In this document: positions 1 through 64,000 of the stretch, in pieces
How the letters are laid out: every line of letters begins with the position of its first letter
Numbering within the stretch: position 1 is the stretch's first letter
Origin: Pyrinomonadaceae bacterium
GTDB taxonomy: Bacteria; Acidobacteriota; Blastocatellia; Pyrinomonadales; Pyrinomonadaceae
Direction of reading: 5' to 3'
Assembly (NCBI GenBank): GCA_036403235.1
Contig: DASWRI010000044.1
Coordinates: 6,193 to 70,192, forward strand
Length of the DNA stretch: 64,000 nucleotides
Made by a program: the position numbers and the translations under genes
Notes under the pieces: generated by a model
What the model was told of the DNA's origin: nothing
What the model saw: only the letters and a program-made list of their open reading frames with translations
The model's database searches: none

Positions 1-104
1 ACGAAAAGTTTCAGGCAATCGCCGAAGAAGTGAAAAAGGGCTGCCCGGTCAGCAAAGCGCTGGCGGCGACGCCAATCAATTTGACGGCAAATTTGGTAAA
101 ATAG
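1..104 (+). CDS. OsmC/Ohr-family peroxiredoxin, C-terminal fragment (start lies upstream of window)
   Basis: Frame 3 reads EKFQAIAEEVKKGCPVSKALAATPINLTANLVK, then TAG at 102-104. GCPVSKAL resembles the second-Cys region of OsmC-like proteins. Confidence 0.6.
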   Translation, partial: EKFQAIAEEVKKGCPVSKALAATPINLTANLVK

Positions 105-168
105 AGTTAAAGGGAAAAGGCAATCGATTTGCCGAAAAGCAATAATTAAATTATTAAGGAGAAAAACA

Positions 169-498
169 ATGGGAAATTTTACAAAAGCAGTTACGGACAC
201 AAATTTTGAATCGGACGTTTTAAGCTCGGACAAACCGACTCTGGTCGATTTCTGGGCAGAATGGTGCGGGCCTTGCCGCGCGATTGCGCCGACGGTCGAA
301 GCGGTCGCCGAGGAATTTGACGGCAAGGCAAACGTCGTCAAGATGAACGTTGACGAAAATATGAACGTCCCGCAGCGCTATGGCATTCGCGGCATTCCGA
401 CTCTGATTTTATTCAAAAACGGTCAGGAACAGGAACGCTACGTCGGCGGCAATATCAGCCGCGAAAAACTGGCCGAATTGATTAATCAATACGTTTAA
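169..498 (+). CDS. trxA: thioredoxin
   Basis: 109 aa with WCGPC active site. AAGGAG RBS lies just upstream of the ATG. Confidence 0.95.
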   Translation: MGNFTKAVTDTNFESDVLSSDKPTLVDFWAEWCGPCRAIAPTVEAVAEEFDGKANVVKMNVDENMNVPQRYGIRGIPTLILFKNGQEQERYVGGNISREKLAELINQYV

Positions 499-583
499 TA
501 GAGGGGCGAGAGACGAGGGACAAGTGACTGGCGAAAGGAATAAAGATTCTTACACTCGTCACTTGTCCCTCGTCTCTAAATTT

Positions 584-1552
584 ATGAAAGCAATCGTTGT
601 CAGAGAATTCGGCGCGCCGGAAGTGATGAAGCTTGAAGAAGTCAAAACTCCCGAAGTCGGCGCTGCGCAAATTTTGGTGCGCGTCAAGGCGGCCGGGATA
701 AATCCGGTCGATACGTATATTCGCGGCGGAAACTATGCGCAAAGACCGCCTCTGCCATACACGCCGGGAAAAGATGCGGCGGGCGTTGTCGAAGCCGTCG
801 GCGCGGGCGTCGAAAACATAAAGGTCGGCGATAGAATTTACACCGCCGATTCAGTGACCGGAACTTACGCCGAATTCGCGCTCTGCGAAGCGAATCAGGT
901 TCACAAGCTGCCCGAAAACGTTTCGTTCGAGCAGGGCGCGGGCGTTTTCGTGCCTTACGCGACGAGCTTTCGCGCTTTGTTTCAAAAGGCGAAAGGAAAA
1001 TCGGGCGAAACAATTCTCGTTCACGGCGCGTCGGGCGGAGTCGGCATCGCTTCGGTTCAATGGGCGAAAAACGCCGGTCTGAAAGTTATCGGGACGGCCG
1101 GCTCGGAAGACGGAAAACAACTCGCTAAAGAGCAGGGCGCGGACTACGTTCTCGACCATTCGGACGAAAATTATCTCGCCGAAATCAAAGAAATCACGGG
1201 CGGAAAAGGCGTCGATATAATTTTGGAAATGCTCGCGAACGTAAATTTGCAAAAGGATTTCGAAATTCTGGCGATGTTCGGGCGCGTGACAATCATCGGC
1301 AATCGCGGAAGTCTCGAATTCAACCCGCGCGCCGTGATGGGCAGAGACGCCGTCGTTTACGGCATGGCGCTGTTTAACGCGCCGGAAGCGGAAATGCGCG
1401 AAATTCAAAACGCGATTTACGAAGGTTTGAGCAAAGGCTTTTTAAATCCGGTCGTCGGCAAAACCTTCCCGCTCAGAGAGGCCGCGGCCGCGCATCACGC
1501 CGTCATCGAAGAAAAAGCGTTCGGCAAAACCATTTTAGTAAGTGATAAGTGA
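584..1552 (+). CDS. NADPH:quinone oxidoreductase / zeta-crystallin-type medium-chain dehydrogenase
   Basis: MKAIVVREFG N-terminus and GASGGVGIASVQ nucleotide-binding motif. Start moved from 524 to in-frame ATG 584, the usual N-terminus for this family. Confidence 0.85.
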   Translation: MKAIVVREFGAPEVMKLEEVKTPEVGAAQILVRVKAAGINPVDTYIRGGNYAQRPPLPYTPGKDAAGVVEAVGAGVENIKVGDRIYTADSVTGTYAEFALCEANQVHKLPENVSFEQGAGVFVPYATSFRALFQKAKGKSGETILVHGASGGVGIASVQWAKNAGLKVIGTAGSEDGKQLAKEQGADYVLDHSDENYLAEIKEITGGKGVDIILEMLANVNLQKDFEILAMFGRVTIIGNRGSLEFNPRAVMGRDAVVYGMALFNAPEAEMREIQNAIYEGLSKGFLNPVVGKTFPLREAAAAHHAVIEEKAFGKTILVSDK

Positions 1553-1585
1553 AAAGTGATAAGTTTCCGATTTATCACTTACCAC
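1538..1585. repeat. heptamer-word inverted repeat, GTGAAAA/GTGATAA family
   Basis: gtaagtg ataagtg aaaagtg ataagt ... ttatcacttaccac. Stem aagtgataa (1554-1562) pairs with ttatcactt (1572-1580). It overlaps the qor stop codon. Confidence 0.8.
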
Positions 1586-1714
1586 TGATTTTGTTTCAAA
1601 ACCAAACACTTTCCCGCTTAACTTGAGATGGCACAGTGATTGCGGTTTATAAAATCCAAACGTGAGAATGTATCAAATACATTCTATCTAAAATAATAAA
1701 AACGAGGAGAAATT

Positions 1715-2170
1715 ATGAACGCAATCGAACTTTTAAAGGCAGACCACGATAAAGTAGACCATCTTTTCGGCAAGGTAAAGGCGACCGAAGAAGGCGAGCA
1801 CAAAGAGCTTTTCGAGCAGATAAAACAGGAGCTCGAAGTTCACACGCACATCGAAGAAACGATTTTTTATCCGAAATTAAAAGAAGAAAAAGAACTCGAA
1901 GACATCACGCTTGAAGGTATCGAAGAACATCATCAGGCCAAAATCTTTCTCCGCGAATTGTCGAATTTGACCGAGGACAGCGAAAAATTCGAGCCGAAAT
2001 TAAAAGTTCTGATGGAAGACATCACGCATCATGTTCAGGAAGAAGAAGGCAAAATGTTTCCGAAAGTCGAGGAAATCTTCGACGCGGCGACCTTAGAAGA
2101 CCTCGGCGCGCAGATGGAAGCCGAAAAGAAAAATTTCCAGAAATCAAACAAAGCGGGCGCGGGCAAATAA
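1715..2170 (+). CDS. hemerythrin-like (HHE cation-binding) domain protein
   Basis: 151 aa with His/Glu/Asp ligand pattern (ADHDKVDHLF, HTHIEE, EEHH, HHVQEEE). GGAG RBS upstream. Confidence 0.75.
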   Translation: MNAIELLKADHDKVDHLFGKVKATEEGEHKELFEQIKQELEVHTHIEETIFYPKLKEEKELEDITLEGIEEHHQAKIFLRELSNLTEDSEKFEPKLKVLMEDITHHVQEEEGKMFPKVEEIFDAATLEDLGAQMEAEKKNFQKSNKAGAGK

Positions 2171-2203
2171 GCCTCTCCGCGAGAATTTAATTTTAAGAAA
2201 AAG

Positions 2204-2231
2204 CCCGGCTCAAAAGAGTCGGGTTTTTTTA
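2204..2231 (+). terminator. rho-independent terminator after hemerythrin gene
   Basis: cccggctc-aaaa-gagtcggg stem (one G-U pair) followed by a T7 tract. Confidence 0.7.
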
Positions 2232-2334
2232 TTTGCCGGAGAGTCCGAAAACCGAATAGCTCACGCTGTTTTTATTGTAAATAGAGCGCCCGCCGGGCAG
2301 TAGCCACCCGATTTTCCGGTGATGATTTCTTAAC

Positions 2335-2410
2335 CGGTGGAAAGTGAAAAGTGGTAAGCGAAAAGTTAAAAATAAATATCCGCTTACCACTTACCGTTTA
2401 CCACTTACCG
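2335..2410. repeat. heptamer-word inverted repeat, GTGAAAA/GGTAAGT family
   Basis: cggtggaaagtgaaaagtggtaagcg, then a 20-nt AT loop, then cgcttaccacttaccgtttaccacttaccg. Confidence 0.8.
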
Positions 2411-2422
2411 TTTAAAAAACTG

Positions 2423-2451
2423 TTGACAACATACGGCGACAGGCGTAATGT
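2423..2451 (+). promoter_or_regulatory. sigma70-like promoter candidate for the CHRD gene
   Basis: TTGACA (2423-2428), 17-bp spacer, TAATGT (2446-2451), about 100 bp upstream of ATG 2555. Confidence 0.4.
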
Positions 2452-2554
2452 CTAAAGTATTGTCATTCTAAAATTTTCCGGTGTCGGTTTGGTAGATTCT
2501 TCAATTCGGTCTTTGAATCGTCAACGGGTATTTCTAAAATCAAGAGGAGAGGAA

Positions 2555-3961
2555 ATGAATAAAAGATTTAGCAGTTTAATTATTGTTGCGGTCTTCGTGT
2601 TTTTGTTTTCGGCGATGGCTAACGCCGAAACGTTTACCGCATATCTCGAAGGCCGGCAGGAAGTTCCGCCGACCGGCTCGACGGCAACCGGCTACGCGCG
2701 CGTTTTTGTCAACGAATCGACGATGCAGATTACATACAGGGTTGTTTTCAACAATCTTTCGAGCGCCCAAAACGCTTCGCACATTCACGCCCCGGCGGCT
2801 ATCGGCGCAACGGCTGCCGTCGCAATTAACTTCGGCACCGTCGGCGGCACGTCCGGCGTGATTACCGGCACGGCCTCGATTACGGCGACGCAGCTCGCGC
2901 AGCTTCGCGCTCATCAGGGCTATGTCAACGTTCACTCGGTAAATTTCCCGAACGGCGAAATTCGCGGCCAGCTCGGCCCGCGACGCCCGGTCGATTTTGA
3001 CGGCGACGGCAAAACGGATTTCAGCATTCTGAAATTCCCGAGCGTTGCGCCTCCGGGAGTTGCACAGATTAATTTCTGGAACAAAAACAGCACGAGCGGA
3101 ACCGTAATTTCGCCGCAATGGGGCGACGCTAACCGCGATTTCCCGTGCCCGGGCGATTATGACGGCGACGGTCAGGACGATTATGCGCTTTATCGCGACG
3201 GCGCGACGCAGGGCGCTCAGTCCGAATTCTGGGTGCTGACCAGCTCGGACAGCACAGTTTTGTATTACGCATGGGGACTCGGCGGCTCGACGACGGGCGC
3301 TAATCCGAGCGACACGCCGCTCTGCCGCGACTACGACGGCGACGGTAAAACGGACGTGGCCGTTGCCCGCCGCGGCTCGACGACCGGCGACCCGCTGACG
3401 TGGTACATTCGCCAAAGCTCAAACAATACGGCGCGCGTCGTTAATTGGGGCGTTACCGGAGCCGACGCCAACTCGTTCTACGATGCGCCGATTCCGGGCG
3501 ACTATGACGGCGACGGCAAATTCGACTTGGCGGTCTTCCGCTTCGGCACGCCGCCCGATAATAACTTTATCGTTTTGAAGAGCTCGGACGGCGGCTCCAT
3601 CTATCAGTTGTGGGGCAACTTTACGACCGACTACATCCTGCCGGGCGACTACGACGGCGACGGTAAATGGGACTTTGCCGTAGCGCGCACGGGCGCCGCG
3701 GCTACTTCGCCGATGGTCTGGTATGTTCTGTATGCCACCGGCGCGCAGAGACCGCAGCAGACGTTCGGTATCAGCTCCGATTTGCCGACGCAGGCCGATT
3801 ATGACGGAGACGGCAGAACGGATTTGTCCGTCTATCGTCAGGGCGCAACGACCGGCGCGGCAAGTAACTTCTGGGTGTATAACAGCTTTGACAATACATC
3901 GCAGGTTACTCAATGGGGTGTCAGACCTGATTTCCCGGTCGCAACCTTTGACGCACGATAA
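2555..3961 (+). CDS. secreted CHRD-domain protein with six C-terminal FG-GAP/VCBS-like repeats
   Basis: Signal peptide MNKRFSSLIIVAVFVFLFSAMANA. CHRD-like block (LEGRQEVPP...SHIHAPAA...YVNVHS..GEIRGQL). Six D(Y/F)DGDG(K/R/Q)xD repeats. Start set at ATG 2555 with AGGAGAGG RBS. Confidence 0.75.
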   Translation: MNKRFSSLIIVAVFVFLFSAMANAETFTAYLEGRQEVPPTGSTATGYARVFVNESTMQITYRVVFNNLSSAQNASHIHAPAAIGATAAVAINFGTVGGTSGVITGTASITATQLAQLRAHQGYVNVHSVNFPNGEIRGQLGPRRPVDFDGDGKTDFSILKFPSVAPPGVAQINFWNKNSTSGTVISPQWGDANRDFPCPGDYDGDGQDDYALYRDGATQGAQSEFWVLTSSDSTVLYYAWGLGGSTTGANPSDTPLCRDYDGDGKTDVAVARRGSTTGDPLTWYIRQSSNNTARVVNWGVTGADANSFYDAPIPGDYDGDGKFDLAVFRFGTPPDNNFIVLKSSDGGSIYQLWGNFTTDYILPGDYDGDGKWDFAVARTGAAATSPMVWYVLYATGAQRPQQTFGISSDLPTQADYDGDGRTDLSVYRQGATTGAASNFWVYNSFDNTSQVTQWGVRPDFPVATFDAR

Positions 3962-3979
3962 AAAGTGCTGAATTCTAAA

Positions 3980-4038
3980 CGGTAAGTGGTAGGTGGATAA
4001 AGTTTTTTAACTTTCCACTTACCACTTTTCACTTTTCG
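3980..4038. repeat. heptamer-word inverted repeat, GGTAAGT/GTGAAAA family
   Basis: cggtaagtggtaggtggataaag, loop, then ctttccacttaccacttttcacttttcg, directly after the CHRD gene stop. Confidence 0.8.
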
Positions 4039-4052
4039 CTATTCCCTGTAGA

Positions 4053-4928
4053 ATGACATTTATGAAACGACTTTTCATCAGTCTCGTTTTTATTTTTTCG
4101 ATAAGCGTTTTCGCTTTCGCGCAGCAGCGTCCTTTGATTACGGACGACGTCGATACGATTCCCGAAGGCTCGTTTGAGATTGCGGCGGGCGTCGATTTTA
4201 TGCAGAACGAGAAATTTCCGCTTTCGGGCTTAAAAGGCGATTTAACCCGTGTCGGCGACGTGCGCGTGAAGGTCGGTTTTTCATCAAACGTCGAATTTCA
4301 GGTGGAAGGCGTGATTCAGAATTTTCTGGCGATAAATTCGGCGACCACTCCCTCGCCGATTCCTTTGACCATCAACGGAAACTCGACCAACGATGCGGGC
4401 GATTTTACGATTTCCACCAAAATCAAGCTCAGAAACGAAACCGCTTTTTTGCCCGCGCTCGGCTTTAAGGTCGGTTTTCAAATGCCGAACACGAGCGAAG
4501 GACGCGGCATCGGGACAAATCAGATAAACGTTTTCGGCAAAATCCTGGTACAGAAAAGATTCGGCAAAAAGCCCGGAAAAGACGCGCGCGCCAACGTTTT
4601 CGGCAACGTCGGCATCGGCATTATGACCGCTCCGCTCGAACAATTTACGCAAAACGATGTGCTGCTTTACGGTCTGGCGGGAATTTTCCGCGTCAATAAA
4701 CGCATCAATGTCGTCAGCGAGGTCAACGGCCGCGCCAGCACCAGAAACGGCGCCGCGCCGCTCGGCACGGAAAGCATCGGCCAGTTTCGCATCGGAACGC
4801 AGATAAAAGCTTCCGGCCTGCGCTTCGATACGGCCGCCGTCTTCGGTTTAACCCGTTTCAGCCCGCGCTCCGGCATCACCTTCGGCGTAACTTACCAATC
4901 TCCGAATATTTTTACTCCTGCAAGATAA
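4053..4928 (+). CDS. outer-membrane beta-barrel protein (possibly MetA-pathway/transporter-like family)
   Basis: Signal peptide ending FAFAQQ and alternating hydrophobic beta-strand pattern over 291 aa. Alternative start at ATG 4062. Confidence 0.5.
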   Translation: MTFMKRLFISLVFIFSISVFAFAQQRPLITDDVDTIPEGSFEIAAGVDFMQNEKFPLSGLKGDLTRVGDVRVKVGFSSNVEFQVEGVIQNFLAINSATTPSPIPLTINGNSTNDAGDFTISTKIKLRNETAFLPALGFKVGFQMPNTSEGRGIGTNQINVFGKILVQKRFGKKPGKDARANVFGNVGIGIMTAPLEQFTQNDVLLYGLAGIFRVNKRINVVSEVNGRASTRNGAAPLGTESIGQFRIGTQIKASGLRFDTAAVFGLTRFSPRSGITFGVTYQSPNIFTPAR

Positions 4929-4932
4929 TAAT

Positions 4933-5040
4933 AAAAAATAGCCCGCGGACGAACGCCGATTTAGCCGATTTTCGCAGATTTGTTTTAAAGATTATCCTTG
5001 AAAATCCGCCGAATCCGTGTTCATCCGCGGGCTATTTTTT
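4933..5040. terminator. long-stem bidirectional hairpin between convergent genes
   Basis: aaaaaatagcccgcggacgaac (4933-4954) pairs with gttcatccgcgggctatttttt (5019-5040): 22 bp with one mismatch and a 64-nt loop, flanked by A and T tracts. Confidence 0.6.
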
Positions 5041-5844
5041 TCAAAATTTCCTGACGAGATGATTTATCGGCGAATGACCTTTCCCGATATACGGCGCGGT
5101 GCGAATCGCTTCGGTGACGAACTTTTTCGAAATCCCGACGGCCTCAATCAAATTTTTTCCGTTTGCCAGATTCGCCGCAATCGCCGCCGCCAGCGTGCAG
5201 CCCGTCCCGTGCGTCGCCGTCGTTTCGATAAACTCAGCTTCAAAAATCTGCAAATTACTGCCGACAAACAAAAAATCTTTCGCGATACGTTTTTCGCCTT
5301 TCACTTGAAAAAGGTGTCCGCCTTTTATCAAAACATTTTTTGCGCCCGCCTGCTGCATCACCTGCGCGGCTTTTTCGATGTCTTTTTCCGTTTCGATTTT
5401 TATCCGCGCGATTCTTTCGGCTTCGGGAATGTTCGGCGTGACGAGGTCGGAAAGCGGAAAAAGTTTTTCGATGAGCGCGCGCAAAGCTGCGTCGTCAATC
5501 AAATCAAAGCCGGAAGTCGAGCGCACGACCGGGTCGACGACAAAGTTTTTCAAATTATTTTCCTCGACCAGGCGTGCGACTTCTTCGATTATCTCGCGTG
5601 TCGGCAGCATTCCGGTTTTCAGCGCGTCGATTTCAAAATCTTGTAAAATCGGCTCGATTTGCCCGCGAACGATTTCTGCGGTCTGCGCGACTGCGCCGAA
5701 AACTCCGGTCGTGTTTTGAAACGTAATCGAAGTTATCGCGGAAGTCGCAAAACAGCCGAAAACCGAGAAAATTTTGATGTCGGCGATAATTCCCGCGCCG
5801 CCCGAAGGGTCGAGCCCGGCGATTGTCAAAACAACTTTTGTCAT
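5041..5844 (-). CDS. thiD: hydroxymethylpyrimidine/phosphomethylpyrimidine kinase
   Basis: VLTIAGLDPSGGAGIIADIK N-terminus and GTGCTLAAAIAANLA C-terminal motif. 267 aa. Confidence 0.9.
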   Translation of the reverse strand: MTKVVLTIAGLDPSGGAGIIADIKIFSVFGCFATSAITSITFQNTTGVFGAVAQTAEIVRGQIEPILQDFEIDALKTGMLPTREIIEEVARLVEENNLKNFVVDPVVRSTSGFDLIDDAALRALIEKLFPLSDLVTPNIPEAERIARIKIETEKDIEKAAQVMQQAGAKNVLIKGGHLFQVKGEKRIAKDFLFVGSNLQIFEAEFIETTATHGTGCTLAAAIAANLANGKNLIEAVGISKKFVTEAIRTAPYIGKGHSPINHLVRKF

Positions 5845-5853
5845 AAAAACCTT

Positions 5854-6522
5854 CTACCGTTTATTCTTTTCTAATTTTCTCAGATTCTCAGCGTCGTTCA
5901 AAAAACGAATCGCCGCAAAACCGCTTGCGCCGGCTTCCAAAACCGATTTGTAATTTGTTTCATCGATTCCGCCGAGCGCGATGACCGGAAACGGCTTTAA
6001 TTTTTCGCAAACTTCGCGCAAAGCGTTCGTGCCTTGCGGCGCGCCTTTGCCGGGAGTTGAAAAAATCGGGCTGAACGCGGCAAAATCAGCGCCGTTTTTT
6101 TTGGCAAGCTCCGCCCTTTCAAGCGAATGAGTCGAAACGCCGATGATGAAATTTTTAGGGAAATTGCGCCGAATCGTTTCGGCGGAAAGCGAATTTGCAG
6201 AAAGATGGACGCCGCCCGCTTTGGCCGCCAGAGCGATGTCGGCGCGGTCGTTGACGAGAATTTTTGTATTTGAGCGTTTGGCGATTTCGGCGGCTTCCGA
6301 AGCAAGGCGAAAAACGCTTCGCGCCGAAAGATTTTTCTCGCGGATTTGGATTAGAGAGATTTTTGTCGCGACGGCGATTTTGACGAGATTCAGAATTTGC
6401 GCGCGCGCCTGCGTGAAATTTTCCTCGGTTGCATTGCCTTCGGTAATCAGATAAAGCAGCGGCCTGCGCGCGAAAAAAACGTCATTTTTCACTGTCTTTT
6501 TTATCCGGGGCGCTGGCGGCAA
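5854..6522 (-). CDS. thiE: thiamine-phosphate synthase
   Basis: TMP-TENI fold length (222 aa). LIQIREK, VNDRADIALA and ALGGI motifs. Immediately upstream of thiD on the same strand. Confidence 0.85.
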   Translation of the reverse strand: MPPAPRIKKTVKNDVFFARRPLLYLITEGNATEENFTQARAQILNLVKIAVATKISLIQIREKNLSARSVFRLASEAAEIAKRSNTKILVNDRADIALAAKAGGVHLSANSLSAETIRRNFPKNFIIGVSTHSLERAELAKKNGADFAAFSPIFSTPGKGAPQGTNALREVCEKLKPFPVIALGGIDETNYKSVLEAGASGFAAIRFLNDAENLRKLEKNKR

Positions 6523-6793
6523 ACGCCTGCACGTTTTGTTTGAAATGCGCCATCTCCCAAAAAGCCAGAAATAAATTCATAACGCCCAGACCGGTTATCG
6601 CGCCGCGCACCCAGCCGGAAGCGACCGCTTTTTGAATTATCGGCAAGCCGGTTTTTTCGCTGACAAAAGCGAGCAGGTAATTGTCGCCCCAGTCGCCGAA
6701 CGCGCCGATATTAATCCACGGCAGAAGCGTCAGAAGAACTCCGGCCATCAGGAAAAGGGCGATAAATAAAATGACAGTAACTCTCTCGACCAT
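6482..6793 (-). CDS. small membrane protein, unknown function
   Basis: 103 aa with at least two hydrophobic helices. First gene of the thiE-thiD transcription unit. Overlaps the thiE 5-prime end by 41 nt, so the thiE start may be later. Confidence 0.45.
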   Translation of the reverse strand: MVERVTVILFIALFLMAGVLLTLLPWINIGAFGDWGDNYLLAFVSEKTGLPIIQKAVASGWVRGAITGLGVMNLFLAFWEMAHFKQNVQAFAASAPDKKDSEK

Positions 6794-6930
6794 AATTTAG
6801 TGATTTTCCACGTTTTGCCAGGTTCGTTTTACTTTATCTTCCTTAGCAATTTTCATCTCTCAGTTTATAATAAATTCCCCGCGTTTTGCTAATTTTGGCA
6901 TATCAGGCGCGCATTTGGCACACTAATAAT

Positions 6931-7341
6931 ATGATAACCGCAAGCGTTTTAGCTAAAAAAGCCGAAGTACCGATTTATACGGTTCGACATTACACGCGCA
7001 TCGGACTGTTAAAGCCGGCGCGCAATTCGCAAAACGGATATAAAATTTATAATCCGTCCGACGCGATGCGCTTGCGATTTATTTTAGCGGCCAAAGATTT
7101 GGGTTTTACGCTGACGGAAATTAACCAGATTCTTGACGAAGCCGAACACGGAAAATCTCCGTGCCCGATGGTGCGCGATATCGTCACGCATCGGATTGAA
7201 GACAATAAAAAGAAAATAAAAGAATTGCAGCGCCTGCAAAAAAAGATGGAATCGTCCCTCAAAGACTGGGAAAAAATGCACGATTCGATGCCGAACGGCG
7301 ACTCGGTTTGTCATTTAATCGAATCGGTCGCCGAAAACTAA
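6931..7341 (+). CDS. MerR-family metal-responsive transcriptional regulator
   Basis: HTH VPIYTVRHYTRIGLL, a coiled-coil dimerisation helix, and Cys/His candidates (SPCPMV, DSVCHL). Start moved to ATG 6931. Confidence 0.85.
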   Translation: MITASVLAKKAEVPIYTVRHYTRIGLLKPARNSQNGYKIYNPSDAMRLRFILAAKDLGFTLTEINQILDEAEHGKSPCPMVRDIVTHRIEDNKKKIKELQRLQKKMESSLKDWEKMHDSMPNGDSVCHLIESVAEN

Positions 7342-7351
7342 AATTGTCCGC

Positions 7352-7383
7352 TTGACCTGACACCGGCTGATAAGTTGTAAAAT
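7352..7383 (+). promoter_or_regulatory. MerR-type promoter candidate (over-long spacer)
   Basis: TTGACC (7352-7357), 20-bp spacer, TAAAAT (7378-7383), 11 nt after the merR stop and upstream of the His/Cys-rich gene. Confidence 0.45.
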
Positions 7384-7557
7384 GGTTTTGTCGTTAAAAT
7401 TTGATTACGATTTGATTGATATTTTATTCGGGCAGTCGATACAAATAAGTTTTGCATCCAAGATTGGTTACAGGCGGAATTTATTCTAAAATTGATTTTC
7501 GGCTCGGTTCGGAAATCGGTGGAGTTGAAACGACGAATCCAAGCGACGCAGGCTGAT

Positions 7558-7980
7558 ATGAAAAATGTGAGATTAAAACAATTCGGTTTGGCCTTATGCC
7601 TGGCTCTATCGCTTTTAATCTCGCCGGTTTCCGCCTGCGCTTGTTCGCACCATCATCCTGAGAACGCCGAATCGGAAATTTCTTCGCATCATCAACATTC
7701 GGAAGCGGCCGTACATCACCATGATTCCGAAGCCGACAACGCGGCTCAATCCGTAACTTCGCAAGACGAATGCTGCTGTTTGGAAACAGCACCGAAGGTT
7801 TCCGCCAAATCTGAAAACATAAAAATCGAAAAACAAAAGTCGGCGATGCTATCGCTCGCGCCGGTCGAAATAACTTTTGTTTCGCAAACGATTTCGGTCG
7901 AATCCGCATTTACCCGAAAGTTTTATTTAACAGATTCTTTCTACAATCTCACGCCCGGACGCGCTCCGCCCGCGTTATAA
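7558..7980 (+). CDS. secreted His/Cys-rich putative metal-binding protein
   Basis: Signal peptide MKNVRLKQFGLALCLALSLLISPVSA, followed by CACSHHHP, SSHHQH, VHHHD and DECCC clusters. Confidence 0.55.
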   Translation: MKNVRLKQFGLALCLALSLLISPVSACACSHHHPENAESEISSHHQHSEAAVHHHDSEADNAAQSVTSQDECCCLETAPKVSAKSENIKIEKQKSAMLSLAPVEITFVSQTISVESAFTRKFYLTDSFYNLTPGRAPPAL

Positions 7981-8099
7981 AACAGCGAATACAAATCACG
8001 AAAATATAGACAGGTTGTCTTTGACGACTTGAAACGGATTGCCGTCTCGAAAAACGGCAATTGTTGAAATACTGTTTTATAAATCAGGAGATAGAGAAG

Positions 8100-10076
8100 A
8101 TGAAAAAGATATTTTTATTAGCAATTTTCGCGCTCGTTTTCAGCGTGAATGCTTTCGCGCACGAAACTTTCAAGCTCGTCAGCAGCGAAAATAAAACTCT
8201 GAAATTGGAGGATTTGATAAAAATCGAGGCGCAGCGAACGCTCGGCAAAATAGATAAAACAAATCTGACTTTTACGGAAAAAGAAATTCGTCTGGTCGTT
8301 TTGACCGGCCCGGAAGACGATATGCTTTCTTACCGCATTCAGGGCGTCAGAAACCCGAATTTAGTCGTCCCGACGGGCGCAACGCTGAAGATTTTATTCG
8401 TTAATATGGACGAAGACATGCGCCACGATATTCGTTTCGGCCACGTCGAAGGCGATTTTCCGGTCGCGCCGGAAATCAAGGAGACGGCCGGAAGCGAGAG
8501 ATTAACCGCTAAATCCGAAGACGGAGTTTTGCAGGCGGAAGAAATCGTCATTCAGTCAATCGAAGACGGAGCTTATAAATATTTCTGTTCCGTCAGAGGA
8601 CACGCCAAAGGCGGAATGTGGGGAAATATTCTGGTAAACGTCAAACCCGGCGCTGATTTGAAAAAAGCCGAGAAAACCGTTCACGTTCATACCGCAGATG
8701 AAGATATGGATATGAACGAAAAAAAGACGGACGAAAAAAAATCAAACGACAATATGAAGGACATGAAAATGGACGATAAAAAGCCCAGTGATATGTCCGA
8801 CATGAAAATGGATGATAAAAAGTCCGACGATATGCCCGGTATGAATATGTCGAGCAGCAAAATGGTAATGTCCTCGGTTACCGACATCAATTCTCCGATG
8901 ACGCGCGAGAGTTCCGGCACTTCCTGGGTGCCGGACTCGACGCCGATGTATGCGACGACGAAGATGTTCAAAGACGGCGGAATGTTGATGTTTCACGGCA
9001 ATATGTTTCTGCGCTATACAAATGTCGGGTCGAGCCGCGATTTTAGCGTCGGCGGCAGAGGCGATAATGAAAGATTCGACGCGCCGTCGATGTTTATGTT
9101 GATGTATTCAAAGCCTTTAAGCGGGAAATCGCAAATCGGTTTGCGCGCGATGCTGAGTCTCGACCCGATTATCGAGCGCGGCTTCGGTTATCCGCTGCTT
9201 TATCAATCGGGCGAAAGTTTTCGCGGCGAGCCGATTCACGACCGCCAGCACCCGCACGATTTTGTTAGCGAGCTTTCGGCGACATATTCTTATAAAATTA
9301 ACGACAAGCAATCATTTTTCTTTTACGCCGGTTATCCGGGCGAACCCGCGCTCGGCCCGCCGACCTTTATGCACCGGTTTTCGGCCATGAACAACCCGGA
9401 CGCGCCGCTTTCGCATCACTGGCAGGATTCGACGCACATCACTTTCGGCGTTTTGACGGCGGGCTACAATTTCGGAAAATTCAAGCTTGAAGCGAGCGCG
9501 TTCAAAGGCCGCGAGCCGAACGAAAATCGCTGGGATTTCGACGCGCCGAAGCTCGATTCTTTCAGCGGCCGGCTTTCTTTTAATCCGACAAAAGAATGGG
9601 CCTTTCAAATTTCTTACGGTTATCTGAAAAATCCCGAACCGGGCGAGCCGGACTTGAAAATTTTAAGACGCACGACCGCTTCGGCAATTTACAATAAAAA
9701 ATTCAGCGACACAAAAAACTGGGCCAGTAGTTTTGTCTGGGGACAAAATTACGGAAACGGCGAGCGCACCAATGCTTTTCTGTTCGAGTCGGATTTTACA
9801 TTCGATAAAAATTCGATTTTCGGGCGCGTCGAAAGAGTGCAGAAATCCGGTCACGAACTCGTTTTGGACGAAATCGACCACGATAAAATCTTTTGGGTCG
9901 GCGGCTATTCAATCGGTTATCTGCGCGAGCTTTATAAAAACAAAAATTGGAACGTCGGGCTCGGCGCACAGGCTACTCTTTATCAAAATTCAATCGGATT
10001 AGTTTCGTATTACGGCGGCACGAATCATCAGGGCTGGCAGGTATTTCTGCGCATTCACTCTTCGATGATGAATTAA
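8100..10076 (+). CDS. cupredoxin / Met-rich linker / outer-membrane beta-barrel fusion protein
   Basis: Signal peptide. Type-1 copper-like ligand spacing C-x4-H-x4-M in YKYFCSVRGHAKGGMWGNILV. Two 39-bp tandem repeats encode DMKMDDKK(P/S)xDM (8760-8837). C-terminal roughly 390 aa has beta-barrel-like alternation. Confidence 0.7.
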   Translation: MKKIFLLAIFALVFSVNAFAHETFKLVSSENKTLKLEDLIKIEAQRTLGKIDKTNLTFTEKEIRLVVLTGPEDDMLSYRIQGVRNPNLVVPTGATLKILFVNMDEDMRHDIRFGHVEGDFPVAPEIKETAGSERLTAKSEDGVLQAEEIVIQSIEDGAYKYFCSVRGHAKGGMWGNILVNVKPGADLKKAEKTVHVHTADEDMDMNEKKTDEKKSNDNMKDMKMDDKKPSDMSDMKMDDKKSDDMPGMNMSSSKMVMSSVTDINSPMTRESSGTSWVPDSTPMYATTKMFKDGGMLMFHGNMFLRYTNVGSSRDFSVGGRGDNERFDAPSMFMLMYSKPLSGKSQIGLRAMLSLDPIIERGFGYPLLYQSGESFRGEPIHDRQHPHDFVSELSATYSYKINDKQSFFFYAGYPGEPALGPPTFMHRFSAMNNPDAPLSHHWQDSTHITFGVLTAGYNFGKFKLEASAFKGREPNENRWDFDAPKLDSFSGRLSFNPTKEWAFQISYGYLKNPEPGEPDLKILRRTTASAIYNKKFSDTKNWASSFVWGQNYGNGERTNAFLFESDFTFDKNSIFGRVERVQKSGHELVLDEIDHDKIFWVGGYSIGYLRELYKNKNWNVGLGAQATLYQNSIGLVSYYGGTNHQGWQVFLRIHSSMMN

Positions 10077-10121
10077 TATCGGATTAAAAAGCGTTTTCGT
10101 GAGGATGAGCAAACTGCTAAT

Positions 10122-10157
10122 AAAAAAAAGAGCGTCTTGATTGATGCTCTTTTTTTT
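10122..10157. terminator. bidirectional rho-independent terminator
   Basis: A8 tract, stem aagagcgtc/gatgctctt (one G-U pair), 6-nt loop, T8 tract. Lies between convergent genes. Confidence 0.65.
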
Positions 10158-10193
10158 GAACTTAGCTGTGCCGGATTATTGCTTCTGAACAGT

Positions 10194-12464
10194 TTATCTT
10201 AATTTTTCGAGACGGCGGCCGATGTCGCGGTAATCGACGTTTTCGGCGTAGATTTTTTCGAAATATTCGATTGCCTTTTCGTTGTCGCCGCCCGTTTCAT
10301 ACGCGTTGGCGATTTCATAAAAGAGCGCCTGCTTTTCTTCATCGTTCAAATCATTGACTTCGAAAGCGCGCCGATACCACATCAGAGCGAGATTCGGCAT
10401 CGCTTTTTCCATAAAACAATGGCCGAGAAGCGTTGCGCACTGGAAAAAACAGCGCGTTCGGTCGTTTGGCTTGACGAGATTGATGGCGTCCTGAAATTCG
10501 CGAATGGAATCTTCCATCAAGCCCATTTCCTTGTAGGCGATGGCCATGTGGTAATGCGTTTCGTAATCGCCCGTCGCTGCCGGCTCGGTTTCTTCAAAAC
10601 CGAGGTCGGTTTTGAATTCGCTTAGAATGTCGAATCTTTTCGCGTCCGTCACGGCTTGTGTCGTGTCTTCAGCCGTATCTTCAGCCGTATCTTCTATTGC
10701 GGCTTCCGTTGCGTCTTCGGCGACAACTTCTTCGGAAATTTCCGGTCGTTTGGATTTTTTCTTTTTCTTCGGTTTGCTTTTGGCGGCGAGCGTTTGCAGC
10801 GAATCGTCCAGTTGCAGGCGAAGCTCGGCTAATTCGTGCCGGTTTCCGAATTCTTCTTCGAGCGTGTTCAGCGTTTTTTCGGCTAATTCCTTATAGCCCT
10901 GCGCGATGTAAAACTCGACGCTCTCGACTTCCTGCACGAGTCTTACTGCGTCGGCCGGTTTCAGCTCGGCATTTTCAGATTCATCATCGTCGATTTCTTC
11001 GTCGCTGCGTGTTTTTTCGACGGCGCCGTCAACGATATATTCGTCAAAGCCGTCGCCTGCGAACGCAAATCCGTTTTCGCTTTTGTGCGAGCCGTTATGA
11101 TTTGTCTCGACGCCGAAATCCGCGCCGGAAAAATCGAAATCCGTGCTGAATTCGCCAAAGTTTCCATCAAAAGCCTGCCCGTTGCCGTTGGTCTGGTCGT
11201 TTAAATCGAAGCTTTCAAATTTCGGAGCGTCTTCGGTCAAATTCCCGGCGACCAGCACCGGCTCCAAATCAGTTTCCGGCAGACCGTATTCGGCTTTAAT
11301 TTCCTGCAGGCGCTGCGCGTATGCGGTTTCGTGCGGCGCAATCATGACGAGCTGCGAGAGCGCGTATCTTTCGTCGTCGACCGACTCGTTATGACGCGCG
11401 ATTTCGGCCAGCGTTTCCAGCGATTTTCTTAATTCGGACTCGTCCCGATGCCAGCCGTAATAGCGAACCGAAAGCCGCAAAGCATCGAGATGCTCCGGAT
11501 TTCTCGCCAGAATTTCGTTTGTCCAGTGGAGAAATTCCTCGGACTGCCCGCCGACCAGAAGATGCTCGGAAGACATCGAGAGAAGCCTCGACGCCGAATC
11601 CAAATCGTTTTTCTTCAGGTAAACTTCGACGAGTTCTAAAAATTTCGGGTAATTCGAAGGCTCATGCTCGACGAGCTTGATAATCGCGCGCTCGGCCTCC
11701 TGCGGATTGTCGGTTTCGATGTAGCAGTCAATCAATAGAAACAGAACTTCGCGATTATAAGGCTGCTCGACAAGAATATCTTCGAGAATTTTGGCCGCTT
11801 CCTCGGCGTAGTCGAGCTTTATCTGCGCGTTGACGTAGCCTTTCAGCGTCGGCAAATCGTAGCGGTTTACTTCCAAAGCTTTGGAAAAGGCGGTCAAAGC
11901 CGGTTCGTACTGTTTTTGCGCCGAAAGTCTCAGCCCGGCTTCCGAAAAAGCCTTTGCGGCTTCGTCCTTTTGATTTTCCTGCCAGTAAATATCGGCGATT
12001 TTCAGATAGATGCCCGTATCGTGCGAGTCGAGCTCGGCAATCTGTTTCCAAATCGCCAGCGCCTCGATTTTTTGTCCTTTGCGCTGATATTCTTCCGCCA
12101 GAGTCGTGTAGTGCGTGCGCGCTTCGGCAAACGAGCCTTTAGATTTGTATAAATGCGCGAGCTTGGCCGAAACTTCCATCGAATCGGGCTTGAGCCGCGA
12201 AATCTTGTTATAGACGGCAATCGCTTTTTGCGAAAATCCCTGAGTGTTGTAATGCTCGGCGACCTCCGTAAAACAGCTGACGGCTTCCTGCTGCTCGGAA
12301 TTTTTTATATACAAATCGCCGAGAATATTGAGCGTACCAAAATCCTTCGGGTCGTTTTCGACCACACGCTTGTATTCGCTAATCGCCGCCCGAATCTTGC
12401 CTTGTGCAAGAAATCGCTCAGCGTTTCGCATTGCTTTTATTTTATCGAAACTCATTGTGAACAA
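10194..12464 (-). CDS. TPR-repeat protein with acidic low-complexity linker
   Basis: 756 aa. Multiple 34-aa TPR-like helices at both ends. Central Asp/Glu-rich region (EDTAEDTAEDT) and a KKKKKSKR patch. Confidence 0.8.
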   Translation of the reverse strand: MFTMSFDKIKAMRNAERFLAQGKIRAAISEYKRVVENDPKDFGTLNILGDLYIKNSEQQEAVSCFTEVAEHYNTQGFSQKAIAVYNKISRLKPDSMEVSAKLAHLYKSKGSFAEARTHYTTLAEEYQRKGQKIEALAIWKQIAELDSHDTGIYLKIADIYWQENQKDEAAKAFSEAGLRLSAQKQYEPALTAFSKALEVNRYDLPTLKGYVNAQIKLDYAEEAAKILEDILVEQPYNREVLFLLIDCYIETDNPQEAERAIIKLVEHEPSNYPKFLELVEVYLKKNDLDSASRLLSMSSEHLLVGGQSEEFLHWTNEILARNPEHLDALRLSVRYYGWHRDESELRKSLETLAEIARHNESVDDERYALSQLVMIAPHETAYAQRLQEIKAEYGLPETDLEPVLVAGNLTEDAPKFESFDLNDQTNGNGQAFDGNFGEFSTDFDFSGADFGVETNHNGSHKSENGFAFAGDGFDEYIVDGAVEKTRSDEEIDDDESENAELKPADAVRLVQEVESVEFYIAQGYKELAEKTLNTLEEEFGNRHELAELRLQLDDSLQTLAAKSKPKKKKKSKRPEISEEVVAEDATEAAIEDTAEDTAEDTTQAVTDAKRFDILSEFKTDLGFEETEPAATGDYETHYHMAIAYKEMGLMEDSIREFQDAINLVKPNDRTRCFFQCATLLGHCFMEKAMPNLALMWYRRAFEVNDLNDEEKQALFYEIANAYETGGDNEKAIEYFEKIYAENVDYRDIGRRLEKLR

Positions 12465-12675
12465 AATGAAATCAGAATCCGAACGTTTGATAAGAAAAAG
12501 AATATTATCGAAGAGGTGGACGGCAATCTTAGCTAAACTGCCAAATTTAAGCTAACATGTTCCGGTAATTTATGTCAACGTGTTTTAACAATATTTGTTA
12601 TTTTTAACGTAAAATTTTTGTAAATTCTCAACTTTGATTTTTGCAGCGTAATTTTTTAGTCTAATTCTTTGTCAA

Positions 12676-12744
12676 AGTCTGGAGTCTCAAGTCTGAGGTC
12701 TTGAGTCAAAGATTTTCCGACTTGAGACTTCAGACTTGAGACTC
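12676..12744. repeat. heptamer-word inverted repeat, AGTCTNA family
   Basis: agtctggagtctcaagtctgaggtcttgagtc, then an 11-nt loop, then gacttgagacttcagacttgagactc. Ends 10 nt before ATG 12755. Confidence 0.8.
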
Positions 12745-12754
12745 GATTTTATTT

Positions 12755-13798
12755 ATGAAAGCTTTAATTTTAGCCGGAGGAAAAGGCACGCGGCTGCGGC
12801 CTCTGACGGTTTACACGCCGAAACCGGTTGTCCCGTTTTTGAATCAGCCGTTTCTGCTTTACCAGATAAATATTCTGCGTCGCGCGGGGATAAAGGATAT
12901 TACGCTGTCTTTGAGTTATCAGCCCGACAAAATCGAGCAGGTTTTGGGCGACGGTTCTGATTTCGACGTTAATTTGAGCTTTGTCACCGAACCGTCGCCG
13001 ATGGGCACGGGCGGCGCATATAAATACGCGGCGGACGGATTCCGCGAAACGACCGTAGTTTTTAACGGCGATATTTTAACTGACGTCGATATTGCAAAAG
13101 TCATCGAGTTTCACCGCGAAAAAAAAGCGGAAGCGACGATTGTTTTGACGCCGGTCGAAAATCCTTCGGCTTACGGTCTGGTCGAAACCGAGGCCGACGG
13201 ACGCGTTTTGCGTTTTCGCGAAAAACCGAAGCCCGAGGAACTGGACGAACTGACGACGAATAACATCAACGCCGGAATTTACGTTTTGGAGCCGACCGTT
13301 CTCGGCATTATCCCGAAAGGCGAAAACCGTTCGTTTGAATACAACGTCTTTCCGGATTTACTCGAAAAGCAGAAGGCTTTTTACGCCTACGTTTTGCAAA
13401 AAAACTACTGGCGCGACATCGGCACGCCGAAAAGCTACCTGGACGCGCACCAGGATTTTTTCGCCGGAAAAATAAAAAATTTCGAGATTAAAAATAAATC
13501 CGCCGGTGCCGACATTTCGCACAAAGCTTCGGTCGATAAAAACTCGGTCATCGCCGACGAATGCGTCATCAAGCCGGGCGCGCGCATTACAAATTCGGTA
13601 ATCGGCGCGGGCGTCCACATCGAGGAAAAAGCAATCGTCGAAAATTCCGTCATCTGGGCGCACACGCGCATCTCGGCCGCCGCGCACATCACCAACGCAA
13701 TCATCGGCCGGAGCTGCTACATCGGCAAAAACGCGACGGTCGGCGCAGGCGTCGTTCTCGGAGACAAAACTTCTCTGACCGATTACACAAAAGTCTGA
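12755..13798 (+). CDS. sugar-1-phosphate nucleotidyltransferase (mannose-1-P guanylyltransferase-like) with C-terminal left-handed beta-helix
   Basis: MKALILAGGKGTRLRPLT signature. Hexapeptide repeats near the C-terminus. Confidence 0.85.
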   Translation: MKALILAGGKGTRLRPLTVYTPKPVVPFLNQPFLLYQINILRRAGIKDITLSLSYQPDKIEQVLGDGSDFDVNLSFVTEPSPMGTGGAYKYAADGFRETTVVFNGDILTDVDIAKVIEFHREKKAEATIVLTPVENPSAYGLVETEADGRVLRFREKPKPEELDELTTNNINAGIYVLEPTVLGIIPKGENRSFEYNVFPDLLEKQKAFYAYVLQKNYWRDIGTPKSYLDAHQDFFAGKIKNFEIKNKSAGADISHKASVDKNSVIADECVIKPGARITNSVIGAGVHIEEKAIVENSVIWAHTRISAAAHITNAIIGRSCYIGKNATVGAGVVLGDKTSLTDYTKV

Positions 13799-13821
13799 AG
13801 ATTTGGTTTAAGAATCTAAAT

Positions 13822-13861
13822 AAAAAACTCTCCTACTTATTAAAAGGGAAGGGAGTTTTTT
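13822..13861 (+). terminator. rho-independent terminator candidate
   Basis: A-tract, aactctc ... gggagtt stem (one G-U pair), T6 tract. Confidence 0.45.
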
Positions 13862-14028
13862 GAGTTATGACGTCCGGCGCTTCTGTTTGATTTAGATACA
13901 GTCGCTTGTATCGATACAAAGCGACCGCTCCGACTTTTTTCTTTTATTTCCTTATATTTCCGTAGTTTCAGGCGAGGCACGAATTTTGCAAAAATACGAG
14001 TAAAATTTTGCAGTAAAGGTGCGACTAT

Positions 14029-15174
14029 ATGAAATCAAACAACACAGTAGAAAAACTTTTGAGCTTTGAGCCGGCCGGCTTTCCGTTCATTTCGCTTTAT
14101 TTGAATACCGAGCCGAATGAAAACGGGCAATTTAATTTTAATGTTTTCGCCAGAAAACAGTTGAGCGAATACGCTGATAATTTCGAGGCCGAATCGAGCG
14201 AGCGCGAAAGTTTTGACCGCGACGCCGAGCGCATTCTCGAATATCTCGGAAATATAAAGCCGACGACCAAGGGCGCGGCGATTTTTGCCTGCGCGGGCGC
14301 GGGCGATTTTTTTCTGACGCGCGAATTTAACGTGCCTTTTGAGGAAGACTACTTTTTCGTTTTCGACAAGCCGTATATTTTCCCGCTGACGCGCCTGCTT
14401 GAGCAAAACCCGATGTTTGCGGTAGTTTTGGCGGACACGAATGCGGCCAATATCTACACGTTCAAGCGCGGGCACGTTATCGACCAGGAAGAAATTCAAA
14501 ACGAAAAAACAAAGCGCGTTGCCGCCGGCGGCTGGTCGCAGCAGCGTTACCAGCGCAGCGTCGAAAACTTTCACCAGCAGCACGCCAAAGATATTGTCGA
14601 AGAGCTCGAAAAAATCGTGCGCGACGAACATCTCGACCAAATCGTTCTCTCCGGCGACGAGGCCGTCATCATTCCGCTTCTGCGCGCCGAGATGTCGAAA
14701 GAACTCGACGAAAAAGTAGTCGAAGTCTTGAGTCTCAACATAAATACGCCCGAGCACGAATTGATGGAAGCCGCCGAGCAGGCGATTTTCCAGAATCAAA
14801 CGCTAATCGATAAGGAAAAAGTCGACAATCTTTTCGAGCAGAATTACGACGACGGATTCGGCGTCACGGGCGTCGAAAAAACACTCGCGGCGCTCGCTAA
14901 CGGGCAGGTGCAGGAGCTTTATATCAGCGCCGATTTCGACAAAATCGAATACGACGCGAAACAGGTTTACAAAATTTTGAGCGCCTACGCGCCCGGCGAA
15001 GACGGCGAAGTTCCCGACATCCGCCGGCAGGGAAAGGTCGTCGACGAGCTGCTTCGCCGCGCCATCGAATCGGCCGACAGCATCAGATTTATCAAGGACG
15101 AAAATCTTCTGAGCGAAGTCGGCGGCGTCGGCGCGCTTTTAAGATACAAAATTGCCAAAGGACAAAACGTATGA
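14029..15174 (+). CDS. Vms1/ANKZF1-like (VLRF1 / bacterial eRF1-like) family protein
   Basis: 381 aa. The loop AAGGWSQQRYQR resembles the GG-x-SQ-x-R-x-x-R catalytic-Gln loop of the Vms1/eRF1-like fold. C-terminal region is eRF1 domain-3-like. Confidence 0.55.
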   Translation: MKSNNTVEKLLSFEPAGFPFISLYLNTEPNENGQFNFNVFARKQLSEYADNFEAESSERESFDRDAERILEYLGNIKPTTKGAAIFACAGAGDFFLTREFNVPFEEDYFFVFDKPYIFPLTRLLEQNPMFAVVLADTNAANIYTFKRGHVIDQEEIQNEKTKRVAAGGWSQQRYQRSVENFHQQHAKDIVEELEKIVRDEHLDQIVLSGDEAVIIPLLRAEMSKELDEKVVEVLSLNINTPEHELMEAAEQAIFQNQTLIDKEKVDNLFEQNYDDGFGVTGVEKTLAALANGQVQELYISADFDKIEYDAKQVYKILSAYAPGEDGEVPDIRRQGKVVDELLRRAIESADSIRFIKDENLLSEVGGVGALLRYKIAKGQNV

Positions 15175-15320
15175 GCGAAAAGAAAAGACAGAAAAAAGAC
15201 GGCGAGGGCAAAAACAAGAATAATCAGCGAATGCGCGCCGCCAATGATAAAGACACGGGCGCGAAAAACGGCATCGATACCCGCGAGGACGATAAATCGG
15301 CGGGAAAATCGAAAAATTAG
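15171..15320 (+). CDS. 49-aa highly charged microprotein candidate, translationally coupled
   Basis: ATG 15171 overlaps the upstream TGA (ATGA). Translation MSEKKRQKKDGEGKNKNNQRMRAANDKDTGAKNGIDTREDDKSAGKSKN. Below the ORF-track cutoff. A hairpin follows immediately. Confidence 0.3.
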   Translation: MSEKKRQKKDGEGKNKNNQRMRAANDKDTGAKNGIDTREDDKSAGKSKN

Positions 15321-15380
15321 CTGAAAAGTAAAAAATGAAAACTGAAAGGTGAAAACAACTTTCAGTTTTCATTTTTCAGC
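15320..15380. repeat. heptamer-word inverted repeat, TGAAAAN family
   Basis: gctgaaaa gtaaaaa atgaaaactgaaag, loop, then ctttcagttttcatttttcagc. The 5-prime arm carries exactly one extra heptamer relative to the 3-prime arm. Confidence 0.85.
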
Positions 15381-15417
15381 TCTCACTTCCTTCCGGTTTC
15401 GGTGATAAAATATTTCT

Positions 15418-16248
15418 ATGCCCGAATTGCCGGAAGTCGAACTCGTCGCACAATCGCTCAATAAACTCGTCTCAAGCCGAAAAATAATCGCCGCCGAACT
15501 TATCAGGGAACGGCTTGCACCGGAAAATTCGCCGTTGGATTTTGCCGGAAAATTAAAAGATTCGACGATAAATTTTGTTCACCGGCGCGGAAAGCACGTT
15601 TTATTTGATTTGAATAACGCGCGTACTTTAATCACGCATCTGCGAATGAGCGGGCGGTTTATGCTTTTGCCAATCGAGCGCGATTTGCCGAAGTTTGCGC
15701 ACGCGATTTTTTATCTCGAAGACGAGACCAGACTCGTTTTTCAAGACCAGAGACATTTCGGCTTGATGAAAATCGTCGAAACGGCGCGGCTTGCCGAAGC
15801 AAAAGAAATAAAAAAGCTTGCGCCCGAGCCTTTTTCCGAAGAATTCGATTTAAAATATTTTCGCGCCGTTTTAAAAACGTCGAAGCGCAGCTTGAAGGAA
15901 TTTCTGCTCGACCAGACAAAAGTTCTCGGTCTCGGCAACATATACGCGTCCGAAGCCTTGTTTCTCGCCCGCATCAATCCGCAAATTCCGGCCGATAAAG
16001 TTCCGGCGCGCAAGGCCTCGATTTTATTTGAAAAAATCCGCGAAATTCTCGCCGAATCAATCGCGCACGGCTCGACCTTAAACGTCAATCCGGAAAACAT
16101 CGACGGTAGCTATTATGGCGGCGGTTTCGAAAGTCGCTGGCGCGTTTACGACCGCGAAAAGGAAAACTGCGTCGCCTGCGCCACGCCGATTGCGCGCCTC
16201 AAACAAGGCGGGCGCTCAAGTTATTTCTGCCCGAAATGCCAGAAATGA
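15418..16248 (+). CDS. mutM: formamidopyrimidine-DNA glycosylase
   Basis: MPELPEVE N-terminus, H2TH region, and C-terminal zinc finger CVACATP...YFCPKC. Confidence 0.92.
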   Translation: MPELPEVELVAQSLNKLVSSRKIIAAELIRERLAPENSPLDFAGKLKDSTINFVHRRGKHVLFDLNNARTLITHLRMSGRFMLLPIERDLPKFAHAIFYLEDETRLVFQDQRHFGLMKIVETARLAEAKEIKKLAPEPFSEEFDLKYFRAVLKTSKRSLKEFLLDQTKVLGLGNIYASEALFLARINPQIPADKVPARKASILFEKIREILAESIAHGSTLNVNPENIDGSYYGGGFESRWRVYDREKENCVACATPIARLKQGGRSSYFCPKCQK

Positions 16249-16304
16249 GTCTAAAGTCGCAAGTCTAAGGTCGGAAAACAATTTTGACTTTGGACTTGCG
16301 ACTC
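16247..16304. repeat. heptamer-word inverted repeat, AGTCNNA family
   Basis: gagtctaaagtcgcaagtctaaggtc, loop, then gactttggacttgcgactc. Overlaps the mutM stop codon. Confidence 0.75.
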
Positions 16305-16455
16305 TTTTGAAAAGCGGTAACAAATGCGACGCCGCGAATTTTACGCACCGGCATCTGGAAATAAACGGCAAAAAAGCGGAGTATGAATTTTCGGCAAATT
16401 AAGCTCAGGCTATACGGAAAAACCGCGACGAAAACTAATTTCAAAGCGCTTTAAC

Positions 16456-16599
16456 TTGACAGTTTCAGGCGGAAACCGCATTATAAAATTTACTTTTCGT
16501 GGTGAGTTATAGCGACTTGCGACCACGTAAAATAAACTGCTAAACAGCGAACCGAAGAAAGTTTTAAAGAGTCTCGCTGTTTTGGCGAGATTTTTTTTT
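16456..16599 (+). promoter_or_regulatory. promoter plus leader with terminator/antiterminator alternative (unclassified riboswitch or attenuator candidate)
   Basis: TTGACA 16456-16461 with CATTAT/TATAAA downstream. Hairpin cgtggt...accacg. Terminator tctcgc (16572-16577) / gcgaga (16585-16590) plus T9. Competing 9-bp pairing aaacagcga (16542-16550) with tcgctgttt (16574-16582). Confidence 0.4.
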
Positions 16600-16600
16600 A

Positions 16601-16651
16601 GCCGTCAGCCGTCAGCGTTCAACTATCAATTTAAAACTGACTACTGACCAC
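16601..16651. repeat. heptamer-word inverted repeat, GCCGTCA/CTGACNA family (imperfect)
   Basis: gccgtca gccgtca gcg, an AT loop, then aactgactactgaccac, directly before ATG 16658. Confidence 0.55.
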
Positions 16652-16657
16652 AGATTT

Positions 16658-18550
16658 ATGAAAAACTTCCGAGAAATATTAGACTCCGACGGTATTTTTG
16701 TTTTTGACGGCGCGGTCGGGACGCGTTTTTACGACAAGGGAATTTATATCAATCGCTCCTACGACGAGCTGAACCTGACCGCGCCCGACTTGGTGCGCGA
16801 AGTTCACGCCGAATATGTCAAAGCGGGCGCGGACATCATCGAAACCAATACTTTCGGCGCGACGCGTCACAAATTGCAGCAATACAGTCTCGAAAACAAA
16901 TTAAAGGAAATCAACATCGCGGGCGTGCGCATCGCGCGCGAAGCGGCTGGCGAAGACGTTTTTGTCGCCGGCGCGATTGGGCCGCTCGAACTCAGAATCG
17001 AGCCTTACGGCCCGACCTCGTTTGAAGAAGCGAAAGAGATGTTCAAGGAACAGGCCGCGGCGCTGCTCGAAGGCGAAATCGATTTGTTTGTGCTGGAAAC
17101 GTTTTCTGATTTGTCGGAAATCGAGCAGGCGATAAAAGCCGTCCGCGAATTGTCGGATTTGCCGATTTTCGCGCAGATGACGATTACGACCGAAGGCAAG
17201 ACGGTTTTCGGCGTGACGCCCGAAACTTTTACCAAAAAGCTCGATGAGCTCGGCGTCGATGTCATCGGCCTGAACTGCGGCGTCGGGCCGACGCATATTT
17301 TGACGACGCTCGAAAAAATGCGCGGCGCGACTACCAAATCGCTTTCCGCGCAGCCGAACGCCGGACTCCCGCGCGATGTGCAGGGACGGCAGTTTTATAT
17401 GTCTTCGCCCGAATACATGTCGAAATTTGCCAAGCGTTTTATCAAGGCGGGCGCAAAATTCGTCGGCGGCTGCTGCGGCACGACGCCGAAGCACACGAAA
17501 TTGATGGCCGACGCGGTTCGCGCCATTTCTCCGCGCGCGGCGAAGGCAACGGCAAAGCCCGTCATTTCGGCCAAAGTCAATGATTTAACTCCGGCCGACG
17601 TTCAGGTCGTTTCGCCCGAAGAGCGCTCGAAATGGTCACGGAAAATCGCGCGCGGCGAGTTTGTCACATCGGTCGAAGTTCTGCCGCCGAAAGGCTGCGA
17701 CGCGGCGAAAACTCTGGATTCAATCAAGCTTCTGGTCAATGCCGGGGTCGATGCGGTAAATATTCCCGACGGGCCGCGCGCGCAGACCAGAATGAGCGCG
17801 CAGGCGACCGCCGTCCTCGTCGAACAGCGGGTCGGCATCGAAGCCGTTCTGCATTACTGCTGCCGCGATAGAAATCTTCTGGGAATGATGTCCGACCTGC
17901 TCGGCGCGGCGGCGCTCGGGCTTCACAATCTTTTAATTATCACCGGCGACCCGCCGAAAATGGGGCCGTTTCCCGACGCGACCGCCGTTTTCGACATCGA
18001 TTCCATCGGCTTGACGAATATGGTCAACAAGTTAAATCACGGGCTCGATTTGGGGAACAATCCGATTGGCTGCCCGACCGCGTTTTCCATCGGCGTCGGC
18101 GTCAATCCGGGCGCGATAAATCTCGATGAGGAAATCCGCCGTTTTGAATGGAAAGTCGAAGCGGGCGCGGAATACGCCATCACGCAGCCGGTTTACGATA
18201 CCGAGCAATTAAGGAGCTTTTTGAAAAAAATCGAGCACGTACGCATCCCGATTGTCGCCGGAATTTTCCCGCTTGTTTCGATTCGCAACGCCGAATTTAT
18301 GCACAACGAAGTTCCGGGCGTCGTCATTACGCCGGAAATTCTGGACAGGATGAGAAAAGCGTCGGACGTTTCAAAAGAAGCTGCGCGCGAGGAAGGCATA
18401 AAAATCGCCCGCGAATCGCTGGTCGAGGTACGCGATTTGATTCAGGGCGTGCAGGTTTCCGCGCCGTTCGGCAACGTCAAATACGCGCTTCAGGTTTTTG
18501 ACGTGCTCGAAGAATTTAAGACGAGAAAAGAAGCGGCGGTCATTTCATAA
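16658..18550 (+). CDS. bifunctional homocysteine S-methyltransferase / 5,10-methylenetetrahydrofolate reductase
   Basis: N-terminal Hcy-binding domain with GGCCGTTP zinc motif. C-terminal MetF-like TIM barrel. 630 aa. Confidence 0.88.
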   Translation: MKNFREILDSDGIFVFDGAVGTRFYDKGIYINRSYDELNLTAPDLVREVHAEYVKAGADIIETNTFGATRHKLQQYSLENKLKEINIAGVRIAREAAGEDVFVAGAIGPLELRIEPYGPTSFEEAKEMFKEQAAALLEGEIDLFVLETFSDLSEIEQAIKAVRELSDLPIFAQMTITTEGKTVFGVTPETFTKKLDELGVDVIGLNCGVGPTHILTTLEKMRGATTKSLSAQPNAGLPRDVQGRQFYMSSPEYMSKFAKRFIKAGAKFVGGCCGTTPKHTKLMADAVRAISPRAAKATAKPVISAKVNDLTPADVQVVSPEERSKWSRKIARGEFVTSVEVLPPKGCDAAKTLDSIKLLVNAGVDAVNIPDGPRAQTRMSAQATAVLVEQRVGIEAVLHYCCRDRNLLGMMSDLLGAAALGLHNLLIITGDPPKMGPFPDATAVFDIDSIGLTNMVNKLNHGLDLGNNPIGCPTAFSIGVGVNPGAINLDEEIRRFEWKVEAGAEYAITQPVYDTEQLRSFLKKIEHVRIPIVAGIFPLVSIRNAEFMHNEVPGVVITPEILDRMRKASDVSKEAAREEGIKIARESLVEVRDLIQGVQVSAPFGNVKYALQVFDVLEEFKTRKEAAVIS

Positions 18551-18570
18551 AAGTTTCAGATAAGAAAAGT

Positions 18571-18641
18571 AGCCGCGAATTACACAAATTACGCAAATAA
18601 AAAATCAATTTCTATTTGCGTAATTTGTGTAATTCGCGGCT
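18571..18641. terminator. perfect 29-bp-stem hairpin between convergent genes
   Basis: agccgcgaattacacaaattacgcaaata (18571-18599) is the exact reverse complement of 18613-18641. The loop is 13 nt. Confidence 0.75.
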
Positions 18642-18700
18642 GATTTCTTTTTAGCCCGGCCGGATTATGGGCAAGTCATCGCTTTTACATCGTGTTTTCA

Positions 18701-19090
18701 TTATTCGCTTATTCCCCAGCGGCGCGTGATTTCGTCGAGCCAGCGCTCGGCGGCGGCTACGTTCGGAAAAACCTGCATCGGGCGAATCTGCTCGGTGAGT
18801 ATATCGTAAATTTGCAGCATCTCGTATAAATTTTCGTTGTCGGCGATGATGGCGACGGGCGCTGCTTCGCGTCGTCCGGCGACCTGCGCGCGCTCGGCGG
18901 CGAGCGCGCGGATTTGCTCGCGCGTTAAATCGGTCACCGCGCCCGAGCAGTCAAAAATCTCGCCGTAGCTGGCGGCGGGCGAGCCTTCTTCGGCGTTCAT
19001 GTGAGCGCGAAAATCCTCGTAATTTACGACGCCTTCGCAGCACGAATAAACTCTGCGGCGTTCATAGTCAATCTGGTAATAAATCGGCAT
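18701..19090 (-). CDS. hypothetical protein
   Basis: 129 aa from ATG 19090 (MPIYYQIDYERRR...). The longer ORF-track version runs into AT-rich intergenic sequence. Confidence 0.5.
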   Translation of the reverse strand: MPIYYQIDYERRRVYSCCEGVVNYEDFRAHMNAEEGSPAASYGEIFDCSGAVTDLTREQIRALAAERAQVAGRREAAPVAIIADNENLYEMLQIYDILTEQIRPMQVFPNVAAAERWLDEITRRWGISE

Positions 19091-19324
19091 AGAAATAAAA
19101 TTGTTTGGCGGGTTGAGCGTCAAAACGCCCAATGGTGCATTAAGCGCAATTATTATTTTTATGATACGACTTTGCCGCCGTGATTTGAAGCGCGCGTAAA
19201 AGAAACTTTTGCGCTGGCGCGCTAAACGCATTTCTGCGTGCAATGTAAGCTTTCGGACAAAATACGAAAGCTCGATGTGTTACAAATTTCAAATCCGATA
19301 TTGTTTGAAAAAGGGGTTGAATTT

Positions 19325-19930
19325 ATGAAAGGATTTTTGAATTTCGGCGGATTTGCATTTTTAGCTTTTATGGCTTTAACGGCGGCGTCGACGGTTTTTG
19401 CGCAGAACGCAAAGGAAACATACACGGGAACGGTTTTAAGTTACGGCACGGGCTTAAATACGAGAAGCACGACGCGCACTTTTACGCTCAACATCACCGG
19501 AACGACCTCCGACACCGAGGCGAAAGGTTTTCTCGCTACTTTGCGCGATAAAGGTCAGAGCACTCTGCTCGATGAAATCAACGACGAAAAACTCGGAAAT
19601 TTTTCGGTCGGCGGTCGTATCGGGCCGACGATAAACGTCGTGCGCGAAAGCGATGTTGACGGGCAGAGAAGAATTTTTGTCGTCTTTGAGCGCTGGATGC
19701 AGTTTGCCGAGCTGCGCGGCGGTTATCGCTCGACCGACTACCCGTTCGGAGTTATCGAGCTGTTTATGGACGAGCGCACCGGAAAGGGAACCGGAACTTA
19801 TATCGAAGCCGCCAAAATCCGCTGGAATTACGACGATAAAAGCAAGCAATATCAGGTGGAAATCGAAAACTTCGCGACGTTTCCGGCAAAGCTTCTCGGC
19901 GTCACGCAAAGCGGCGGAAGAGGCAGATAG
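19325..19930 (+). CDS. secreted hypothetical protein
   Basis: Signal peptide MKGFLNFGGFAFLAFMALTAASTVFAQ. 201 aa. No motif recognised. Confidence 0.55.
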   Translation: MKGFLNFGGFAFLAFMALTAASTVFAQNAKETYTGTVLSYGTGLNTRSTTRTFTLNITGTTSDTEAKGFLATLRDKGQSTLLDEINDEKLGNFSVGGRIGPTINVVRESDVDGQRRIFVVFERWMQFAELRGGYRSTDYPFGVIELFMDERTGKGTGTYIEAAKIRWNYDDKSKQYQVEIENFATFPAKLLGVTQSGGRGR

Positions 19931-19985
19931 GGAAGTGAAAAGTGAAAAGTTTAAGAATCTTTTCTAAACTTTTCACTTTTCACTC
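19931..19985. repeat. heptamer-word inverted repeat, GTGAAAA family
   Basis: gaagtgaaaagtgaaaagttt, loop aagaatcttttct, then aaacttttcacttttcactc. The loop is nearly identical to the copy at 48846-48886. Confidence 0.85.
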
Positions 19986-20247
19986 AGTAATTTATTACTT
20001 TAACGACGCCGGTCTTGAATTTCTCCGGGTTCGGCGAGGGCGTTTTGGTCAACGTGAATTTGTGATTATAGCGGTCGGCCGCCTCTGCCGCCGGTATGCT
20101 CTGCCATTCGTATTTGATGACGGCGCCGTCGCCGAATTCGTAGATTCTTTCGATTTTATCGGCGGTGTAAACGGTCGGCGTCTCCTTCGCGATTTTGTCG
20201 CGCTCGTCGTAAATAATAATGTTTGCGTATTCTTCGGCGTTTTTCAT
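19984..20247 (-). CDS. hypothetical small protein
   Basis: 87 aa, MKNAEEYANIIIYDERDK... Flanked on both sides by GTGAAAA-word repeats. Confidence 0.45.
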   Translation of the reverse strand: MKNAEEYANIIIYDERDKIAKETPTVYTADKIERIYEFGDGAVIKYEWQSIPAAEAADRYNHKFTLTKTPSPNPEKFKTGVVKVINY

Positions 20248-20315
20248 AAATTTATTCTGCTTTCAATTATTCTCAGACTGACGGTTCATTTTATCAAATG
20301 TTTCTCGTTTTTTAT

Positions 20316-20357
20316 CTCTTTCACTTTCCACTTTTCACTTTTCGCTTTTCACTTGAG
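20316..20357. repeat. solo arm of CACTTTT heptamer words
   Basis: ctctttcactttccacttttcacttttcgcttttcacttgag. No adjacent complementary arm. Confidence 0.7.
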
Positions 20358-20449
20358 TTGCTTTGGACATTGCGCGGAAAAGTTGGCACAATAGGCAAGT
20401 AAATTTTACGTTCCCGAAAGAAAATTCAAATCAAAACGGAGAAAAAGGT

Positions 20450-20974
20450 ATGAGCTTAGGTCAGAAAGAACAAAGTATGAGTCTCGGGCAGATTATCGCC
20501 GCCGAGCTCAAGCAGGAAGCCATTTCGACGCGCAAAATGCTGGAACGGATTCCCGCCGACAAACTCGCGTGGAAGCCGCACGAAAAGTCGATGACAATTG
20601 AGCAGCTCGCCGGTCATATCGTCAATATGGTTAGCTGGACGAGCGTCACTCTAAAACAGGACGAGCTTGATTTTGCAAAGATGGACTACAAGCCGCGCGC
20701 CTATACGGACGCTTCGCAATTGACCGAAGATTTTGACAAAAATCTGGCCGAATCCCTCGAAACTCTCGCCGGTACTTCGGACGAAACGATGGCGACAAGC
20801 TGGACTATGCGAAACGGCGAGCAGATATTTTTCACGATGCCGAAAGCCGTCACGATGCGAACTTTCGTGATGAATCACGTCATTCATCATCGCGGCCAGC
20901 TTTCGGTTTATCTGAGACTTCTCGACATTCCGCTTCCGTCCATCTACGGGCCGTCGGCGGACGAGGGAATGTAA
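20450..20974 (+). CDS. DinB-superfamily (DinB_2-like) metal-dependent protein
   Basis: HIVNMVSW and MNHVIHHRGQLSVYLR His motifs. Start at ATG 20450 with GGAGAAAAAGG RBS. A second in-frame MSLGQ lies 9 codons later. Confidence 0.8.
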   Translation: MSLGQKEQSMSLGQIIAAELKQEAISTRKMLERIPADKLAWKPHEKSMTIEQLAGHIVNMVSWTSVTLKQDELDFAKMDYKPRAYTDASQLTEDFDKNLAESLETLAGTSDETMATSWTMRNGEQIFFTMPKAVTMRTFVMNHVIHHRGQLSVYLRLLDIPLPSIYGPSADEGM

Positions 20975-20976
20975 AT

Positions 20977-21063
20977 TGGTCAGTCGCCAGTCGTCTGTTG
21001 TAAGTTGAGATTTATTTACGTTTTCGATTAAAACTCAATCAGCAACGGACGACTGGCAAACCA
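20977..21063. repeat. long imperfect inverted repeat (GTCAGTC/GCCAGTC words)
   Basis: ttggtcagtcgccagtcgtctgttgtaagttgag, loop, then ctcaatcagcaacggacgactggcaaacca. Fills the whole dinB-to-next-gene spacer. Confidence 0.75.
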
Positions 21064-21064
21064 T

Positions 21065-21835
21065 ATGGAATTATTAAACTTCGACAAAGAATCCACCGAA
21101 GGCGGAAACTTAAGGCTTATTTCCGAAAGGCGCGAGCCGCAGCCGTTTCCCCAAATCGAAAAACAGTTCGTCAACTTCATCTTTTTTCGCGTCAATCCCG
21201 AATGGCGAAAATTGAACGCCGAAACAAAACGCATCTTTAAATCCGAGTTTCAGAGCGTTTTTAATAAGTTCAGCGAAAATCTTCTGCTTTTTTCCTATTC
21301 GCTCGTCGGCTTTGACTCAAAGGCCGATTTGATGTTCTGGCGCATCGGCGACTCGCTCGATTCGATTCAGGACATGACGGCGACGCTGTATCGCACAAAT
21401 CTGGGAAGCTTTCTCGAAACCGCCGACAACTACCTGGCGATTACGAAAAAAATGATGTTCGTCGCACCCGACGAGCACGAATCGATTGAAGACCGCTTTC
21501 ACGTCAAAGCGGGCGCGAAAAAATATCATTTCGTATACCCGTGCGCCAAACATCGCGATTGGTATGAAAAAACGGGCGAAGAGCGCAAAGAGCTGATTGA
21601 AGAAAATTTTATGGTCGGGAAAAAGTTCGACAACATAAAAATTCACCTGACGCACGCGTTCGGCTTCAGTGAGCAGGAATTTATCGTCAGCTTTGAAACC
21701 GACGAGCCGAAAGATTTTCTCGCGCTCGCCGAAGAGCTGCGCCAGACGACGGCGAGCAAATTCACTTTGCGCGGAATGCCGATTTACACGTGCCGCCAGC
21801 GCAGTTTGATGGAATGTCTCGATGCGATAGGATAA
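21065..21835 (+). CDS. chlorite dismutase-family protein (HemQ/coproheme decarboxylase-like)
   Basis: 256 aa. FVNFIFFRVNPEWRKL and YHFVYPCAKHRDWY blocks are typical of the Cld/HemQ fold. Confidence 0.7.
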   Translation: MELLNFDKESTEGGNLRLISERREPQPFPQIEKQFVNFIFFRVNPEWRKLNAETKRIFKSEFQSVFNKFSENLLLFSYSLVGFDSKADLMFWRIGDSLDSIQDMTATLYRTNLGSFLETADNYLAITKKMMFVAPDEHESIEDRFHVKAGAKKYHFVYPCAKHRDWYEKTGEERKELIEENFMVGKKFDNIKIHLTHAFGFSEQEFIVSFETDEPKDFLALAEELRQTTASKFTLRGMPIYTCRQRSLMECLDAIG

Positions 21836-21916
21836 GAATTACGAATTTCAAATTACGAATTACGAATCCAGAACTTATTTCTTTAATTCATAATTCGTAA
21901 TTTAAAATTCGTAATT
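21836..21916. repeat. heptamer-word inverted repeat, GAATTAC family
   Basis: gaattacgaatttcaaattacgaattacgaat, loop, then aattcataattcgtaatttaaaattcgtaatt. Fills the spacer up to ATG 21922. Confidence 0.85.
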
Positions 21917-21921
21917 AAATT

Positions 21922-22197
21922 ATGAAGATTGCTCGAAAATTCATCATCAGCGGAACGGTACAGGGCGTCGGGTTTCGCTTTTTCGCGCAGCGCTCGGCGG
22001 CGCGGCATCAGGTGCGCGGTTACGTGCGAAATCTCGAAGACGGGCGCGTCGAAGCACTGGCCGAAGGCGAGCCGAAAGCGGTTCAATCGTTTCTCGAAGA
22101 TTTGACGACCGGCCCGATTTACGCAAACGTCGCCGACGTCGAAGAAACGGTTTTAGAGCCGAACGGATTGTATTCAGCATTTTTAATTGAAAAATAA
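21922..22197 (+). CDS. acyP: acylphosphatase
   Basis: 91 aa with GTVQGVGFR signature and GYVRNLEDGRVE. Confidence 0.9.
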   Translation: MKIARKFIISGTVQGVGFRFFAQRSAARHQVRGYVRNLEDGRVEALAEGEPKAVQSFLEDLTTGPIYANVADVEETVLEPNGLYSAFLIEK

Positions 22198-22205
22198 ATG
22201 AGTTT

Positions 22206-22313
22206 GTCATTCGTCATTTGTCCGTGGTCAGTTGCTGGTTGAATTTAATTCGAGAGCGTAATTAAAGCTCAAGCCCGCAACTGACCACTGACCACTGACC
22301 ACTGACCACTGAC
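22206..22313. repeat. heptamer-word inverted repeat, CTGACCA family
   Basis: 5-prime arm GTCATTC GTCATTT GTCCGTG GTCAGTT GC. 3-prime arm GCAA (CTGACCA)x4 CTGAC. Ends 4 nt before ATG 22318. Confidence 0.9.
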
Positions 22314-22317
22314 AAAA

Positions 22318-22839
22318 ATGGAACACTTAAAAAAACTTATACGCGAAGTGCCTGATTTTCCGAAAGAAGGCATCAATTTTTACGATATTACGACGCTTTT
22401 GAAAGACGCCGAAGGACTCCGGCAGACGATTGACGCGCTGGCCGCGAATTACAAAGGCGAGCAGATTGACACGGTAATCGGCGTCGAATCGCGCGGTTTT
22501 ATTTTCGCCGCGCCGCTTGCGTATCACTTAAACGCCGGGTTCGTGCCCGTCCGCAAGCCGAAAAAGCTTCCGGCCGAAAAAATTTCCGTCTCGTATGATT
22601 TGGAATACGGTCAGGACACGCTCGAAGTCCACAAGGACGCCATCGGCGAAGGTCATCGCGTCTTGATTGTCGATGATTTGCTCGCGACCGGCGGAACGGC
22701 GCGCGCGACGGTCGATTTGGTCGAAAGTCTGGGCGGAAAAATCGTCGGTCTGATGTTTCTCGTCGAGCTGAATTTCTTAAACGGACGCCGAAAATTCGAC
22801 GGCTACGACGTCCGCTCGTTATTAAATTACGATTCTTAA
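22318..22839 (+). CDS. apt: adenine phosphoribosyltransferase
   Basis: 173 aa with PRPP motif [13 protein letters not shown]. Confidence 0.93.
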
Positions 22840-22884
22840 ACTAGACAATCCAAAATCCAAAACCTACAATCTAAACTCGTTTAC

Positions 22885-22958
22885 GCTCCCGTAGCTCAGC
22901 TGGATAGAGCGTTCGCCTCCTAAGTGAAAGGCCGCAGATTCGAATTCTGCCGGGAGCA
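22885..22958 (+). tRNA. tRNA-Arg (anticodon CCU)
   Basis: Acceptor gctcccg/cgggagc. D arm gctc-agctggata-gagc. Anticodon stem ttcgc/gtgaa with loop CUCCUAA. T arm gcaga-ttcgaat-tctgc. 74 nt with no encoded CCA. Confidence 0.9.
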
Positions 22959-22967
22959 AATCATATA

Positions 22968-23001
22968 AAAGCGGTGCAGAAATTTATCTACACCGCTTTG
23001 T
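22968..23001. terminator. hairpin terminator between tRNA and convergent giant gene
   Basis: aaagcggtg(c)aga, then aattta, then tctacaccgcttt. Confidence 0.6.
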
Positions 23002-23022
23002 CTTTTCTAAATTCGAAACAAT

Positions 23023-26000
23023 CTACGGAACAAAAGCATTTTCAGTCGGAACGTCGGTCGAAACGCCGAACTGGAAAGCCGTCACGCCGGCGCTCGACCT
23101 CATCAGATACCAGACGCCGGTCGATGGCCTGAAGACCGCGATATCGGCGCGCCCGTCGCCGTCGTAATCGGCCGGAACGGGTTTGTCTTCGGCTATTCCG
23201 AAAGCGTTTATCGTAAACGAGCCGTTCGAGCTGTTGATGATATACCAGACACCGTTTGACGGTCGATAAACGGCGATGTCGGTTTTTCCGTCGCCGTCGA
23301 AATCGGCCGGTGCGGGAACATCGGTCGATATTCCCCAGCGCGTCGCCCGCTGCGCATTATCGATGCTGCTCTGATACCACCAATCGCCGGTCGAGGGCCG
23401 AAAGATGGCCGGGTCGACTTTGCCGTCGCCGTCGAAATCACCGCGAACGGGTTTGTCGCCCGCCAGACCGAACGGGATAATCGAAACCGCTCCGGTCGTG
23501 CCGAGTCGATACCACGTGTTGTTCGACGGGCGGAAAACGATGAAATCGGCTTTTCCGTCCGAATCAAAATCGCCCGGACGCGGCACGTCGCCGCTCGCGC
23601 CCCAGTGAACAAAATTCTGCGTGTTGTTGATGCTCGACAAAAACCACCAATCGCCCGAAGCCGGACGGAAAATGCCGATGTCGGTTTTGCCGTCGCCGTC
23701 GTAATCAGCGGGCGCGGGCACGTCGCCGGCGAGACCGAACGTCTGCTCGGCAACGGTTGCGTTGCTCAATAATTCATACCAGCGATTGGTCGAAGGCCGG
23801 AAAGCCGAAACGTCGGCGCGGCCATCGCCGTCGTAATCGAATAACGTCAAAAGCGGCGCGGAGGCATTTAAAAGACGCTTGACTCTGACTCCGGAAACGC
23901 CGTTGACCTTTGTAAACTCGCCGCCGATAAGAATTTTTCCGTCGGTTTGCAGATTTATATCCCAGACCGATGTATTGGTCTCGCCGCCAAAACTCAAATC
24001 GAACGAGCCGTTTGCGTTAAGACGGGCGATTCCGATTCGATATTGATTGCCGACTGTGCTCATCGCGCCGCCGATAAGAATTTTGCCGTCCGGCTGAATC
24101 TTGACGGCTAAAATCGTCGCGTTGGCCGTCTGGACGAACGACGTATCAAGCGTGCCGTCGGCATTGAGACGCCCGACTTTCTGCATATTGCTGTTTCCGT
24201 TTAAGGCCGTAAACTGACCGACTAAAACGACCTTGCCGTCCGTCTGCAAATCGATGTCATAGACGACGTCGTTGGCGCCGCCGGGCGGATTAAACGTATT
24301 GTCGAGCGTGCCGTCGGCGTTCAGGCGCGCGATTCTGCCCCGAATGTTTGACGCGATAGTCGAAAAAGTGCCGCCGATTAAAAATTTCCCGTCCGGCTGA
24401 ACAAGAACTTTGTTAACCAGTCCGGGCGCCTGAACGCCGATAAAAGTGTTGTCGAGCGAGCCGTTGGAATTTAATCTTTCGATAATTTTGCTGTTCGAGC
24501 CGCCGACCGTAATAATCTTTCCGTCGGGCAATACGGCAATATCGTTGATTCCGATTGTTCCGCCCCAGGTAAAGCCGGTATCGCGCGAGCCGTCAGGATT
24601 GAGTCTGACGAAATTGACGGCGGTTCCGATAATTAAAATTTTACCGTCCGGCTGCAGAGCAATCGACCGGATGGTAGGATTGCTCGTCGTAAAAGTCCCG
24701 TTGTAATAAGGCACAAAAGATGTGTCGAGACTTCCGTCGGCGTTCAGACGAGCGAGCGATTGACGGACAACGCCGTTGACCGACGGAAATTCGCCGGCAA
24801 TCAGGATTTTTCCGTCCGGCTGCTGCAAAATCCGCGTAACGATTCCCAGTCGTCTGACTTTGACATCAAAAGCGCTATCGGTTGTGCCGCCCGCATTCAA
24901 GCGAAGAATCGGATTTGCGCCGCCGACTAAAGGGTAGATTTGACCGCCGATAAGAATTTTCCCGTCCGATTGCAGCTCGATATCGAAAATTGGTATTAGC
25001 GCGGCGGCCTGCGCGTTGTTTGAAAACGAATTATCGAGCGTGCCGTCGCTGCTGAGCAGCGCGAGATTTCTGATATTTACCGCGTTATAAGAAGGAAAAT
25101 CGCCGGCGATGAAAATTTTTCCGTCGGGGCGAATGATTATATCGTTTATACCGTAGGAGGAGCTGCCCGCGCCAAAATTATTGAGGTTAAAATTCAAATC
25201 CAAACTTCCGTCCGAGTTTATGCGCGAAATCCTTCCTTGCTGAAATCCGTTGACGAAGGTAAAGCTGCCGCCGATGATGAGCTTTCCGTCGGCCTGTATT
25301 TTAACGACTTCAATCGTCTGATTGACCGTCACCAGAGAAAAGCCGGAATCGACTGAACCGTCGGCGTTGAGCCTTCTCACGTAGTTCTGCGGGCCGGACA
25401 TCCCGGTGATGAACACAACTTTTCCGTCCGGCTGCACTTCGATGTCTTTGATGAGCCCGATGCCGGTCGCCGAAAACGAATTGTCGGGCGTGCCGTCGGC
25501 GTTAAATTTAGCGATGTTCCGGCCGAATTCGCCGCCGATAAAAAATTTATCGTTCGGCAGCACTTCGATGGTGTAAATGTTGCTGTCCTGCGGCACGGGC
25601 AAATTAAAAGAAGAATCAATCGTCCCGTTCGGATTAAGACGCATGACGGCGGGCGCAAAAACTCCGTTGATGCCGTATAAACTGCCGGCGACGATAATTT
25701 TCCCGTCCGATTGGAGGCCGAGCGCGAGAACTCTCGCCCCGAGCGAGCTGCCGTTAAAAAAAACCGGCGGATTAAACGACGTATCGACGCTGCCGTCCGC
25801 GTTAAGCCGTCCGACTCCGTTCGCCGCCTGTCCCTGCACGTCTGTAAAAATGCCGCCGATGAGAATTTTGCCGTCCGGCTGCGTTTTAACAACATAGACA
25901 AGCCCGTTGGTCGTGCCGCTAACCGCAGCGTTAAAGCTCGCATCGACTTCGCCCGCCGCCTTTGCCGCCGAAACAAAGATTGCGCTCAACAGAACGCAGA

Positions 26001-26046
26001 ATGCCGGAATTAAAAATGCGCGCAGAAGCTTTTGATATTGATTCAT
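23023..26046 (-). CDS. secreted giant repeat protein: delta-60-type beta-propeller repeats plus six C-terminal FG-GAP/VCBS-like repeats
   Basis: Signal peptide from ATG 26046 (MNQYQKLLRAFLIPAFCVLLSAIFVSAAKA). About 13 repeats of the LNADGSLDTSF...QPDGKILIGG type. C-terminal six D(Y/F)D(G/S)DG(K/R)xD repeats. Confidence 0.8.
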   Translation of the reverse strand: MNQYQKLLRAFLIPAFCVLLSAIFVSAAKAAGEVDASFNAAVSGTTNGLVYVVKTQPDGKILIGGIFTDVQGQAANGVGRLNADGSVDTSFNPPVFFNGSSLGARVLALGLQSDGKIIVAGSLYGINGVFAPAVMRLNPNGTIDSSFNLPVPQDSNIYTIEVLPNDKFFIGGEFGRNIAKFNADGTPDNSFSATGIGLIKDIEVQPDGKVVFITGMSGPQNYVRRLNADGSVDSGFSLVTVNQTIEVVKIQADGKLIIGGSFTFVNGFQQGRISRINSDGSLDLNFNLNNFGAGSSSYGINDIIIRPDGKIFIAGDFPSYNAVNIRNLALLSSDGTLDNSFSNNAQAAALIPIFDIELQSDGKILIGGQIYPLVGGANPILRLNAGGTTDSAFDVKVRRLGIVTRILQQPDGKILIAGEFPSVNGVVRQSLARLNADGSLDTSFVPYYNGTFTTSNPTIRSIALQPDGKILIIGTAVNFVRLNPDGSRDTGFTWGGTIGINDIAVLPDGKIITVGGSNSKIIERLNSNGSLDNTFIGVQAPGLVNKVLVQPDGKFLIGGTFSTIASNIRGRIARLNADGTLDNTFNPPGGANDVVYDIDLQTDGKVVLVGQFTALNGNSNMQKVGRLNADGTLDTSFVQTANATILAVKIQPDGKILIGGAMSTVGNQYRIGIARLNANGSFDLSFGGETNTSVWDINLQTDGKILIGGEFTKVNGVSGVRVKRLLNASAPLLTLFDYDGDGRADVSAFRPSTNRWYELLSNATVAEQTFGLAGDVPAPADYDGDGKTDIGIFRPASGDWWFLSSINNTQNFVHWGASGDVPRPGDFDSDGKADFIVFRPSNNTWYRLGTTGAVSIIPFGLAGDKPVRGDFDGDGKVDPAIFRPSTGDWWYQSSIDNAQRATRWGISTDVPAPADFDGDGKTDIAVYRPSNGVWYIINSSNGSFTINAFGIAEDKPVPADYDGDGRADIAVFRPSTGVWYLMRSSAGVTAFQFGVSTDVPTENAFVP

Positions 26047-26327
26047 TTCTTTATAAAATACGCGATTTATATTGAAATATCCACAAATTTTTTTTGGCCG
26101 GCCGGATTGCTTTTTATTTATTTGAAAATATTTTTCGAAATTTTTGGAAAGCAAAAGCGAATAAAACTTTCTAATAAGTAACGGAAGATAACGGTGGTCA
26201 AGCGCAATGGCAAGCAATTTGGCTTAACTTGGGGATTCCGTGTTCTGTTCACAATCTTCGTATAAAATGTCTTGAGCCGTATTTGACCGAATGCGGCTTT
26301 TTTCTTTTTAAAATTTCCAAAATTCGT

Positions 26328-26537
26328 TCGTGCAAATTGTTAAGGCGCTCGTGCAAAAGAATAAATCACGTCTGCAAAACGATAAACCGTCCGTGCAAAC
26401 GAATAACTCGCTCGTGCAAACGAATAAACCGTTCGTGCAAAAGAATAAATGCTTCGTGCAAAACTGTAAACGGCTCGTGCAAAACTGTAACTCGCTGGTG
26501 CAAAGAAATCTTTCGTTCGTGCAAAAATTTGTACGGG
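26328..26537 (+). repeat. array of 10 direct repeats with exact 21-bp period (core TCGTGCAAA)
   Basis: Core starts at 26328, 26349, 26370, 26391, 26412, 26433, 26454, 26475, 26496 and 26517. Consensus TCGTGCAAAnGAATAAAnCGn. Confidence 0.92.
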
Positions 26538-26640
26538 CGCGGACAAGCCGCCGCCGATACATTTTTCTCGCGCTTTTTGTTTCAATTTCACGAATTTCTT
26601 CTTTGCGTCTTTCGCTTCATTTGTGGCAACTTAAAGGTGT

Positions 26641-28278
26641 ATGCAAAAAGTCCTTTCAGCCGCCGAGATGCGCGAAGTCGACCGCTTGACGATTGAAAAA
26701 TACGGCATCCCGTCGATTCTTTTGATGGAAAACGCCGCTCACGCCGCGGCGCGCGCGATTGCCGAAAAGCTCGGCGGAACGGTCGAGGGAAAGACGTTTT
26801 TAATTTTATGCGGCAAGGGCAACAACGGCGGCGACGGTGCGGCGCTGGCACGCGTTTTATGGACGCAGGGCGCACTAATTTCCTGCGCGCATTTATTTGG
26901 AAAAGTTGAAAAAGCAAAAGGCGATGCTTACGTCAATTTTAATATATTGAAAAAATTTGATAAGCAAAATACTTTAAAGACAAATTGGGTTTTTGTAGAA
27001 GAATTTGAAGAAAAGCCGGAGGATTTGAAAAAATGGCAAAGGCAGACTCATTTCGAATCTTACGACGTGATTATAGATGCGCTCTTCGGGACGGGTTTGT
27101 CCCGGCCGGTTGAGGAAGAATTAAAAAGCATTGTAATTAAAAGATTAATCTCCTTAAAACAAAGAGATTGGAACGAGTCGCTTATTATTTCTCTCGATTT
27201 GCCGTCAGGATTAAACGCTGATTTAGCCGCGCCGATTGGCGAAAATGTAAAGGCAGATTTAACTGTCACTTTCACCGCGCCGAAGCCCGCGAATGTGCTT
27301 GCGCCCGCGTCGAATTTTGGCGGCGAGCTGGTCGTCGCAAATATCGGTTCGCCGCAGGAATTAATCGACAATTCGCCTTCGCAGTTGTTTTTAGCCGAAA
27401 AAGAAGACGTAAAAATCTGGCTCGAAAAAACGAAATTTACGAGCGATTCGCACAAAACGACGCGCGGGCGGGCGATTTTTGTGGCGGGTTCGAGAAATAT
27501 GGCGGGCGCGGCCGTTCTGGCGGCAAACGCGGCGATGCGCAGCGGCGTCGGTCTGATTCGCGTCGCGACGGCCGAATCGGCGCAAAACGCGGTTTCTTCG
27601 CACGCTTACCCGGAAGTGATGGTCGCCGGGCTTCCCGAAACCGAAGACGGCGCAATTTCCGCGGAAGCGTTTGAAAAAGTCGGGAAGCTTTCCGAGAAAA
27701 TGCACGTTTTATCAATCGGGAGCGGTTTGTCTTCGAATGAAGAAACGACCAGGAATTTTGTGCGAAAAACGGTCGAAAACCGAAAAACTCCCGTCGTCAT
27801 CGACGCCGACGGTCTGAACGCGCTCGCGCCGTTTGATTTGGAGGGAAGCAACAAATACCCTCTGATTCTGACGCCGCACGTCGGCGAGATGCGAAAGCTT
27901 CTCGGAAATGAAAAGGAAGATTTCAAAGACCGAGTGAAAATCGTCAGGGATTTTGCCGCCAAACATCGCGTCATTTTAGTTTTAAAAGGCGAGCGCAGCT
28001 TAATCGCCGCGCCTGATGGCCGCGTCGTCATCAATCCGACCGGAAATTCCGGGCTCGGCCGCGCCGGAAACGGTGACACGCTCGCCGGAATCGTCACCGG
28101 ATTTGTCGCGCAGGCCGTCGCCATGAAGCTCGATATTTTCGATTCGGTCGTCGCCGCGCTTTATGTGGCGGGCCTTGCGGGCGACATCGCCGAGCGAAAA
28201 TTCGGCAAACGCGTCATGACCGCTTCCGACGTGCGCGACTGCCTTTCGAGCGCATTTCGAGAAATTGAGGAAAATTAA
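26641..28278 (+). CDS. nnr: bifunctional NAD(P)H-hydrate epimerase / ADP-dependent dehydratase
   Basis: N-terminal YjeF_N block (CGKGNNGGDG) and C-terminal kinase-like block (GNSGLGRAGNGDTLAG). 545 aa. Confidence 0.9.
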   Translation: MQKVLSAAEMREVDRLTIEKYGIPSILLMENAAHAAARAIAEKLGGTVEGKTFLILCGKGNNGGDGAALARVLWTQGALISCAHLFGKVEKAKGDAYVNFNILKKFDKQNTLKTNWVFVEEFEEKPEDLKKWQRQTHFESYDVIIDALFGTGLSRPVEEELKSIVIKRLISLKQRDWNESLIISLDLPSGLNADLAAPIGENVKADLTVTFTAPKPANVLAPASNFGGELVVANIGSPQELIDNSPSQLFLAEKEDVKIWLEKTKFTSDSHKTTRGRAIFVAGSRNMAGAAVLAANAAMRSGVGLIRVATAESAQNAVSSHAYPEVMVAGLPETEDGAISAEAFEKVGKLSEKMHVLSIGSGLSSNEETTRNFVRKTVENRKTPVVIDADGLNALAPFDLEGSNKYPLILTPHVGEMRKLLGNEKEDFKDRVKIVRDFAAKHRVILVLKGERSLIAAPDGRVVINPTGNSGLGRAGNGDTLAGIVTGFVAQAVAMKLDIFDSVVAALYVAGLAGDIAERKFGKRVMTASDVRDCLSSAFREIEEN

Positions 28279-28383
28279 AACAGGTTGGACGGGATAGGCA
28301 GAATGGTAATTTTATTTATTCGAAAGTTTGAAATAAAATTCGAATCTTGAATTTAACAAACAATTATCCTGTCCATCCTGTTT
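28278..28383. repeat. imperfect inverted repeat with 60-nt AT-rich loop
   Basis: aaacaggttggacgggatagg ... ttatcctgtccatcctgttt. The loop contains the palindrome aaattcgaat. Confidence 0.6.
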
Positions 28384-28392
28384 GAATTTTTT

Positions 28393-28833
28393 ATGAAAAT
28401 CGAGGAGTTTATTTCAAAATCGCCCGAAGAAACTTTTGAGCTGGGCGAAAAGCTCGGCGAATCCTTAAAGGGCGGCGAGGCGATTTTGCTTTCGGGCGGG
28501 CTCGGCGCGGGGAAAACGCTTTTTACAAAAGGCGTTTTAAACGCGCTCGGTTTTGATGTCGACGAAGTGACGAGTCCTTCGTTTACGCTCGTCAATCTTT
28601 ACAAAACCGAAAAATTCGACGTTTATCACATCGATTTCTGGCGCCTCGACGAGAACTCCGACGTCGCCTTTGCCGTCGGTTTGAGCGAAATCGTCGAAGA
28701 CGAAACGGCAATCCTGATAATCGAGTGGGCGGAACGATTAAAAGATTTTTCGTTTCCGGCTGACGTTTTAGACGTGAAAATCGACGGCGACGGCGACGAG
28801 CCGCGCGAAATACAAATTTCCCGGAAAGAATAA
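28393..28833 (+). CDS. tsaE: tRNA t6A37 biosynthesis ATPase TsaE
   Basis: 146 aa. Walker A GGLGAGKT, then SPSFTLVN, YHIDFWRL. Confidence 0.88.
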   Translation: MKIEEFISKSPEETFELGEKLGESLKGGEAILLSGGLGAGKTLFTKGVLNALGFDVDEVTSPSFTLVNLYKTEKFDVYHIDFWRLDENSDVAFAVGLSEIVEDETAILIIEWAERLKDFSFPADVLDVKIDGDGDEPREIQISRKE

Positions 28834-28870
28834 AATTCGCTCGGCTGTATTTATGGATTGATTTTATAGT

Positions 28871-29365
28871 ATGACATTGGAAAATTCCGTTTTGCCGAAG
28901 CTCGAAAACCCGCGTCTCGTCGTAAAAAAACGAGAGCGTCTTTTGCAGATTTTTGACGGCGGGAAATTAATAAAAACTTATACAATCATGCTCGGATTCG
29001 CGCCCGAAGGCGATAAGGAAATCAGGGGCGACGGCAAAACGCCCGAAGGCGAATTTTACGTTTTCGTCAAAAACGATAAAAGCAAATTTTATCGCTCGCT
29101 CGGCGTGAGTTACCCATCGGCGGAAGATGCGCGGCGCGGGTTGTCGGAAAATCTCGTATCCGAAGCCGAGCACGACGCGATTCTCGAAGCCGCCCGGGAA
29201 AAACGGATGCCTCCGCAAGACACGCGGCTCGGCGGCGAAATCTACATTCACGGCGGCGGAATTCTGACCGATTGGACGCAAGGCTGCATCGCGCTGCTTG
29301 ACGCGGAAATGAAAGAAATTTTCGACGCCATTTCGCCCGGCGCGCCGATTTTTATCGAGCCTTAA
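28871..29365 (+). CDS. L,D-transpeptidase (YkuD) domain protein
   Basis: Catalytic block YIHGGG...GCIALL. Confidence 0.8.
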   Translation: MTLENSVLPKLENPRLVVKKRERLLQIFDGGKLIKTYTIMLGFAPEGDKEIRGDGKTPEGEFYVFVKNDKSKFYRSLGVSYPSAEDARRGLSENLVSEAEHDAILEAAREKRMPPQDTRLGGEIYIHGGGILTDWTQGCIALLDAEMKEIFDAISPGAPIFIEP

Positions 29366-29471
29366 GCCGCCCATAAAAAATCTTTTCAAATAAAAAAAAT
29401 CGTGTTAAGTTTATTGGGCGCAGCCCCCGCGCCCGATTTATTTTCACCGAATAACTCAAGGAATTTAAAAA

Positions 29472-32400
29472 ATGCTTATCCCCGAAAAAGATTTTGAAAA
29501 AATTCGCGAGCTTCACGAACGAAGTCTTCACCTGCAGGCTTTTCAAACGGCGCAGTCGGTTTGCCCGCTTCCGAACTGGGAAGGGACGAAAGCCGTTTTG
29601 CTGGCGGCAAATCTGGCGTATAATCTCGGCGCTCTCGAAACGAGCTGGAAATGGACGAAAAAAGCATGGCGCAAAGACAAAAAGCATCCGCGCGCGATGT
29701 TTTATTACGGCAACGAGCTTTTTCATCGAAAAGGCGCGCTGCCCGCGCTTATTTTTTTGAGAAAATACAAAAATGATTTCGCGGCCGAAGGAAAACTGCT
29801 CGGCTGGTGGAATTCGCTCTACGCCGAGATTTTCTCGCAGCTTCGCGATTTCAGAACGTCTGACGCGTGGCATCAGAAAGCGATTCAGGCCGCGCCGGAA
29901 GACGTCTGGGTTTGGGTTTCACAGGCGCACACTCTCGAGCTCCAAGACCGCTACGAGGAAGCGCTGGAGATAAGCCGGATTGCCTTTGATTTGCAGCCGT
30001 GGCAGCGAAGCTCGGTTTTTGCGCTGGCGCACAATTTATCGCTTCTCGAGCGTTACGACGAAGCGCTCGAAATATTGACCGAAGCGGCATCGCGGCTCGA
30101 AAACGCGTGGGTCGTCAAACAGCTCGCCGATTTGCAGACCGAGCTCGGAATGCACAAAGAAGCCTACGCCTCGCTCGAACGGCTGCTCGAGCTGACGCCG
30201 ATGCGCGAAGACAGTCTGGAACAATGGCTTTACGGAAATCTCTCGGACGCGGCCTATCTCGGCGATATCAAACAGGCGATTCGGTTCGCCGATATTTCTT
30301 CGAGCCCGTTTCACCTGAAAATCAAGGAACGTCTCGAAAACTTACGCGGAACGGAAAAACGCGTTCGTCTTAAACTGGGATTTGTCCGCCAGCATCATAT
30401 GACGTGCGCGCCGGCGACGGTTTCAAATATCAGTCGTTTCTGGCAAAAAAGCGCGCCGCATCTGGAGATTGCCGAAGAAATCTGCTACGACGGCACGCCC
30501 GCTTACAAAGAGCGCGGCTGGGCCAACGAAAACGGCTGGGAAACGCGCGAGTTTACCGTCAACTGGCAGGACACAATCGAGCTTATCAATCGCGGCGTGC
30601 CGTTCACGCTGGCGACGGTTCAGCCGGGCAGCGGACATCTTCAGGCGATTATCGGCTACGACGAAAGCCGCCGGACGTTTCTCGTCCGCGACCCGTATTT
30701 TCAGCGTCTCGACGAATTTGCGGCCGAAGAATTGCTCGAAGAACAAAAATCCAGCGGGCCGCGCGGAATGGCTCTGGTTCCAAAGGAAAAATCGCATCTG
30801 CTTCAGGATTTAGAGCTTAAAGACGCGCGCGAATACGATTTTCATTTTGCCGTCGACAGCAATCTGGAAAAACACAATCGCGCGCGGGCGAACGAGATTT
30901 TAAGCGAAATGGGCGAGGCTTTTCCCGACCATCGCCTGACGTGGTCGGCGCGCTGGTCGCTGGCGCATTACGACGCCAATCATCCGCGAATGATGGAAGC
31001 GGTCGAAAATCTGCAAAAACAATTTCCCGAAGACATCAATTTGAAATTGAGTTTTTTGAGTCTTTCGGGCAATCAGACGACGCGCGACGAACGGCTTGCC
31101 ACGCTCGAATCGTTTTGCCGCGCCGAAAAGACCGACCCGCTTTTGTGGCAGATGTTCGGCTACGAATTAGGGCGCGACGCGCGCAGTCACGGCCGCGCTC
31201 TGAGCTGGCTTTACAAATCTTTGCGCAGGCTTCCGGTCAGCGGAACTTATCGCGCGATTGCCGATATTTTATGGTCAAAAAGGCGTTTTGAAGAAGCGAC
31301 CGAGCTTTATCGCTACGCCGCCTGCCTGAGCGATAAGGACGAGCAGAATGCTTACTCGTATTTTCTGGCGGCGCGTCATCTCAAGCAAACCGAAAAGGCG
31401 CTGCGATTTCTGCAAGACCGCTTCGACCGTTTCGGTCATCAATCGCGGCTTCCGGTGCAGAGTTTATTCCACGCCCTGCGCGAGCTCGGGCGAACGGTCG
31501 AAGCGTTTGAAGCCCTGGAAAAAGCGCTCGAAAAACGTCCCGCCGACGGCGAATTAAAACTTTTTGCGGCCGAGGCAAAGGCGCGTTTCGGCCGGCAGGA
31601 CGAAGCCGAGGAATTGCTCGGCCAAGCCGAAAATCAATCGCCGCGCAACGTCTGGCTGAGATACGCGGCGATGATTGCCGAGCTGCGCGGAAATCTCAAA
31701 CAATCGCTCGCAAACTGGCGCGAAATCGTCGAGCTCGAGCCGCTCGCCTACGACGCGCACGAAAGCATCTCATTTCTGCTGGCGGCGACCGAAGGGAAAA
31801 AAGCCGGACAGGATTATCTGCGCGAGGCGACCAATCATTTTCCGTTTAATCGCGATTTGCACAAACTTCGCCTCAGCCTTTTGCGAGAGGAAAGCGACGA
31901 GGCCGTCGAAATTCTCAAGCATCTTCTCAAAATCAATCCGCAGGACGCGTGGGGCGAGCGAGAGATGGCGCGCTGGCTCTGTTTTGAAAGAAAATATGCG
32001 GAAGCACTGGACGCCGCCGAGAGGGCAATCGCGCTTGAGCCGAACGAGCCTTACGCGCAGTGGGTTCGCGGCACGGCTCTATCGGAACTCGGAAAATACG
32101 AGGAAGCCGCGCGCGCCTTTGAAAAAGCGATAACGCTTTCGGTCGATGCCGATTATGCGCTGAGCAGCCGGATAAAAATCTGCCGTACAAAAGAAGAAAA
32201 GCTCGCGGCTCTCAGGTTTATGCGCCGCGAGCTGGAAACTCAGGTCAGTTTCGGAAGCGGCGTTTTCGCCTATCGCGACCAGGCGAAACGAATCTTAGAG
32301 CCGGAAGAATTGCTCGCGGAATTAAAGAAAATTTATTCCAACAACGAGGATTACTGGTTCGCGCTTTCCGCTCTCGTGCAGCAGTTGATTGATATGCACC

Positions 32401-34463
32401 GTTTGGACGAAGCGCTCGAACTGGCCGAAAAAGCGACCGAAAAATTTCCCCTGATTCAGCAAATCTGGCACGACCTTTCGGTTATTTACAAAATCAGGGG
32501 CGAATACGAGCAGGAAATAAAATTTCTGCAGCAGGCGCTCAAGATAAACGGAAACTGGAGCTTCGGAATTCAGCAGCTGGTCGAGGCTTTCGAGCGCGCC
32601 GGACGATTTGCGGAAGCAAAGGAAGCGCTCGAAGATGCGCTCCGGCGTTTGCCGCTCGACCATTTTTTATACGGTTATCTGGCCGAAGTCTGCTGGAAGC
32701 TCGATGAAAGGGAAGAAGCAATCGACGCGGCGCGCAAAGCCATCGCGCTCGAACCCGAATACGAATGGGCGTGGCAGGCGATAAAATTGTGGGCGGATAA
32801 ATTAAAACAACCGACGCTCGCCGCCGATTTGGCGCGCGAAGTGACCGTCAAAAAACCGAAAGACATCGGCGCGTGGCTGACTTACGCACAGATTCTCGAC
32901 ACCGGACGTTTTTCGCAGGAACAGCTCGACGCCGCCGAACGCGCGCTCGAGCTCGAACCGAAAAACGTGCTGGCTCTGGCGATAAAAGCCAATGCGCTTG
33001 CCGACGCACGCCGTTTTGACGAAGCCATCGAAATTTGCCAGACAAAATTTGCCGACGGCTATCAGCACGAGCGTCTGCGATACGTGCAGGCCGGAATCGA
33101 ATCCATGCGCGGCAATTTCGAAGAAGCGGTTCGACAGCTAAACAGTCTGACCGCTTCCGTTCCCGATTATTATCCGGCGTGGGAGCGTCTGGCCGATATT
33201 TATCGCAGCTGGGAAGAACGACGCGCCGATTACCTGCGCGTGACGCGCGAGCTGACGAGACTTGCGCCGCAGGACGCGAGCGCGTTCGGTTTTCTCGGCG
33301 AAGCGTATCTGTTCAACAATAAACGCGACGATGCGAAAAAAGCGTTTGAGCAGTCGATAAAGCTCGCTCCCGAATATCCATTTGCCGGCTGCTCTCTGTT
33401 TGATTTGTATTTCGAAGAAAAAGATACGGAAAACAGCCGCCGGATTTTGCAGATTTTAAGCGAATTTGTCAAAAACGAAAGCTCACTCGTCCGGGAAATC
33501 GCGTTTTACGCCAAATCGGGCGATTTGGAAAAAAGCCGCGCGCTCTGGGAAAAACTGTGTCTTTCGGAAAACGCGGTGGAGAGGCATTTTCAATACGTTC
33601 TCGAAAAATTTCAGGAATTCAAGCTTGGCGACGCCAATTTTATTTTGGAAACTCTCCGGCGGACGAGCCTCGAAAAGCGGGCAAACGCGCTTGTCGGCTC
33701 TTTTTTAATTCAAATCGCATGGGGCAAAGAAGGCGAAAAATCGTGCCGCCGCGAACTCGAAAAATTGCTCGGAAACGAAAAAGTCTGGTCTGAAGCGGTC
33801 GTCAAATTTATGGAGCTGATGCTCGCCGGAAAACGTTATTCAAAGCTGCGCGCGTTTATCGAGGAAAATTACACGGAACTCGGCCGATACGACGAAGTCT
33901 GGGGCTCGACCGGCTACGTTCTGCACACCGTAAATGATTTCAAACAATCGCAGAAATGGTTTTCCGGCTGGGAAAAACGCGAGCGGGTTTTGCCGTGGGC
34001 GCTCTGGAATTATTCGCTGGCGCTGAGAAATAACGGGCATGCTCGGGAAGCGGCCGAAATCAATCGCGCGGCTTTGAATCTGGAAAGAGACAATACGATA
34101 AATCAGCATTTGATGATGCTCGGGCTCGAAGAAATCTACGCCGAGAATTATCAAAAAGCGGAAAGTATTTTCGGCGAGATTGACGCGCGGACGTTCAACA
34201 AGTGGGACGGCTATTTTTACTTTTTGCTAGATGTCGGATTGGAAATTTACCGGCACGCGGCGAACAATCAACCAAAGGAGGCCTCAGATTCCATCAGGGA
34301 ACTGGTTAATTTAAGTCTTTCGCAGACCGCGCTGCGAACGGACAAAATTATGCGCGAAAGTTTTAAGCGAAGCGTCGCGGCGGCATTTATGTTAAGTCAA
34401 AACACATGGCTTAAAATCTGGCTGCGAATCAAGATTTTTTACGCCGGGCTCGGTTTTCGATAA
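29472..34463 (+). CDS. 1663-aa TPR-repeat protein with embedded papain/C39-like cysteine peptidase-like domain
   Basis: TPR-like helices throughout. Candidate catalytic residues Q-x4-C in RQHHMTC (Cys codon 30405-30407), His in SGHLQAIIGYD (30636-30638), Asp in VRDPY (30690-30692). Confidence 0.75.
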   Translation: MLIPEKDFEKIRELHERSLHLQAFQTAQSVCPLPNWEGTKAVLLAANLAYNLGALETSWKWTKKAWRKDKKHPRAMFYYGNELFHRKGALPALIFLRKYKNDFAAEGKLLGWWNSLYAEIFSQLRDFRTSDAWHQKAIQAAPEDVWVWVSQAHTLELQDRYEEALEISRIAFDLQPWQRSSVFALAHNLSLLERYDEALEILTEAASRLENAWVVKQLADLQTELGMHKEAYASLERLLELTPMREDSLEQWLYGNLSDAAYLGDIKQAIRFADISSSPFHLKIKERLENLRGTEKRVRLKLGFVRQHHMTCAPATVSNISRFWQKSAPHLEIAEEICYDGTPAYKERGWANENGWETREFTVNWQDTIELINRGVPFTLATVQPGSGHLQAIIGYDESRRTFLVRDPYFQRLDEFAAEELLEEQKSSGPRGMALVPKEKSHLLQDLELKDAREYDFHFAVDSNLEKHNRARANEILSEMGEAFPDHRLTWSARWSLAHYDANHPRMMEAVENLQKQFPEDINLKLSFLSLSGNQTTRDERLATLESFCRAEKTDPLLWQMFGYELGRDARSHGRALSWLYKSLRRLPVSGTYRAIADILWSKRRFEEATELYRYAACLSDKDEQNAYSYFLAARHLKQTEKALRFLQDRFDRFGHQSRLPVQSLFHALRELGRTVEAFEALEKALEKRPADGELKLFAAEAKARFGRQDEAEELLGQAENQSPRNVWLRYAAMIAELRGNLKQSLANWREIVELEPLAYDAHESISFLLAATEGKKAGQDYLREATNHFPFNRDLHKLRLSLLREESDEAVEILKHLLKINPQDAWGEREMARWLCFERKYAEALDAAERAIALEPNEPYAQWVRGTALSELGKYEEAARAFEKAITLSVDADYALSSRIKICRTKEEKLAALRFMRRELETQVSFGSGVFAYRDQAKRILEPEELLAELKKIYSNNEDYWFALSALVQQLIDMHRLDEALELAEKATEKFPLIQQIWHDLSVIYKIRGEYEQEIKFLQQALKINGNWSFGIQQLVEAFERAGRFAEAKEALEDALRRLPLDHFLYGYLAEVCWKLDEREEAIDAARKAIALEPEYEWAWQAIKLWADKLKQPTLAADLAREVTVKKPKDIGAWLTYAQILDTGRFSQEQLDAAERALELEPKNVLALAIKANALADARRFDEAIEICQTKFADGYQHERLRYVQAGIESMRGNFEEAVRQLNSLTASVPDYYPAWERLADIYRSWEERRADYLRVTRELTRLAPQDASAFGFLGEAYLFNNKRDDAKKAFEQSIKLAPEYPFAGCSLFDLYFEEKDTENSRRILQILSEFVKNESSLVREIAFYAKSGDLEKSRALWEKLCLSENAVERHFQYVLEKFQEFKLGDANFILETLRRTSLEKRANALVGSFLIQIAWGKEGEKSCRRELEKLLGNEKVWSEAVVKFMELMLAGKRYSKLRAFIEENYTELGRYDEVWGSTGYVLHTVNDFKQSQKWFSGWEKRERVLPWALWNYSLALRNNGHAREAAEINRAALNLERDNTINQHLMMLGLEEIYAENYQKAESIFGEIDARTFNKWDGYFYFLLDVGLEIYRHAANNQPKEASDSIRELVNLSLSQTALRTDKIMRESFKRSVAAAFMLSQNTWLKIWLRIKIFYAGLGFR

Positions 34464-34543
34464 GCCGCGGCCCGGCTTGACGAATCAAGTTTAATACTGG
34501 AAAATAAAGTAAAGATTGAAATTATTATAAAAGGAAATAAATT

Positions 34544-34987
34544 ATGCCATATCCCGAAATTATGATTCACGGCATGCGACAGGAACTGGCGCAGCTCGGA
34601 ATCGAAGAAACAAAAACGCCCGAACAGGTAAAAGATGCGGTTGAAAACACGGAAGGAACTGTGATGGTCATTGTCAATTCGGTCTGCGGATGCGCGGCGG
34701 GCGGCGTTCGTCCCGGAATTGCGATGGCTCTGCAGAATTCGGAAGCGAAACCCGATAAATCAATCACGGTTTTTGCGGGCGCCGACATCGACGCGACCGA
34801 CGAGGCGCGCGATTATTTTACGGGTTACCAGCCTTCGTCGCCGGCCATCGGAATTTTGAAGGACGGAAAGCTCCTACAGATGTTCGAGCGCAGGGATTTG
34901 GAAGGTCGTCACCCGATGACGATTGCACAGACGTTGATTGACGCTTTCAACGAACACTGCGCCAAAACCGAAGCCGCGAGCAGTTAA
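34544..34987 (+). CDS. bacilliredoxin (YphP/YqiW, DUF1094) family protein
   Basis: 147 aa. The CGC redox motif sits in VNSVCGCAAG at the position typical of BrxA/B. Confidence 0.7.
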   Translation: MPYPEIMIHGMRQELAQLGIEETKTPEQVKDAVENTEGTVMVIVNSVCGCAAGGVRPGIAMALQNSEAKPDKSITVFAGADIDATDEARDYFTGYQPSSPAIGILKDGKLLQMFERRDLEGRHPMTIAQTLIDAFNEHCAKTEAASS

Positions 34988-34999
34988 AATTATTATTAA

Positions 35000-35110
35000 C
35001 CACAGAGGCACAGAGATTTTTTAGCCACGAATTACACGAATTACACAGATAAAAGAAATAATAATTCGTGTTATTTGTGGCTAACTTCTTTTCTGTGCTT
35101 CTTGTGCCTC
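35000..35110. repeat. nested inverted repeats (outer CACAGAG words, inner GAATTACAC words)
   Basis: Outer ccacagaggcacagag / ctgtgcttcttgtgcctc. Inner agccacgaattacacgaattacaca (35023-35047) / aattcgtgttatttgtggct (35063-35082). Confidence 0.8.
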
Positions 35111-35226
35111 GGCGGTAAAAATCCCTTCAAAAAATTCTATTGCTTTTAGCGCACGAAAATCTGTAAAATAGATATAGGTTTCGCTGCAAACCTGTAATCA
35201 AAAATCCTTCCGACAAGGTTTCTCCA

Positions 35227-35670
35227 ATGTCAATAGAAAAAAGACGCTACATCAGATTCAGCTTAGATATTCCGGCAATTCGCTATAACAAATACGGTGA
35301 AACGGTCGAAACGCTGCTTCATCAAATCAGCATCGGCGGCTGTCTGGCCGAATGGGACGAAAACGTTCTGGTCGGCGAGGAATTTCGCCTTTTGATACAG
35401 CTTCCGAACGGAAACTGGCTGCCGTTCACCTGTCGGGCTCTCTATCGATTTACCGACAACGGCATCGGCGTCAAATTTCTCGATATAACGCAGTTTGAGC
35501 AGGAGCTCATCAGCCAGATAATTTCCGAAAACCTCGAAACACAGGGGTTGCCCATGCAGGTTGACCCGTTCGGACTGCCGCGCACATTTGTCCAGCAGAA
35601 ACCGCGAATAACCGATACGCGTCTGGAAAGGGACGAAATTTTAGAAGATATTTTATCGTTTGAAAATTGA
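35227..35670 (+). CDS. PilZ-domain protein
   Basis: RRYIRF near the N-terminus and QISIGGC match the RxxxR / (D/N)xSxxG c-di-GMP motifs. Confidence 0.7.
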   Translation: MSIEKRRYIRFSLDIPAIRYNKYGETVETLLHQISIGGCLAEWDENVLVGEEFRLLIQLPNGNWLPFTCRALYRFTDNGIGVKFLDITQFEQELISQIISENLETQGLPMQVDPFGLPRTFVQQKPRITDTRLERDEILEDILSFEN

Positions 35671-35672
35671 TT

Positions 35673-37115
35673 TCAGACAAGTTTTGCGCCCGCCGCGCGC
35701 CGGTTTTCCATAATTTGTTGAAACGAAGCCGAAGCGATTTCGGCGGCGCTCAAAGTGGTCGCGTCCAAAATTTCATTTTCCGTCAAAGCGCCGCAGTTCA
35801 GCGCGCGAACAAAAAAATTCAAAAGCCCTTGCGCCGAAGCCGCATCGTCGAAGACGTTTCCGGTCGTCGCCGCCCGTGTCGCTTTTTCGATAAAGTTTTT
35901 TAAGCGCGCCGCCTGGCCCTCCTTTGCTTCGAGAAAAAAAGCGTAAACGGCCGCGTAACGCGCCGCTAATTGCGCCGGGTGCAAATCCCAGCTCTGATAA
36001 AAACCATTGATGAGCGAATGCGTGACGTTGTTAAAATGCGCGCGCCATGCGCGATGAATGACGTATTTATTTTCCTTCGACTCGTTTTCGGATAAATTTT
36101 CGCCTTTGTGAATCGGAATCGGCATTTCGGTCGTGACCGAATCGGAAAGTCTTATGCGGAGCGGCGAGAGCGAAATCAGCATCATCTGACGCGCAAAATT
36201 GCACGCTTCGTGCCGCAGATGCTGGTGCGCGCCGGAAATGCCCAGGCTCGCCGTGTAATCGAAAGCGCCGAAATGCGCCGCGACGACGCGTCCTTTTCCA
36301 GCTTCGACCAAATTTCCGAGCGCGATTTTCCCCTTTTGGCTGACAATCGACTGCGGCGTTTCAATCATTATCTCGATTTTGACTGCGCCTTCCGCCAGAT
36401 TATTTTCCGCTTCAAACCTTTCGAGACGTTTTCGCAGCTCCTTTACTTCGTCCTTGCGCGTAATTTTCGGCAGCGTGACGACAAAATTTTCGGGAAGGCG
36501 GCCGCCGGTTTTTTCGATAAAATTTGTCAAAAATAAATCGAGCGTGCGCGTCGCCCTCTCGAAAGTTTCGGGCGCGAAGGATTTTATTCTGAAACCGCAA
36601 AACGCGGTAATCGTGTTTTCGAGAAACGATTTGGCTAATTCACTTGAAGCGGAAACGGCGTCCGCGTCTTCATCTTCGTCTGTGCGAAATCCGTAGCCGT
36701 CTTCGAAATCGATGCGAAAATCTTCGATTGGCTCACGGCTCAGTTTTTCAATCGTGCGCTCGTAAATCGTCCACGCCAGCCACGCGTTTTCATTTTCCAG
36801 CTTTATTTTTTCGGGATTATCGGCGATTTGAAATTCCAGATTTCGAATGACGTCGGCGTAGCGCGGCAGCGTGTCAGCGCCTTTGAGCCACATCGCATCG
36901 GCGAACTCGACAAAATTCGGCGCGTAAGTTTCGATGGATTTTAGGGCAATCCGCCCGAGCTTTCGCGGCGTATCGGCTTTAAAAAGATGCGCGCCGCCGT
37001 AAACCGTATGTATCGGCGAGCGCGCTTCGTGCGTTGAAATTTTCGTTTTCGAGTCTTTGACGAGTCCTTCGTCAAGCTCGTTTAAGATTATTCTGTCCAT
37101 TTCCCGTAAATCCAT
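35673..37115 (-). CDS. HpcH/HpaI aldolase / citrate-lyase-beta / malate-synthase-like TIM-barrel family protein
   Basis: 480 aa. IEIMIETPQ and AAHFGAFDYTASLGI blocks resemble this superfamily. Specific function unknown. Confidence 0.45.
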   Translation of the reverse strand: MDLREMDRIILNELDEGLVKDSKTKISTHEARSPIHTVYGGAHLFKADTPRKLGRIALKSIETYAPNFVEFADAMWLKGADTLPRYADVIRNLEFQIADNPEKIKLENENAWLAWTIYERTIEKLSREPIEDFRIDFEDGYGFRTDEDEDADAVSASSELAKSFLENTITAFCGFRIKSFAPETFERATRTLDLFLTNFIEKTGGRLPENFVVTLPKITRKDEVKELRKRLERFEAENNLAEGAVKIEIMIETPQSIVSQKGKIALGNLVEAGKGRVVAAHFGAFDYTASLGISGAHQHLRHEACNFARQMMLISLSPLRIRLSDSVTTEMPIPIHKGENLSENESKENKYVIHRAWRAHFNNVTHSLINGFYQSWDLHPAQLAARYAAVYAFFLEAKEGQAARLKNFIEKATRAATTGNVFDDAASAQGLLNFFVRALNCGALTENEILDATTLSAAEIASASFQQIMENRRAAGAKLV

Positions 37116-37145
37116 TTTGTATAAATTACGGAAAATTACAACTCT

Positions 37146-37631
37146 TTACTGCGTTTTTGTCGTCGTCGTTGGCGGCGGGCGAATTCCGGTGTATTGCGCG
37201 GAAGCAATTTTCCAAGCGCCTTTTTCCTTTCGGCAGACCATCGTCGCCCGTATGCTGCGCGCCGGCAGCGTTTTTCCATCGCTCGTAATCGTGTAATTGA
37301 AACGGGCGATGACGACGGCGAATTTATCGTAGCTGCGAATCGAGAACTCGGTCGCATCGGTCGTCGCGCTCATTTTATCGGCGGGCGGTTTTAATTCGGG
37401 CTTGTAAAACCCGAGAACTTTGTCGCGCGCATCAAATTCGCCGAGCGGCGAGATTTCGATGTAGTCCGACGTGTAAATTTTATCGAGCGTCGCCGCATCG
37501 TAGGCGGTCTGCGCGCCGGTCATCTGGTTGACCAGAGATTTCAGCGCTTCGTCGTCCTTGCCGCTCTGCGCGAAAGTCAAACTGCTCGCCAAAAATAAAA
37601 CAAAAGCAAAAATAAGAATTCTGAATTTCAT
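37146..37631 (-). CDS. secreted SnoaL/NTF2-like (DUF4440-like) protein
   Basis: Signal peptide MKFRILIFAFVLFLASSLTFAQS. About 140-aa mature domain ending in a WKIASAQYT-type strand. Confidence 0.55.
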   Translation of the reverse strand: MKFRILIFAFVLFLASSLTFAQSGKDDEALKSLVNQMTGAQTAYDAATLDKIYTSDYIEISPLGEFDARDKVLGFYKPELKPPADKMSATTDATEFSIRSYDKFAVVIARFNYTITSDGKTLPARSIRATMVCRKEKGAWKIASAQYTGIRPPPTTTTKTQ

Positions 37632-37708
37632 ATATAGCTCCGCCGGTTTTTTTATTTGAAAAATCAAAAGTTTTTACGTTCGTTCAGATACTTTGTTTCA
37701 TTCGCCCT

Positions 37709-39100
37709 TTAAAACAATTCGTCCATCGCTTCATCGAGATTTCTGACGCCGACGACGCGGATTCCGAGAAGTTTTCCAAGTCCGGTTTTATTTGTCGCGG
37801 GCAGAATCAATTTCTTAAAACCGAGCGTCTGCGCTTCTCTCGCTCTGGATTGCGCCTGAAGGACGCCGCGAACTTCGCCGGTCAAGCCGATTTCGCCAAA
37901 AACGGCCGTGTCGGGCGGAATCTGCAAATTACGATAGCTCGAAGCAATCGCCGCAATCACGCCCAAATCCGCCGCCGGTTCGTCGATTTCCAAACCGCCT
38001 GCGACATTGACGAAAACATCGTCGCCGCCGAGCTGGAAACCTAATTTTTTCTCCAAAACGGCGATTAAAAGCGATGTCCGGTTGTAGTCGAAGCCCTGCG
38101 CCATACGCCTGCCCGAGCCAAATTTCGTGCCCGAAACGAGCGCCTGAATTTCGACCAGAAGCGGGCGCGTGCCCTCCATGCAAACGGTCACGACCGAACC
38201 GGACGCGCCTTCGGGACGCTCCTGCAAAAAAACTTCCGAAGGATTTCCGACCGGATGCAAACCCTCGTTGGTCATCTCGAAAATGCCGATTTCGTTGGCC
38301 GCGCCAAATCGATTTTTGGTCGCGCGGATAATCCGGTGATTATGATGGCGGTCACCTTCGAAATACAAAACCGTATCGACGATGTGCTCGAGCGCTTTCG
38401 GCCCGGCAATCGAGCCCTCTTTGGTGACGTGACCGATAAGAAAAACGGGCGTTCCGGTCTGCTTGGCAAACATCATAAATTCTCCGGCGACGGCGCGCAC
38501 CTGCGAGACGCTTCCGGGCGCGGATTCGATTTTTGCGCTGAAAACCGTCTGAATCGAATCGACGATGACGAAATCCGGCTTCAGACGCTCGGTTTCCGAC
38601 AAGATGTTTTCGAGATTCGTTTCGGGCAGAAGAAAAAGATTTTCGGCATTTAGGCCGAGCCGCTCGCCGCGCATTTTTATCTGGCGTTCCGATTCTTCGC
38701 CCGAAACGTAGAGGACTTTGCCGCCCGAAGCACTTAATTTATCAGCCATTTGAATGACGATGGTCGATTTCCCGATGCCGGGCGAGCCGCCGATTAAAAC
38801 GAGCGAACCGGCGACGATTCCGCCGCCTAAAACTCTATCGAATTCCTCGATTCCGCTCGTCGCGCGCGCGTCGTCCTGCGATTCGATTTCGGCGTAGGAG
38901 ACGGGCTTAACTTCGCGAAAGGCGTTTTCGCCGAAGCGTACTCCCGCCGAAGAAGCTTTGCCGACCGCCTGCACCGTCGGGCGAAATTTTTCCTCGACGG
39001 CAGTATTCCATTCGCCGCAGTCGGAACACTGCCCAAACCATTTTCGCTCCTGTCGGCCGCAGTTCTGGCAGACGTAAATCGTTGAAGGTGTTTTTGCCAT
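37709..39100 (-). CDS. radA: DNA repair protein RadA/Sms
   Basis: N-terminal zinc finger CQNCG...CSDCGEW, Walker A GGSPGIGKST, KNRFG motif, Lon-like C-terminal domain. Confidence 0.93.
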   Translation of the reverse strand: MAKTPSTIYVCQNCGRQERKWFGQCSDCGEWNTAVEEKFRPTVQAVGKASSAGVRFGENAFREVKPVSYAEIESQDDARATSGIEEFDRVLGGGIVAGSLVLIGGSPGIGKSTIVIQMADKLSASGGKVLYVSGEESERQIKMRGERLGLNAENLFLLPETNLENILSETERLKPDFVIVDSIQTVFSAKIESAPGSVSQVRAVAGEFMMFAKQTGTPVFLIGHVTKEGSIAGPKALEHIVDTVLYFEGDRHHNHRIIRATKNRFGAANEIGIFEMTNEGLHPVGNPSEVFLQERPEGASGSVVTVCMEGTRPLLVEIQALVSGTKFGSGRRMAQGFDYNRTSLLIAVLEKKLGFQLGGDDVFVNVAGGLEIDEPAADLGVIAAIASSYRNLQIPPDTAVFGEIGLTGEVRGVLQAQSRAREAQTLGFKKLILPATNKTGLGKLLGIRVVGVRNLDEAMDELF

Positions 39101-39263
39101 AAATTTATGTAGGAAAACGAGTCAAAATTCGTATTTTTCCGAGACGCTTTCTATTTTACCAGACATTGAAACATGCATAAAATCGGCATCGGCACGGAAA
39201 TTGTCTATAAATTTTACAACTCGCCCGAACGGGTCGAGAATTTTGATTTCAAGGGGTAAAAAT

Positions 39264-39512
39264 ATGGCGAACGACAACCAGAACAACGATTTTCAACCGA
39301 ACGAAGAACAAAACGAGCAAAGCGGAAGCGAGGGTTTTAAGGTGAGCAACCAGGGACAGGGCATCGGCGGCGGAAAGGGGCGTGAAGGCGGTCAGAAGGC
39401 CGGCCAATTTGCCGATGAAGATGATTTCGAAATGCAGACCGACCAGTCAATCGCGCAGGCCGCGCCCGGACAAACCGCGACGGCGACCAATCAGGGAAGC
39501 AGCAACGCATAA
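39264..39512 (+). CDS. small Gly/Gln/Asn-rich hydrophilic protein (stress-protein-like)
   Basis: 82 aa from ATG 39264, GQGIGGGKGREGGQKAGQF. Followed by a strong terminator. Confidence 0.4.
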   Translation: MANDNQNNDFQPNEEQNEQSGSEGFKVSNQGQGIGGGKGREGGQKAGQFADEDDFEMQTDQSIAQAAPGQTATATNQGSSNA

Positions 39513-39530
39513 TCTTTTGTTAATTTAGCA

Positions 39531-39570
39531 AAAATCGCGGGAAAACTGCTCACTTTTCCCGCGATTTTTT
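39531..39570 (+). terminator. rho-independent terminator
   Basis: aaaatcgcgggaaaa / ttttcccgcgatttt stem plus T tract. Confidence 0.7.
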
Positions 39571-39655
39571 ATTTGACCGAAAATTAAAATTGTTCATCCC
39601 GGTGCTTGATTTTCATTATCGGTAAAACTAAATTCGTGATAAAATTCTTTCCGTA

Positions 39656-40804
39656 ATGAAACTTGACGTTCTCATAATCAGAATCGGATTCGTCGCATTG
39701 CTGATGGTGCTCGGCTTTATCCTCAATCCGTTTGAAAAAACGGCTCGGCTCGGTTTTGACTCAATCGGTAACGATATTCGACCGTTTTTGTCGGCCTTGT
39801 TCGGCGGCATTATCGCGCTTTTTATTATCGCCTTTGAAATGCGTGTGCGGCGCGTTTCGCTGAAAACTCTTATCGGCGCGGCCATCGGCTCGATTTTGGG
39901 AATTTTGGGCGCGTTTTTAATCGGCGTTCTGATTTCGATTCAAAAAGAAGCGGCGGTTTCAGCCGAAATGCAGACGTTCTTGACGATTTCACTGGCGTTT
40001 TTTATGGGCTACATCGGTCTCATGGTCGGCGCGGCGAAAGGCGAATATCTTGATTTATCGGTTCTGGGCGGGATTTTTTCCGACAAAAACGTCAAGCGCG
40101 ACTGCAAAGTCCTCGACACGTCCGTCATCATCGACGGGCGCATCGCTGACGTTGCCGAAACCGGATTTTTGGGCGGAACTTTGATAATTCCGCAGTTTAT
40201 TTTGACCGAGCTGCAGCAGGTCGCCGATTCGCCCGACTCGTCAAAACGCCAGCGCGGGCGACGCGGGCTCGACATGCTCCAGCGCCTGCGCAACAATTCG
40301 AAAATCGACATCCAGATTATCGAAACCGATTTTCCGCAGGTGCGCGAAGTCGATTTGAAACTAATCGAGCTCGGCAAACAGCTCGACGCCGTTATCGTCA
40401 CCAACGATTTTAATTTGAACAAAGTTTCGCAGCTTCGCGGCGTGCAGGTTTTGAATATCAACGAGCTCGCCAACGCGCTCAAACCGGTCGTTCTGCCGGG
40501 CGAAGCGATGCGCGTTTTTGTCTTGAAAGAAGGCAAGGAATACAATCAGGGCGTCGCATATCTGGACGACGGAACAATGGTCGTCATCGACAACGCGCGG
40601 CGGCTTATCGGCAAAACCGCCGACGTCGCGGTGACGAGCGTGTTGCAGACGACCGCCGGAAAAATGATTTTCGGGCGTCTTTGGGAAGAAAAAGACGAAA
40701 ATTACGAAAACTCGCCGAACATTCACGATTCGCGTGCGACCGGTTTCAGAAAAACCGCGCGCGATATGCAGAGCGTCAGTTTTATTCCGAATAACGAAGA
40801 ATAA
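39656..40804 (+). CDS. membrane-anchored PIN/TRAM-domain protein (YacL-like)
   Basis: Four N-terminal TM helices, a PIN block VLDTSVIIDGRI...TNDFNL, and a C-terminal TRAM-like beta domain. Confidence 0.8.
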   Translation: MKLDVLIIRIGFVALLMVLGFILNPFEKTARLGFDSIGNDIRPFLSALFGGIIALFIIAFEMRVRRVSLKTLIGAAIGSILGILGAFLIGVLISIQKEAAVSAEMQTFLTISLAFFMGYIGLMVGAAKGEYLDLSVLGGIFSDKNVKRDCKVLDTSVIIDGRIADVAETGFLGGTLIIPQFILTELQQVADSPDSSKRQRGRRGLDMLQRLRNNSKIDIQIIETDFPQVREVDLKLIELGKQLDAVIVTNDFNLNKVSQLRGVQVLNINELANALKPVVLPGEAMRVFVLKEGKEYNQGVAYLDDGTMVVIDNARRLIGKTADVAVTSVLQTTAGKMIFGRLWEEKDENYENSPNIHDSRATGFRKTARDMQSVSFIPNNEE

Positions 40805-40878
40805 GTGAAAAGTGAAAAGTGACAGGTGATAGGTTTTGTTTTCACTTATCACTTTTTAATTATCACTTATCACTTTTT
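40803..40878. repeat. heptamer-word inverted repeat, GTGAAAA/GTGATAA family
   Basis: aagtgaaaagtgaaaagtgacaggtgatagg, loop, then ttcacttatcactttttaattatcacttatcacttttt. Occupies the entire yacL-ispD spacer. Confidence 0.9.
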
Positions 40879-41592
40879 ATGAACGTTGCGATTATAGTTG
40901 CCGGCGGAAGCGGAACCAGATTCGGCGGCGAAATCCCGAAGCAGTTTGTCGAAATTTGCGGAAAGCCGCTCGTCGCGCACACGCTCGATGCGTTCGAAAA
41001 TTGTTCTTCGATTGACGAAATCGTCCTCGTTTTGCCCGCCGTTGAGCTCGAAAATTTCAGAAAAAAAAATAACTCGATTAAATTAAAAACGATTGTCGCG
41101 GGCGGAAAAACCCGCGCCGAATCGGTTTTTAACGGTCTGCAGGCTGTCTCCGGCAAAGCGGAAATCGTCGCCGTTCACGACGGCGCGCGCCCTCTGGTTT
41201 CCGCCGAAGAAATTTCCCGTACAATCGAAATGGCGAAAGAGACGGGCGCGGCGTGCCTGGTCGCGCCCGTCAGCGATACGATAAAAAAAGTTTCCGGCGG
41301 AAAAATAATCGAAACCGTCGACCGCGAAAACTTACGCCGTGCTCTGACGCCGCAGGCATTTCGGCTGGAGATTCTGCAAAAAGCGTTCGATGCGGCCGAT
41401 TTGAGCGAAGCGGCGACCGACGAATGTTTTCTGGTGGAAAAAGCGGGCTTTGAAATCGCGACGGTCGAAGGCAGCGCGAAAAACATCAAGATTACGACCC
41501 GCGAAGATTTGATTTGGGCAGAAGTTTTTTTAAGAGAGAAGTCGGATAATGGATGCCAGATGTTAGAATCCGGCTTCTTTTCTAAAATCTGA
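40879..41592 (+). CDS. ispD: 2-C-methyl-D-erythritol 4-phosphate cytidylyltransferase
   Basis: MNVAIIVAGGSGTRFG N-terminus. Start moved to ATG 40879. The ORF-track extension only translates the repeat (FHLSLFNYHLSLF). Confidence 0.9.
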   Translation: MNVAIIVAGGSGTRFGGEIPKQFVEICGKPLVAHTLDAFENCSSIDEIVLVLPAVELENFRKKNNSIKLKTIVAGGKTRAESVFNGLQAVSGKAEIVAVHDGARPLVSAEEISRTIEMAKETGAACLVAPVSDTIKKVSGGKIIETVDRENLRRALTPQAFRLEILQKAFDAADLSEAATDECFLVEKAGFEIATVEGSAKNIKITTREDLIWAEVFLREKSDNGCQMLESGFFSKI

Positions 41593-41604
41593 AATCTAAT
41601 ATTT

Positions 41605-42087
41605 ATGTATCGAATCGGTTTCGGCAGCGACGTTCATCGTCTGGTTGAAGGCAAAAAATTAATTCTCGGCGGCGTCGAGATTGAATCTGATAAAGGCGCG
41701 GAAGGACACTCGGACGCCGACGCGCTCTCACACGCCGTCACCGACGCGATTTTCGGCGCGCTCGCGCTCGGCGACATCGGCTCGCATTTTTCCGACGCGG
41801 AAGAACGCTGGCGCAACGCCGAAAGCTTTATTTTTCTGCGCTACGCGGTCGGTTTGATGAAAGAGAAAAATTTCAGAATCGGCAATGTCGATGCGGTCAT
41901 TCATCTGGAAAAACCGAAGCTGCGCCCGTTTATCGACGATATGCGCGAAAATCTGGCGAAAGTTTTGGAGATTGAAACTAATTGTATTAGTATAAAAGCC
42001 AAAACAGGCGAAAGCCTTGACGCCGTCGGCGAACGGCGCGCCATCAAAGCCGAAGCGGTTGTTTTACTTGAAAAGGAAAACGTTTAA
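41605..42087 (+). CDS. ispF: 2-C-methyl-D-erythritol 2,4-cyclodiphosphate synthase
   Basis: 160 aa. GFGSDVHRL and GHSDADALSHA zinc-ligand motifs. Confidence 0.93.
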   Translation: MYRIGFGSDVHRLVEGKKLILGGVEIESDKGAEGHSDADALSHAVTDAIFGALALGDIGSHFSDAEERWRNAESFIFLRYAVGLMKEKNFRIGNVDAVIHLEKPKLRPFIDDMRENLAKVLEIETNCISIKAKTGESLDAVGERRAIKAEAVVLLEKENV

Positions 42088-42176
42088 TCGAGCGAGAAAA
42101 TTTTTTCGATGTTTTATTTTTCAAGCCAAAACGCTCCCGAAAGACGAATTTATTAACCGCAACAAGGAGAAAAATA

Positions 42177-42905
42177 ATGAAGCGTTACATTTTTACGGCA
42201 ATCGTGTTTTCCCTGATGTTTGTTTTCGGCCAGTCGATTACGGCGCAGACAAAAACGGTCGATAAAACCAAAAAATCGCTGAAAACATTGAAAAATTCGC
42301 TCACCAAAAATAGCCGTTACGGCGATGAAATCATTTACTGGTTTAATCCGCTGAATTTCAAAAATTGTGAAGTCAGCTACCGTTTTGCGCGTTTGAATGA
42401 AAATGCTTCTGACCGTTTTGCCGCCGTCGCGGTTGACCGCACTTCGCCGCTTGCGAGGACGAATACGGTCAGAAACAGCGAGCTGCCGATTGCCCAAACG
42501 ACGAGCGTTTCGCAGCAAAACGGCAGAACGACAACCGCGCCGCAGGTGACCGCTAACGCAAACTTGAGCCAGCTAAATGCGCGCGCAAAAGTGTTTTATA
42601 ACAATAGTTTTCCGTATTATTACTACGGCATCGACCGCCGGACTTTTTATATGGAACAGGTCGTGACGATTGTCGATTTGTCGGAAATCGACCCGAATTC
42701 GATAAAGCTCCGGACGAGCCCGTTCGGACAGGAATATGTCTTTTTTAATTCGTTCAAAGACAAATCGGGAATTGGAAAGCAAATGTTCGGCAATAAAAAC
42801 GACATGATTGAAGTCGAATCGGATTTCGTTCCGGTTTCGGACAAGAAAAGCGCGCAGAAAATCAGCAGCGCGCTGGTCGAAGCCGTCAACGCCTGTCGCG
42901 AATAA
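42177..42905 (+). CDS. secreted hypothetical protein
   Basis: Signal peptide MKRYIFTAIVFSLMFVFGQSITAQ. 242 aa. Confidence 0.55.
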   Translation: MKRYIFTAIVFSLMFVFGQSITAQTKTVDKTKKSLKTLKNSLTKNSRYGDEIIYWFNPLNFKNCEVSYRFARLNENASDRFAAVAVDRTSPLARTNTVRNSELPIAQTTSVSQQNGRTTTAPQVTANANLSQLNARAKVFYNNSFPYYYYGIDRRTFYMEQVVTIVDLSEIDPNSIKLRTSPFGQEYVFFNSFKDKSGIGKQMFGNKNDMIEVESDFVPVSDKKSAQKISSALVEAVNACRE

Positions 42906-42972
42906 TTCGAGAATTACAAATAAAAAAGACCGCCGATTGTCACCGGCGGTCTTTTTTTATTTGTAATTCGAA
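42906..42972. terminator. extended bidirectional terminator hairpin
   Basis: ttcgagaattacaaataaaaaagaccgccg, loop attgtcac, then cggcggtctttttttatttgtaattcgaa. GC core stem with A/T tracts and outer AATTACAAAT arms. Confidence 0.8.
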
Positions 42973-42978
42973 ACTGAT

Positions 42979-43497
42979 TTAGAAATTGTTCGGAAAATCC
43001 GCGCCATACTCTCTGCCGACGCGGAGAACTTCGTACCACGTCGTGCTTATATCCGAGACAAGCTCGTATTCATTCTGTCTGAAGTTGTCGGAAGTTTCCT
43101 CTCTAGCGGCTTCCTGTTCCATAAAATCGCCGTAATTTCTCCACGCGTTCATGTGCTCAGACCAGGCGGCCTGAAAATCTCTCGGGAAGTCGGAAACATT
43201 CATCGAGCTTGATTCAAAGTAGTATTGATTAATCAATTCGGCGCGTTTTGAGAAATCCGAGCTGTCAACCGACTCTGATTTTTCACGCGAAATACCGTTT
43301 CGTTTATCCTGTTCGAGAAACGTCTTGATTTTATAGCCCGTGTCTTTTCGACAACGATTGTTGGAGCTTCTGAATTCGTAGTTTTTTACCGGCGGGACTT
43401 GATAAATCAGCGCCGGCGAAAAAAGCAGGGCGATAAAGGCCGAAAAAGCGAATGTTGCGAAAAATGTTATTAGTGCTGCAATGTGTTTACTTCTCAT
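42979..43497 (-). CDS. membrane-anchored hypothetical protein
   Basis: 172 aa from ATG 43497 (MRSKHIAALITFFATFAFSAFIALLF...). The longer ORF-track form overlaps deoA antisense. Confidence 0.5.
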   Translation of the reverse strand: MRSKHIAALITFFATFAFSAFIALLFSPALIYQVPPVKNYEFRSSNNRCRKDTGYKIKTFLEQDKRNGISREKSESVDSSDFSKRAELINQYYFESSSMNVSDFPRDFQAAWSEHMNAWRNYGDFMEQEAAREETSDNFRQNEYELVSDISTTWYEVLRVGREYGADFPNNF

Positions 43498-43626
43498 GGC
43501 AAGTTCTATTATTGCGCAAATTCTAAAAAAAGAAAATATTTTTCGGGAGAAAAACCGCTTTTCGTCTAAATTTTCAAAAATGGACATTTGGGCGAGCGTT
43601 GTGCGAAACTTGGACAAACTTTTTCT

Positions 43627-44943
43627 ATGAAACCACAGGAAATCATATCCAAAAAAAGAGACGGCTTTAAGCTCGAGCGCGAAGAAATACAAGAATTTAT
43701 CGACGGCGTAACCGATAAATCGTGGGCGGATTATCAAATTTCGGCGCTCCTGATGGCGATGTTTACGCGCGGTCTGGATTTGGACGAGCAAAACGCTTTG
43801 ACAAACGCGATGCTTCATTCGGGCGAGATTCTCGATTTTTCCGACATCACACAGCCGAAAGCCGACAAACATTCGACCGGCGGCGTCGGCGACAAAACTT
43901 CTTTGATAATCGCGCCCGTCGTCGCCGCGTGCGGCGTCGCCGTCCCGATGATTTCCGGTCGCGGCCTCGGTCACACCGGCGGAACGCTCGACAAGCTCGA
44001 ATCGATTAAAGGCTACAACGTCAGGCTTTCGACCGACGAATTTCGTCAGATTATCAAAACGTGCAATTTTGCGATGGCCGGCCAAACAGCCGAAATCGCG
44101 CCCGCCGATAAAAAATTGTATGCGCTGCGCGACGCTACGGCGACCGTTCCCTTTATTCCTCTGATTGTCGCTTCGATTATGTCAAAAAAACTGGCGGAAG
44201 GTCTCGACGCGCTCGTTTTGGACGTGAAAACCGGAAGCGGCGCGTTTATCCAGGAATTTGCCGAGTCAAAACGGCTCGCCGAAGCGCTCGTTAAGACGGG
44301 AAACGCTTTCGGCGTGCGGACGCAGGCGGTGATTTCGGATATGAGCGAGCCGCTCGGAAAATACGTCGGAAACGCGCTCGAAGTTTACGAATGTCTCAAG
44401 ATTTTGCGCGGCGAGGCGGAAATTGAAATGCGGCCGACGCTTGAGCTTTCAATCGAGCTCGCGGCGGGAATGTTGATTTTGGGCGGCGCGGCCGAGACGA
44501 TTGAAAATGCCAAATCAAAAATTAAAAATGTGATTGATTCGGGCGCAGCGCTCGAAAGATTTCGCCTCAACATCGAATGTCAGGGCGGCGACTTGAAAGT
44601 TTGCGACGCGCCCGAAACTTTGTTTGAAAATGATTTAATCGAATTTGCGATAAAAGCGAAAAAATCGGGTTTTGTCGCGGAAATCGACACATTTGCGCTC
44701 GGCGAAGCCATCGGCGCAATCGGCGGCGGCAGAATAAAAGCCGAAGACGGAATCGACCACGCCGTCGGTTACGCCTGCCGCGCAAAAATAGGCGACGAAA
44801 TTAAAGAAAACGAAACAATCGGCGTTTTATTCTGCCGCAATCAAAATCAAGCCGTCTCGATAAACGAAAAACTGCAAAGTGCTTACCACACGAGCGAAGA
44901 AAAACCGGAAGCTTTGAAATTAATAAAAACAATCGTCAGCTGA
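43627..44943 (+). CDS. deoA: thymidine / pyrimidine-nucleoside phosphorylase
   Basis: MKPQEIISKKRDG start, DKHSTGGVGDK phosphate loop, SGRGLGHTGGTLDKLE. Confidence 0.9.
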   Translation: MKPQEIISKKRDGFKLEREEIQEFIDGVTDKSWADYQISALLMAMFTRGLDLDEQNALTNAMLHSGEILDFSDITQPKADKHSTGGVGDKTSLIIAPVVAACGVAVPMISGRGLGHTGGTLDKLESIKGYNVRLSTDEFRQIIKTCNFAMAGQTAEIAPADKKLYALRDATATVPFIPLIVASIMSKKLAEGLDALVLDVKTGSGAFIQEFAESKRLAEALVKTGNAFGVRTQAVISDMSEPLGKYVGNALEVYECLKILRGEAEIEMRPTLELSIELAAGMLILGGAAETIENAKSKIKNVIDSGAALERFRLNIECQGGDLKVCDAPETLFENDLIEFAIKAKKSGFVAEIDTFALGEAIGAIGGGRIKAEDGIDHAVGYACRAKIGDEIKENETIGVLFCRNQNQAVSINEKLQSAYHTSEEKPEALKLIKTIVS

Positions 44944-45032
44944 GAAAGTTTTTCTGCAAGCCGCGTAAATTTTGTTCGTTCTTTTTTCAGATGTAAAAAA
45001 CATCGGGAATCAGAAAAACAGGAGCGAATAAA

Positions 45033-46211
45033 ATGGAAAAGTTTTCTTATAAATTTGCCGCGTTGCTGCTGGCTTTTAGCGTCGGAGTCGCTATCGCCGG
45101 CATTTTTTATTTTCGGGCGAAAACCGAGCCCGCCGAGCAGCCGGAAATCATCGTCAGGGAAAATACAAAGCAAAATTTTAACAGCGCCGAAACGCTGGAA
45201 ATGATGTTTGTACTCGACACGACCGGCTCGATGGGCGGTTTGCTCGACGGCGCAAAACAGCGAATCTGGGGGATTATCAATGAAGTGATGCAGAAAAAAT
45301 CGCACCCGCAGGTCAGGGTCGGCCTTGTCGCCTATCGCGATAAAACCGATGAATATGTGACGAAAGTTACGCCTCTGACCGAAGATTTGGACAAAGTTTA
45401 CTCGACCTTGATGGATTACGAAGCGGCCGGCGGCGGCGACACGCCCGAAGATGTGCGAAGCGCGCTGGCCGAAGCCGTCAAAAACGGCGGCTGGTCGCAG
45501 TCGAAACAGGGCGTCGCGCAGATTATTTTTTTAGTCGGCGACGCGCCGCCGCAGAATTATGAAAACGTGCCGGACGTTTTGGCGACAACTTCGAAAGCCG
45601 TCAGGCAAAATATGATTGTCAACACGATTCAATGCGGCGATGCCATCGATACGAAGGAAATATGGCAGCAAATCGCGCAGTACGGCGAGGGGAAATATTT
45701 TGCCATCGCGCAGGACGGCGGCGTTCAGACAATCGGCTCGCCGTATGATGCGAGGCTGGCCGAGCTCGGCAGCAAAATCGGGCAGACATACGTCGCTTAC
45801 GGCGCAAATTCAAACACGAAAGCGGAAATGCAGGTCGTCACCGAATCGAAAATGGCGAACACGTCGACCAATTCGGCAAGAGCCGACCGCGCTCTGAATA
45901 AAGCGATTAACACCGAAGCTTACTCGGACGATTTACTACAGGACATCGAAAACGGCAGGACAAAACTGGAGAACGTCAAAAACGAAGATTTGCCGGTCGA
46001 TTTGCGAAATATGTCCGAATCCGAGCGCGGCGCGGAAGTCGAAAAACGGCTCGCCGAAAGAAAGAAAATTCGCGAGGAAATTTTGAATTTATCCAAACAG
46101 CGCGACGAATTTATCACGGCCGAACGAAAAAAGTCCGGCAAACAGACCGGCTTTGACGCGGCGGTCGCCGAAGCCCTCAACGAGCAGCTTTCCCGGAGAG
46201 GCATCAAATAA
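45033..46211 (+). CDS. membrane-anchored von Willebrand factor A-domain protein
   Basis: N-terminal TM helix, MIDAS-like LDTTGSMGG, and a C-terminal charged coiled-coil tail. Confidence 0.8.
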   Translation: MEKFSYKFAALLLAFSVGVAIAGIFYFRAKTEPAEQPEIIVRENTKQNFNSAETLEMMFVLDTTGSMGGLLDGAKQRIWGIINEVMQKKSHPQVRVGLVAYRDKTDEYVTKVTPLTEDLDKVYSTLMDYEAAGGGDTPEDVRSALAEAVKNGGWSQSKQGVAQIIFLVGDAPPQNYENVPDVLATTSKAVRQNMIVNTIQCGDAIDTKEIWQQIAQYGEGKYFAIAQDGGVQTIGSPYDARLAELGSKIGQTYVAYGANSNTKAEMQVVTESKMANTSTNSARADRALNKAINTEAYSDDLLQDIENGRTKLENVKNEDLPVDLRNMSESERGAEVEKRLAERKKIREEILNLSKQRDEFITAERKKSGKQTGFDAAVAEALNEQLSRRGIK

Positions 46212-46218
46212 TCAAAAA

Positions 46219-46249
46219 GGGCAAGGTTTTCGCCTTGCCCAAATTTTTA
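46219..46249 (+). terminator. rho-independent terminator
   Basis: gggcaagg-ttttcg-ccttgccc, followed by aaattttt. Confidence 0.6.
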
Positions 46250-46301
46250 AAGAACGGTAATCTTATCCTCAGAAATACATTTCAACTCCCCGGAAAGGCT
46301 T

Positions 46302-47348
46302 ATGAAAAATACATTCTTTTTGCTTGTAATCGCTCTTTTAGCGTTTGGCGCGTCTTCGTGCACGACGCGCACGGAGGCACGGAAGGATTGCCGCATCAAA
46401 GTCGGCATCGTTTTCGACATCGGCGGGAAAAACGACCGCTCGTTTAACGCGGCGGCATGGGAAGGCGTCAAACGCGCCGCCAATGATTTGCCGATTTGCC
46501 TGAACGACGTCGAGCCGGGAAATCCGACTTCGATTGAGCCGGCGATGCGCGCTTTTGCCGAAAAGAATTTCGATTTAATCATCGGCGTCGGTTTTGCGCA
46601 AGGGCCGATTATGGCAAACGTCGCCAAAGATTATCCGAAAATCAAATTTGCCATCGTCGACGGCGTGATTCTTGAAGACGACGGCAAAACGCCGAAATCG
46701 AACGTCGCGTCTTTGGTCTTTCGCGAACACGAAGGTTCGTATCTGGTCGGGATGATAGCCGCCTCTAAATCGAAAACCGGCGTTTTGGGCTTTGTCGGCG
46801 GAATGAACATTCCGCTGATACACAAATTTGAGACCGGCTACGAGGAAGGCGCGCGCGCCGTAAATCCGAATATCCGCGTGATTGACAGCTACGTCGGCGT
46901 CACCGACGGCGCGTGGAACAATCCGGGCAAAGGCAAGGAGCTCGCGCTTTCGCAAATCGAAAAAGGCGCGGACGTGATTTTTACGGCGGCGGGAAATTCC
47001 GGCCTCGGCGCGTTCGACGCGGTCGAGCAATACGGCAAGACAAACGGCGAAGCCAACAAATTCGTCATCGGCGTCGATTCAAATCAAAACGCCGTCAAAC
47101 CCGGTTTCGTTTTGACTTCGATGGTCAAACGCGTCGATAACGCGGTTTACGACGTCGTCAAGGAAGTTCTCGGCGGCGATTTCAAAGGCGGCTTTCACGC
47201 ATTCGGACTTGAAAAGGACGGCGTCGCCTACGCGATGGACGACAACAATAAAGCCCTTATTCCGCCGGACGTAATCGCAAAAGTCGAAGAAGCCAAAAAG
47301 AAAATCGTCGCGGGTGAAATCAAAGTTACCGACGCGATGGCAAAATAA
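46302..47348 (+). CDS. BMP-family (PnrA/Med-like) ABC substrate-binding lipoprotein
   Basis: Lipobox [20 protein letters not shown] and GFVGGM motifs. Confidence 0.88.
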
Positions 47349-47349
47349 A

Positions 47350-48845
<1,496 letters not shown>

Positions 48846-48855
<10 letters not shown>

Positions 48856-48886
48856 AAAGTTTAAGAATTTTCTTTCACTTTTCACT
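48846..48886. repeat. heptamer-word inverted repeat, GTGAAAA family
   Basis: cgaaaagtgaaaagtttaagaattttctttcacttttcac. Contains the ABC ATPase stop codon. Confidence 0.85.
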
Positions 48887-48890
48887 AATT

Positions 48891-49334
48891 TTACTCTTCG
48901 TTTGTTAAGAATTGATAAGTTGCCGCGGCGGCGAGACCGCCGGCGAGATACCACGCGACGGTCATTATTTCCGTTTCTCTCGTTCGATTAACCGGCTCAT
49001 CGCCCAGCCCGAGAGGCTCGGTCAGAGCGACCGCTCCGACACCGGCCGCAGCTCCCAGTAATCCGCCGACGGGCAGTGCGTTTGCCGCTCCGCCCAGACC
49101 AACCAGACTAAAATACAGAGAATTTGCCGCCAGGTCGCTGCCGAGCGAATACCAGTAGAGCTCGCTGTTCGGCGGCGGTTCTTTTCCGGCGCGCATCAAA
49201 GGATACGCAAAAGCGCGCTTGCCGACGACGTCGAGCCGCGGCGCATCTTTAATAAATTTCCGCGCCGTTTCGTTTATCAAAGTAACCGTAATCGCACCGA
49301 CCAGGCCGCTGGCGATTGCTTTTAATACTGACAT
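48891..49334 (-). CDS. Gly/Ala-rich membrane protein, unknown function
   Basis: 147 aa with several hydrophobic Gly-rich helices. Confidence 0.5.
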   Translation of the reverse strand: MSVLKAIASGLVGAITVTLINETARKFIKDAPRLDVVGKRAFAYPLMRAGKEPPPNSELYWYSLGSDLAANSLYFSLVGLGGAANALPVGGLLGAAAGVGAVALTEPLGLGDEPVNRTRETEIMTVAWYLAGGLAAAATYQFLTNEE

Positions 49335-49355
49335 AAATTTTACCTTCCCCTTTTC

Positions 49356-49619
49356 TTAATTTTTTTCCTTTTTCCGAAAATAAAACGAGAGCCACAAACC
49401 GATTAAATTGTTGATGGTCAAAATCCCGTTCGTCACCGTAAAAACCCAATTTCCAACCAGATAGCTGTAAACGGTAAATCCGATTGAAGCCGCGAGTTGG
49501 CCGATAAAAAGCCATTTTGAAACGCCTTCGCCGGTGCGCTCTTTCCATTGTTTGTAAACTTGTTTGATGAGTGTAATGAGCAAAATCCCCGAGCTCGCCC
49601 AACCGATTATTTCCGTCAT
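49356..49619 (-). CDS. three-helix small membrane protein (PQ-loop/SemiSWEET-like candidate)
   Basis: 87 aa from ATG 49619 (MTEIIGWASSGILLITLIKQVYKQWKE...). Three predicted TM helices. Confidence 0.35.
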   Translation of the reverse strand: MTEIIGWASSGILLITLIKQVYKQWKERTGEGVSKWLFIGQLAASIGFTVYSYLVGNWVFTVTNGILTINNLIGLWLSFYFRKKEKN

Positions 49620-49713
49620 AAGAATAATTTTAGCGCAAAGAGTGCGGGAAAAGGCAAAAGAAAAAAGGCAAAAGCCGGGAATTACGCTTTTGCCTTTTTT
49701 CTTTTTACTTAAT

Positions 49714-50943
49714 TTATCCGGCAACCGTCTGCGTTTCCGAATTGAACAAATTTTCCATGCGCTTGACCGCCGCTTGCAGATTTTCCAGAGACGTAGCGTA
49801 GGAAAATCGGATAAATCCGTCAGCGCCGAAGCCCGCGCCGTCTGTCACGACGACCTGCGCTTCCGTCAGAAGATATTCGGCGACGGCGGCGGAAGATTCG
49901 AATTTATCTCCGAGCATTCCGCGCACGTCGACAAAAGCGTAAAACGCGCCTTCGGGCATTTCGCATTTGAAACCCTCGATTTTCTGCAAAGCCGGAATCA
50001 GCCAGTCGCGCCGTCGGCGATATTCGGCGAGCATCGAACCGACCGCCGCCATCGATTTTTCGCGCTCCTCGGCGGCGCGCGCGCAGGCGTATTGGACGAA
50101 GCTCGTCGGATGCGAAGCCGAATGACTTTGCAGTTTCGTCATCGCGCGCGTCCATTCCGCGCGCGCAATCGTGTAACCGATGCGCCAGCCGGTCATCGCG
50201 TAGGTTTTCGAAAAACTGCCCGCGACGCAGACGTATTTGCGCAATTCGTCGGGCAGCGCGGCCGACGTGAAAACCTCGCCGGGCGGATAGACGAAAAACA
50301 AATAACATTCGTCGGTCAAAACATAAACGTCGCGCTCGGCACAGACTTCGACGATTTTTCGCATCTCGTCGGCCGGAATGACGCGCCCGGTCGGATTGTT
50401 CGGCGAATTGATGATTAAAAGCTTGGTTTTGTCGGTGATGGCCTCGCAAACCTGTTCGGCCGTCAAAACAAAATCGGTTTCCTCGGTTTCGATAAAACGG
50501 CTGTTCGCGCGGTTGAAATTGACGATTTCGGGAAAAGTCACCCAATATGGCTTCGGAATCAAAACGTCGTCGCCAATGTTTAAAATCGTGCAGGCGGCGT
50601 TGAAAAGCGCCTGTTTTCCGCCGCACGCCGCCGCCACTTCCGACGGCGAAAAGCGCGCGCCGAACTGAGCGGCGTAAAAATGCGCGATGGCCTCGGTAAA
50701 AGACTTGAGGCCGACGGTCGGCGTATATTTTGTCAGGCCTTTTTGCAAACCTTCCCACGCGTATTCCTTGATAAATTCGGGCGTCTGAAAATCCGGCTCG
50801 CCTAAAGTCAAATCAATCACGTCAAAGCCCTGCTCACGCAGCTCGCGCGCGATTTGTCCCGCTTTAAGCGTCGACGACATATGCATCTTGGCGACGTTTT
50901 CGGAAACGGGAAAAATTTGGCTGGCAGCGTCTCTGGTTTTCAT
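49714..50943 (-). CDS. class I/II pyridoxal-phosphate aminotransferase (aspartate aminotransferase-like)
   Basis: LTLGEPDF, INSPNNPTG and GSFSKTYAMTGWRIGY (PLP lysine) motifs. Confidence 0.88.
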   Translation of the reverse strand: MKTRDAASQIFPVSENVAKMHMSSTLKAGQIARELREQGFDVIDLTLGEPDFQTPEFIKEYAWEGLQKGLTKYTPTVGLKSFTEAIAHFYAAQFGARFSPSEVAAACGGKQALFNAACTILNIGDDVLIPKPYWVTFPEIVNFNRANSRFIETEETDFVLTAEQVCEAITDKTKLLIINSPNNPTGRVIPADEMRKIVEVCAERDVYVLTDECYLFFVYPPGEVFTSAALPDELRKYVCVAGSFSKTYAMTGWRIGYTIARAEWTRAMTKLQSHSASHPTSFVQYACARAAEEREKSMAAVGSMLAEYRRRRDWLIPALQKIEGFKCEMPEGAFYAFVDVRGMLGDKFESSAAVAEYLLTEAQVVVTDGAGFGADGFIRFSYATSLENLQAAVKRMENLFNSETQTVAG

Positions 50944-51014
50944 ATTTTTGACTTAAGAAAAATTATCGCCGAATACGAAATTAAATACAAAAAATTATAA
51001 ATGATTGTCTATTT

Positions 51015-51392
51015 TCAAAATGCTTCCAAAAATTCGACGCGGTTACCGAACGGGTCGCGAAACTCGAAGCGATTGTAATCGGGAATCGGCACGCCTTCCA
51101 AAATGCGCACGCCGCGCGCTTCGAGCTTTTCGCGCCAGCCTTCCAGATTTTCCACCTGATAAGCGACGTGCGCTTTTGTTTTCGTTCTATCAAAATTGTC
51201 TTCCGTCCCGATGTGAATCTGAAACGCGCCGACTTCGAGCCAGAATCCGCCGCGTCCTTCTAAAGACTTGGGCTTGGGAATTTCCTTTAATCCTAAAAAA
51301 TCGCAGTAAAATTCACGCGCCGCCGCTTCAGCGCCCGTCGGAATCGTTATTTGCGCGTGCTGAATTTTCAGAATTAAAAGCTTTTTTATCAT
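51015..51392 (-). CDS. VOC-family (glyoxalase/bleomycin-resistance/dioxygenase) protein
   Basis: 125 aa. HAQITIP...H(I)GTED...EFRDPFGNRVEF pattern. Confidence 0.8.
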   Translation of the reverse strand: MIKKLLILKIQHAQITIPTGAEAAAREFYCDFLGLKEIPKPKSLEGRGGFWLEVGAFQIHIGTEDNFDRTKTKAHVAYQVENLEGWREKLEARGVRILEGVPIPDYNRFEFRDPFGNRVEFLEAF

Positions 51393-51413
51393 TTCAACAA
51401 CTCCCGCATTCTT

Positions 51414-51644
51414 TTTTCAGACCTCATCGTAAAGTTTTCAACGGTCAGAAAATCATTTTCAACGTGCAGAAAATACTTTTCGACACTTCAAAAATCATTT
51501 TCAACACTCCGAAAAGTCTTTATGAGACGTCGAAAAATTTATTTGACATACAGAAAACCTTTTGTGACGCTCAGAAAATCTTTTGCAGCACGTCGAAAAT
51601 CTTTTGCGACATACGAAAAACTTTGTGCGAAGCCTCGCAAAATC
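51414..51644 (-). repeat. array of 11 direct repeats with exact 21-bp period (minus-strand unit aGATTTTCnnnnGTnnnnAAA)
   Basis: Plus-strand units start at 51414, 51435, 51456, 51477, 51498, 51519, 51540, 51561, 51582, 51603 and 51624. Lies between the coaD stop and the VOC start. Confidence 0.92.
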
Positions 51645-51692
51645 TAAAAAACAGAATTTCTAAAAAAATTTCGGCTTTGAATTGTTTTTCAT

Positions 51693-52187
51693 TTAAGACG
51701 ATTTCAATTTATCGCGCATTTTTAGCTCGACCGATTCGGGCACGAGACCTTCGACGCGGCCGCCGAGCGTGAAAATTTGTTTCAAAAGATTCGATGAAAC
51801 ATACGAATATTCTTCGGCCGCCATCAGAAAAACCGTCTCGATGCTCGGTTCAAGGCGACGGTTCATCAAAGCCATCCGCAGCTCGTATTCGTAATCGGAA
51901 ACGGCGCGAATGCCGCGCACAATCGCCGTCGCGCCGCGTTTTTTTGCAAAATCGGCGGTCAGACCGGAAAAGCCGTCGACAATCAGACGGCATTCTTGGC
52001 TTTCGATTTGAGGCAGAATTTCTTCAATCATACGGCAGCGTTCTTCAACGGAAAACATCGGATTTTTGTCGGGATTATTTAAAACGGCGATGATGATTTC
52101 GTCAAAAAGCGGCAGGCTTCGCTTGATAATGTCGAGATGACCGTTGGTTAAAGGGTCGAACGAACCGGGAAAAATTGCGCGGCGCAT
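51693..52187 (-). CDS. coaD: phosphopantetheine adenylyltransferase
   Basis: MRRAIFPGSFDPLTNGH from ATG 52187. The ORF-track extension translates the repeat (FTFHFPLFTLHLL). Confidence 0.92.
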   Translation of the reverse strand: MRRAIFPGSFDPLTNGHLDIIKRSLPLFDEIIIAVLNNPDKNPMFSVEERCRMIEEILPQIESQECRLIVDGFSGLTADFAKKRGATAIVRGIRAVSDYEYELRMALMNRRLEPSIETVFLMAAEEYSYVSSNLLKQIFTLGGRVEGLVPESVELKMRDKLKSS

Positions 52188-52193
52188 ATTTAG

Positions 52194-52252
52194 TAAGTGT
52201 AAAGTGAAAAGTGGAAAGTGGAAAGTGAAGAAAAGGTTCTTCAACTTTTCAC
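52194..52252. repeat. heptamer-word repeat, NAAAGTG family (six tandem words, short return arm)
   Basis: GTAAGTG TAAAGTG AAAAGTG GAAAGTG GAAAGTG AAGAAAA ... cttttcac. Fills the spacer between the TPR lipoprotein gene and coaD. Confidence 0.85.
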
Positions 52253-52255
52253 TAA

Positions 52256-53044
52256 TCAGAATCTCGTTTCCAAAAGCTTCTTCGCCTTTTCGACGCATTC
52301 TTTGTGTTCGAACGTATATTCGGGACCGGGCTTCATCTTTAAGATATATTCGAGCTGTTTTTTCGCATCGGCGTCGCGGCCGACCGCCAGATAAGCTTCT
52401 GCCAGATGCAAATAAATATAGGTGTTTTCCTTTTCGATTTCGAGAGCTTTTTCCAGATATTCGACCGCTTTTTCCGGCTTTCCGCCGGCGAGCATTCCGG
52501 CTTTCATCTCGACCTGCGCCAGCGCGTCGTAGGCGCTGGCGGCTTGATAATTAGGCTGGATTTCGATGACTTTGTTCATCTCGGAGCGAATCTCGTCGAT
52601 GGCTTTAATGCCGACCGTGACCGGGCTTCGCCGAGCCTGTTCGCCTAAATTAGCGCCGTACCAGAAGTGTCCGTCGGGTTTCTCGGGCTCCATTTTGGCG
52701 GCGATTTTTCCGGCCTGCACGCCGTCTTCAAAAGCCTTTTCGATTTCCTTTTCGTCCGGGCTATGTTTGCCGAGAAAAAAATTATATTTGGCGAATTTCC
52801 ATTCCGATTCGTAATTTCGAACGTCGGGATTACGCGTTCGGGCAAGTGTCTGAACGGCTTCGCGCAGTTTCGATAAATCGTCGCGCTGCTGGAAAAGCTC
52901 GTCGGCTTTGGCGATGGCGTCGGAGAAAAAAGTCGGTGTTATTTTCTGCTTAAAATCCTCAGTTACGCCTTTTGACGCGCACGCCGAAGCGAAAATCACG
53001 AAACATGCAATTGTAATAAAACGGTAAAATCTTATCCTTTTCAT
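52256..53044 (-). CDS. TPR-repeat lipoprotein
   Basis: Lipobox-like FASACAS after the signal peptide. TPR-like helices (AEAYLAVGRDADAKKQLEYILK). Confidence 0.7.
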   Translation of the reverse strand: MKRIRFYRFITIACFVIFASACASKGVTEDFKQKITPTFFSDAIAKADELFQQRDDLSKLREAVQTLARTRNPDVRNYESEWKFAKYNFFLGKHSPDEKEIEKAFEDGVQAGKIAAKMEPEKPDGHFWYGANLGEQARRSPVTVGIKAIDEIRSEMNKVIEIQPNYQAASAYDALAQVEMKAGMLAGGKPEKAVEYLEKALEIEKENTYIYLHLAEAYLAVGRDADAKKQLEYILKMKPGPEYTFEHKECVEKAKKLLETRF

Positions 53045-53132
53045 ATGGTCGAATTACCCAAAATGTTAAAATTTTGATATTTTAAGACTTTGTAAACAAA
53101 GAAATTCTAATAAAAATATCACAAAAGTCACG

Positions 53133-53807
53133 ATGAAAAAAGACGGGCAAGCGGCGGCATTTTACGATTTAGAAGGAACACTCGTGAGCACGAACCTCGT
53201 GCACACGCTCGGATTTTACGCGCGTCGCCAGCAGGGCTTATTCAAAACCATCAAAAAAAGCGCTTCGACGCTGGCCAAACTGCCGCTTTTCGGCGTCACG
53301 GATTTGTATTCGCGCAATGTTTTTAACGAGCTTTTTTTTCAGAGCTACAAAGGCGAATCGAATGACCGGCTACGCTATTTTTCGGAAGAATTGTTCGAAG
53401 ACGTTCTCAAACCCGCGATTTTCGACGGAACGCCCGAGCTTATCGCGCAGTCGAAAAAAATCGGGCAGCGGCAGGTCGTCATTACCGGCGCACTCGACTT
53501 TACGATTGAGCGCCTGATGGATTATCTCGGCATAGACGATTACGTCGCCAACCGGCTGGAATTCGTCAACGGCTACGCGACCGGCAGAATTTTGCCGCCC
53601 GTGCTGGCGTCGGCGACAAAAGCGAAATGGATACGCGAATACGCCGAGCGCGAAAATATAAATTTATCGGAATCTTACGCTTATTCCGATTCGATTTCCG
53701 ATTTGCCGATGCTCTCGATTGTCGGTCATCCGGTCGCGGTCAATCCGGATTTTCGTCTGAAACAAACTGCTTTGCAGCACGATTGGGCGATTTTGAATTT
53801 GAAGTAA
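53133..53807 (+). CDS. HAD-IB family hydrolase (SerB/phosphatase-like)
   Basis: FYDLEGTL motif I, cap helices, and YSDSISDLPML motif IV. Confidence 0.78.
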   Translation: MKKDGQAAAFYDLEGTLVSTNLVHTLGFYARRQQGLFKTIKKSASTLAKLPLFGVTDLYSRNVFNELFFQSYKGESNDRLRYFSEELFEDVLKPAIFDGTPELIAQSKKIGQRQVVITGALDFTIERLMDYLGIDDYVANRLEFVNGYATGRILPPVLASATKAKWIREYAERENINLSESYAYSDSISDLPMLSIVGHPVAVNPDFRLKQTALQHDWAILNLK

Positions 53808-53811
53808 AAAA

Positions 53812-54288
53812 ATGAATAGAGTTTTTTTCATAAATACTTTTTTAATAATTTGTTTTGGATTGTTAGCTACAAGTTGTTCACAAAATCGTGCTGAATCAAG
53901 CGATAAGTTAGTTGAAAGATTAAATTCGCAAATAAAATTGGGAAATTTCGAGCAGATTTACGTGGAAGCTGGCAGCACGGCAAAAAATCTTACTCTGAAA
54001 GAAGGATTTCTTAAAAAGATGATATCTGCCGTAAATAAGATGAAGGAAGTTGACGAATCCTTGTCTTGGCAAAAGGGGGAAACAGTTGTTTTATCGAATG
54101 CCGACATCGCCGCAGACCTTTATTTGGTTCACAGGAAAATTGAAAGGAACGGAAAGAAACTTGATATTAAGATTACAATTACATTAATCAATCAAGTGCC
54201 TAAATTTTTGGATTTATGCGTTTCGCCTTCTGAATTAACAACGGTTGAATCTGAAACATGCGTTACTAACGCTTCAAAGAAAATATAA
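53812..54288 (+). CDS. hypothetical lipoprotein in a low-GC segment
   Basis: Lipobox LLATSCS. 158 aa. Visibly AT-rich compared with neighbours. Confidence 0.55.
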   Translation: MNRVFFINTFLIICFGLLATSCSQNRAESSDKLVERLNSQIKLGNFEQIYVEAGSTAKNLTLKEGFLKKMISAVNKMKEVDESLSWQKGETVVLSNADIAADLYLVHRKIERNGKKLDIKITITLINQVPKFLDLCVSPSELTTVESETCVTNASKKI

Positions 54289-54304
54289 ACTTTTTATCTA
54301 AATT

Positions 54305-55906
54305 ATGGCTTTGCAATTACGCAGAAAAACACACGAATCAATCATCTATATCGATAAGGACAGCGCGCCGCGCATTATGCCGTTCGGCGAGGATTTTATT
54401 ATCGAAGACATTCCGGTCGGGACGCGCGTCATTTATCCGAATCCGCCGATAAAAGGTTTGCCGAACCGCGAGGCCGCGATTCGATACGCGGTCAATCATC
54501 CGATTGACGCGAAACCGCTTTACGCGCAGCTTGAGCCGGGAATGCGTGTGACGATTGCGATGGACGACATTTCGCTGCCGCTGCCGCCGATGGCTTTGCC
54601 CGATATGCGCCAGACGATGCTCGAAGTCGTTTTGGATATGTGTGCGGCGAACGGCGTCGACGACGTGCATTTGATTGTCGCCAATTCGCTTCACCGCAAA
54701 ATGACGGCCTGGGAAATGGAGCGAATGGTCGGCTCGACGATTTTCAACGAATTTTATCCCGAACGTTTTTACAATCACGACGCCGAGGACGACGAAAATT
54801 TAATCACGCTCGGACACACGCGCCACGACGAGCCGCTGCGCGTCAATCGCCGCGCCATCGAGAGCGATATTTTGATTTACATCAACATCAATCTCGTGCC
54901 GATGGACGGCGGGCACAAATCGGTCGCCGTCGGGCTTTGCGATTACGAATCTCTGCGCGCGCATCACGAGCCGCAGACTATTCTCGACTCGCATTCGTAT
55001 ATGGATCCGCCCGCGTCGGAATTGAATCACAAGGTCATACGGCTCGGAAAACTGGTTGACGAGCACTGCAACGTCTTTCACATCGAAACCGCGCTCAACA
55101 ACAAAATGTTTCCCGAAGGCTACGACATTTTGACGCGCAACGAGGACGAATTTTCGTTCGCCGACCGGATGAAATGGGAAGTTATGAAGCGTACGTTTTC
55201 AAAAATGCCGCGCGCCGCGCGCCGCAAAATGCTTCACGCGATTCCGGCGCAGTATGAATTAATCGCCTGTTACGCGGGCGAAACGGAAAAAGTCCACGAA
55301 AAGATTCTCGAAAAAAATTACCAGCAATACGAAATCCCGGTCAAAGGCCAGTGCGACATAATGATTACGGGCATTCCCGACATCTCGCCGTATAACGTCT
55401 ATTCTGCTTTGAATCCGCTGCTCGTGCAGGTAATGGCGCTCGGCTATCACTTCAATATGTTTCGCAACAAGCCTTTACTTCGGAAAGGCGGCGTGATGAT
55501 TATCACGCACCCGTGTTTTGACGAGTTCGACCATAATTTTCACCCGTCGTATATCGAATTTTTCCATCGTCTTCTGCCCGAATCGCGCGACGCGTTTTAT
55601 CTGCGCGAGAAATACGAGCGCGAGTTTGCGACCAATCCGGCCTACGTCGAGATGTACCGGCGCGGCAACGCCTATCACGGCGCGCACCCGTTTTTTATGT
55701 GGTACTGGGGCGAAAACGGTCGCCAGCACGTCGGCAAAGTCATCGTCGCCGGCGCGGAAAACGCGCACGTTCCCGAAATCTTGGGCTGGGAACGCGCCGA
55801 CAATCTGACCGAAGCTATTGCCATGGCACGCTCGTTTATGGGCAGAAACGCCGAGATTACGATGCTGCACCAGCCGATAATCGGGCTTTGCAATGTGACG
55901 GATTAG
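54305..55906 (+). CDS. LarA-like (DUF2088, nickel-pincer lactate-racemase-related) protein
   Basis: N-terminal block [14 protein letters not shown]...[11 protein letters not shown]...DGGHKSV resembles the LarA N-terminal domain. At 533 aa it is longer than canonical LarA. Confidence 0.6.
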
Positions 55907-55941
55907 TATTATACGTGCTGAATACGTATAATAAATTTTCT

Positions 55942-56172
55942 ATGCAAAAGAAATTAACGATTACGATTGACGAGCGCGTTTACGAAGGTCTGCAAACGGT
56001 TGTCGGGCGCGGGAAAATCAGCCAGTTTATTGAGGTTTTGCTGCGTCCGCACGTTTTGAAACAGGATTTGGACGCAGCTTACAAGGAAATGTCTGAAGAC
56101 GAGGCGCGTGAAACCGAAGCGTTGGAATGGTCGGAAGCGACAATTGGAGACGTAAATAATGAAACGTGGTGA
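55942..56172 (+). CDS. ribbon-helix-helix-type antitoxin candidate
   Basis: 76 aa. KLTITIDERVYEGL beta-strand/helix start and an acidic C-terminal tail. Overlaps the toxin start by 14 nt. Confidence 0.6.
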   Translation: MQKKLTITIDERVYEGLQTVVGRGKISQFIEVLLRPHVLKQDLDAAYKEMSEDEARETEALEWSEATIGDVNNETW

Positions 56173-56479
56173 AGTCTGGTGGGTGAATTTCGAGCCGGCT
56201 ATCGGCGGCGAAATCAAAAAACAGCGTCCCGCCGTTATCCTGAGCAACGACGTTTCCAACAAATATCTCAACCGCGTTCAAGTCGTGCCGCTTTCGAGTC
56301 AAATTGACAAACTTTATCCGAGCGAGGCTTACGTCCAATTCGGCGGAAAACAGGCAAAAGCCTTAGCCGACCAACTGACAACCGTCAGCAAACAGCGTCT
56401 GCTAAATAAAGCCGGACATTTATCAAAAGCAGATGTTGAGCAAGTTGAAAGAGTAGTTAAGATACAGCTTGATTTATAA
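56159..56479 (+). CDS. mazF: MazF/PemK-family type II toxin endoribonuclease
   Basis: MKRGEVWWVNFEPAIGGEIKKQRPAVILSND...VVPLSS. 106 aa. Confidence 0.9.
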   Translation: MKRGEVWWVNFEPAIGGEIKKQRPAVILSNDVSNKYLNRVQVVPLSSQIDKLYPSEAYVQFGGKQAKALADQLTTVSKQRLLNKAGHLSKADVEQVERVVKIQLDL

Positions 56480-56549
56480 AAAGATGACGATACTTTATCT
56501 TACGTTAATTTGACAATAAAAGATTTGCATTGCTAGTGGGGAATTGATT

Positions 56550-57209
56550 ATGGATAGTTCAACAAAAATTATGCGGTTAGAAATAGATGGTCAATGGACT
56601 GCCGACGATATGATAAATTCAATTAAAGCAGTTCAAGATTTGTATAATCTAAGGCTAATTTTGCAATTTGAATATGAAGAATGGTTAGAATGGCGAGAGT
56701 TTTATCATGAATTAAAATTTTTTCCACCTTTTCGTAAAAGAATGCAAGCTAGATTATTTTTTGAAAGAGATAATTTCCCATCTTGTTCAACGATAATCCC
56801 ACTAAACGAAGATGAGCTTAGTCGAATTTCCGAGTTATGTTATCCGAATGAAATTTTAAATGTTCGCCGCATAAAATATGGTTCTAAGGGAATTAAAGAC
56901 TTAGCGGGAATTGGCGAGATAATCGGTCATGTTAAGGATTTCATTCTTGAACTAATCCATATTAGAAAAGACAAAGAAAAACGCAGCCTCGAAAATGAAG
57001 AAAGGAAACTAAAGAATCAACACTTACAACTAGAAAATGCCCAAAAATATGTTGAGTTAGCTAAAAGTATTGGCTTAAAAAAAACTGAAATTAGGCAATT
57101 GGTTAAATTAGCTGATAACAAACAGGAAAAATTAGTTGATTTAATTGATGAAGGGAAAATATACGGAGTTAGATTATTAAATTCTAACGAAGAAAATTTA
57201 GACATATAA
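56550..57209 (+). CDS. hypothetical protein in a low-GC islet (C-terminal coiled coil)
   Basis: 219 aa from ATG 56550. No motif recognised. Strongly AT-rich coding sequence. Confidence 0.55.
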   Translation: MDSSTKIMRLEIDGQWTADDMINSIKAVQDLYNLRLILQFEYEEWLEWREFYHELKFFPPFRKRMQARLFFERDNFPSCSTIIPLNEDELSRISELCYPNEILNVRRIKYGSKGIKDLAGIGEIIGHVKDFILELIHIRKDKEKRSLENEERKLKNQHLQLENAQKYVELAKSIGLKKTEIRQLVKLADNKQEKLVDLIDEGKIYGVRLLNSNEENLDI

Positions 57210-57222
57210 CTTCGTTTGATTT

Positions 57223-60200
57223 ATGAAATTATCACCAACCCAAATTTTTAAAGGTAAAAAGATTTTCTTTATCGGCGGCACGGGCTTTGTCGGTAAGGTT
57301 ACGCTTTCGATGCTGCTCAATAATTTTCCCGACATCGGGCGAGTTTATGCGACCGTCAGAGCGCGAGATGCGAAAGAATCGGAAATTCGTTTTTGGACGA
57401 GCATCGTCACAAGCCCGACGTTTGACCCTTTAAGAGAAAAATACGGCGACAAATTTGAAAATTTTATCCGCGAAAAAGTCGTGCCGGTGAACGGCGACGT
57501 CGGCAACGAATTTCTCGGTTTAGATGAAAAGGAAGCGAAAAAGTTAATGCGCGACTGCGACATTATCATCAACGGCGCGGGCAACGTGACGTTTAATCCG
57601 CCGCTCGAAAGCGCCTTGAGAACAAACGTCGTCGGCTCAAACAATATTTTGAAAATGGCGCGCCTGATGAAGCGCCCCGCGCTCGTGCACGTTTCGACCT
57701 GTTTTGTCGCCGGTAAACGGAGCGGCGCGATTTGGGAAAACGAGCCGGTCGTCGGGTATTTCCCGAGAAAAAACGAGCTCGTCGGCACCACCTTCGACGT
57801 CAACAAGGAAATCGAAGACTGCGCCCGCCTGTCCGAACAGGCGCGTCAGGAAGCCGACGACGCGATGCAGATTGCGAAATTTCGCGAGCAGGCGAGAACG
57901 CGTTTCGAGGAAGAAGGACGCGACCCGGACGACGAGACGGAATTGAAATCGGCGATTTTCCGCGAGCGCAAGATGTGGATTCGTGAGCGGACGACCGAAC
58001 TCGGTGCGGAGCGCGCCGAATATTGGGGCTGGACGAATATCTACACTTATTCGAAATCTCTGGCCGAGCAAATCATCGCGCAGCAGGACGACGTCGTCAA
58101 GATTCTCATCCGGCCGTCGATTGTCGAATCTTCGCAAAGTTACCCGTTTCCGGGCTGGAACGAAGGCTTTACGACGACTGCGCCGTTGATTTTAATCGCG
58201 CTGCGCGGCCAGCCGATTATTCCGGTCAACGAAAAGCTCGTTCTCGACATAATTCCGGTCGATATGGTCTCGGGCGCAATCCTCGGCGCGGCCATGAACG
58301 CGCTCGTCGACGACACTCCGCCGCTCGTTTTTCAGGCCTGCTCGGGCGATTCGAATCCGAACGATATGGAGCGCATCGTCGGTCTCGTCGGTCTTTACAA
58401 ACGCGAGCATTTCAAGGAAAAGGAAACCGGAAATAAATTGGTAAATAACGTCGCCGCGATGATTGAAGCCTCGCCCGTAACGCAGAAAACCTACGAAAGA
58501 GTGTCCGCGCCGATGCTCAACAAACTGGCTAAGCGCGCCAACGTTTTGCTCGATAGGGCCAAGCCGACGTGGGCCGGCGGGCGGCTCTCAAACATCGTTT
58601 CCGATTTGCAGAAATCGGTCGAAAATTTCGAGCGGACGACGCAGGAGACGATGGACGCGTTCTCGATGTTCAAGCCGTTTATGATTGACAACGAATATCT
58701 GTATCGCGCCGACAATCTGCGCGCGCTGATGTCGCTCGTCAAGGAAAAGGAAAAAGATTTGCTGCCGTGGTATCCCGAGCGGCTCGATTGGTACGACTAC
58801 TGGCTCAACGTCCATTTTCCCGGAATGAGAAAATGGGTTTTGCCGCAGCTCGAAGAAGATTTAAAAATTCAGGAGCGCCGCTCTTACACATACAAGGATT
58901 TGCTCGATTTGTTCGACACTTCGGTCAAACGCTTTTCGACGCGCGTCGCGATGCGCATCGAGCGCAACGGGCGCAAAGAGCAGTACACTTTTGAAGACGT
59001 CAGGGAACTGACTTTGCGCGCCGCCGGATTTTTCGCCGCGAGCGGCATCAAGCAGAACGACCGCGTCATTTTGTTTTCAAACAATATGCCCGAATGGGGC
59101 TTGTCGTATTTCGGCATTTTGAAAACCGGCGCGACCGCGATTCCGATTGACCCGGCCAGCTCGATTGACGAAATCATAAATTTTGCGCGCGCGGGCGAGG
59201 CTTCGGCGATTGTTATTTCCACGAAATTAGCCGGCGAAAATCCCGAATTGGCCAAAAAACTGAAGGAAGCAAAACTGAAGTTAAACGTCTGGACGTTTGA
59301 AGAAGTTTTCGAGATGCACCCGGAAATCGAGGAAGCCAAACGCATCGCGCTGCTGCCCGGTAAAATTTTGTCGAATTCGGTCGCGTCCCTGATTTTTACT
59401 TCGGGCACGACCGGAACGCCGAAAGCCGTCATGCTCTCGCACAAAAATTTCGTCAATATGATTTCGATGTTGTCGAGCGTTTTGGAAATGGACATCACCG
59501 ACGGCGTTTTGTCGGTTCTGCCGATGCATCACACGTTTGAGTTCAGCGCCGGATTTTTGACGCCTTTTTCAAACGGGACGCAGATTACGTATCTCGACGA
59601 GCTTTCGGCGGAAGAGCTTTCGCGCTCAATCGAAAACGGCCACGTGACGGGAATGGTCGGCGTTCCGGCGCTCTGGGAAATGCTCCATCGCCGGATAAAG
59701 ACGCGTCTCAGGGAGCGCGGCGACTGGTTTGCCGATTTTGCCGACAGCGTCATCGACTTCAACGCCTGGATACGCGACAACACGCCGTTTAATCTCGGCC
59801 CGATTATCTTTTTCCCGATTCATCAGGGAATGGGCGGGCGGATGCGCTATCTGATTTCGGGCGGCTCGGCTTTGAGCGAAAAAGTCCAGAAAGACTTGCA
59901 CGGATTAGGATTTACCGTTCTTGAAGGTTACGGTTTGACCGAATCTTCGCCCGTCCTGACGGTCGCGCGTCCGGGAAACAAATTGTTAAGGGGAAGCGTC
60001 GGCAAGCCTCTGCCCGGAATCGAGGTAAAAATCGACTCGCCCGATGAAAACGGCGTCGGTGAAGTTCTCGCGCGCGGGCAGAACATAATGCTCGGCTATT
60101 ACAATAACGAGGAAGCGACCGAAGCCGTCCTTCATGACCGCTGGTTGAAAACGGGCGATTTGGGCAAACTCGACGAAGACGGAAATCTATACATCGTCGG

Positions 60201-61641
60201 GCGTTCAAAGGACGTTATTATCGATTCGAACGGCAAAAACATATACCCGGACGAAATCGAGGATTTATACGGAAAGTCCGGTTTTATCAAGGAATTATCA
60301 ATCGTCGGCCTGGCGGACGATGACGGCGGCGAGAAAATCGCGGCGCTCGTCGTGCCCGATTACGAGCACGACATCGCCTTGAGCCGAAGCGATACGAACA
60401 AAAAAGTCGAAGAACATTTCCGCGAGGTTTCCGCCGCGCTGCCGTTTTTCAAACGCGTCAAGGTTTTGCACCTGACGCCGTTTGAGCTGCCGCGGACGGC
60501 GACCAGAAAAGTTAAACGTCCCGAAGTCGTCGAGATGCTTCAATCGCTCGAAGAACGGGCGAAAAAGAAAACAAAGGCGGTCGCCGAATCAAAAGGCGAC
60601 GACAATGTTCTGTGGCTTCGCAAAATCGTCGCGACCGTTTCAAACCGTCCGCTTTCCGACATCGCCGTCGAAGACAAATTAGCCGATTTGGGCTTTGACA
60701 GCTTGATGTTTGTCGAGCTTCAAGCGGCGGTCGAAGACGCCGGCGGGCGCGTCGCGTCGCCCGATACTTTGAACGAAGTGCAGACCGTTCGCGAGCTTTT
60801 AACGGCGGTTCAGCGCGTCGATACGCGCAAGAAAATCGTCGACGAGCCGCGCGCCGAGGAGAAAAAGGAAGAGGAAATTTTTATTCCGTCGATTGTCCGC
60901 AAGCTCGGAAACTCAATCGTCGATTTTGCGCAGGAGACGCTTTACAACTCGGTTTTGAACACATCGATTGAAGGCGAGTCGAACGTTCCGGTTCACGCCA
61001 ATTTTATCGTCGCGTCAAATCACACGTCGCATCTCGATATGGGGTTGGTGAAACGTGCGCTCGGAAAGGACGTCGCCGAGCAGACGGTCGCGGTCGCGGC
61101 GGCCGATTACTGGTTCGACACGAAATACAAGCGCGCGTATATGAACAATTTCACGACGCTGATTCCGATTGAGCGTTCGGGAAGTTTGCGCCAATCTTTG
61201 CGGCACGTCACACAAATTTTGAACGAAGGCTACAACACTTTGATTTTTCCCGAAGGCGGACGCCAGACATCCGGCGAGATTGCCGAATTCAAACCGATTA
61301 TTGGCTATCTCGCATTAAACGAAAAAGTCGGGATTCTGCCGGTTTATCTGTGGGGAACATACGAAGCGTTTCCGAAAGGAATGACGATTCCGCCGCGCTC
61401 GAGCATCGGCGCTAACATCGGCGCGAAAGTCGGAAGATTTTTGGAATACGAACAGCTTCTGGAGATGACCAAAGGCGTGCCGAACACCGAGGCGTATCGC
61501 CTGATTGCCGCGCGCGTCCAGCACGAAATCGAAAATATGCGCGACGGTCGGCGCGACAAATTCGACGTCGCGGCGGTTCGCAAACGTTGGCGCGCCGAAC
61601 GCAGAAAATCGCGCAAGCAGGCGCCTGTAATTGAAGATTAA
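57223..61641 (+). CDS. four-module lipid enzyme: fatty-acyl reductase / acyl-AMP ligase / ACP / 1-acylglycerol-3-phosphate acyltransferase (ElbD-like)
   Basis: GGTGFVGK (57274-57297) and YTYSK. TSGTTGTPK (59398-59424). LGFDSLM with Ser codon at 60700-60702. NHTSHLD (61018-61038). FPEGGR (61246-61263). Confidence 0.85.
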   Translation: MKLSPTQIFKGKKIFFIGGTGFVGKVTLSMLLNNFPDIGRVYATVRARDAKESEIRFWTSIVTSPTFDPLREKYGDKFENFIREKVVPVNGDVGNEFLGLDEKEAKKLMRDCDIIINGAGNVTFNPPLESALRTNVVGSNNILKMARLMKRPALVHVSTCFVAGKRSGAIWENEPVVGYFPRKNELVGTTFDVNKEIEDCARLSEQARQEADDAMQIAKFREQARTRFEEEGRDPDDETELKSAIFRERKMWIRERTTELGAERAEYWGWTNIYTYSKSLAEQIIAQQDDVVKILIRPSIVESSQSYPFPGWNEGFTTTAPLILIALRGQPIIPVNEKLVLDIIPVDMVSGAILGAAMNALVDDTPPLVFQACSGDSNPNDMERIVGLVGLYKREHFKEKETGNKLVNNVAAMIEASPVTQKTYERVSAPMLNKLAKRANVLLDRAKPTWAGGRLSNIVSDLQKSVENFERTTQETMDAFSMFKPFMIDNEYLYRADNLRALMSLVKEKEKDLLPWYPERLDWYDYWLNVHFPGMRKWVLPQLEEDLKIQERRSYTYKDLLDLFDTSVKRFSTRVAMRIERNGRKEQYTFEDVRELTLRAAGFFAASGIKQNDRVILFSNNMPEWGLSYFGILKTGATAIPIDPASSIDEIINFARAGEASAIVISTKLAGENPELAKKLKEAKLKLNVWTFEEVFEMHPEIEEAKRIALLPGKILSNSVASLIFTSGTTGTPKAVMLSHKNFVNMISMLSSVLEMDITDGVLSVLPMHHTFEFSAGFLTPFSNGTQITYLDELSAEELSRSIENGHVTGMVGVPALWEMLHRRIKTRLRERGDWFADFADSVIDFNAWIRDNTPFNLGPIIFFPIHQGMGGRMRYLISGGSALSEKVQKDLHGLGFTVLEGYGLTESSPVLTVARPGNKLLRGSVGKPLPGIEVKIDSPDENGVGEVLARGQNIMLGYYNNEEATEAVLHDRWLKTGDLGKLDEDGNLYIVGRSKDVIIDSNGKNIYPDEIEDLYGKSGFIKELSIVGLADDDGGEKIAALVVPDYEHDIALSRSDTNKKVEEHFREVSAALPFFKRVKVLHLTPFELPRTATRKVKRPEVVEMLQSLEERAKKKTKAVAESKGDDNVLWLRKIVATVSNRPLSDIAVEDKLADLGFDSLMFVELQAAVEDAGGRVASPDTLNEVQTVRELLTAVQRVDTRKKIVDEPRAEEKKEEEIFIPSIVRKLGNSIVDFAQETLYNSVLNTSIEGESNVPVHANFIVASNHTSHLDMGLVKRALGKDVAEQTVAVAAADYWFDTKYKRAYMNNFTTLIPIERSGSLRQSLRHVTQILNEGYNTLIFPEGGRQTSGEIAEFKPIIGYLALNEKVGILPVYLWGTYEAFPKGMTIPPRSSIGANIGAKVGRFLEYEQLLEMTKGVPNTEAYRLIAARVQHEIENMRDGRRDKFDVAAVRKRWRAERRKSRKQAPVIED

Positions 61642-61645
61642 ATTT

Positions 61646-63010
61646 ATGACGAAATCTCTAAAAGTAAATTTTTTGGTGTCCGCATTTTTGATTTTCGCGC
61701 TTGTTTCGTCTTCGTTCGGTCAGGCGAAAGTCGATAAAAAACAAATGACGGCCGAGGTCAAAGCGGAATTTCTGCACGCCTGGAACGGGTACAAAAAATA
61801 CGCGTGGGGACACGACGATTTGAAGCCTTTGAGCAAAACTTACAAGGATTGGTACGGCGAGACGCTCCTGATGACGCCGGTCGACGCGCTCGACTCGCTC
61901 GTTTTGCTCGGCTTCAAAACGGAAGCCGATAAAACACGCAAATACATCACGGACAATCTTTCGTTCGACAAAGACGTTTACGTCCAGAATTTTGAAATCA
62001 CGATTCGTCTGCTCGGCGGTTTGCTCTCAAGCTATCAAATGACGGGCGACAAAAAACTGCTCGCTCTGGCCGAAGATTTGGGCAACCGGCTTTTGCCCGT
62101 TTTCGCGTCGCCGACCGGAATTCCGTATCGCTACGTCAATCTCAAAACCGGAAAAGTAAAAGGCGAAGTGACAAATCCGGCCGAAGCGGGAACATTGCTG
62201 ATTGAATTCGGGACTTTGAGCAAGCTGACGAAAAAGCCTGTATTTTACGATAAAGCGAAACGCGCTCTGGTCGAAACTTACAATCGCCGCTCGCCGCTCG
62301 GCCTGGTCGGAACGCGCATCAACGTCGAGACCGGAAAATGGACGAATACCGACTCGCACGTCAGCGCCGAGATTGATTCGTATTACGAGTATCTTTTGAA
62401 GTGCGCGATTCTTTTCGACGATAAAGACTGTCGCAAAATGTGGGAAGAAGGCATTGCGGCGATAAATAAAAATCTGGCCGACGAAGTGCGCGGCGAGCTT
62501 TGGTACGGCCACGCCGATATGACTTCGGGAAAGCGAACCGCGACCGTGTCCGGCGCGCTCGACGCGTTTTTCCCGGCGATTCTGGCCTTGTCGGGCGATT
62601 TGGCGCGTGCCAAACGCCTCCAGGATTCAAGCTTCAAAATGTGGACGAAGTATGACATCGAGCCCGAAGAATACGATTATCAGAAACAGGAAATCGGCGA
62701 CGCGAGCTATCATCTGCGGCCGGAAATCGTCGAATCGACGTATTATCTTTATCAATACACTTCGGACGAAAAATATCTGCAAATGGGCAAAACTTTTTTC
62801 GACGATTTTGTAAAATACTGTAAGACGGACGACGCATACGCCGTCTTAAAAAGCGTCGTCACCAAAGAAAAAGCGGACACGATGCACAGTTTTCTGTTTG
62901 CGGAAACTTTCAAATATTATTATTTATTATTTGCGCCGCCGCGGGCTTTGGACTTTAAGAAAGTTGTTTTTAATACCGAAGCGCATCCGGTAAAAAAGAC
63001 CTGGAAATAA
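61646..63010 (+). CDS. secreted glycoside hydrolase family 47 (class I alpha-mannosidase) homologue
   Basis: Signal peptide. AWxGYKKYAWGHDDLKP and FEITIRLLGGLLSSY blocks are characteristic of GH47. Starts 4 nt after the upstream stop. Confidence 0.78.
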   Translation: MTKSLKVNFLVSAFLIFALVSSSFGQAKVDKKQMTAEVKAEFLHAWNGYKKYAWGHDDLKPLSKTYKDWYGETLLMTPVDALDSLVLLGFKTEADKTRKYITDNLSFDKDVYVQNFEITIRLLGGLLSSYQMTGDKKLLALAEDLGNRLLPVFASPTGIPYRYVNLKTGKVKGEVTNPAEAGTLLIEFGTLSKLTKKPVFYDKAKRALVETYNRRSPLGLVGTRINVETGKWTNTDSHVSAEIDSYYEYLLKCAILFDDKDCRKMWEEGIAAINKNLADEVRGELWYGHADMTSGKRTATVSGALDAFFPAILALSGDLARAKRLQDSSFKMWTKYDIEPEEYDYQKQEIGDASYHLRPEIVESTYYLYQYTSDEKYLQMGKTFFDDFVKYCKTDDAYAVLKSVVTKEKADTMHSFLFAETFKYYYLLFAPPRALDFKKVVFNTEAHPVKKTWK

Positions 63011-63011
63011 A

Positions 63012-64000
63012 ATGGCAGCTAGAAAAACAAAAGCATTGGCGAAAATTGAAAAGAAAATCCTAATCACCGGCGGGACGGGATTTTTAGGAACGCACATTGT
63101 CCGGCAGTTTCTGGAAAATGGCGAGAAAAATCTGCGCGTGATGGCATCGAGCGTTCCCGTCTGGATGCGAGACGCGGGCGTTGAAGCGGCGGAAGGCTCG
63201 GTGACGAACCGGGAAGACGTGGCCAATGCAGTCAAAAACGCTTCGGCCGTTTATCATCTTGCGGGCCGGGTTTCGCGCGACAACGAAGACGCCGCATTGA
63301 TGAACAAAATTCACGTCGAAGGCACGAGAATTTTATGCGAGGCGGCGAAGGAATCGGGCGTGAAAACGTTTGTTTTAGCTTCGTCGAGCGGCACGATTGC
63401 CGTTTCCGAAAACGAGGACATTCTCGACGAAACTTACCCGACGCCCGTCGAAATCATCTCGCGCTGGGCGTATTACGCTTCGAAATATTATCAGGAAAGA
63501 ACCGCTCTCGAAAATTTCGACGGCAAAGGCTTAAAGCTCGTGATTTTGAATCCGTCGCTGCTTTTGGGAACGGGCGACGAGCGTTTAAGCTCGACCAAAG
63601 TAATTCTGGATTTTCTCGCGCGAAAAATTCCCTACACGCCGTCGGGCGGGCTTTCGTTTGTCGATGCGCGCGACGCGGCGGCTGCTTTTATTAATTCTCT
63701 CGAAAAGGGAAGCCACCGCGAAAAGTACTTACTCGGCGCGGCGAATATGACTTTCGCGCAGTTTTTCGGGCGGCTCGCACGTCTTTCGGGCGTTTCCGCT
63801 CCCGTCTTGCGCGTACCGAAACGGCTGGCGATGGCGGGCGCGAGCTTGATTGATTCGGTCTTTAAGAACTGGAATAAACCGTCGCCGATTCAGCCGAAAG
63901 AAGTCGAGCAGGCCGAATATTTCTGGTATTTCGACTCGGCAAAAGCCGCAGAAGAACTCGATTTTGCGCCGCGCGATGCGCAGGAAACTCTGCAGGACAC
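63012..64000 (+). CDS. NAD-dependent epimerase/dehydratase (extended SDR), 3-prime end outside window
   Basis: ILITGGTGFLGTH Rossmann motif and YYASK (YxxxK). ATG lies 1 nt after the GH47 stop. The frame is open to the window end and is not in the ORF track. Confidence 0.8.
   Translation, partial: MAARKTKALAKIEKKILITGGTGFLGTHIVRQFLENGEKNLRVMASSVPVWMRDAGVEAAEGSVTNREDVANAVKNASAVYHLAGRVSRDNEDAALMNKIHVEGTRILCEAAKESGVKTFVLASSSGTIAVSENEDILDETYPTPVEIISRWAYYASKYYQERTALENFDGKGLKLVILNPSLLLGTGDERLSSTKVILDFLARKIPYTPSGGLSFVDARDAAAAFINSLEKGSHREKYLLGAANMTFAQFFGRLARLSGVSAPVLRVPKRLAMAGASLIDSVFKNWNKPSPIQPKEVEQAEYFWYFDSAKAAEELDFAPRDAQETLQD

Follow-up and report, generated by a model that had tools for sequence, protein, structure and literature searches.

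Between the acyP and apt genes of a Pyrinomonadaceae bacterium (Acidobacteriota), a single hairpin fills the intergenic spacer, and its 3' arm is a tandem array of the 7-nt word CTGACCA. What kind of element is this, and by what process could its two arms be built from heptamers? A first-pass annotation, made from the letters alone, covered the 64,000-nt stretch that contains the locus (assembly GCA_036403235.1, contig DASWRI010000044.1, positions 6,193 to 70,192, forward strand; hereafter the window). It had pointed to hairpins of the same design in other spacers, built from other words, and had proposed a process that generates or maintains heptamer-periodic inverted repeats regardless of sequence. 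Here this proposal is examined in the window, in related Pyrinomonadaceae genomes and in viral contigs.

Results

A hairpin with one perfect heptamer array occupies the acyP-apt spacer

The heptamer hairpin described at 22206-22313 is real, with a 3' arm reading GCAA(CTGACCA)x4CTGAC as given. An inverted-repeat finder extended it to 22203-22316, where it forms an imperfect hairpin occupying the whole spacer (arms 22203-22241 and 22278-22316, 39 nt each, 77% complementary, gap 36 nt). When the 120-nt spacer was folded as RNA, its minimum free energy (MFE) was -45.9 kcal/mol against a shuffle mean of -24.5 (z = -6.2), and 0 of 200 shuffles folded as low. TRF scored the array at 22280-22313 as period 7, 4.9 copies, 100% matches and score 68, and detected some 20 more arrays of period 7 elsewhere in the window. 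The acyP stop codon is separated from the 5' arm by 5 nt, the array ends at 22313, 4 nt before the ATG of apt, and AAAAATG follows the stem directly, with a T-run on neither strand.

The gene identities proposed earlier hold: HemQ-like, acylphosphatase and phosphoribosyltransferase genes flank the spacers (Table 1), the gene upstream of acyP encoding a chlorite-dismutase/HemQ-like protein. Rfam covariance models, run over the whole window at gathering score, gave a tRNA-Arg at 22885-22958 as the sole match and none at the hairpins; a structured Rfam RNA was rejected on this ground. A scan of about 70 species detected no Shine-Dalgarno sequence ahead of either apt or acyP. As this held whether the spacer contained a hairpin or not, the idea of the hairpin as a substitute for such a motif was rejected.

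The 5' arm of the window hairpin reads GTCATTC GTCATTT GTCCGTG GTCAGTTGC and can be aligned, one unit to one unit, with the GTCCTTN arms at loci L061, L083 and L040. When the window copy was aligned with L061, L083, L040 and L035, a common 5' arm and core emerged; the 5' part of the core has homologues in the cores of related elements elsewhere (L035 4841, L040 5031, L061 9923 and 11185), and L061 holds two copies of the family 1.3 kb apart. The window copy is a member of a dispersed family, with GTCNTTN/NNGACNA arms and a core, that is present at other loci and in other species. The earlier statement that the words are all unrelated was therefore too strong, since CTGACCA descends from the NNGACNA / GTCNTTN family. 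The 3' arm agrees with the reverse-complemented 5' arm over its inner 12 nt only, so that it represents a recent one-sided expansion. Strain variants of the locus were sought with a degenerate anchor at the acyP C-terminus against metagenome contigs, without a match; an exact anchor at the apt start returned 42 loci, five from relatives and none from the window species, and gave the L083/L104 strain pair.

The other hairpins listed by the first-pass annotation fared unevenly. Those at 21836-21916, 12670-12750, 16245-16310 and 20975-21064 were confirmed (z from -7.5 to -9.5), and the one at 16601-16651 is marginal (z = -2.9). The 7-nt register claimed for both arms everywhere goes beyond chance, but the hairpin at 20975-21064 is weakly periodic (0.46). 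The AGTCTNA hairpin at 12675-12744 precedes by 11 nt a gene with its start at 12755.

Table 1. Hairpins and arrays of the window, with the genes that flank the focal hairpin
Feature	Position	Strand	Details
Perfect hairpin, thioredoxin/alcohol-dehydrogenase spacer	509..577	+	20-bp arms, xxxGACx units
AAGTGAN-family hairpin	1536..1588	+	
GTGAAAA / CTTACCA hairpin	2337..2414	+	14-nt higher-order units
GGTAAGT / CACTTNN hairpin	3981..4044	+	stops just short of gene starting 4053
AGTCTNA-family hairpin, divergent spacer	12675..12744	+	14-nt higher-order unit; z = -7.5 (folded 12670-12750)
TGAAAAN hairpin	15319..15385	+	
AGTCNNA-family hairpin after fpg-like gene	16255..16303	+	followed by T-run (terminator-like); z = -7.9 (folded 16245-16310)
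Marginal hairpin, weak GCCGTCA/CTGACNA pairing	16600..16651	+	-11.3 kcal/mol, z = -2.9
Perfect AGTGAAA hairpin	19934..19984	+	20-nt arms, 100% complementary
Lone (TTTCACT)x5 array	20318..20356	+	without clear inverted partner
Weakly heptamer-periodic hairpin, dinB-hemQ spacer	20986..21057	+	z = -7.9 (folded 20975-21064); spacer lag-7 match 0.46
AATTACG-family hairpin filling hemQ-acyP spacer	21837..21916	+	arm AATTACGAATTTCAAATTACGAATTACGAAT; arms 31 nt, 94% complementary; z = -9.5 (folded 21836-21916)
acyP (acylphosphatase), upstream	21922..22197	+	PF00708, E = 1.9e-25
5' arm, G-rich side	22203..22241	+	degenerate units GTCATTC GTCATTT GTCCGTG GTCAGTT(GC); inverted repeat
Loop/core with inner stem (GGTTGAATTTAATTCGAGAG...)	22242..22277	+	MFE structure, alignment, core search
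3' arm with perfect (CTGACCA)x4.9 at 22280-22313	22278..22316	+	TRF; inverted repeat, 77% complementary
apt-like phosphoribosyltransferase, downstream	22318..22839	+	PF00156
AAGTGAA / TCACTTA hairpin, PIN-TRAM gene/ispD spacer	40800..40875	+	
AAAAGGC-family hairpin	49651..49710	.	between two minus-strand genes
(AAGTGNA)x5 array, convergent spacer	52193..52252	.	partial inverted partner

Period seven is specific to intergenic DNA and uses many words

A segment was counted as strongly periodic at a given lag if 18 or more of 21 positions matched. The window contains six such segments at lag 7, none at the other lags from 2 to 11, and none in 20 dinucleotide shuffles. A total of 1.10 Mb of sequence drawn from 80 genomes of related Pyrinomonadaceae contained 230 segments at lag 7 and at most 12 at any other lag except 14, while unrelated metagenome control loci gave one lag-7 segment in 196 kb. 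Autocorrelation at lag 7 reached 0.302 in the non-coding DNA of the window, compared with 0.26-0.28 at neighbouring lags; coding DNA showed period 3 only. The comparison of intergenic with coding DNA that had been suggested as a check of the periodicity thus returned an intergenic excess, both in the window and in the 80 relatives. Among the relatives, 329 arrays, nearly all of them intergenic, use 115 canonical words, and arms of period 7 are present in 149 of the 356 strong hairpins. The class is very abundant and fast-changing throughout the soil family Pyrinomonadaceae, and it also occurs in some phage-like contigs.

Hairpins fill spacers and show polarity

The 149 period-7 hairpins (median arm 28 nt, median loop 21 nt) are intergenic in 132 cases; 13 sit at the 5' margin of open frames, and four lie well inside ORFs. 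In co-directional spacers the stop codon is followed after a median of 4 nt by the hairpin, and the hairpin after a median of 7 nt by the ATG. Outside the two focal spacers, acyP-apt and hemQ-acyP, the spacer types (46/8/9 observed, 41/11/11 expected) correspond to the background mix; non-periodic hairpins, unlike the heptamer hairpins, are enriched in convergent spacers. Gene calls were crude (longest stop-to-stop frames), so that spacer-type statistics in the viral set of 62% GC are unreliable.

The G-rich arm is generally the 5' arm, by 91:48 in Pyrinomonadaceae and by 87:9, 21:1 and 10:5 in the viral sets, a polarity for which slippage and template switching do not account. Mismatches read on the sense strand were G.U in 118 cases and A.C in 83, a modest excess among data points that are not independent; the viral set showed no G.U excess (89 and 108, respectively). 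It was also considered whether regularity of the array is as a rule higher in the 3' arm (43 vs 39, P = 0.75) and whether stop codons in all frames are a trait of that arm (62 vs 52, P = 0.4, no consistent asymmetry); both ideas were rejected.

Words are replaced while the arms change together

Of about 75 species compared, most have a heptamer hairpin in the spacers orthologous to acyP-apt and hemQ-acyP, and these hairpins are built from different words. Species that have no hairpin possess a short spacer of 3-23 nt. The word families in these spacers do not track the protein tree, and the possibility that they follow protein phylogeny was tested and rejected. Locus pairs were compared by flank-anchored alignment. 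Between genomes that are 89-93% identical, the periodic hairpins are 0.68 identical, compared with 0.93 for their flanks; classical terminator hairpins in genome pairs at the same distance retain an identity of 0.95-0.99.

Unit variants in one arm are mirrored in the other, with 279 positions deviating complementarily in both arms where 22 were expected. Between L040 and L035 the core is conserved and the arms are rewritten with compensating changes around it. Co-variation of the arms, which the first-pass annotation had named as a check, is therefore present. The loop GGTTGGCGAACTAAAC has opposite orientations in L083/L118 and in L104/L095, which are 97-99% identical; the word has changed from GTTTCTG to TTTCAGG, and the neighbouring spacer shows 0 differences in 103 positions. 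One clean 7-nt gap was observed, between L033 and L036; otherwise relatives mostly differ in length by amounts other than multiples of 7. Of the mechanisms suggested at the outset, templating or recombination between the arms fits the mirrored variants, the compensatory changes and the loop inversion at about 97% identity, and slippage fits the perfect one-sided 3' array of the window hairpin.

Families are dispersed, whole elements are not

Arms and words recur in distant places. The AATTACG arm, including its irregular unit, is found in both focal spacers, in many species and, as a 21-mer, in contigs of 35-40% GC. In viral contigs, (CTGACCA)3 occurs in 68 stretches and (TAACTGA)3 in 107, as opposed to seven for a one-base variant; the IMG/VR contigs with TAACTGA carry mostly direct arrays (16 period-7 hairpins among 105), and TAACTGA arrays are also present in the acyP-apt spacer of L020, L073 and L066. 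A phage-like contig has heptamer hairpins in eight consecutive spacers of its structural-gene module. Within one genome, adjacent spacers belong to the same family in 8 cases where 3.4 were expected (P = 0.012). The low-GC contig L126 gave no match in a plasmid collection.

Miniature transposable elements (MITEs) with target-site duplications had been named as one finding that would overturn the proposal. Six copies of the window's family lacked any target-site duplication at their ends, where TTT...AAA flanks instead prolong the stem, and different sites share loops in only three pairs among 95 loops. MITEs, or mobility of the element as a whole, were rejected because loops are almost never shared and target-site duplications are lacking. 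The earlier conclusion that one mobile sequence cannot explain the hairpins also stood (115 words in 329 arrays), because period and shape stay constant while words change, even at orthologous spacers. The proposal of a process acting regardless of sequence was upheld in part: period and shape are kept across words, but the window family and the AATTACG arm recur elsewhere and specific words are favoured. Judging from these recurrences, the families are not independent inventions, and the process is not sequence-indifferent; since arms, cores and words recur across loci, species and viral contigs, multi-copy dispersal of families also operates.

Discussion

The reading that we favour, with a probability of about 55%, is that these hairpins are lineage-wide intergenic palindromes with arms of 7-nt units: DNA-level elements that arise from slippage, templating between the arms and dispersal, and are tolerated as stems. 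They would be heptameric repeats of the STRR and TAACTGA kind, set as inverted pairs in a REPIN-like architecture. As part of the same reading, the window copy is probably a chimera in transit, in which an old GTCNTTN-type 5' arm and core are retained and the 3' arm has been overwritten by growth of its innermost unit, CTGACCA. The window hairpin would then not be a conserved RNA gene, and a dedicated cellular function would not be required.

Replication slippage in a 7-nt register may grow and homogenise the units within an arm, as suggested by the perfect one-sided 3' array and by the concerted word changes. Template switching or recombination between the arms could then copy changes across the stem and, at times, flip the loop; the outcome of this step is visible in mirrored variants, compensatory changes and one loop inversion, and the mechanism itself is deduced from them. 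Finally, families may be copied into other spacers without target-site duplication, copying having been observed for the window's own family. Growth might proceed until it reaches the upstream stop codon on one side and, on the other, the short stretch that the next start codon requires ahead of it, and a spacer that is one stem may persist because it leaves read-through transcription and the expression of the next gene undisturbed. Pure sequence-blind slippage does not predict that the same words and arms recur in very different genomes, and the eight filled phage spacers would make more sense if the stems had a role. The high occupancy of the two focal spacers in about 75 species, the G.U excess, the G-rich-first polarity and the length differences that are mostly not multiples of 7 also sit uneasily with this reading.

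Some of these observations would be expected if the hairpins were functional intercistronic RNA stem-loops, with selection on structure and not on sequence. Such stems could hide an otherwise ribosome-free spacer, for instance from Rho or nucleases, serve as sites of RNase III-type processing or of stabilisation, or hold the upstream stop codon close to the downstream start codon, whose surroundings would then be unmasked by translation of the upstream gene. If the G-rich arm is transcribed before its partner, the C-rich one would at no time lie exposed in the nascent RNA. The spacer-filling fit (gaps of 4 nt from the stop codon and 7 nt to the ATG) is consistent with this, as are the occupancy of the focal spacers despite turnover, the absence of Shine-Dalgarno motifs before apt and acyP in every scanned species, the sense-strand G.U excess, the polarity in all sets, and the eight filled spacers of a phage module that must be co-transcribed. 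However, the arms change faster than loop and core, the reverse of what selection on an RNA stem would produce; partial decay is common and affects the window copy too; spacer types are those of the background, convergent and divergent ones among them; species that lack the hairpin merely have spacers of 3-23 nt; and the G.U excess is modest, non-independent and missing in the viral set. We therefore regard an RNA function as possible but doubtful. Intrinsic (Rho-independent) terminators are far less probable. Although the stems are strong and some are followed by T-runs, as at 16255-16303 or in the several hemQ-acyP copies that end in TTTT, a T-rich tail is present in only 16 of 117 co-directional copies and is lacking at the window hairpin, a pattern scan found no excess over shuffles, the enrichment in convergent spacers belongs to the non-periodic hairpins, and the hairpins sit between phage structural genes. 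It is just as improbable that the arrays are bound in a 7-nt register by a protein that recognises a specific RNA or DNA sequence, a role suggested for the TAACTGA repeats that precede start codons, with S1, Csp and CsrA discussed as candidates (PMC4679880). The array that ends 4 nt before apt, the TAACTGA arrays in the same spacer of three relatives and the words that far exceed their one-base variants would suit a binder; 115 words in one family and differing words at one orthologous site are incompatible with a single specific one, and the units are base-paired in a hairpin instead of single-stranded.

Strict REPINs, each word family being non-autonomous and moved by its own RAYT acting on single-stranded hairpin DNA, would explain two inverted conserved arms with a less conserved spacer (PMC3116915), several families in each genome, an extragenic location that is random as to spacer type, the same family in adjacent spacers, and the absence of target-site duplications, as HUH/Y1 transposases would give. 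A RAYT gene does exist in the relative L070 (NF047646, 91.7 bits), the one true RAYT returned when E. coli RayT was searched against all loci, but it is flanked on both sides by a 45-nt GC-rich non-periodic repeat and not by heptamer hairpins. Moreover, the arms read as direct heptamer arrays with neither internal palindrome nor GTAG/CGTC head, more than 100 words would demand many transposases, no transposase was found among the scanned genes of the window, and REPIN models do not predict concerted, unit-wise change of the arms. Classical REPs with a cognate RAYT were rejected, as the arms are not REP palindromes and the only RAYT among the loci searched, which cover 64 kb of the window's own genome, lies beside another repeat; the strict form of the hypothesis seems improbable to us. 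A broader proposal, which we consider unlikely, is that heptamer-armed hairpins form a distinct and widespread intergenic class, hitherto overlooked, of Acidobacteriota chromosomes, GC-rich tailed phages (in all spacers of a structural module) and low-GC genomes, with a small set of common words (CTGACCA, TAACTGA, AATTACG, AAAATCC), a universal G-rich-arm-first rule on both strands and an RNA-level function, propagated by a copying mechanism. One candidate function would be to keep ribosome-free intercistronic RNA folded, hiding the C-rich arm from Rho or nucleases in lineages whose translation starts without Shine-Dalgarno motifs.

If the stems are functional, they would provide bacteria that lack Shine-Dalgarno motifs with a general means of operon expression that does not depend on sequence. 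If they are not, slippage and template switching would offer a natural example of how structure can be maintained without selection, and a caution for the inference of RNA structure from covariation. In either case, some 80 species display the same two spacers in differing states (word replacement, concerted change, one-sided expansion, loop inversion and loss), which makes the rates and the order of events reconstructable. The class described here extends the long-known excess of 7-nt repeats in bacteria.

The STRR heptanucleotides of heterocystous cyanobacteria were reportedly described by Mazel in 1990, and a 7-nt intergenic excess is said to have been known since about that time. Both the STRR-type tandem unit of at least three copies and an intergenic, lineage-wide period-7 excess are found in our data. 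As in the STRR and other heptameric SSRs, the units are tandem and intergenic, several word families coexist in a genome, abundance is lineage-specific and slippage has been proposed. Unlike the STRR, the present repeats belong to Acidobacteriota, the inverted spacer-filling pair is dominant, the words exceed 100 and the G-rich arm comes first. In the paper library searched, no report of heptamer repeats in Acidobacteriota or Pyrinomonadaceae turned up. The preference for heptamers and the polymerase-slippage hypothesis have already been published (PMC4692102, PMC4679880), and a general excess of heptameric long SSRs in bacteria is attributed to Mrazek 2007 in the summaries given by these two papers.

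TAACTGA direct repeats were reported in Beggiatoaceae, Cyanobacteria and Bacteroidetes (MacGregor 2015, PMC4679880). They share with our arrays a patchy distribution across phyla and an end a few nt upstream of start codons that lack a Shine-Dalgarno motif, as the window array does before apt, although the window array is a hairpin arm. One word dominates them and 169 of 170 sets are direct (one indirect; PMC4679880), whereas here inverted pairs and many words are the rule. The GGGAATC heptamers of Xanthomonas and the GGGGA(C/T)T heptamers of Nostoc, studied as quadruplex formers (Rehm 2015, PMC4692102), are likewise intergenic, lie between the same gene pairs in relatives, vary in length and sequence, and in some cases are inverted and could fold into stem-loops; they are, however, G-rich, with one word family per genus, and the inverted arrangement is there the exception.

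Template-switch mutations are capable of both creating stems and repairing them (Monttinen and Loytynoja 2022, PMC8794818). The multi-base compensatory changes, perfect reverse-complement arms and inverted inter-arm sequence seen here resemble such mutations, although that work described a general mechanism in RNA genes and did not link it to heptamer arrays or to a genome-wide class of elements. REPINs are doublets of REP sequences that form hairpins and are associated with RAYT transposases (Bertels and Rainey 2011, PMC3116915). Like them, the hairpins described here combine inverted conserved arms with a less conserved spacer in an extragenic, multi-copy hairpin of about 70-110 nt, occur in several families and lack target-site duplications; unlike them, they have heptamer arrays and not short palindromes as arms and change their units in concert, and the only RAYT seen in a relative lies beside another repeat. 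Taken together, these comparisons indicate that heptamer repeats can be arranged as REPIN-like palindromes with polarity, and that the same design is used between phage structural genes.

Results

The hairpin between acyP and apt, read by the first-pass annotation at 22206-22313, stood on re-reading of the window, and Tandem Repeats Finder places in it a perfect period-7 array, (ACTGACC)x4.9, at 22280-22313. For the entire 120-nt spacer the folding energy is -45.9 kcal/mol, dinucleotide shuffles averaging -24.5 +/- 3.4 (z = -6.2), and 0 of 200 shuffles equalled it. The further hairpins in that annotation fold with z = -7.5 to -9.5, apart from a marginal case at 16601-16651 (z = -2.9); that at 20977-21063 is real, with weak heptamer periodicity. 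The window lies within JGI metagenome contig Ga0372942_0000064. Its HemQ relatives are Pyrinomonadaceae (Acidobacteriota, Blastocatellia), the nearest MAG HemQ being 89% identical. No transposase was found among the scanned window genes, the remainder of which are ordinary housekeeping genes.

Features of the window around the acyP-apt hairpin, with a separate locus in the last row
Feature	Position	Description
Chlorite-dismutase/HemQ-like gene	21065-21835	flanking gene
Acylphosphatase (acyP)	21922-22197	5' neighbour of hairpin
Hairpin arms	22203-22241 and 22278-22316	39 nt, 77% complementary, 36 nt apart (inverted-repeat finder)
Phosphoribosyltransferase (apt)	22318-22839	3' neighbour of hairpin
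Promoter-like site	22842-22870	ahead of tRNA-Arg
tRNA-Arg (CCT)	22885-22958	directly 3' of apt
Gene with bacterial eRF1-like domains	14029-15174	baeRF_family10 / acVLRF1; followed by 49-aa ORF

When segments matching themselves at a fixed offset were counted at a threshold of at least 18/21 matches, the window gave 6 at lag 7, 5 at lag 14, 1 at lag 12 and none at the rest of lags 2-15, and 20 shuffles of the window gave zero. The lag-7 autocorrelation of non-coding DNA is 0.302, with neighbouring lags at 0.26-0.28, and coding DNA displays the codon period only. Across 80 related genomes (1.10 Mb) there are 230 segments at lag 7, 43 at lag 14 and at most 12 at each other lag from 4 to 15; the control, 37 unrelated metagenomic loci (196 kb), holds 1 lag-7 segment and prefers no lag. 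The arms of 356 strong hairpins have period 7 in 149 cases, period 9 in 15 and period 8 in 13, and period-9 arms in relatives are about 10% as frequent as period-7 arms. Two window hairpins of otherwise identical design have 9-nt units, at 18566-18646 (AATTACACA/AATTACGCA) and 35021-35084 (CACGAATTA).

Longer periods also occur in the window. A 21-nt unit (core TCGTGCAAA), repeated about ten times, fills a divergent spacer at 26320-26526, between a 1064-aa DUF5122/FG-GAP gene and a YjeF_N/carbohydrate-kinase gene; as 21 nt is 3 x 7 and also two helical turns, this looks like a putative array of protein-binding sites. Another 21-nt periodic array (TTTTCAAC..CAGAAAATC), at 51435-51624, lies within a crude ORF (51005-51772) that is possibly spurious.

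The observation of heptamer-built hairpins is confirmed, and it extends across the whole bacterial family Pyrinomonadaceae. The 329 arrays of the window and its relatives comprise 115 canonical words (7-nt units), led by AATTACG and AAAATCC (27 each), AAATCCG (11) and AAAAGTG (9); TAACTGA accounts for 8 arrays. Period-7 hairpins have a median arm of 28 nt (20-35), a median loop of 21 nt and 90% complementarity, values that agree with the design first described, and 132 are intergenic, 13 lie at the 5' edge of open frames and 4 deep in ORFs. The gene order hemQ-acyP-apt is kept in all loci compared, and in most species both spacers are filled by a heptamer hairpin, the words differing. The acyP-apt word is CTGACCA in the window and one related locus, L009, AATCTTA in the closest relative (L002), and AAATCCA, AATTACG, CTTACCA, CCCTCAT, GAGTCGA or TAACTGA in other species; about a dozen species are hairpin-free there, with an intergene gap of merely 3-23 nt. 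Word families did not follow a neighbour-joining tree of the three proteins of this gene run, in which one subclade is entirely without arrays.

The 5' arm and loop start of the window copy align with acyP-apt elements of two related loci, L061 and L083, and with an element in a different spacer of two others, L040 and L035. A search with the core matched L035 at 4841, L040 at 5031 and L061 at 9923 and 11185, the latter copies lying 1.3 kb apart. The 3' arms of all aligned elements have NNGACNA units, so that CTGACCA is a variant within a family rather than an unrelated word. The expected reverse complement of the window 5' arm is GCAACTGACCACGGACAAATGACGAATGAC; the actual 3' arm retains GCAACTGACCAC and continues with perfect CTGACCA units. 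The window copy belongs to a dispersed family and is chimeric. In the simplest reading, the innermost unit of the 3' arm would have expanded recently by slippage in that arm, the other not yet being overwritten. In L009, CTGACCA is present in both arms. No target-site duplication is visible at copies of the window family, where flanking TTT...AAA lengthen the stem.

Dispersal is also seen in the arm AATTACGAATTTCAAATTACGAATTACGAAT, which recurs, irregular second unit included, at both spacers and in many species, with unrelated loops. The same word family occupies adjacent spacers of one genome 8 times versus 3.4 by chance (P = 0.012). Only 3 pairs among 95 loops are common to different sites, and thus the families share arms, not whole elements.

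Periodic hairpins average 0.68 identity in genome pairs that are 89-93% identical, versus 0.93 for their flanks, and non-periodic classical terminator hairpins of the same pairs are 0.95-0.99 identical. Between L033 and L036, GTTGTCG became GTTATCA in every unit of both arms. Between L040 and L035, a 45-nt core was kept and both arms were rewritten with compensating changes, which indicates that arms evolve faster than the loop; in another spacer of this pair, the entire hairpin was swapped for a different family, stop and start codons being unchanged. Four metagenome contigs 97-99% identical (L083/L118 vs L104/L095) have 0/103 differences in the acyP-apt spacer, whereas their hemQ-acyP hairpins differ in an inverted loop (GGTTGGCGAACTAAAC), in word (GTTTCTG vs TTTCAGG) and in length (63 vs 73 nt). 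Complementary deviations from the word consensus in both arms number 279, against 22 expected under independent arms.

Exact word arrays also occur in IMG/VR stretches: (CTGACCA)3 in 68, (TAACTGA)3 in 107 and (AAAATCC)3 in 32; (CTGACGA)3, one base away from CTGACCA, occurs in 7. In the CTGACCA set, median GC is 62%, the 547 kb contain 334 segments at lag 7, and period-7 hairpins number 103; in the phage-like contig IMGVR_UViG_3300047586_000106 (61% GC, with a tail tape-measure protein gene), TGGCCAG/CTGACCA hairpins fill eight consecutive intergenic spacers (343-6450). The exact 21-mer AATTACGAATTTCAAATTACG, irregular Pyrinomonadaceae arm unit included, is also present in two contigs that are viral or proviral and have 35-40% GC (L125, 1106-1126; L126, 4275-4295), which suggests that word families either spread horizontally or converged strongly.

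The 5' position is taken by the G-rich arm in 84 versus 45 hairpins, or 54 versus 19 counted by word family, and likewise in every other (viral) set examined (87:9, 21:1 and 10:5). ATG/GTG/TTG triplets are depleted in the 3' arm (207 vs 122, 221 vs 7 and 46 vs 2). Given that a sequence X-loop-rc(X) reads identically on both strands, this polarity is intrinsic and not relative to gene orientation.

Discussion

In their placement, the heptamer hairpins resemble extragenic filler. They begin a median of 4 nt past the stop codon in co-directional spacers, and an ATG follows a median of 7 nt past their end, lying within 30 nt in 90/117 copies. Outside the hemQ-acyP and acyP-apt spacers, tandem, convergent and divergent locations (46/8/9) are background-like (41/11/11 expected); enrichment in convergent spacers was seen for non-periodic hairpins. 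Canonical terminators were ruled out, given that a T-rich tail is present in only 16/117 co-directional copies and that a terminator-pattern scan gave no excess of sites over shuffles. By contrast, a long non-periodic GC-rich hairpin with A-run and T-run flanks in a convergent spacer (4933-5040) looks like a classical bidirectional terminator. A known RNA family was ruled out as well, an Rfam scan of the window having matched nothing besides the tRNA-Arg. A Shine-Dalgarno-like sequence ahead of apt or acyP is absent in almost all of some 75 species, hairpin or not, and the bases 5' of the ATG, rich in A at apt and in T at acyP, are conserved irrespective of the upstream hairpin. A role at the RNA level may exist. 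Sense-strand mismatches are G.U in 118 cases versus A.C in 83 (P ~0.01-0.02 by normal approximation, the hairpins not being independent points). Speculatively, the G-rich-first polarity would ensure that a C-rich arm pairs as soon as it is made in nascent RNA of either strand, and hence is never exposed.

The changes between related hairpins carry the signature of units homogenised in register within each arm, together with templating or recombination between arms. Template-switch mutation is able to create and repair stems similarly (PMC8794818). The first-pass proposal of slippage and inter-arm templating, instead of one mobile sequence, is supported in part; the words that it took as unrelated form families related by descent and dispersed as multi-copy families. 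REPINs also share arms rather than whole elements (PMC3116915). One relative, L070, encodes a bona fide REP-associated tyrosine transposase (19815-20420; NF047646 at 91.7 bits, PF01797). A GC-rich repeat of 45 nt without periodicity (TCGGCAAGATGCCGA...CCAGCCGGGAGGCTGG), rather than heptamer hairpins, stands on either side of it. The heptamer hairpins are separate from this classical REP/RAYT system.

The heptamer preference itself is already known. Heptanucleotide repeats are reported, as two studies summarise, to be the most abundant long SSR class of many bacterial genomes, and the cause proposed there is that 7 nt is a polymerase-interacting length that would favour slippage (PMC4679880, PMC4692102). 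For Calothrix, the latter study cites a description of three heptamers (PMC4692102). A literature search found no report of such repeats for Acidobacteriota. TAACTGA direct repeats lie just 5' of start codons in Beggiatoaceae, some Cyanobacteria and some Bacteroidetes (PMC4679880), and in line with that description direct arrays predominate in the IMG/VR TAACTGA contigs, with 16 period-7 hairpins among 105. In Xanthomonas, GGGAATC repeats lie between the same genes across related species, are highly variable and are sometimes inverted (PMC4692102). The elements described here are heptameric SSRs arranged as REPIN-like, spacer-filling palindromes of fixed polarity.

Follow-up and report, generated by a model that had tools for sequence, protein, structure and literature searches.

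Setting and structure of the array

We analyzed a 64-kb stretch of a Pyrinomonadaceae chromosome, referred to here as the window, with attention to the region upstream of nnr. The neighbouring genes are, in order, a phosphoribosyltransferase gene, tRNA-Arg(CCT), a minus-strand gene for a DUF5122/FG-GAP propeller protein and then nnr-tsaE-ykuD; the remaining genes of the window encode metabolic enzymes, transporters and uncharacterised proteins. Pfam scans of 29 ORFs, combined with the existing annotation of L001, revealed no transcription factor, Rep, Par, Cas or integrase gene in the 64 kb, in agreement with the original prediction, which had seen neither cas nor rep genes nearby. That prediction had also described the 594-bp gap before nnr as a divergent region. 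The gap itself was found as described, but it is not a plain divergent promoter region, because it holds a conserved RNA-like element with a covarying terminator (Table 1). Besides the window, nhmmer found this element at 41 related loci, always upstream of nnr and on the plus strand. The terminator consists of a stem (26274-26299) and a T-run, and the stem shows compensatory changes in 7 of its 9 pairs. The element had no match in Rfam; among the Rfam covariance models only tRNA passes in the window, and nothing meaningful was found in 26000-26700 at E ≤ 10. At two related loci, L123 and L124, the element directly follows the tRNA, so the propeller gene is an insertion in the lineage of the window.

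Just before the nnr ATG, nearly all orthologs carry TTGTGGCAAnTT and ATGCAAAAAGTT, with TGGCAA 15-18 nt upstream. The TTTGTGGCAAnTT region is a possible extended -10 or translation-start element, in which case the nnr mRNA would be leaderless or have a short leader. With the terminator upstream and these conserved nnr-proximal motifs downstream, the array described below (array 1) lies between a terminator and the nnr control region. A sigma-70 scan of the plus strand gave no match within array 1, the sole match being upstream (26032-26059), and on the minus strand it gave one weak match inside the array. Resemblances to sigma-54 and AlgR, spotted by eye, were rejected because the critical positions do not fit.

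Table 1. Positions of the features in the window
Feature	Positions	Strand	Remarks
RNA-like conserved element upstream of array 1	26119..26311 (~190 nt)	+	Intrinsic terminator at its end
Array 1, ten 21-bp units	26328..26537	-	Core plus a 12-nt variable spacer after each core
Degenerate promoter-proximal stretch	26538..26621	+	26538-26579 orthologous to units of L124 and L123
Conserved TTTGTGGCAAnTT motif before the nnr ATG	26620..26640	+	TGGCAA kept in most orthologs
nnr, bifunctional NAD(P)H-hydrate epimerase/dehydratase	26641..28278	+	Followed by tsaE and a YkuD gene
Array 2, ten 21-bp units	51423..51632	-	Consensus TGTCGAAAAAGATTTTCTGAG on the minus strand; zero indels

Array 1 is a genuine tandem array, locked to a phase of 21 bp and situated on a bacterial chromosome (a Pyrinomonadaceae MAG contig), and it stands far beyond chance. 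Re-reading the sequence confirmed what had been claimed of its layout: ten units start at 26328 + 21k (k = 0-9) with exact 21-bp steps and zero indels, and the 9-nt core is exactly TCGTGCAAA in 7 of the 10 units and one of the three variants already named (GTCTGCAAA, CCGTGCAAA and TGGTGCAAA) in the other three. The pattern TCGTGCAAA-N12-TCGTGCAAA, allowing up to three mismatches, has eight matches, every one within array 1, against 0.23 in shuffled sequences (0 of 100 shuffles reach eight). Self-identity at lag 21 peaks over array 1 at 0.75 (126-nt window), compared with a window-wide mean of 0.28 (sd 0.054), and elsewhere in the 64 kb it peaks at one more place, array 2, at ~51.4-51.65 kb. 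TRF likewise returned period 21 plus multiples of 21 for array 1. Outside array 1 the core is not enriched, as three sites (one of them inside array 2) compare with ~6 expected in the whole window. A second assembly (Logan SRR10998591, L002) is 100% identical to the window over the whole spacer upstream of nnr, so the array is not an artefact of a single assembly run. The assemblies carrying the locus are these two, identical in copy number, and the next-closest Nnr found is 76% identical.

Two other kinds of repeat were considered for array 1 and rejected. A CRISPR, with its repeats of about 24-48 nt, its unique spacers and, usually, its cas genes, does not fit the period of 21, the mutually homologous 'spacers' (nnnnTAAnnCGn) or the finding of no cas domains. 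A higher-order heptamer repeat does not fit the self-identity of five arrays, which is 0.11-0.22 at lags 7 and 14 versus 0.58-0.88 at lag 21.

The conserved core in the window and in relatives

The core, TCGTGCAAA on the plus strand and TTTGCACGA on the minus strand, is almost invariant, whereas the spacer drifts (~35%), as the original prediction had noted in describing a half-conserved, half-drifting unit. Mismatches occupy 5 of 90 core versus 42 of 120 spacer positions in array 1 (Fisher 1e-7) and 9 of 108 versus 42 of 144 in the L123 array (Fisher 3e-5), values that overstate the contrast because independence cannot be assumed for the columns of a tandem array and unevenness is fairly common in generic arrays. 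In a comparison set of 55 generic 21-bp arrays drawn from other phyla, the best 9-nt window reached p < 1e-3 in 19 and p < 1e-5 in 5, and array 1 would rank second in this set for core/spacer unevenness. The columns of array 1 without any change are core columns 4-9, six contiguous positions, and column 14; most spacer columns hold three or four different bases, with an information content of 0.2-0.6 bits. Despite ~210 mismatches to the unit consensus, 0 indels occur in the 44 in-register units of four arrays.

To place the array in its lineage, ~60 Pyrinomonadaceae nnr-upstream regions were fetched from metagenomes. A search of relatives for 21-bp arrays had been proposed originally, and it did find the core at the orthologous locus of L123 and L124, but it also showed the array to be lineage-specific: a period-21 array is present in 3 of the ~60 regions (the window, L123 and L154), and ~55 relatives have none. 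Whether copy number varies while phase is kept had likewise been raised, and between related genomes this is the case. The ten units of the window (Nnr 100%; AT-rich spacer) compare with 12 units at 21 bp in L123 (Nnr 76% identity; unit CGTCTGCACGCTCTTCCGCCG; 64% GC) and with two units, TCTGCACG, in L124 (Nnr 73% identity), whose distances to the nnr ATG are ~60 and 81 nt. L154 (Nnr 57% identity) has 7 + about 4-5 units that are unrelated to these, in two mutually inverted blocks.

In the closest relatives the core is T[C/T]TGCACG, at the identical locus and in the opposite orientation to the window, and the core common to the window, L123 and L124 is T[T/C]TGCACG[A/C]. The minus-strand TTTGCACGA of the window agrees with the plus-strand TCTGCACG(C/A) of L123/L124 at 7-8 of 9 positions. 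When the unit profiles of array 1 and L123 were compared, the inverted alignment gave 4.93 and the direct one 3.67, and 0 of 500 column permutations reached 4.93. On this sequence comparison, the core of array 1 is best read on the minus strand (TTTGCACGA), inverted with respect to the orthologous arrays. The spacers differ completely, being AT-rich in the window and GC-rich in L123. A common core in opposite orientation, set among unrelated spacers, indicates that the window and L123 arrays are independent expansions. The two units of L124 align with the last two units of L123 and with window positions 26538-26579, and the orthology of these terminal units points to a phased proto-array of two or three sites that was ancestral to the window/L123/L124 clade. 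Core remnants in the plus orientation lie beside nnr in the window, TTTCACGAA at 26586-26594 and CTTTGCGTC at 26601-26609, and the CTTTGCGTC remnant is kept in 3 of 3 genomes (the window, L123 and L124).

Repeats of other kinds occupy the same place in many relatives. A very stable hairpin (z down to -11) is found in the array position in 21 of 41 other nnr spacers, built of inverted 7-10-nt tandem repeats unrelated to array 1. Repeat periods in the nnr spacer across relatives are 7, 8, 9-10 and 21, and the spacer is a repeat hot spot. Since the array occurs in only 3 of ~60 spacers and unrelated hairpins in half of the others, the 21-bp array is dispensable for nnr.

The comparison with L123 also bears on whether array 1 could be coding sequence for a protein with a 7-residue repeat. 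Four of the six frames are open across array 1; a minus-strand frame gives (F/V)CT every 7 residues (FCTxxLx), a plus-strand frame of L123 gives (V/I)CT, and the JGI annotation has an 83-aa minus-strand ORF on the array. Any 21-bp repeat would nonetheless be expected to have open frames. The three codon positions have similar numbers of mismatches (15/14/18), with no period-3 pattern, and the putative Cys and Thr codons show no synonymous change (TGC in 10 of 10, ACG in 9 of 10), in contrast to radical changes in the codons around them. The window and L123 peptides have only the core-encoded Cys-Thr pair in common, relative to nnr their 'genes' would be on opposite strands, and the ORFs called across the arrays have no Pfam match on record. 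An expressed heptad-repeat protein, which the original prediction had named as the finding that would overturn its reading, is thus hardly credible.

A second array and the occurrence of period 21

Array 2 lies between coaD (stop 51693) and a glyoxalase gene (ATG 51392). An identification of the gene before it as nadD, which would have given an NAD link with nnr, was dropped because two sources name coaD, pantetheine-phosphate adenylyltransferase. In a relative with a 92% identical CoaD the coaD and glyoxalase genes overlap by 4 bp, and in other relatives the gap is 27-82 bp; the location of array 2 is inside an operon in relatives. Its copy number is 10 in the window versus 0-3 proto-units in relatives, with two or three of them at the coaD locus of L574 (TTCCGAA...21...TTCCGAA; GTTTGAAAAAATGA). 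Judged from these sequences, array 2 seems to have had a history like that of array 1, a small phased seed followed by lineage-specific expansion. The profiles of the two arrays are marginally similar at best (p = 0.06).

We surveyed 185,579 species genomes for TGCAAA occurring four times at 21-bp spacing and found at least 120 loci in many phyla; among the matches listed, 107 of 120 have a true period of 21, and most of the arrays lie outside long ORFs. An all-against-all BLASTP of the ORFs flanking the listed arrays showed no recurrent family, the only clusters coming from translated repeats, and the listed arrays have no strand or promoter-side preference with respect to neighbouring genes (30:26 and 27:24). 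In the units outside the seed match, TGCAAA has 16% mismatches versus 18% for the rest (p = 0.06). A cross-phylum 'TGCAA(A) family' was accordingly discarded: TGCAAA is no better conserved, and these are generic minisatellites unrelated to array 1.

The prevalence of the period itself was examined in three sets. The Pyrinomonadaceae loci, 491 kb in total, contain 82 heptamer and 10 octamer arrays, and no period above 13 other than 21 reaches 3.5 copies (multiples of 21 being counted as 21). Among additional arrays in 868 kb around the listed genome matches, period 21 accounts for 17, while no other period from 15 upwards accounts for more than 2, an excess that is weaker than it appears because about two-thirds of those 17 arrays adjoin the seed array. 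Scans of viral contigs for periods 20, 21, 22, 18 and 24 gave 16, 93, 23, at least 118 and at least 119 loci, respectively, and 8, 22, 8, at least 13 and at least 16 when a true period and a position outside long ORFs were required. In this control period 21 is no commoner than 18 or 24, and as all multiples of 3 are enriched in viral contigs, the viral comparison is not decisive on 21. A general '21-bp rule' is therefore not established. Within the literature library searched, no paper dealt with bacterial chromosomal 21-bp arrays.

The main rival to a functional reading is that array 1 is a near-neutral minisatellite (VNTR) in a repeat-prone lineage, with no function of its own, a possibility that deserves weight although we consider it rather doubtful. 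Bacterial VNTRs and minisatellites of the MIRU type are intergenic tandem arrays whose copy number differs between related genomes, and array 1 falls within this broad definition, since its copy number differs among relatives (0, 2, 10 and 12). Their route of growth, slippage or unequal crossing-over, is most likely also that of array 1. Minisatellite core sequences have been proposed as the microhomology behind repeat growth, and on a neutral reading the core of array 1 could be a microhomology that drives or homogenises the repeat by these routes. The heavy repeat load of the lineage, the changing periods at the nnr hot spot, and the sporadic distribution and fast turnover of the array all favour neutrality. 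So do the appearance of array 2 at a gene junction where a close relative has a 4-bp overlap, the generic 21-bp arrays of many phyla with no recurrent neighbour or preferred side, and the uneven column conservation that is common among them. On the other hand, six contiguous columns of array 1 are unchanged while adjoining columns have each changed several times, and four arrays have zero indels. The 8-9-nt core has been kept in two independent expansions of opposite orientation with wholly different spacers, and homogenisation should act on spacers too, which are not homogenised. The sharp contrast between conserved core and diverged spacer, the strict phase and the recurrence of the core in a relative's independent inverted expansion set array 1 apart from VNTRs; for a VNTR the contrast and the phase constraint are unusual.

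Array 1 can also be compared with the STRR-type heptamers of cyanobacteria, Beggiatoaceae and Bacteroidetes (MacGregor 2015), inasmuch as the genome of the window and its family are full of short, lineage-wide intergenic tandem repeats. The heptamers of Pyrinomonadaceae occur as inverted pairs forming very stable hairpins (z = -5 to -8), which the 21-bp arrays lack, and array 1, unlike STRR heptamers, has no residual 7- or 14-nt signal.

Possible functions of array 1

Three roles had been proposed for array 1 originally: a transcribed repeat RNA, an intrinsically curved element and an iteron-like platform for protein binding. A structured RNA is not supported, as fold z-scores (MFE) are -0.96 for the plus and -0.09 for the minus strand of array 1 and -1.35 for array 2. 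An unstructured RNA-level element, acting in an nnr leader after read-through of the terminator or in a transcript of its own, would have the A-rich repeated motif bind an RNA-binding protein (S1, CsrA or a Hfq-like sponge) or enhance translation. Consistent with such a role, each of the two arrays in the window immediately precedes a start codon and has its A-rich strand in the sense orientation, the core GTGCAAAAG is similar to the strongly conserved beginning of nnr, ATGCAAAAAG, and folding predictions leave the array region unstructured. In other bacteria, moreover, heptamer direct repeats that precede start codons have been put forward as sites of post-transcriptional regulators (PMC4679880). 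Several observations speak against it: in the orthologous L123 array, which is GC-rich, the opposite strand carries the core; array 1 is immediately preceded by a covarying intrinsic terminator; and the wider set of arrays has no strand bias with respect to neighbouring genes. A strict spacing of 21 nt is, in addition, not to be expected of the RNA-protein repeat systems known. The inverted orientation of the core in orthologous arrays argues against a strand-specific role, and we regard action at the RNA level as unlikely.

A purely architectural element, either a curved upstream element or a target of nucleoid-associated proteins with no sequence-specific reader, would exploit the fact that 21 bp is two helical turns, so that small bends in each unit add in one plane. 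In a wedge model with approximate parameters, the ratio of end-to-end distance to contour length is 0.70-0.83 for array 1 and 0.80-0.83 for L123 versus 0.93-0.97 for fully shuffled sequences (p ≤ 0.013), and the curvature is lost at period 19, 22 or 23. Column-permuted sequences that keep the 21-bp period are as curved, however (fraction at least as curved 0.09-0.3), so the predicted curvature is only that of any 21-bp periodic sequence. Array 2 is not curved, and curvature leaves the conserved, specific 9-nt core unexplained. A role in architecture alone is thus quite unlikely.

The iteron-like platform is the best supported of the three proposed roles, although it is not proven. Plasmid iterons (P1, F, R6K and pPS10) and type II centromeres (parC of R1 and pSK41) are, like array 1, direct repeats on the same helix face, with 4-12 copies of a conserved recognition core and a less conserved remainder. 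Array 1 has the 17-22-bp direct repeats about two helical turns apart that characterise iterons; it has neither an adjacent Rep gene nor an origin signature. It further departs from iterons and parC in being chromosomal, upstream of a housekeeping gene, lineage-specific and fast-evolving, and in having no nearby rep or par gene, AT-rich unwinding element, DnaA boxes or similarity to plasmids or phages. That array 1 is literally the iteron set of a replicon, or a partition centromere, of a plasmid, chromid or integrated element is suggested by the geometry of about ten direct repeats two helical turns apart, and is almost certainly wrong. The context is that of a housekeeping chromosome whose gene order is syntenic with relatives that have no array, and neither rep, par nor integrase genes occur in the 64 kb. 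There is no DnaA-box cluster (a single box with one mismatch lies at 26077), the cumulative GC skew climbs steadily over the window with no turn at 26 kb, and no similarity was found among 72,556 plasmids or 50,697 phages.

A closer geometric parallel is offered by the operators of LytTR regulators, in which a 9-bp repeat is followed by a 12-bp spacer (PMC2766830). The operators of AgrA, AlgR and ComE are identical to array 1 in this respect (9 + 12 bp), and they sit just upstream of the promoter, as do the two units of L124 at their putative promoter. Array 1 differs from them in having ten copies instead of two, and no LytTR gene is present in the 64-kb window. The LytTR repeat consensus, attributed to Nikolskaya and Galperin in 2002, reportedly reads [TA][AC][CA]GTTN[AG][TG]; neither TCGTGCAAA nor TTTGCACGA contains the GTT core of this consensus.

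Based on these results we tentatively favour, at somewhat less than an even chance, the view that array 1 is an expanded direct-repeat operator, a row of protein-binding sites on the same helix face with iteron or LytTR-like geometry. In the ancestor, two or three 8-9-bp sites would have stood at a distance of two helical turns from one another, shortly before the nnr promoter or start, and would have made up a direct-repeat operator of the ordinary kind. The 21-bp unit may then have been amplified, independently in two lineages, through slippage or unequal crossing-over from one site to its neighbour; amplification between neighbouring phased sites would fix the period at exactly 21 bp. A sequence-specific DNA-binding protein presumably still reads the core, which would account for its conservation, and because all sites are on one face of the helix, several copies of the protein could load side by side. 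That the core is independent of strand fits recognition of DNA rather than RNA. Such a row of sites would probably strengthen, buffer or titrate nnr-tsaE regulation, or shield these genes from the transcription unit upstream. Against an expanded operator stand the lack of a gene for a DNA-binding regulator, Rep or Par in the 64 kb and the presence of the array in 3 of ~60 nnr spacers, with array 2 inside an operon of relatives. The core, moreover, is not enriched elsewhere in the window, and the core of array 2 is marginally similar at best; these points too tell against it.

A bolder form of the operator reading, which we consider fairly unlikely, is that phase-locked 21-bp arrays are recurrent, previously undescribed chromosomal 'operator expansions'. 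In such an expansion a pair of same-face sites would be amplified to a platform of 10-20 sites, along which one sequence-specific protein would polymerise, as a chromosomal counterpart of iterons. If true, such expansions would account for 21 bp being the only long period in the Pyrinomonadaceae loci, for at least three origins of such arrays there (the nnr locus of the window/L123 clade, L154 and coaD), and for the predominance of 21 over other periods of 15 or more among the additional arrays near 21-bp arrays in other phyla.

Should array 1 prove neutral, it would still be of use as a marker, being a hypervariable Pyrinomonadaceae locus, and it would illustrate how a minisatellite with uneven conservation can mimic a binding motif. 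If instead the core is read by a protein, an ordinary two-site operator would here be seen growing into a chromosomal iteron-like platform, and the recurrent 21-bp arrays would suggest that helical phasing filters which intergenic tandem duplications survive. The array would then also provide a handle on the regulation of an NAD(P)HX-repair/t6A operon in the poorly studied Acidobacteriota.

A conserved element between the propeller gene and nnr

Upstream of nnr lies a conserved RNA-like element whose 5′ part begins with a promoter-like TTTnTGGAA...TTTnTAnnAA, followed by AACGGAAGA..GGTGGTCAAGCGCAGTGGCAAGC and then by ..TCTGTTCACAATCTCC. An intrinsic terminator closes the element, and its stem covaries, with compensatory changes in seven of nine pairs. 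A comparison with Rfam returned no match for the element. We regard it as a candidate for a new Pyrinomonadaceae sRNA or for an nnr leader or riboswitch-like element.

The start of nnr itself (ATGCAAAAAGTT) is conserved at the nucleotide level over about 58 orthologs, in the absence of a clear Shine-Dalgarno sequence, and TTTGTGGCAAnTT is found at a near-constant 15-18 nt 5′ of the ATG. The TTTGTGGCAAnTT region may be the extended -10 of a leaderless nnr mRNA. In addition, CTTTTTG upstream of nnr could pair with CAAAAAG at the nnr start.

On the other side of the element, the propeller gene is an insertion between tRNA-Arg(CCT) and the element, relative to the nnr loci of the two closest relatives (L123 and L124). 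In the second of these, the same position holds a 158-aa ORF (L124:5172-5648) with many Cys/His motifs (CxxC, DH and CxxCH), which, judged by eye alone, looks like an HNH endonuclease. Because the annotated TTG start of the propeller gene (26217) would run into the conserved element, ATG 26046 is the likelier start.

Features in the window and in related loci
Feature	Location	Strand	Remarks
RNA-like element, ~190 nt	26119-26311	+	upstream of nnr
RNA-like element, copies in relatives	L123:5507-5699; L124:5652-5849; 39 further loci		
nnr-proximal motif and start	26620-26652		
DUF5122/FG-GAP propeller gene	22885-26217		1007 aa
Array 2	51423-51632	-	10 units of 21 bp, indel-free; flanked by coaD and a glyoxalase gene
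201-aa ORF before array 2	51693-52298	-	coaD
Array in a scanned locus	L100:7197-7574		21-bp units; Acidobacteriota MAG
Replacement hairpin	L189, L150, L134, L174, L167, L196, L160, others		relatives' nnr loci; between the element's terminator and the nnr ATG
Tandem heptamer repeats	2330-2415, 12670-12750, 15315-15385, 19925-19990, 21830-21920, 40795-40880		
Further tandem heptamer repeats	1539, 20319, 22280, 52195		

Arrays of 21-bp units at other sites

At the site of array 2, coaD and the glyoxalase gene of relatives either overlap or are separated by a gap of 27-82 bp, and one relative's coaD locus (L574) has two to three proto-units at the equivalent site. The real coaD product in the protein collection is 164 aa, versus 201 aa for the mechanical ORF; an (AAGTGAA)5 heptamer array (52195-52229) lies inside the longer frame, just upstream of the 164-aa start.

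Intergenic 21-bp arrays of 10-30 units also occur in many other phyla (L118, L109, L093, L048, L019, L070 and others in the genome scan). Among these, the array most like that upstream of nnr is the one in L100, where TGCAA is preserved in 17 of 18 units versus 30% mismatch elsewhere in the unit, with no indels. Several loci (L075, L092, L094, L102 and L120) each carry at least two separate 21-bp arrays with differing units.

Hairpins built from short repeats

In 21 of 41 orthologous nnr spacers, the 21-bp array is replaced by a long hairpin (folding z-score below -2, down to -11). These hairpins are built of inverted 7-10-nt tandem repeats whose unit varies by genome; (GTGAAAAA)n/(TTTTTCAC)n is one such pair, and (CACGAAnnnA)n/(TTTCGTGnnn)n is another. 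Structure is kept and sequence is not.

Within the window, STRR-like heptamer repeats with a variety of units, among them GTGAAAA, GAATTAC and TCAGACT, form inverted pairs in intergenic gaps, directly 3′ of stop codons, and folding predicts very stable hairpins for these pairs (z = -4.7 to -8.5). Across 491 kb of related loci, 82 heptamer arrays were found. The heptamer hairpins are probably terminators or insulators made from slippage-prone units.

Follow-up and report, generated by a model that had tools for sequence, protein, structure and literature searches.

Extragenic hairpins with arms of inverted heptamer-word arrays in the Pyrinomonadaceae lineage

Tandem heptamer repeats are known from heterocystous cyanobacteria, where they form the STRR families with the consensus words CCCCAGT, TTGGTCA and CAACAGT. 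A preference for heptamers among long simple repeats is general in prokaryotes, according to the summary of Mrazek et al. 2007 given in PMC4679880. Direct repeats of TAACTGA occur in marine Beggiatoaceae (MacGregor 2015, PMC4679880), with one inverted set among 170 in a Beggiatoaceae genome (PMC4679880), and repeats of TTTTGAA/TTCAAAA have been described in Nostoc 7120 (bioRxiv 10.1101/2022.06.06.494920). For REPs, roles in mRNA 3' protection and in termination have been proposed (PMC3116915; PMC12306157), and E. coli REPs located at most 15 nt from a stop codon stall ribosomes (Liang et al., as cited in PMC12306157).

Here we describe, in DNA of an uncultured soil Pyrinomonadaceae bacterium (Acidobacteriota) and in related contigs, a fast-changing class of extragenic hairpins that is specific to the Pyrinomonadaceae lineage. 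Both arms are tandem arrays resembling microsatellites, each built of one 7-nt word, sometimes of a 9-nt word, and the words of the two arms are mutually complementary. No description of heptamer-array hairpins in Acidobacteria was found in the literature, and the inverted heptamer-array class is, as far as we could find, undescribed so far. The whole stretch of DNA that was analysed, 64,000 nucleotides, is referred to as the window.

Word hairpins in the window

In a preliminary description of the window nine loci had been listed as a family of GTGAAAA-word hairpins. The family is real, as period-7 arrays were detected with Tandem Repeats Finder at all nine loci and eight of the nine fold. 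The RNA folds of these eight ranged from -14.7 to -27.8 kcal/mol, with z-scores from -4.8 to -7.5, and none of 200 shuffles folded as well as the real sequence. The locus listed as a solo arm was confirmed to be lone and unstructured. The nine loci are:

1538-1585, plus strand: GTGATAA/GTGAAAA word hairpin, z -4.95
2335-2410, plus strand: GTGGAAA/GTGAAAA/GTGGTAA word hairpin, mid-spacer between hemerythrin and CHRD/FG-GAP, z -4.98
3980-4038, plus strand: GGTAAGT/GGTAGGT word hairpin, 3' side extended by an additional TTTTCAC unit, z -6.65
15320-15380, plus strand: TGAAAAG/TGAAAAC word hairpin, z -7.36
19931-19985, no strand assigned: (AAGTGAA)2.6 / (ACTTTTC)2.4 hairpin, whole convergent spacer, z -7.46
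20316-20357, no strand assigned: lone pyrimidine-type array, TTTCACT x5, unstructured, z -0.32
40803-40878, plus strand: focal hairpin, whole yacL-ispD spacer, -26.4 kcal/mol, z -6.07
48846-48886, no strand assigned: GTGAAAA hairpin, whole 35-nt convergent spacer, z -4.80
52194-52252, minus strand: GTGAAAA/GTGGAAA array with a short complementary arm, z -5.65

The positions claimed for these elements were verified against JGI/ENA gene calls and Pfam. The focal hairpin overlaps the yacL stop (40802-40804) and reaches up to the ispD ATG (40879); its 5' arm consists of two AAGTGAA units followed by AAGTGAC and AGGTGAT, and its 3' arm of TCACTTA/TCACTTT units. As had been proposed, whole spacers are filled by one hairpin each between yacL and ispD, between the TPR gene and coaD, and in the convergent spacer beside the ABC ATPase gene. 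The element at 52194-52252 has the stop of the TPR gene (52256) on one side and the true coaD start on the other, and its long pyrimidine array comes before coaD in the sense direction. The one at 48846-48886 is flanked by the ABC ATPase gene and a hypothetical gene. The report of stop codons inside elements was likewise borne out: the ATPase stop TGA at 48853-48855 and the stop TGA of the Zn-ADH (qor-like) gene at 1550-1552 both lie within 5' arms.

The remaining loci were placed as follows. At 3980-4038 the CHRD/FG-GAP stop is 19 nt upstream and the next start 24 nt downstream, and 15320-15380 lies immediately 3' of the stop of a called 49-aa ORF, with the fpg start 38 nt further on. The hairpin at 19931-19985 is bounded by a stop at 19930 on the plus strand and by the stop of an 87-aa ORF at 19987 on the minus strand; it was assigned to a convergent spacer because a plausible 87-aa minus-strand gene ends there. 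The lone array at 20316-20357 is situated in the divergent spacer between this 87-aa ORF and dinB. The hairpin at 2335-2410 was the sole one not adjoining a stop codon.

GTGAAAA-type words are common to the nine loci, but the order and number of units and the loops differ. The near-identical loop that had been noticed in 19931-19985 and 48846-48886 was recovered as 82% identity over 57 nt (E = 1e-7). Around the nine loci no target-site duplications or common flanks were visible. A single GTGAAAA family proved too narrow a description, since the class has many words (21 distinct among 31 hairpins across the family) and at least ten further word elements were found in the window, with words such as AAGTCTG, GAATTAC, AAAAGGC and the 9-nt CACGAATTA:

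509-577, plus strand: word hairpin GAGACGA/GGGACAA, z -9.70
12675-12744, plus strand: word hairpin AAGTCTG/GAGTCTC in a divergent spacer, -44.8 kcal/mol, z -7.75
16255-16303, plus strand: word hairpin of AAGTCTA-type words, 7 nt past the fpg stop, z -9.91
18571-18641, no strand assigned: hairpin with 9-nt words AATTACACA in a convergent spacer, -47.4 kcal/mol, z -12.18
21836-21916, plus strand: word hairpin GAATTAC, running from stop to start in the spacer from chlorite dismutase to acylphosphatase, z -9.10
22280-22313, plus strand: lone perfect array, ACTGACC x4.9, from the array search
35021-35084, plus strand: hairpin with 9-nt words CACGAATTA, same AGCCACGAAT family as 18571-18641, z -8.99
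41581-41599, plus strand: lone short array TCTAAAA/TCTGAAA across the ispD stop, from the array search and the spacers of relatives
42911-42969, no strand assigned: composite element in a convergent spacer with outer arms GAATTACAAATAAAAAA, from the hairpin census and terminator scan
49649-49705, minus strand: word hairpin AAAAGGC, 9 nt past an aminotransferase stop, z -7.02

In the hairpin at 18571-18641, 30 of 33 arm positions are paired; it is a member of the AGCC[A/G]CGAAT...ATTCG[T/C]GGCT hairpin family, to which 35021-35084, 34 nt past a disulfide-isomerase stop, also belongs. Variant units are mirrored between the arms of 21836-21916. The outer arms of 42911-42969 surround a canonical bidirectional GC-stem terminator (42922-42957). 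The perfect array at 22280-22313 ends 4 nt upstream of a phosphoribosyltransferase ATG (22318), and 41581-41599, which spans the ispD-ispF junction, is what is left here of the AATCTNN arrays and word hairpins present in the ispD-ispF spacer of relatives. The hairpin at 12675-12744 stops 11 nt short of the ATG at 12755 and is therefore a 5'-leader case; hairpins of this kind, in 5' leaders or divergent spacers, were few.

We also determined whether the words could follow from base composition, as the preliminary description had allowed. The elements were found to be non-compositional: the double word GTGAAAAGTGAAAA had 56 matches with at most 3 mismatches as compared to 15.9 +/- 4.0 in dinucleotide shuffles, and 0 of 100 shuffles reached 56. 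All 14 double-word matches with at most 1 mismatch fell in the nine loci. The single word was weakly enriched in the window (29 vs 19.3). A hairpin census gave 15 long hairpins in the window and 0-1 in shuffles, all of the former intergenic although intergenic DNA makes up only about 10% of the window. The fold z-scores of the word hairpins in the window span -4.8 to -12.

Word hairpins also mislead gene callers, and repeat-aware start prediction is needed for such genomes. The spurious N-terminal extensions suspected earlier were apparent from Pfam, with the CoaD domain beginning at residue 42 of a 201-aa ORF and ADH_N at residue 47; the hairpin at 509-577, 10 nt past the thioredoxin stop, lies within the part falsely added to the N-terminus of the ADH ORF. 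At 49649-49705 a JGI call of 122 aa runs through the hairpin, whereas the ENA call of 87 aa for the same gene does not.

Arm architecture and turnover across the family

A family set of 819 kb of related contigs was compared with a control set of 935 kb of other phyla. Because this family census is centred on one genomic neighbourhood, orthologous hairpins enter it several times. Of its 135 long hairpins, 48 had 7-periodic arms, as compared to 0 of 76 in the control. Period-7 arrays numbered 147 in the family and 17 in the control, and period 7 was dominant among all family arrays (147/234). An inverted complementary partner was present for 104 of the 147 (71%), by which ordinary STRR arrays were ruled out. 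Adjacent arrays were inverted complements in 31 of 37 cases, against 1.6 +/- 1.3 expected, and these hairpins carried the 21 distinct words, mainly GTGAAAA, GGTAAAT, GGTAAGT and similar ones; 9-nt words were present in the family as well.

The two arms were found to differ in a consistent way. The first arm is purine-rich and rich in stop codons, and adjoins or includes the upstream stop codon; the second is pyrimidine-rich, is devoid of ATG and GTG, and often extends to the next start codon. The purine-rich arm came first in 29 of 31 hairpins (p = 5e-7). A stop triplet occurred in 22/31 of the 5'-arm words and in 6/31 of the 3'-arm words, and ATG or GTG in 22/31 of the 5'-arm words as compared to none of the 31 start-proximal 3'-arm words. 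The pyrimidine arm was more often the longer one (15 vs 6). The siting at gene 3' ends proposed earlier held, as the stems of word hairpins begin a median of 2 nt past the stop codon, compared to 14.5 nt for other family hairpins and 20 nt for control hairpins. By spacer type no significant enrichment was seen in the window: of 38 spacers with a gene 3' end 14 had a hairpin, and of 9 divergent ones 1 (Fisher p = 0.24). Distance to the stop codon, and not spacer type in the window, is what is informative.

Arms expand and contract by whole units, as replication slippage predicts, and do so largely independently of each other. Between the 95%-identical contigs L109 and L112 one hairpin differed by one 7-nt unit, and in the next spacer one arm differed by 5 units and the other by 3. 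This is the variation in word number for which a comparison of orthologous spacers in related strains had been suggested. The unit counts of paired arms were uncorrelated (rho 0.19, p = 0.31), from which it follows that the arms change independently; inter-arm copying or strict selection for equal arms was ruled out on the same ground. The complementarity of the arms is kept while the word drifts between species. Word replacement was seen at 88-91% flank identity, and orthologous spacers retained a hairpin yet switched its word, for example from GGTAAAT/ATTTACC in L096 to GGTAAGT/ACTTACC in L098.

The ENA, second JGI and Logan copies of the contig were all 100% identical and gave no strain variation. 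A metagenome scan for very close ispD relatives had a best match of 70% identity, so fine-scale population dynamics were visible in a few contig pairs only. Stem mismatches gave no sign of RNA-level selection, with 24 G:T and 25 A:C mismatches on the sense strand, and the control was equally uninformative (7:7).

Possible roles and rival explanations

We tentatively read the word hairpins as mRNA stem-loops built by slippage that act as transcript-end or intercistronic hairpins, a function that we infer from their sequence and siting and put at slightly under even chances. The elements would be transcribed within mRNAs and fold into long AU-rich stem-loops, which could serve as 3' structures of the REP or terminator type, forming transcript ends or blocking 3' exonucleases. 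The stalling of ribosomes by E. coli REPs near stop codons (PMC12306157) is a published parallel. Seven convergent spacers in the window have room for a hairpin, and every one of them has a strong one; in three (18571, 19931 and 48846) the word hairpin was the sole one, and there it would be the only hairpin available to end both transcripts. Within operons such hairpins would be leaky terminators at most. By joining stop and start codons at the base of the stem, they may make translation of the second gene depend on the first, or may offer a double-stranded processing site.

That these are ordinary Rho-independent terminators whose stems happen to be repetitive is highly improbable. They lie after stop codons, their 5' arm is A-rich and their 3' arm T-rich as in control terminators, and the A-rich-first polarity was similar to that of hairpins in the control genomes (78% vs 79%). 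In one spacer, 3' of disulfide isomerase, word hairpins in the window, L003 and L010 occupy the position where eight relatives have GC-stem plus T-tract terminators. Both this spacer and the polarity also speak for the end-forming role put forward above. A simple terminator scan picked up 16255-16303, the only word hairpin it flagged, and none of the eight GTGAAAA hairpins. The stems of word hairpins, however, have a GC content of 0.33, a median arm of 23.5 nt and a median loop of 17.5 nt, as compared to 0.40, 15 nt and 6 nt in control hairpins, and at least 5 T within 8 nt past the stem were found for 15% of them vs 39% of control hairpins. Identity with canonical Rho-independent terminators was thus rejected on stem, loop, T-tract and scans. 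The genome also has canonical terminators of its own in the window, at 10122, 39530, 42922 and 46219. Moreover, word hairpins occupy spacers within a conserved essential operon: the yacL-ispD stem begins 0 nt past the stop and ends 3 nt short of the ATG (medians, n = 25). Several hairpins lie between yacL, ispD and ispF, essential co-directional genes that leave no space for a promoter, which makes strong termination at these sites implausible. Of the earlier suggestion of terminators or mRNA stabilisers, the canonical terminator part thus fell, while a role as terminator or mRNA stabiliser is retained at the odds given above.

It is rather unlikely, though less so than the other alternatives, that the hairpins are a neutral or selfish mutational by-product without selected function. 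Slippage arrays would seed on both arms of small inverted repeats and expand until they meet coding sequence, and the hairpins would be tolerated since an insert that pairs with itself leaves the flanking stop and start codons next to each other. The whole-unit differences between 95%-identical strains, the independent arm sizes, the replacement of words at 88-91% flank identity, and the lack of excess of G:U over A:C are all consistent with this, as is the general prokaryotic preference for heptamers among long simple repeats described by Mrazek et al. 2007 (summarised in PMC4679880). Hairpins are missing from many relatives, whose yacL-ispD spacers are then simply at most 27 nt long. Strand-symmetric mutation, however, would not be expected to produce the 29/31 polarity or a start-proximal arm free of ATG and GTG. 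Complementarity is kept as words change (as in L096 and L098), the hairpin persists in the same spacer over many species, and word hairpins are the sole hairpins of three convergent spacers, which all speak against a neutral by-product.

Spread as miniature mobile elements of the REP/REPIN type, by means of a Y1 transposase (a RAYT or another) whose gene lies elsewhere in the genome, appears improbable. Like REPs, the word hairpins are extragenic, palindromic and near stop codons, and unrelated loci within a genome can have a word in common: GTGAAAA at 9 loci in the window, AGTGGTG twice in L025 and GTGGGCA twice in L166. The loop common to 19931 and 48846 fits such spread, as does the AGCCACGAAT sub-family, which has conserved ends at non-orthologous sites in at least 6 genomes. 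This separate sub-family, however, is the only one among the word elements with conserved ends, and the heptamer class lacks a full-length consensus, given its 21 words among 31 hairpins. The mobility of REP/BIME type suspected in the preliminary description was not upheld, as close strains differ by whole units within arms and not by insertions with defined ends, and no pairs of filled and empty sites with defined ends were seen among them. Its statement that no RAYT-like gene lies in the window agrees with the Pfam lists of the window genes, which hold no Y1_Tnp domain, and a tblastn search with IS200/IS605 TnpA, a weak test for RAYTs, gave no match in the family set (819 kb). The words of each orthologous spacer form a lineage of their own, an indication that they were inherited in place. 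In Rfam no hairpin had a match at the gathering score; sub-threshold matches were to eukaryotic miRNA precursors and a CsrC fragment only, indicating generic long hairpins.

Alternatively, the arrays might be bound by an OB-fold protein that recognises single strands, either a cold-shock protein or ribosomal protein S1, each fold taking up one 7-nt unit. Binding of the pyrimidine arm would then melt the hairpin and turn on downstream translation or switch termination. The unit equals the heptamer footprint reported for CspB (reviewed in PMC4679880), and the start-adjacent pyrimidine arm is U/C-rich, has no start codons and is more often the longer one (15 vs 6). A Shine-Dalgarno core was found in 12 of 58 genes, few as in lineages with heptamer arrays upstream of starts (PMC4679880; bioRxiv 10.1101/2022.06.06.494920). 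Against a sequence-specific binder stands the great diversity of the words, and 9-nt words exist too; we consider such binding improbable. An equally doubtful extension is that the hairpins, far from being passive, form a modular regulatory device. One OB-fold domain of a cold-shock protein or S1 would dock on each 7-nt unit of the pyrimidine arm, and the stem would be unzipped by protein binding, or by a ribosome terminating on the first-unit stop codon. Unzipping would expose a leader free of start codons right before the next gene, and the unit number set by slippage would tune the strength of coupling or termination for each gene. If true, this device would give a mechanistic reason for the long-unexplained heptamer excess in prokaryotes.

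Comparison with known repeats

Heptamer repeats, the most frequent long simple repeats of prokaryotes, have gone unexplained in cause and role, and here they obey clear and testable rules, namely inverted pairing, a fixed polarity, a start at the stop codon, a second arm free of start codons, and turnover by whole units, in a lineage that is abundant in soil and desert and little studied. If functional, the hairpins would be a new way to end, protect or couple transcripts in a lineage rarely using Shine-Dalgarno sequences; if non-functional, they would offer a clean natural setting in which to study the shaping of non-coding DNA by slippage and hairpin formation.

Like the STRR families and other heptanucleotide SSRs, the arrays are intergenic tandem direct 7-nt repeats with several word families per genome. 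The host phylum differs, and only occasional arrays resemble STRR words: a rotation of the consensus word CAACAGT is present in L006, and ACTGACC/TGACCAC, the former found at 22280 in the window, is close to the complement of TTGGTCA. The earlier comparison, STRR-like but inverted, was borne out, in that 71% of the family arrays are inversely paired as compared to only 1 of 9 heptamer arrays in a 200-kb plasmid sample of Nostoc PCC 7120. The fixed purine-first polarity of the word hairpins and their tight adjoining of stop codons are further differences. The Beggiatoaceae TAACTGA and Nostoc 7120 repeats are heptamer arrays that end a few nt before starts, have a suspected post-transcriptional role, and occur in genomes that rarely use Shine-Dalgarno sites, as here. 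The lone arrays at 22280-22313 and 41581-41599 and the start-proximal arms look like TAACTGA-type arrays, but the TAACTGA and TTTTGAA repeats are nearly always direct arrays of one word, whereas here inverted pairing prevails and many different words are used.

Bidirectional intrinsic terminators, consisting of an A-tract, a GC stem and a T-tract, resemble word hairpins in being strand-symmetric, A-rich before and T-rich after, and both use convergent spacers and sites just past stop codons. The stems of word hairpins are in contrast long (median 23.5 nt), AT-rich and periodic, with large loops, usually without a separate T-tract, and they are present also in tight operons.

REP, BIME and REPIN elements (Bertels and Rainey 2011, PMC3116915; RepRanger survey, PMC12306157) are extragenic imperfect palindromes folding as hairpins in mRNA or single-stranded DNA, and word hairpins are alike in this respect, in being frequent just past stop codons and within operons, and in having genome-specific sequence at many loci. 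Unlike REPs, they have many words and no conserved consensus or 16-mer, and neither a RAYT (window Pfam; 819 kb tblastn, weak) nor transposition footprints were found in the sequence searched. Their arms are tandem 7-nt arrays varying by whole units, and a single arm is not palindromic, whereas REPs within a REPIN are. The word hairpins also lie much closer to stop codons, with 74% of them at most 10 nt away as compared to about 11% of E. coli REPs at most 15 nt away (PMC12306157).

Hairpins and other features of the window

The focal element (40803-40878) consists of a 5' arm of AAGTGAA AAGTGAA AAGTGAC AGGTGAT AGG, a short loop and a 3' arm of TCACTTA TCACTTT TTAATTA TCACTTA TCACTTT TT. Period-7 arrays were detected with Tandem Repeats Finder (TRF) at all nine GTGAAAA-word loci of the preliminary description. 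RNA folding gave hairpins at eight of them (-14.7 to -27.8 kcal/mol, z -4.8 to -7.5 against dinucleotide shuffles), and 20316-20357 was a lone arm without structure. The double word GTGAAAAGTGAAAA occurred 56 times with up to three mismatches, compared with 15.9 ± 4.0 expected, and all 14 matches with at most one mismatch were inside the nine loci. The single word was barely enriched (29 vs 19.3). The excess lies in the tandem and inverted arrangement, not in base composition. A hairpin census found 15 strong hairpins in the window and 0-1 in shuffles; all 15 were intergenic, with intergenic DNA making up 6.5 kb (10%) of the window. The class is wider than the GTGAAAA family first described, as further words are present.

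Hairpins, lone arrays and gene calls or ORFs crossing hairpin arms in the window
40803-40878, focal hairpin between the yacL stop and the ispD ATG
509-577, hairpin of the 7-nt word GAGACGA
12675-12744 and 16255-16303, hairpins of the 7-nt word AAGTCTG
21836-21916, 7-nt word GAATTAC, which also forms the outer arms of 42911-42969
49649-49705, hairpin of the 7-nt word AAAAGGC
18571-18641 and 35021-35084, hairpins of 9-nt words, with conserved ends
22280-22313, lone array of ACTGACC x4.9, ending upstream of the phosphoribosyltransferase start
41581-41599, lone array, remnant of the ispD-ispF AATCTNN series
51693-52298 (-), 49356-49724 (-), 524-1552 (+) and 40819-41592 (+), ORFs or gene calls crossing hairpin arms

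Gene calls and Pfam matches came from public records of the same contig (JGI, ENA) and one additional Pfam scan. They agreed with the earlier placement of the elements at gene ends, in whole spacers and over stop codons, and also with the claim that they create false N-terminal extensions. The coaD call is 201 aa long, yet its Pfam domain begins at residue 42, and one gene is 122 aa according to JGI and 87 aa according to ENA. Such start-site errors are systematic and are caused by the pyrimidine arms, which are free of stops, so that ORFs run through them. An 87-aa ORF at 19987-20247 (-) looks genuine; Pfam gave no match to it, and the fetched relatives no homologue. Hairpin 19931-19985 is at its stop and therefore occupies a convergent spacer if the ORF is genuine; the lone GTGAAAA-type array 20316-20357 is some 70 nt upstream of the ORF start. 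Judging from the few Shine-Dalgarno 4-nt cores at positions -20 to -3 (12 of 58 window genes) and the mostly A/T-rich leaders, initiation in the lineage seems to be mostly independent of Shine-Dalgarno sites.

Several other features were observed. A 108-nt imperfect, non-periodic hairpin with 41-nt arms (4933-5040) occupies the spacer in which a hypothetical gene and thiD converge. Two long spacers carry about ten tandem 21-nt units each: the array 26324-26533 (consensus TCGYTCGTGCAAAAGAATAAA), in the divergent spacer upstream of nnr and crossed by an 83-aa ORF of the JGI calls, and the array 51435-51630 (consensus TTTTCAACNNTCAGAAAATCW), between the start of the glyoxalase gene and the stop of coaD. 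As 21 nt is 3 x 7 and about two helical turns, these arrays could be phased protein-binding sites. A 39-nt tandem repeat (8760-8849, 2.3 copies, 82% matches) is inside a 658-aa hypothetical gene (8100-10076) and is therefore a coding repeat. A near-threshold SAM-II (SAM_alpha) riboswitch match at 16489-16562 (+) (35.5 bits vs a gathering score of 36, E = 2.5e-4) fits its context, about 100 nt upstream of a homocysteine S-methyltransferase/MTHFR gene (16658-18550). The phosphoribosyltransferase gene is followed by a convergent spacer with a tRNA-Arg (CCT) gene at 22885-22958 (+), and a small ORF and PemK-toxin pair at 55942-56479 (+) is likely a toxin-antitoxin module.

Lineage restriction, anatomy and turnover of the hairpins

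The window comes from a metagenome contig of 73.7 kb, identical in three other assemblies. The closest genomes by RadA were Pyrinomonadaceae MAGs (69-88% identity). The RadA scan yielded 23 related loci and 57 control loci from other phyla, and 80 further related contigs came from scanning metagenomes with ispD. The word hairpins were restricted to the lineage.

Long hairpins and arrays in family DNA (819 kb of related contigs) and control DNA (935 kb, other phyla); family loci are centred on one neighbourhood, so that orthologous hairpins are counted more than once
Long hairpins: 135 family, 76 control
Long hairpins with 7-nt arm periodicity: 48 of 135 family, 0 of 76 control
Period-7 arrays (TRF): 147 family, 17 control
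Period-9 arrays (TRF): 30 family, 8 control

At least 30 periodic hairpins were outside the yacL-ispD spacer. The best period of repetitive family arms was 7 in 44 and 9 in 12, any other occurring in at most two cases. When neighbouring arrays were paired without regard to base pairing, 31 of 37 pairs were inverted complements, compared with 1.6 ± 1.3 expected from permuted words, and these 31 comprised 21 distinct words.

The hairpins follow rules of polarity and codon content and abut stop codons. The purine-rich arm came first in 29 of 31 hairpins (p = 5e-7), and since reverse-complementing leaves this polarity unchanged, the rule holds for transcripts of either strand. Words of the 5' arm, next to the stop, were nearly C-free (A 95, C 11, G 61, T 50). 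A stop triplet was present in 22/31 of them and in 6/31 words of the 3' arm, and ATG or GTG in 22/31 and 0/31, respectively. As 7 is not divisible by 3, a word that contains a stop gives stops in all frames once three units are present. The median distance from the upstream stop to the stem was 2 nt for periodic hairpins (74% within 10 nt), as compared to 14.5 nt for other family hairpins and 20 nt for control hairpins. In the yacL-ispD spacer, median distances (n=25) were 0 nt between the stop and the stem and 3 nt between the stem and the ATG. Lengths of this spacer were bimodal, with 17 at ≤27 nt, none with a hairpin, and 29 at 44-134 nt, 25 of them with a strong stem. Arm sizes were unmatched within hairpins (rho 0.19, p = 0.31), the longer arm being start-proximal in 15 and the other arm in 6.

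Arms turn over in whole units. Two contigs with 95% identity, L109 and L112, were one 7-nt unit apart in the yacL-ispD hairpin, the difference being in its 3' arm. The hairpin of the ispD-ispF spacer is complete in L112, and in L109 its 5' arm has five units (35 nt) fewer and its 3' arm three more; the protein is unaffected by the unit loss because the stop codon is in the first unit. Hairpins were identical in contig pairs at 96-99.9% identity, and words can be wholly different at 88-91% flank identity (GTGAAAA in L115 vs AAGGATA in L118; GGTAAGT in L098 vs ATGATGA in L110). Many words of the yacL-ispD spacer are related to one another as a series (GTGAAAA, GTGAATC, GGTGAAT, GGTAAAT, GGTAAGT), and the ispD-ispF spacer has a separate AATCTNN series. 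Such spacer-specific series point to descent in place, in which both arms would change in concert. The same words also occur at unrelated loci within one genome, and two window copies of the GTGAAAA hairpins have a common loop, indicating some inter-locus copying or a genome-wide bias.

Possible roles on mRNA and rival explanations

From sequence features we infer that the word hairpins function on mRNA. A role at transcript ends is favoured by three observations: all seven convergent spacers with room in the window have a strong hairpin, three of them a word hairpin; after the disulfide-isomerase gene, the window, L003 and L010 carry word hairpins at the position of GC-stem and T-tract terminators in eight relatives; and the A-rich-first polarity is that of control hairpins. 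Plain terminators, as proposed in the preliminary description, are less likely. Word hairpins combine long, AT-rich stems (median 23.5 nt, GC 0.33) with large loops (17.5 nt), T-tails follow 15% of them vs 39% of control hairpins, and none of the eight GTGAAAA hairpins passed a terminator scan; ordinary terminators are found in the same genome at 10122, 39530, 42922 and 46219. Word hairpins also occupy spacers inside the conserved yacL-ispD-ispF operon, whose genes in relatives overlap or have tiny spacers with no promoter room, which counts against strong termination everywhere. Stems of L092, L096 and L098 have 25-32 perfect pairs, and as RNase III is specific for such long perfect stems, they would be expected to be its substrates. 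Inside operons the stem base would place the stop beside the following start codon. To terminate at a stop in the first unit, a ribosome would have to open the stem base, which may free a pyrimidine leader without start codons and make downstream translation dependent on upstream translation. In E. coli, REPs within 15 nt of a stop are reported to stall ribosomes (PMC12306157).

The main rival is that the hairpins are a neutral, slippage-driven by-product. This accounts for the turnover, for arms of unequal size, for how often hairpins are absent and for the missing G:U signal, but leaves the polarity rule, the start-codon-free arm and the maintained arm complementarity unexplained. Arrays for binding of an OB-fold protein are less likely, as are mobile REP-like elements. 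Against the suggested REP/BIME kinship, no conserved consensus or transposition footprint was found in the available sequence, no Y1 transposase was seen in the window Pfam lists or by tblastn on the 819 kb of family DNA (a weak test), and no Rfam family covered the word hairpins. The most REP-like component is a separate, dispersed sub-family whose sequence is conserved in several Pyrinomonadaceae genomes at sites that are not orthologous. It has the ends AGCC[A/G]CGAAT...ATTCG[T/C]GGCT (AGCCACGAAT...ATTCGTGGCT) and 8-9-nt internal sub-repeats, and is distinct from the heptamer hairpins with their variable words.

Conserved-end hairpins
Window: 18571-18641, 35021-35084
Related loci: L003 10156-10231; L012 3236-3310; L013 1068-1150 and 1558-1645; L018 930-984; L024 43-110

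Comparison with known repeat systems

Arrays of ACTGACC/CTGACCA are directly upstream of the starts of a metH-like gene (16633-16650) and the phosphoribosyltransferase gene (22280-22313), and the word also occurs in the ispD-ispF spacers of two relatives, L119 and L124. It resembles TAACTGA of Beggiatoaceae and also the STRR word TTGGTCA of cyanobacteria when the latter is complemented. STRRs are heptamer direct arrays, for which Nostoc PCC 7120 is known. An inverted complementary partner was nearby for 104 of the 147 period-7 family arrays, whereas in 200 kb of a Nostoc PCC 7120 plasmid only 1/9 period-7 arrays had one, and a distant one, in line with the contrast to STRRs drawn earlier. Heptamer direct arrays have been described in Beggiatoaceae (TAACTGA; PMC4679880) and Nostoc (bioRxiv 10.1101/2022.06.06.494920), and REP/REPIN are known extragenic palindromes (PMC3116915). 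Our literature search, in which few subscription journals were covered so that an older account may exist, gave no account of inverted-heptamer-array hairpins and no such repeats in Acidobacteria.
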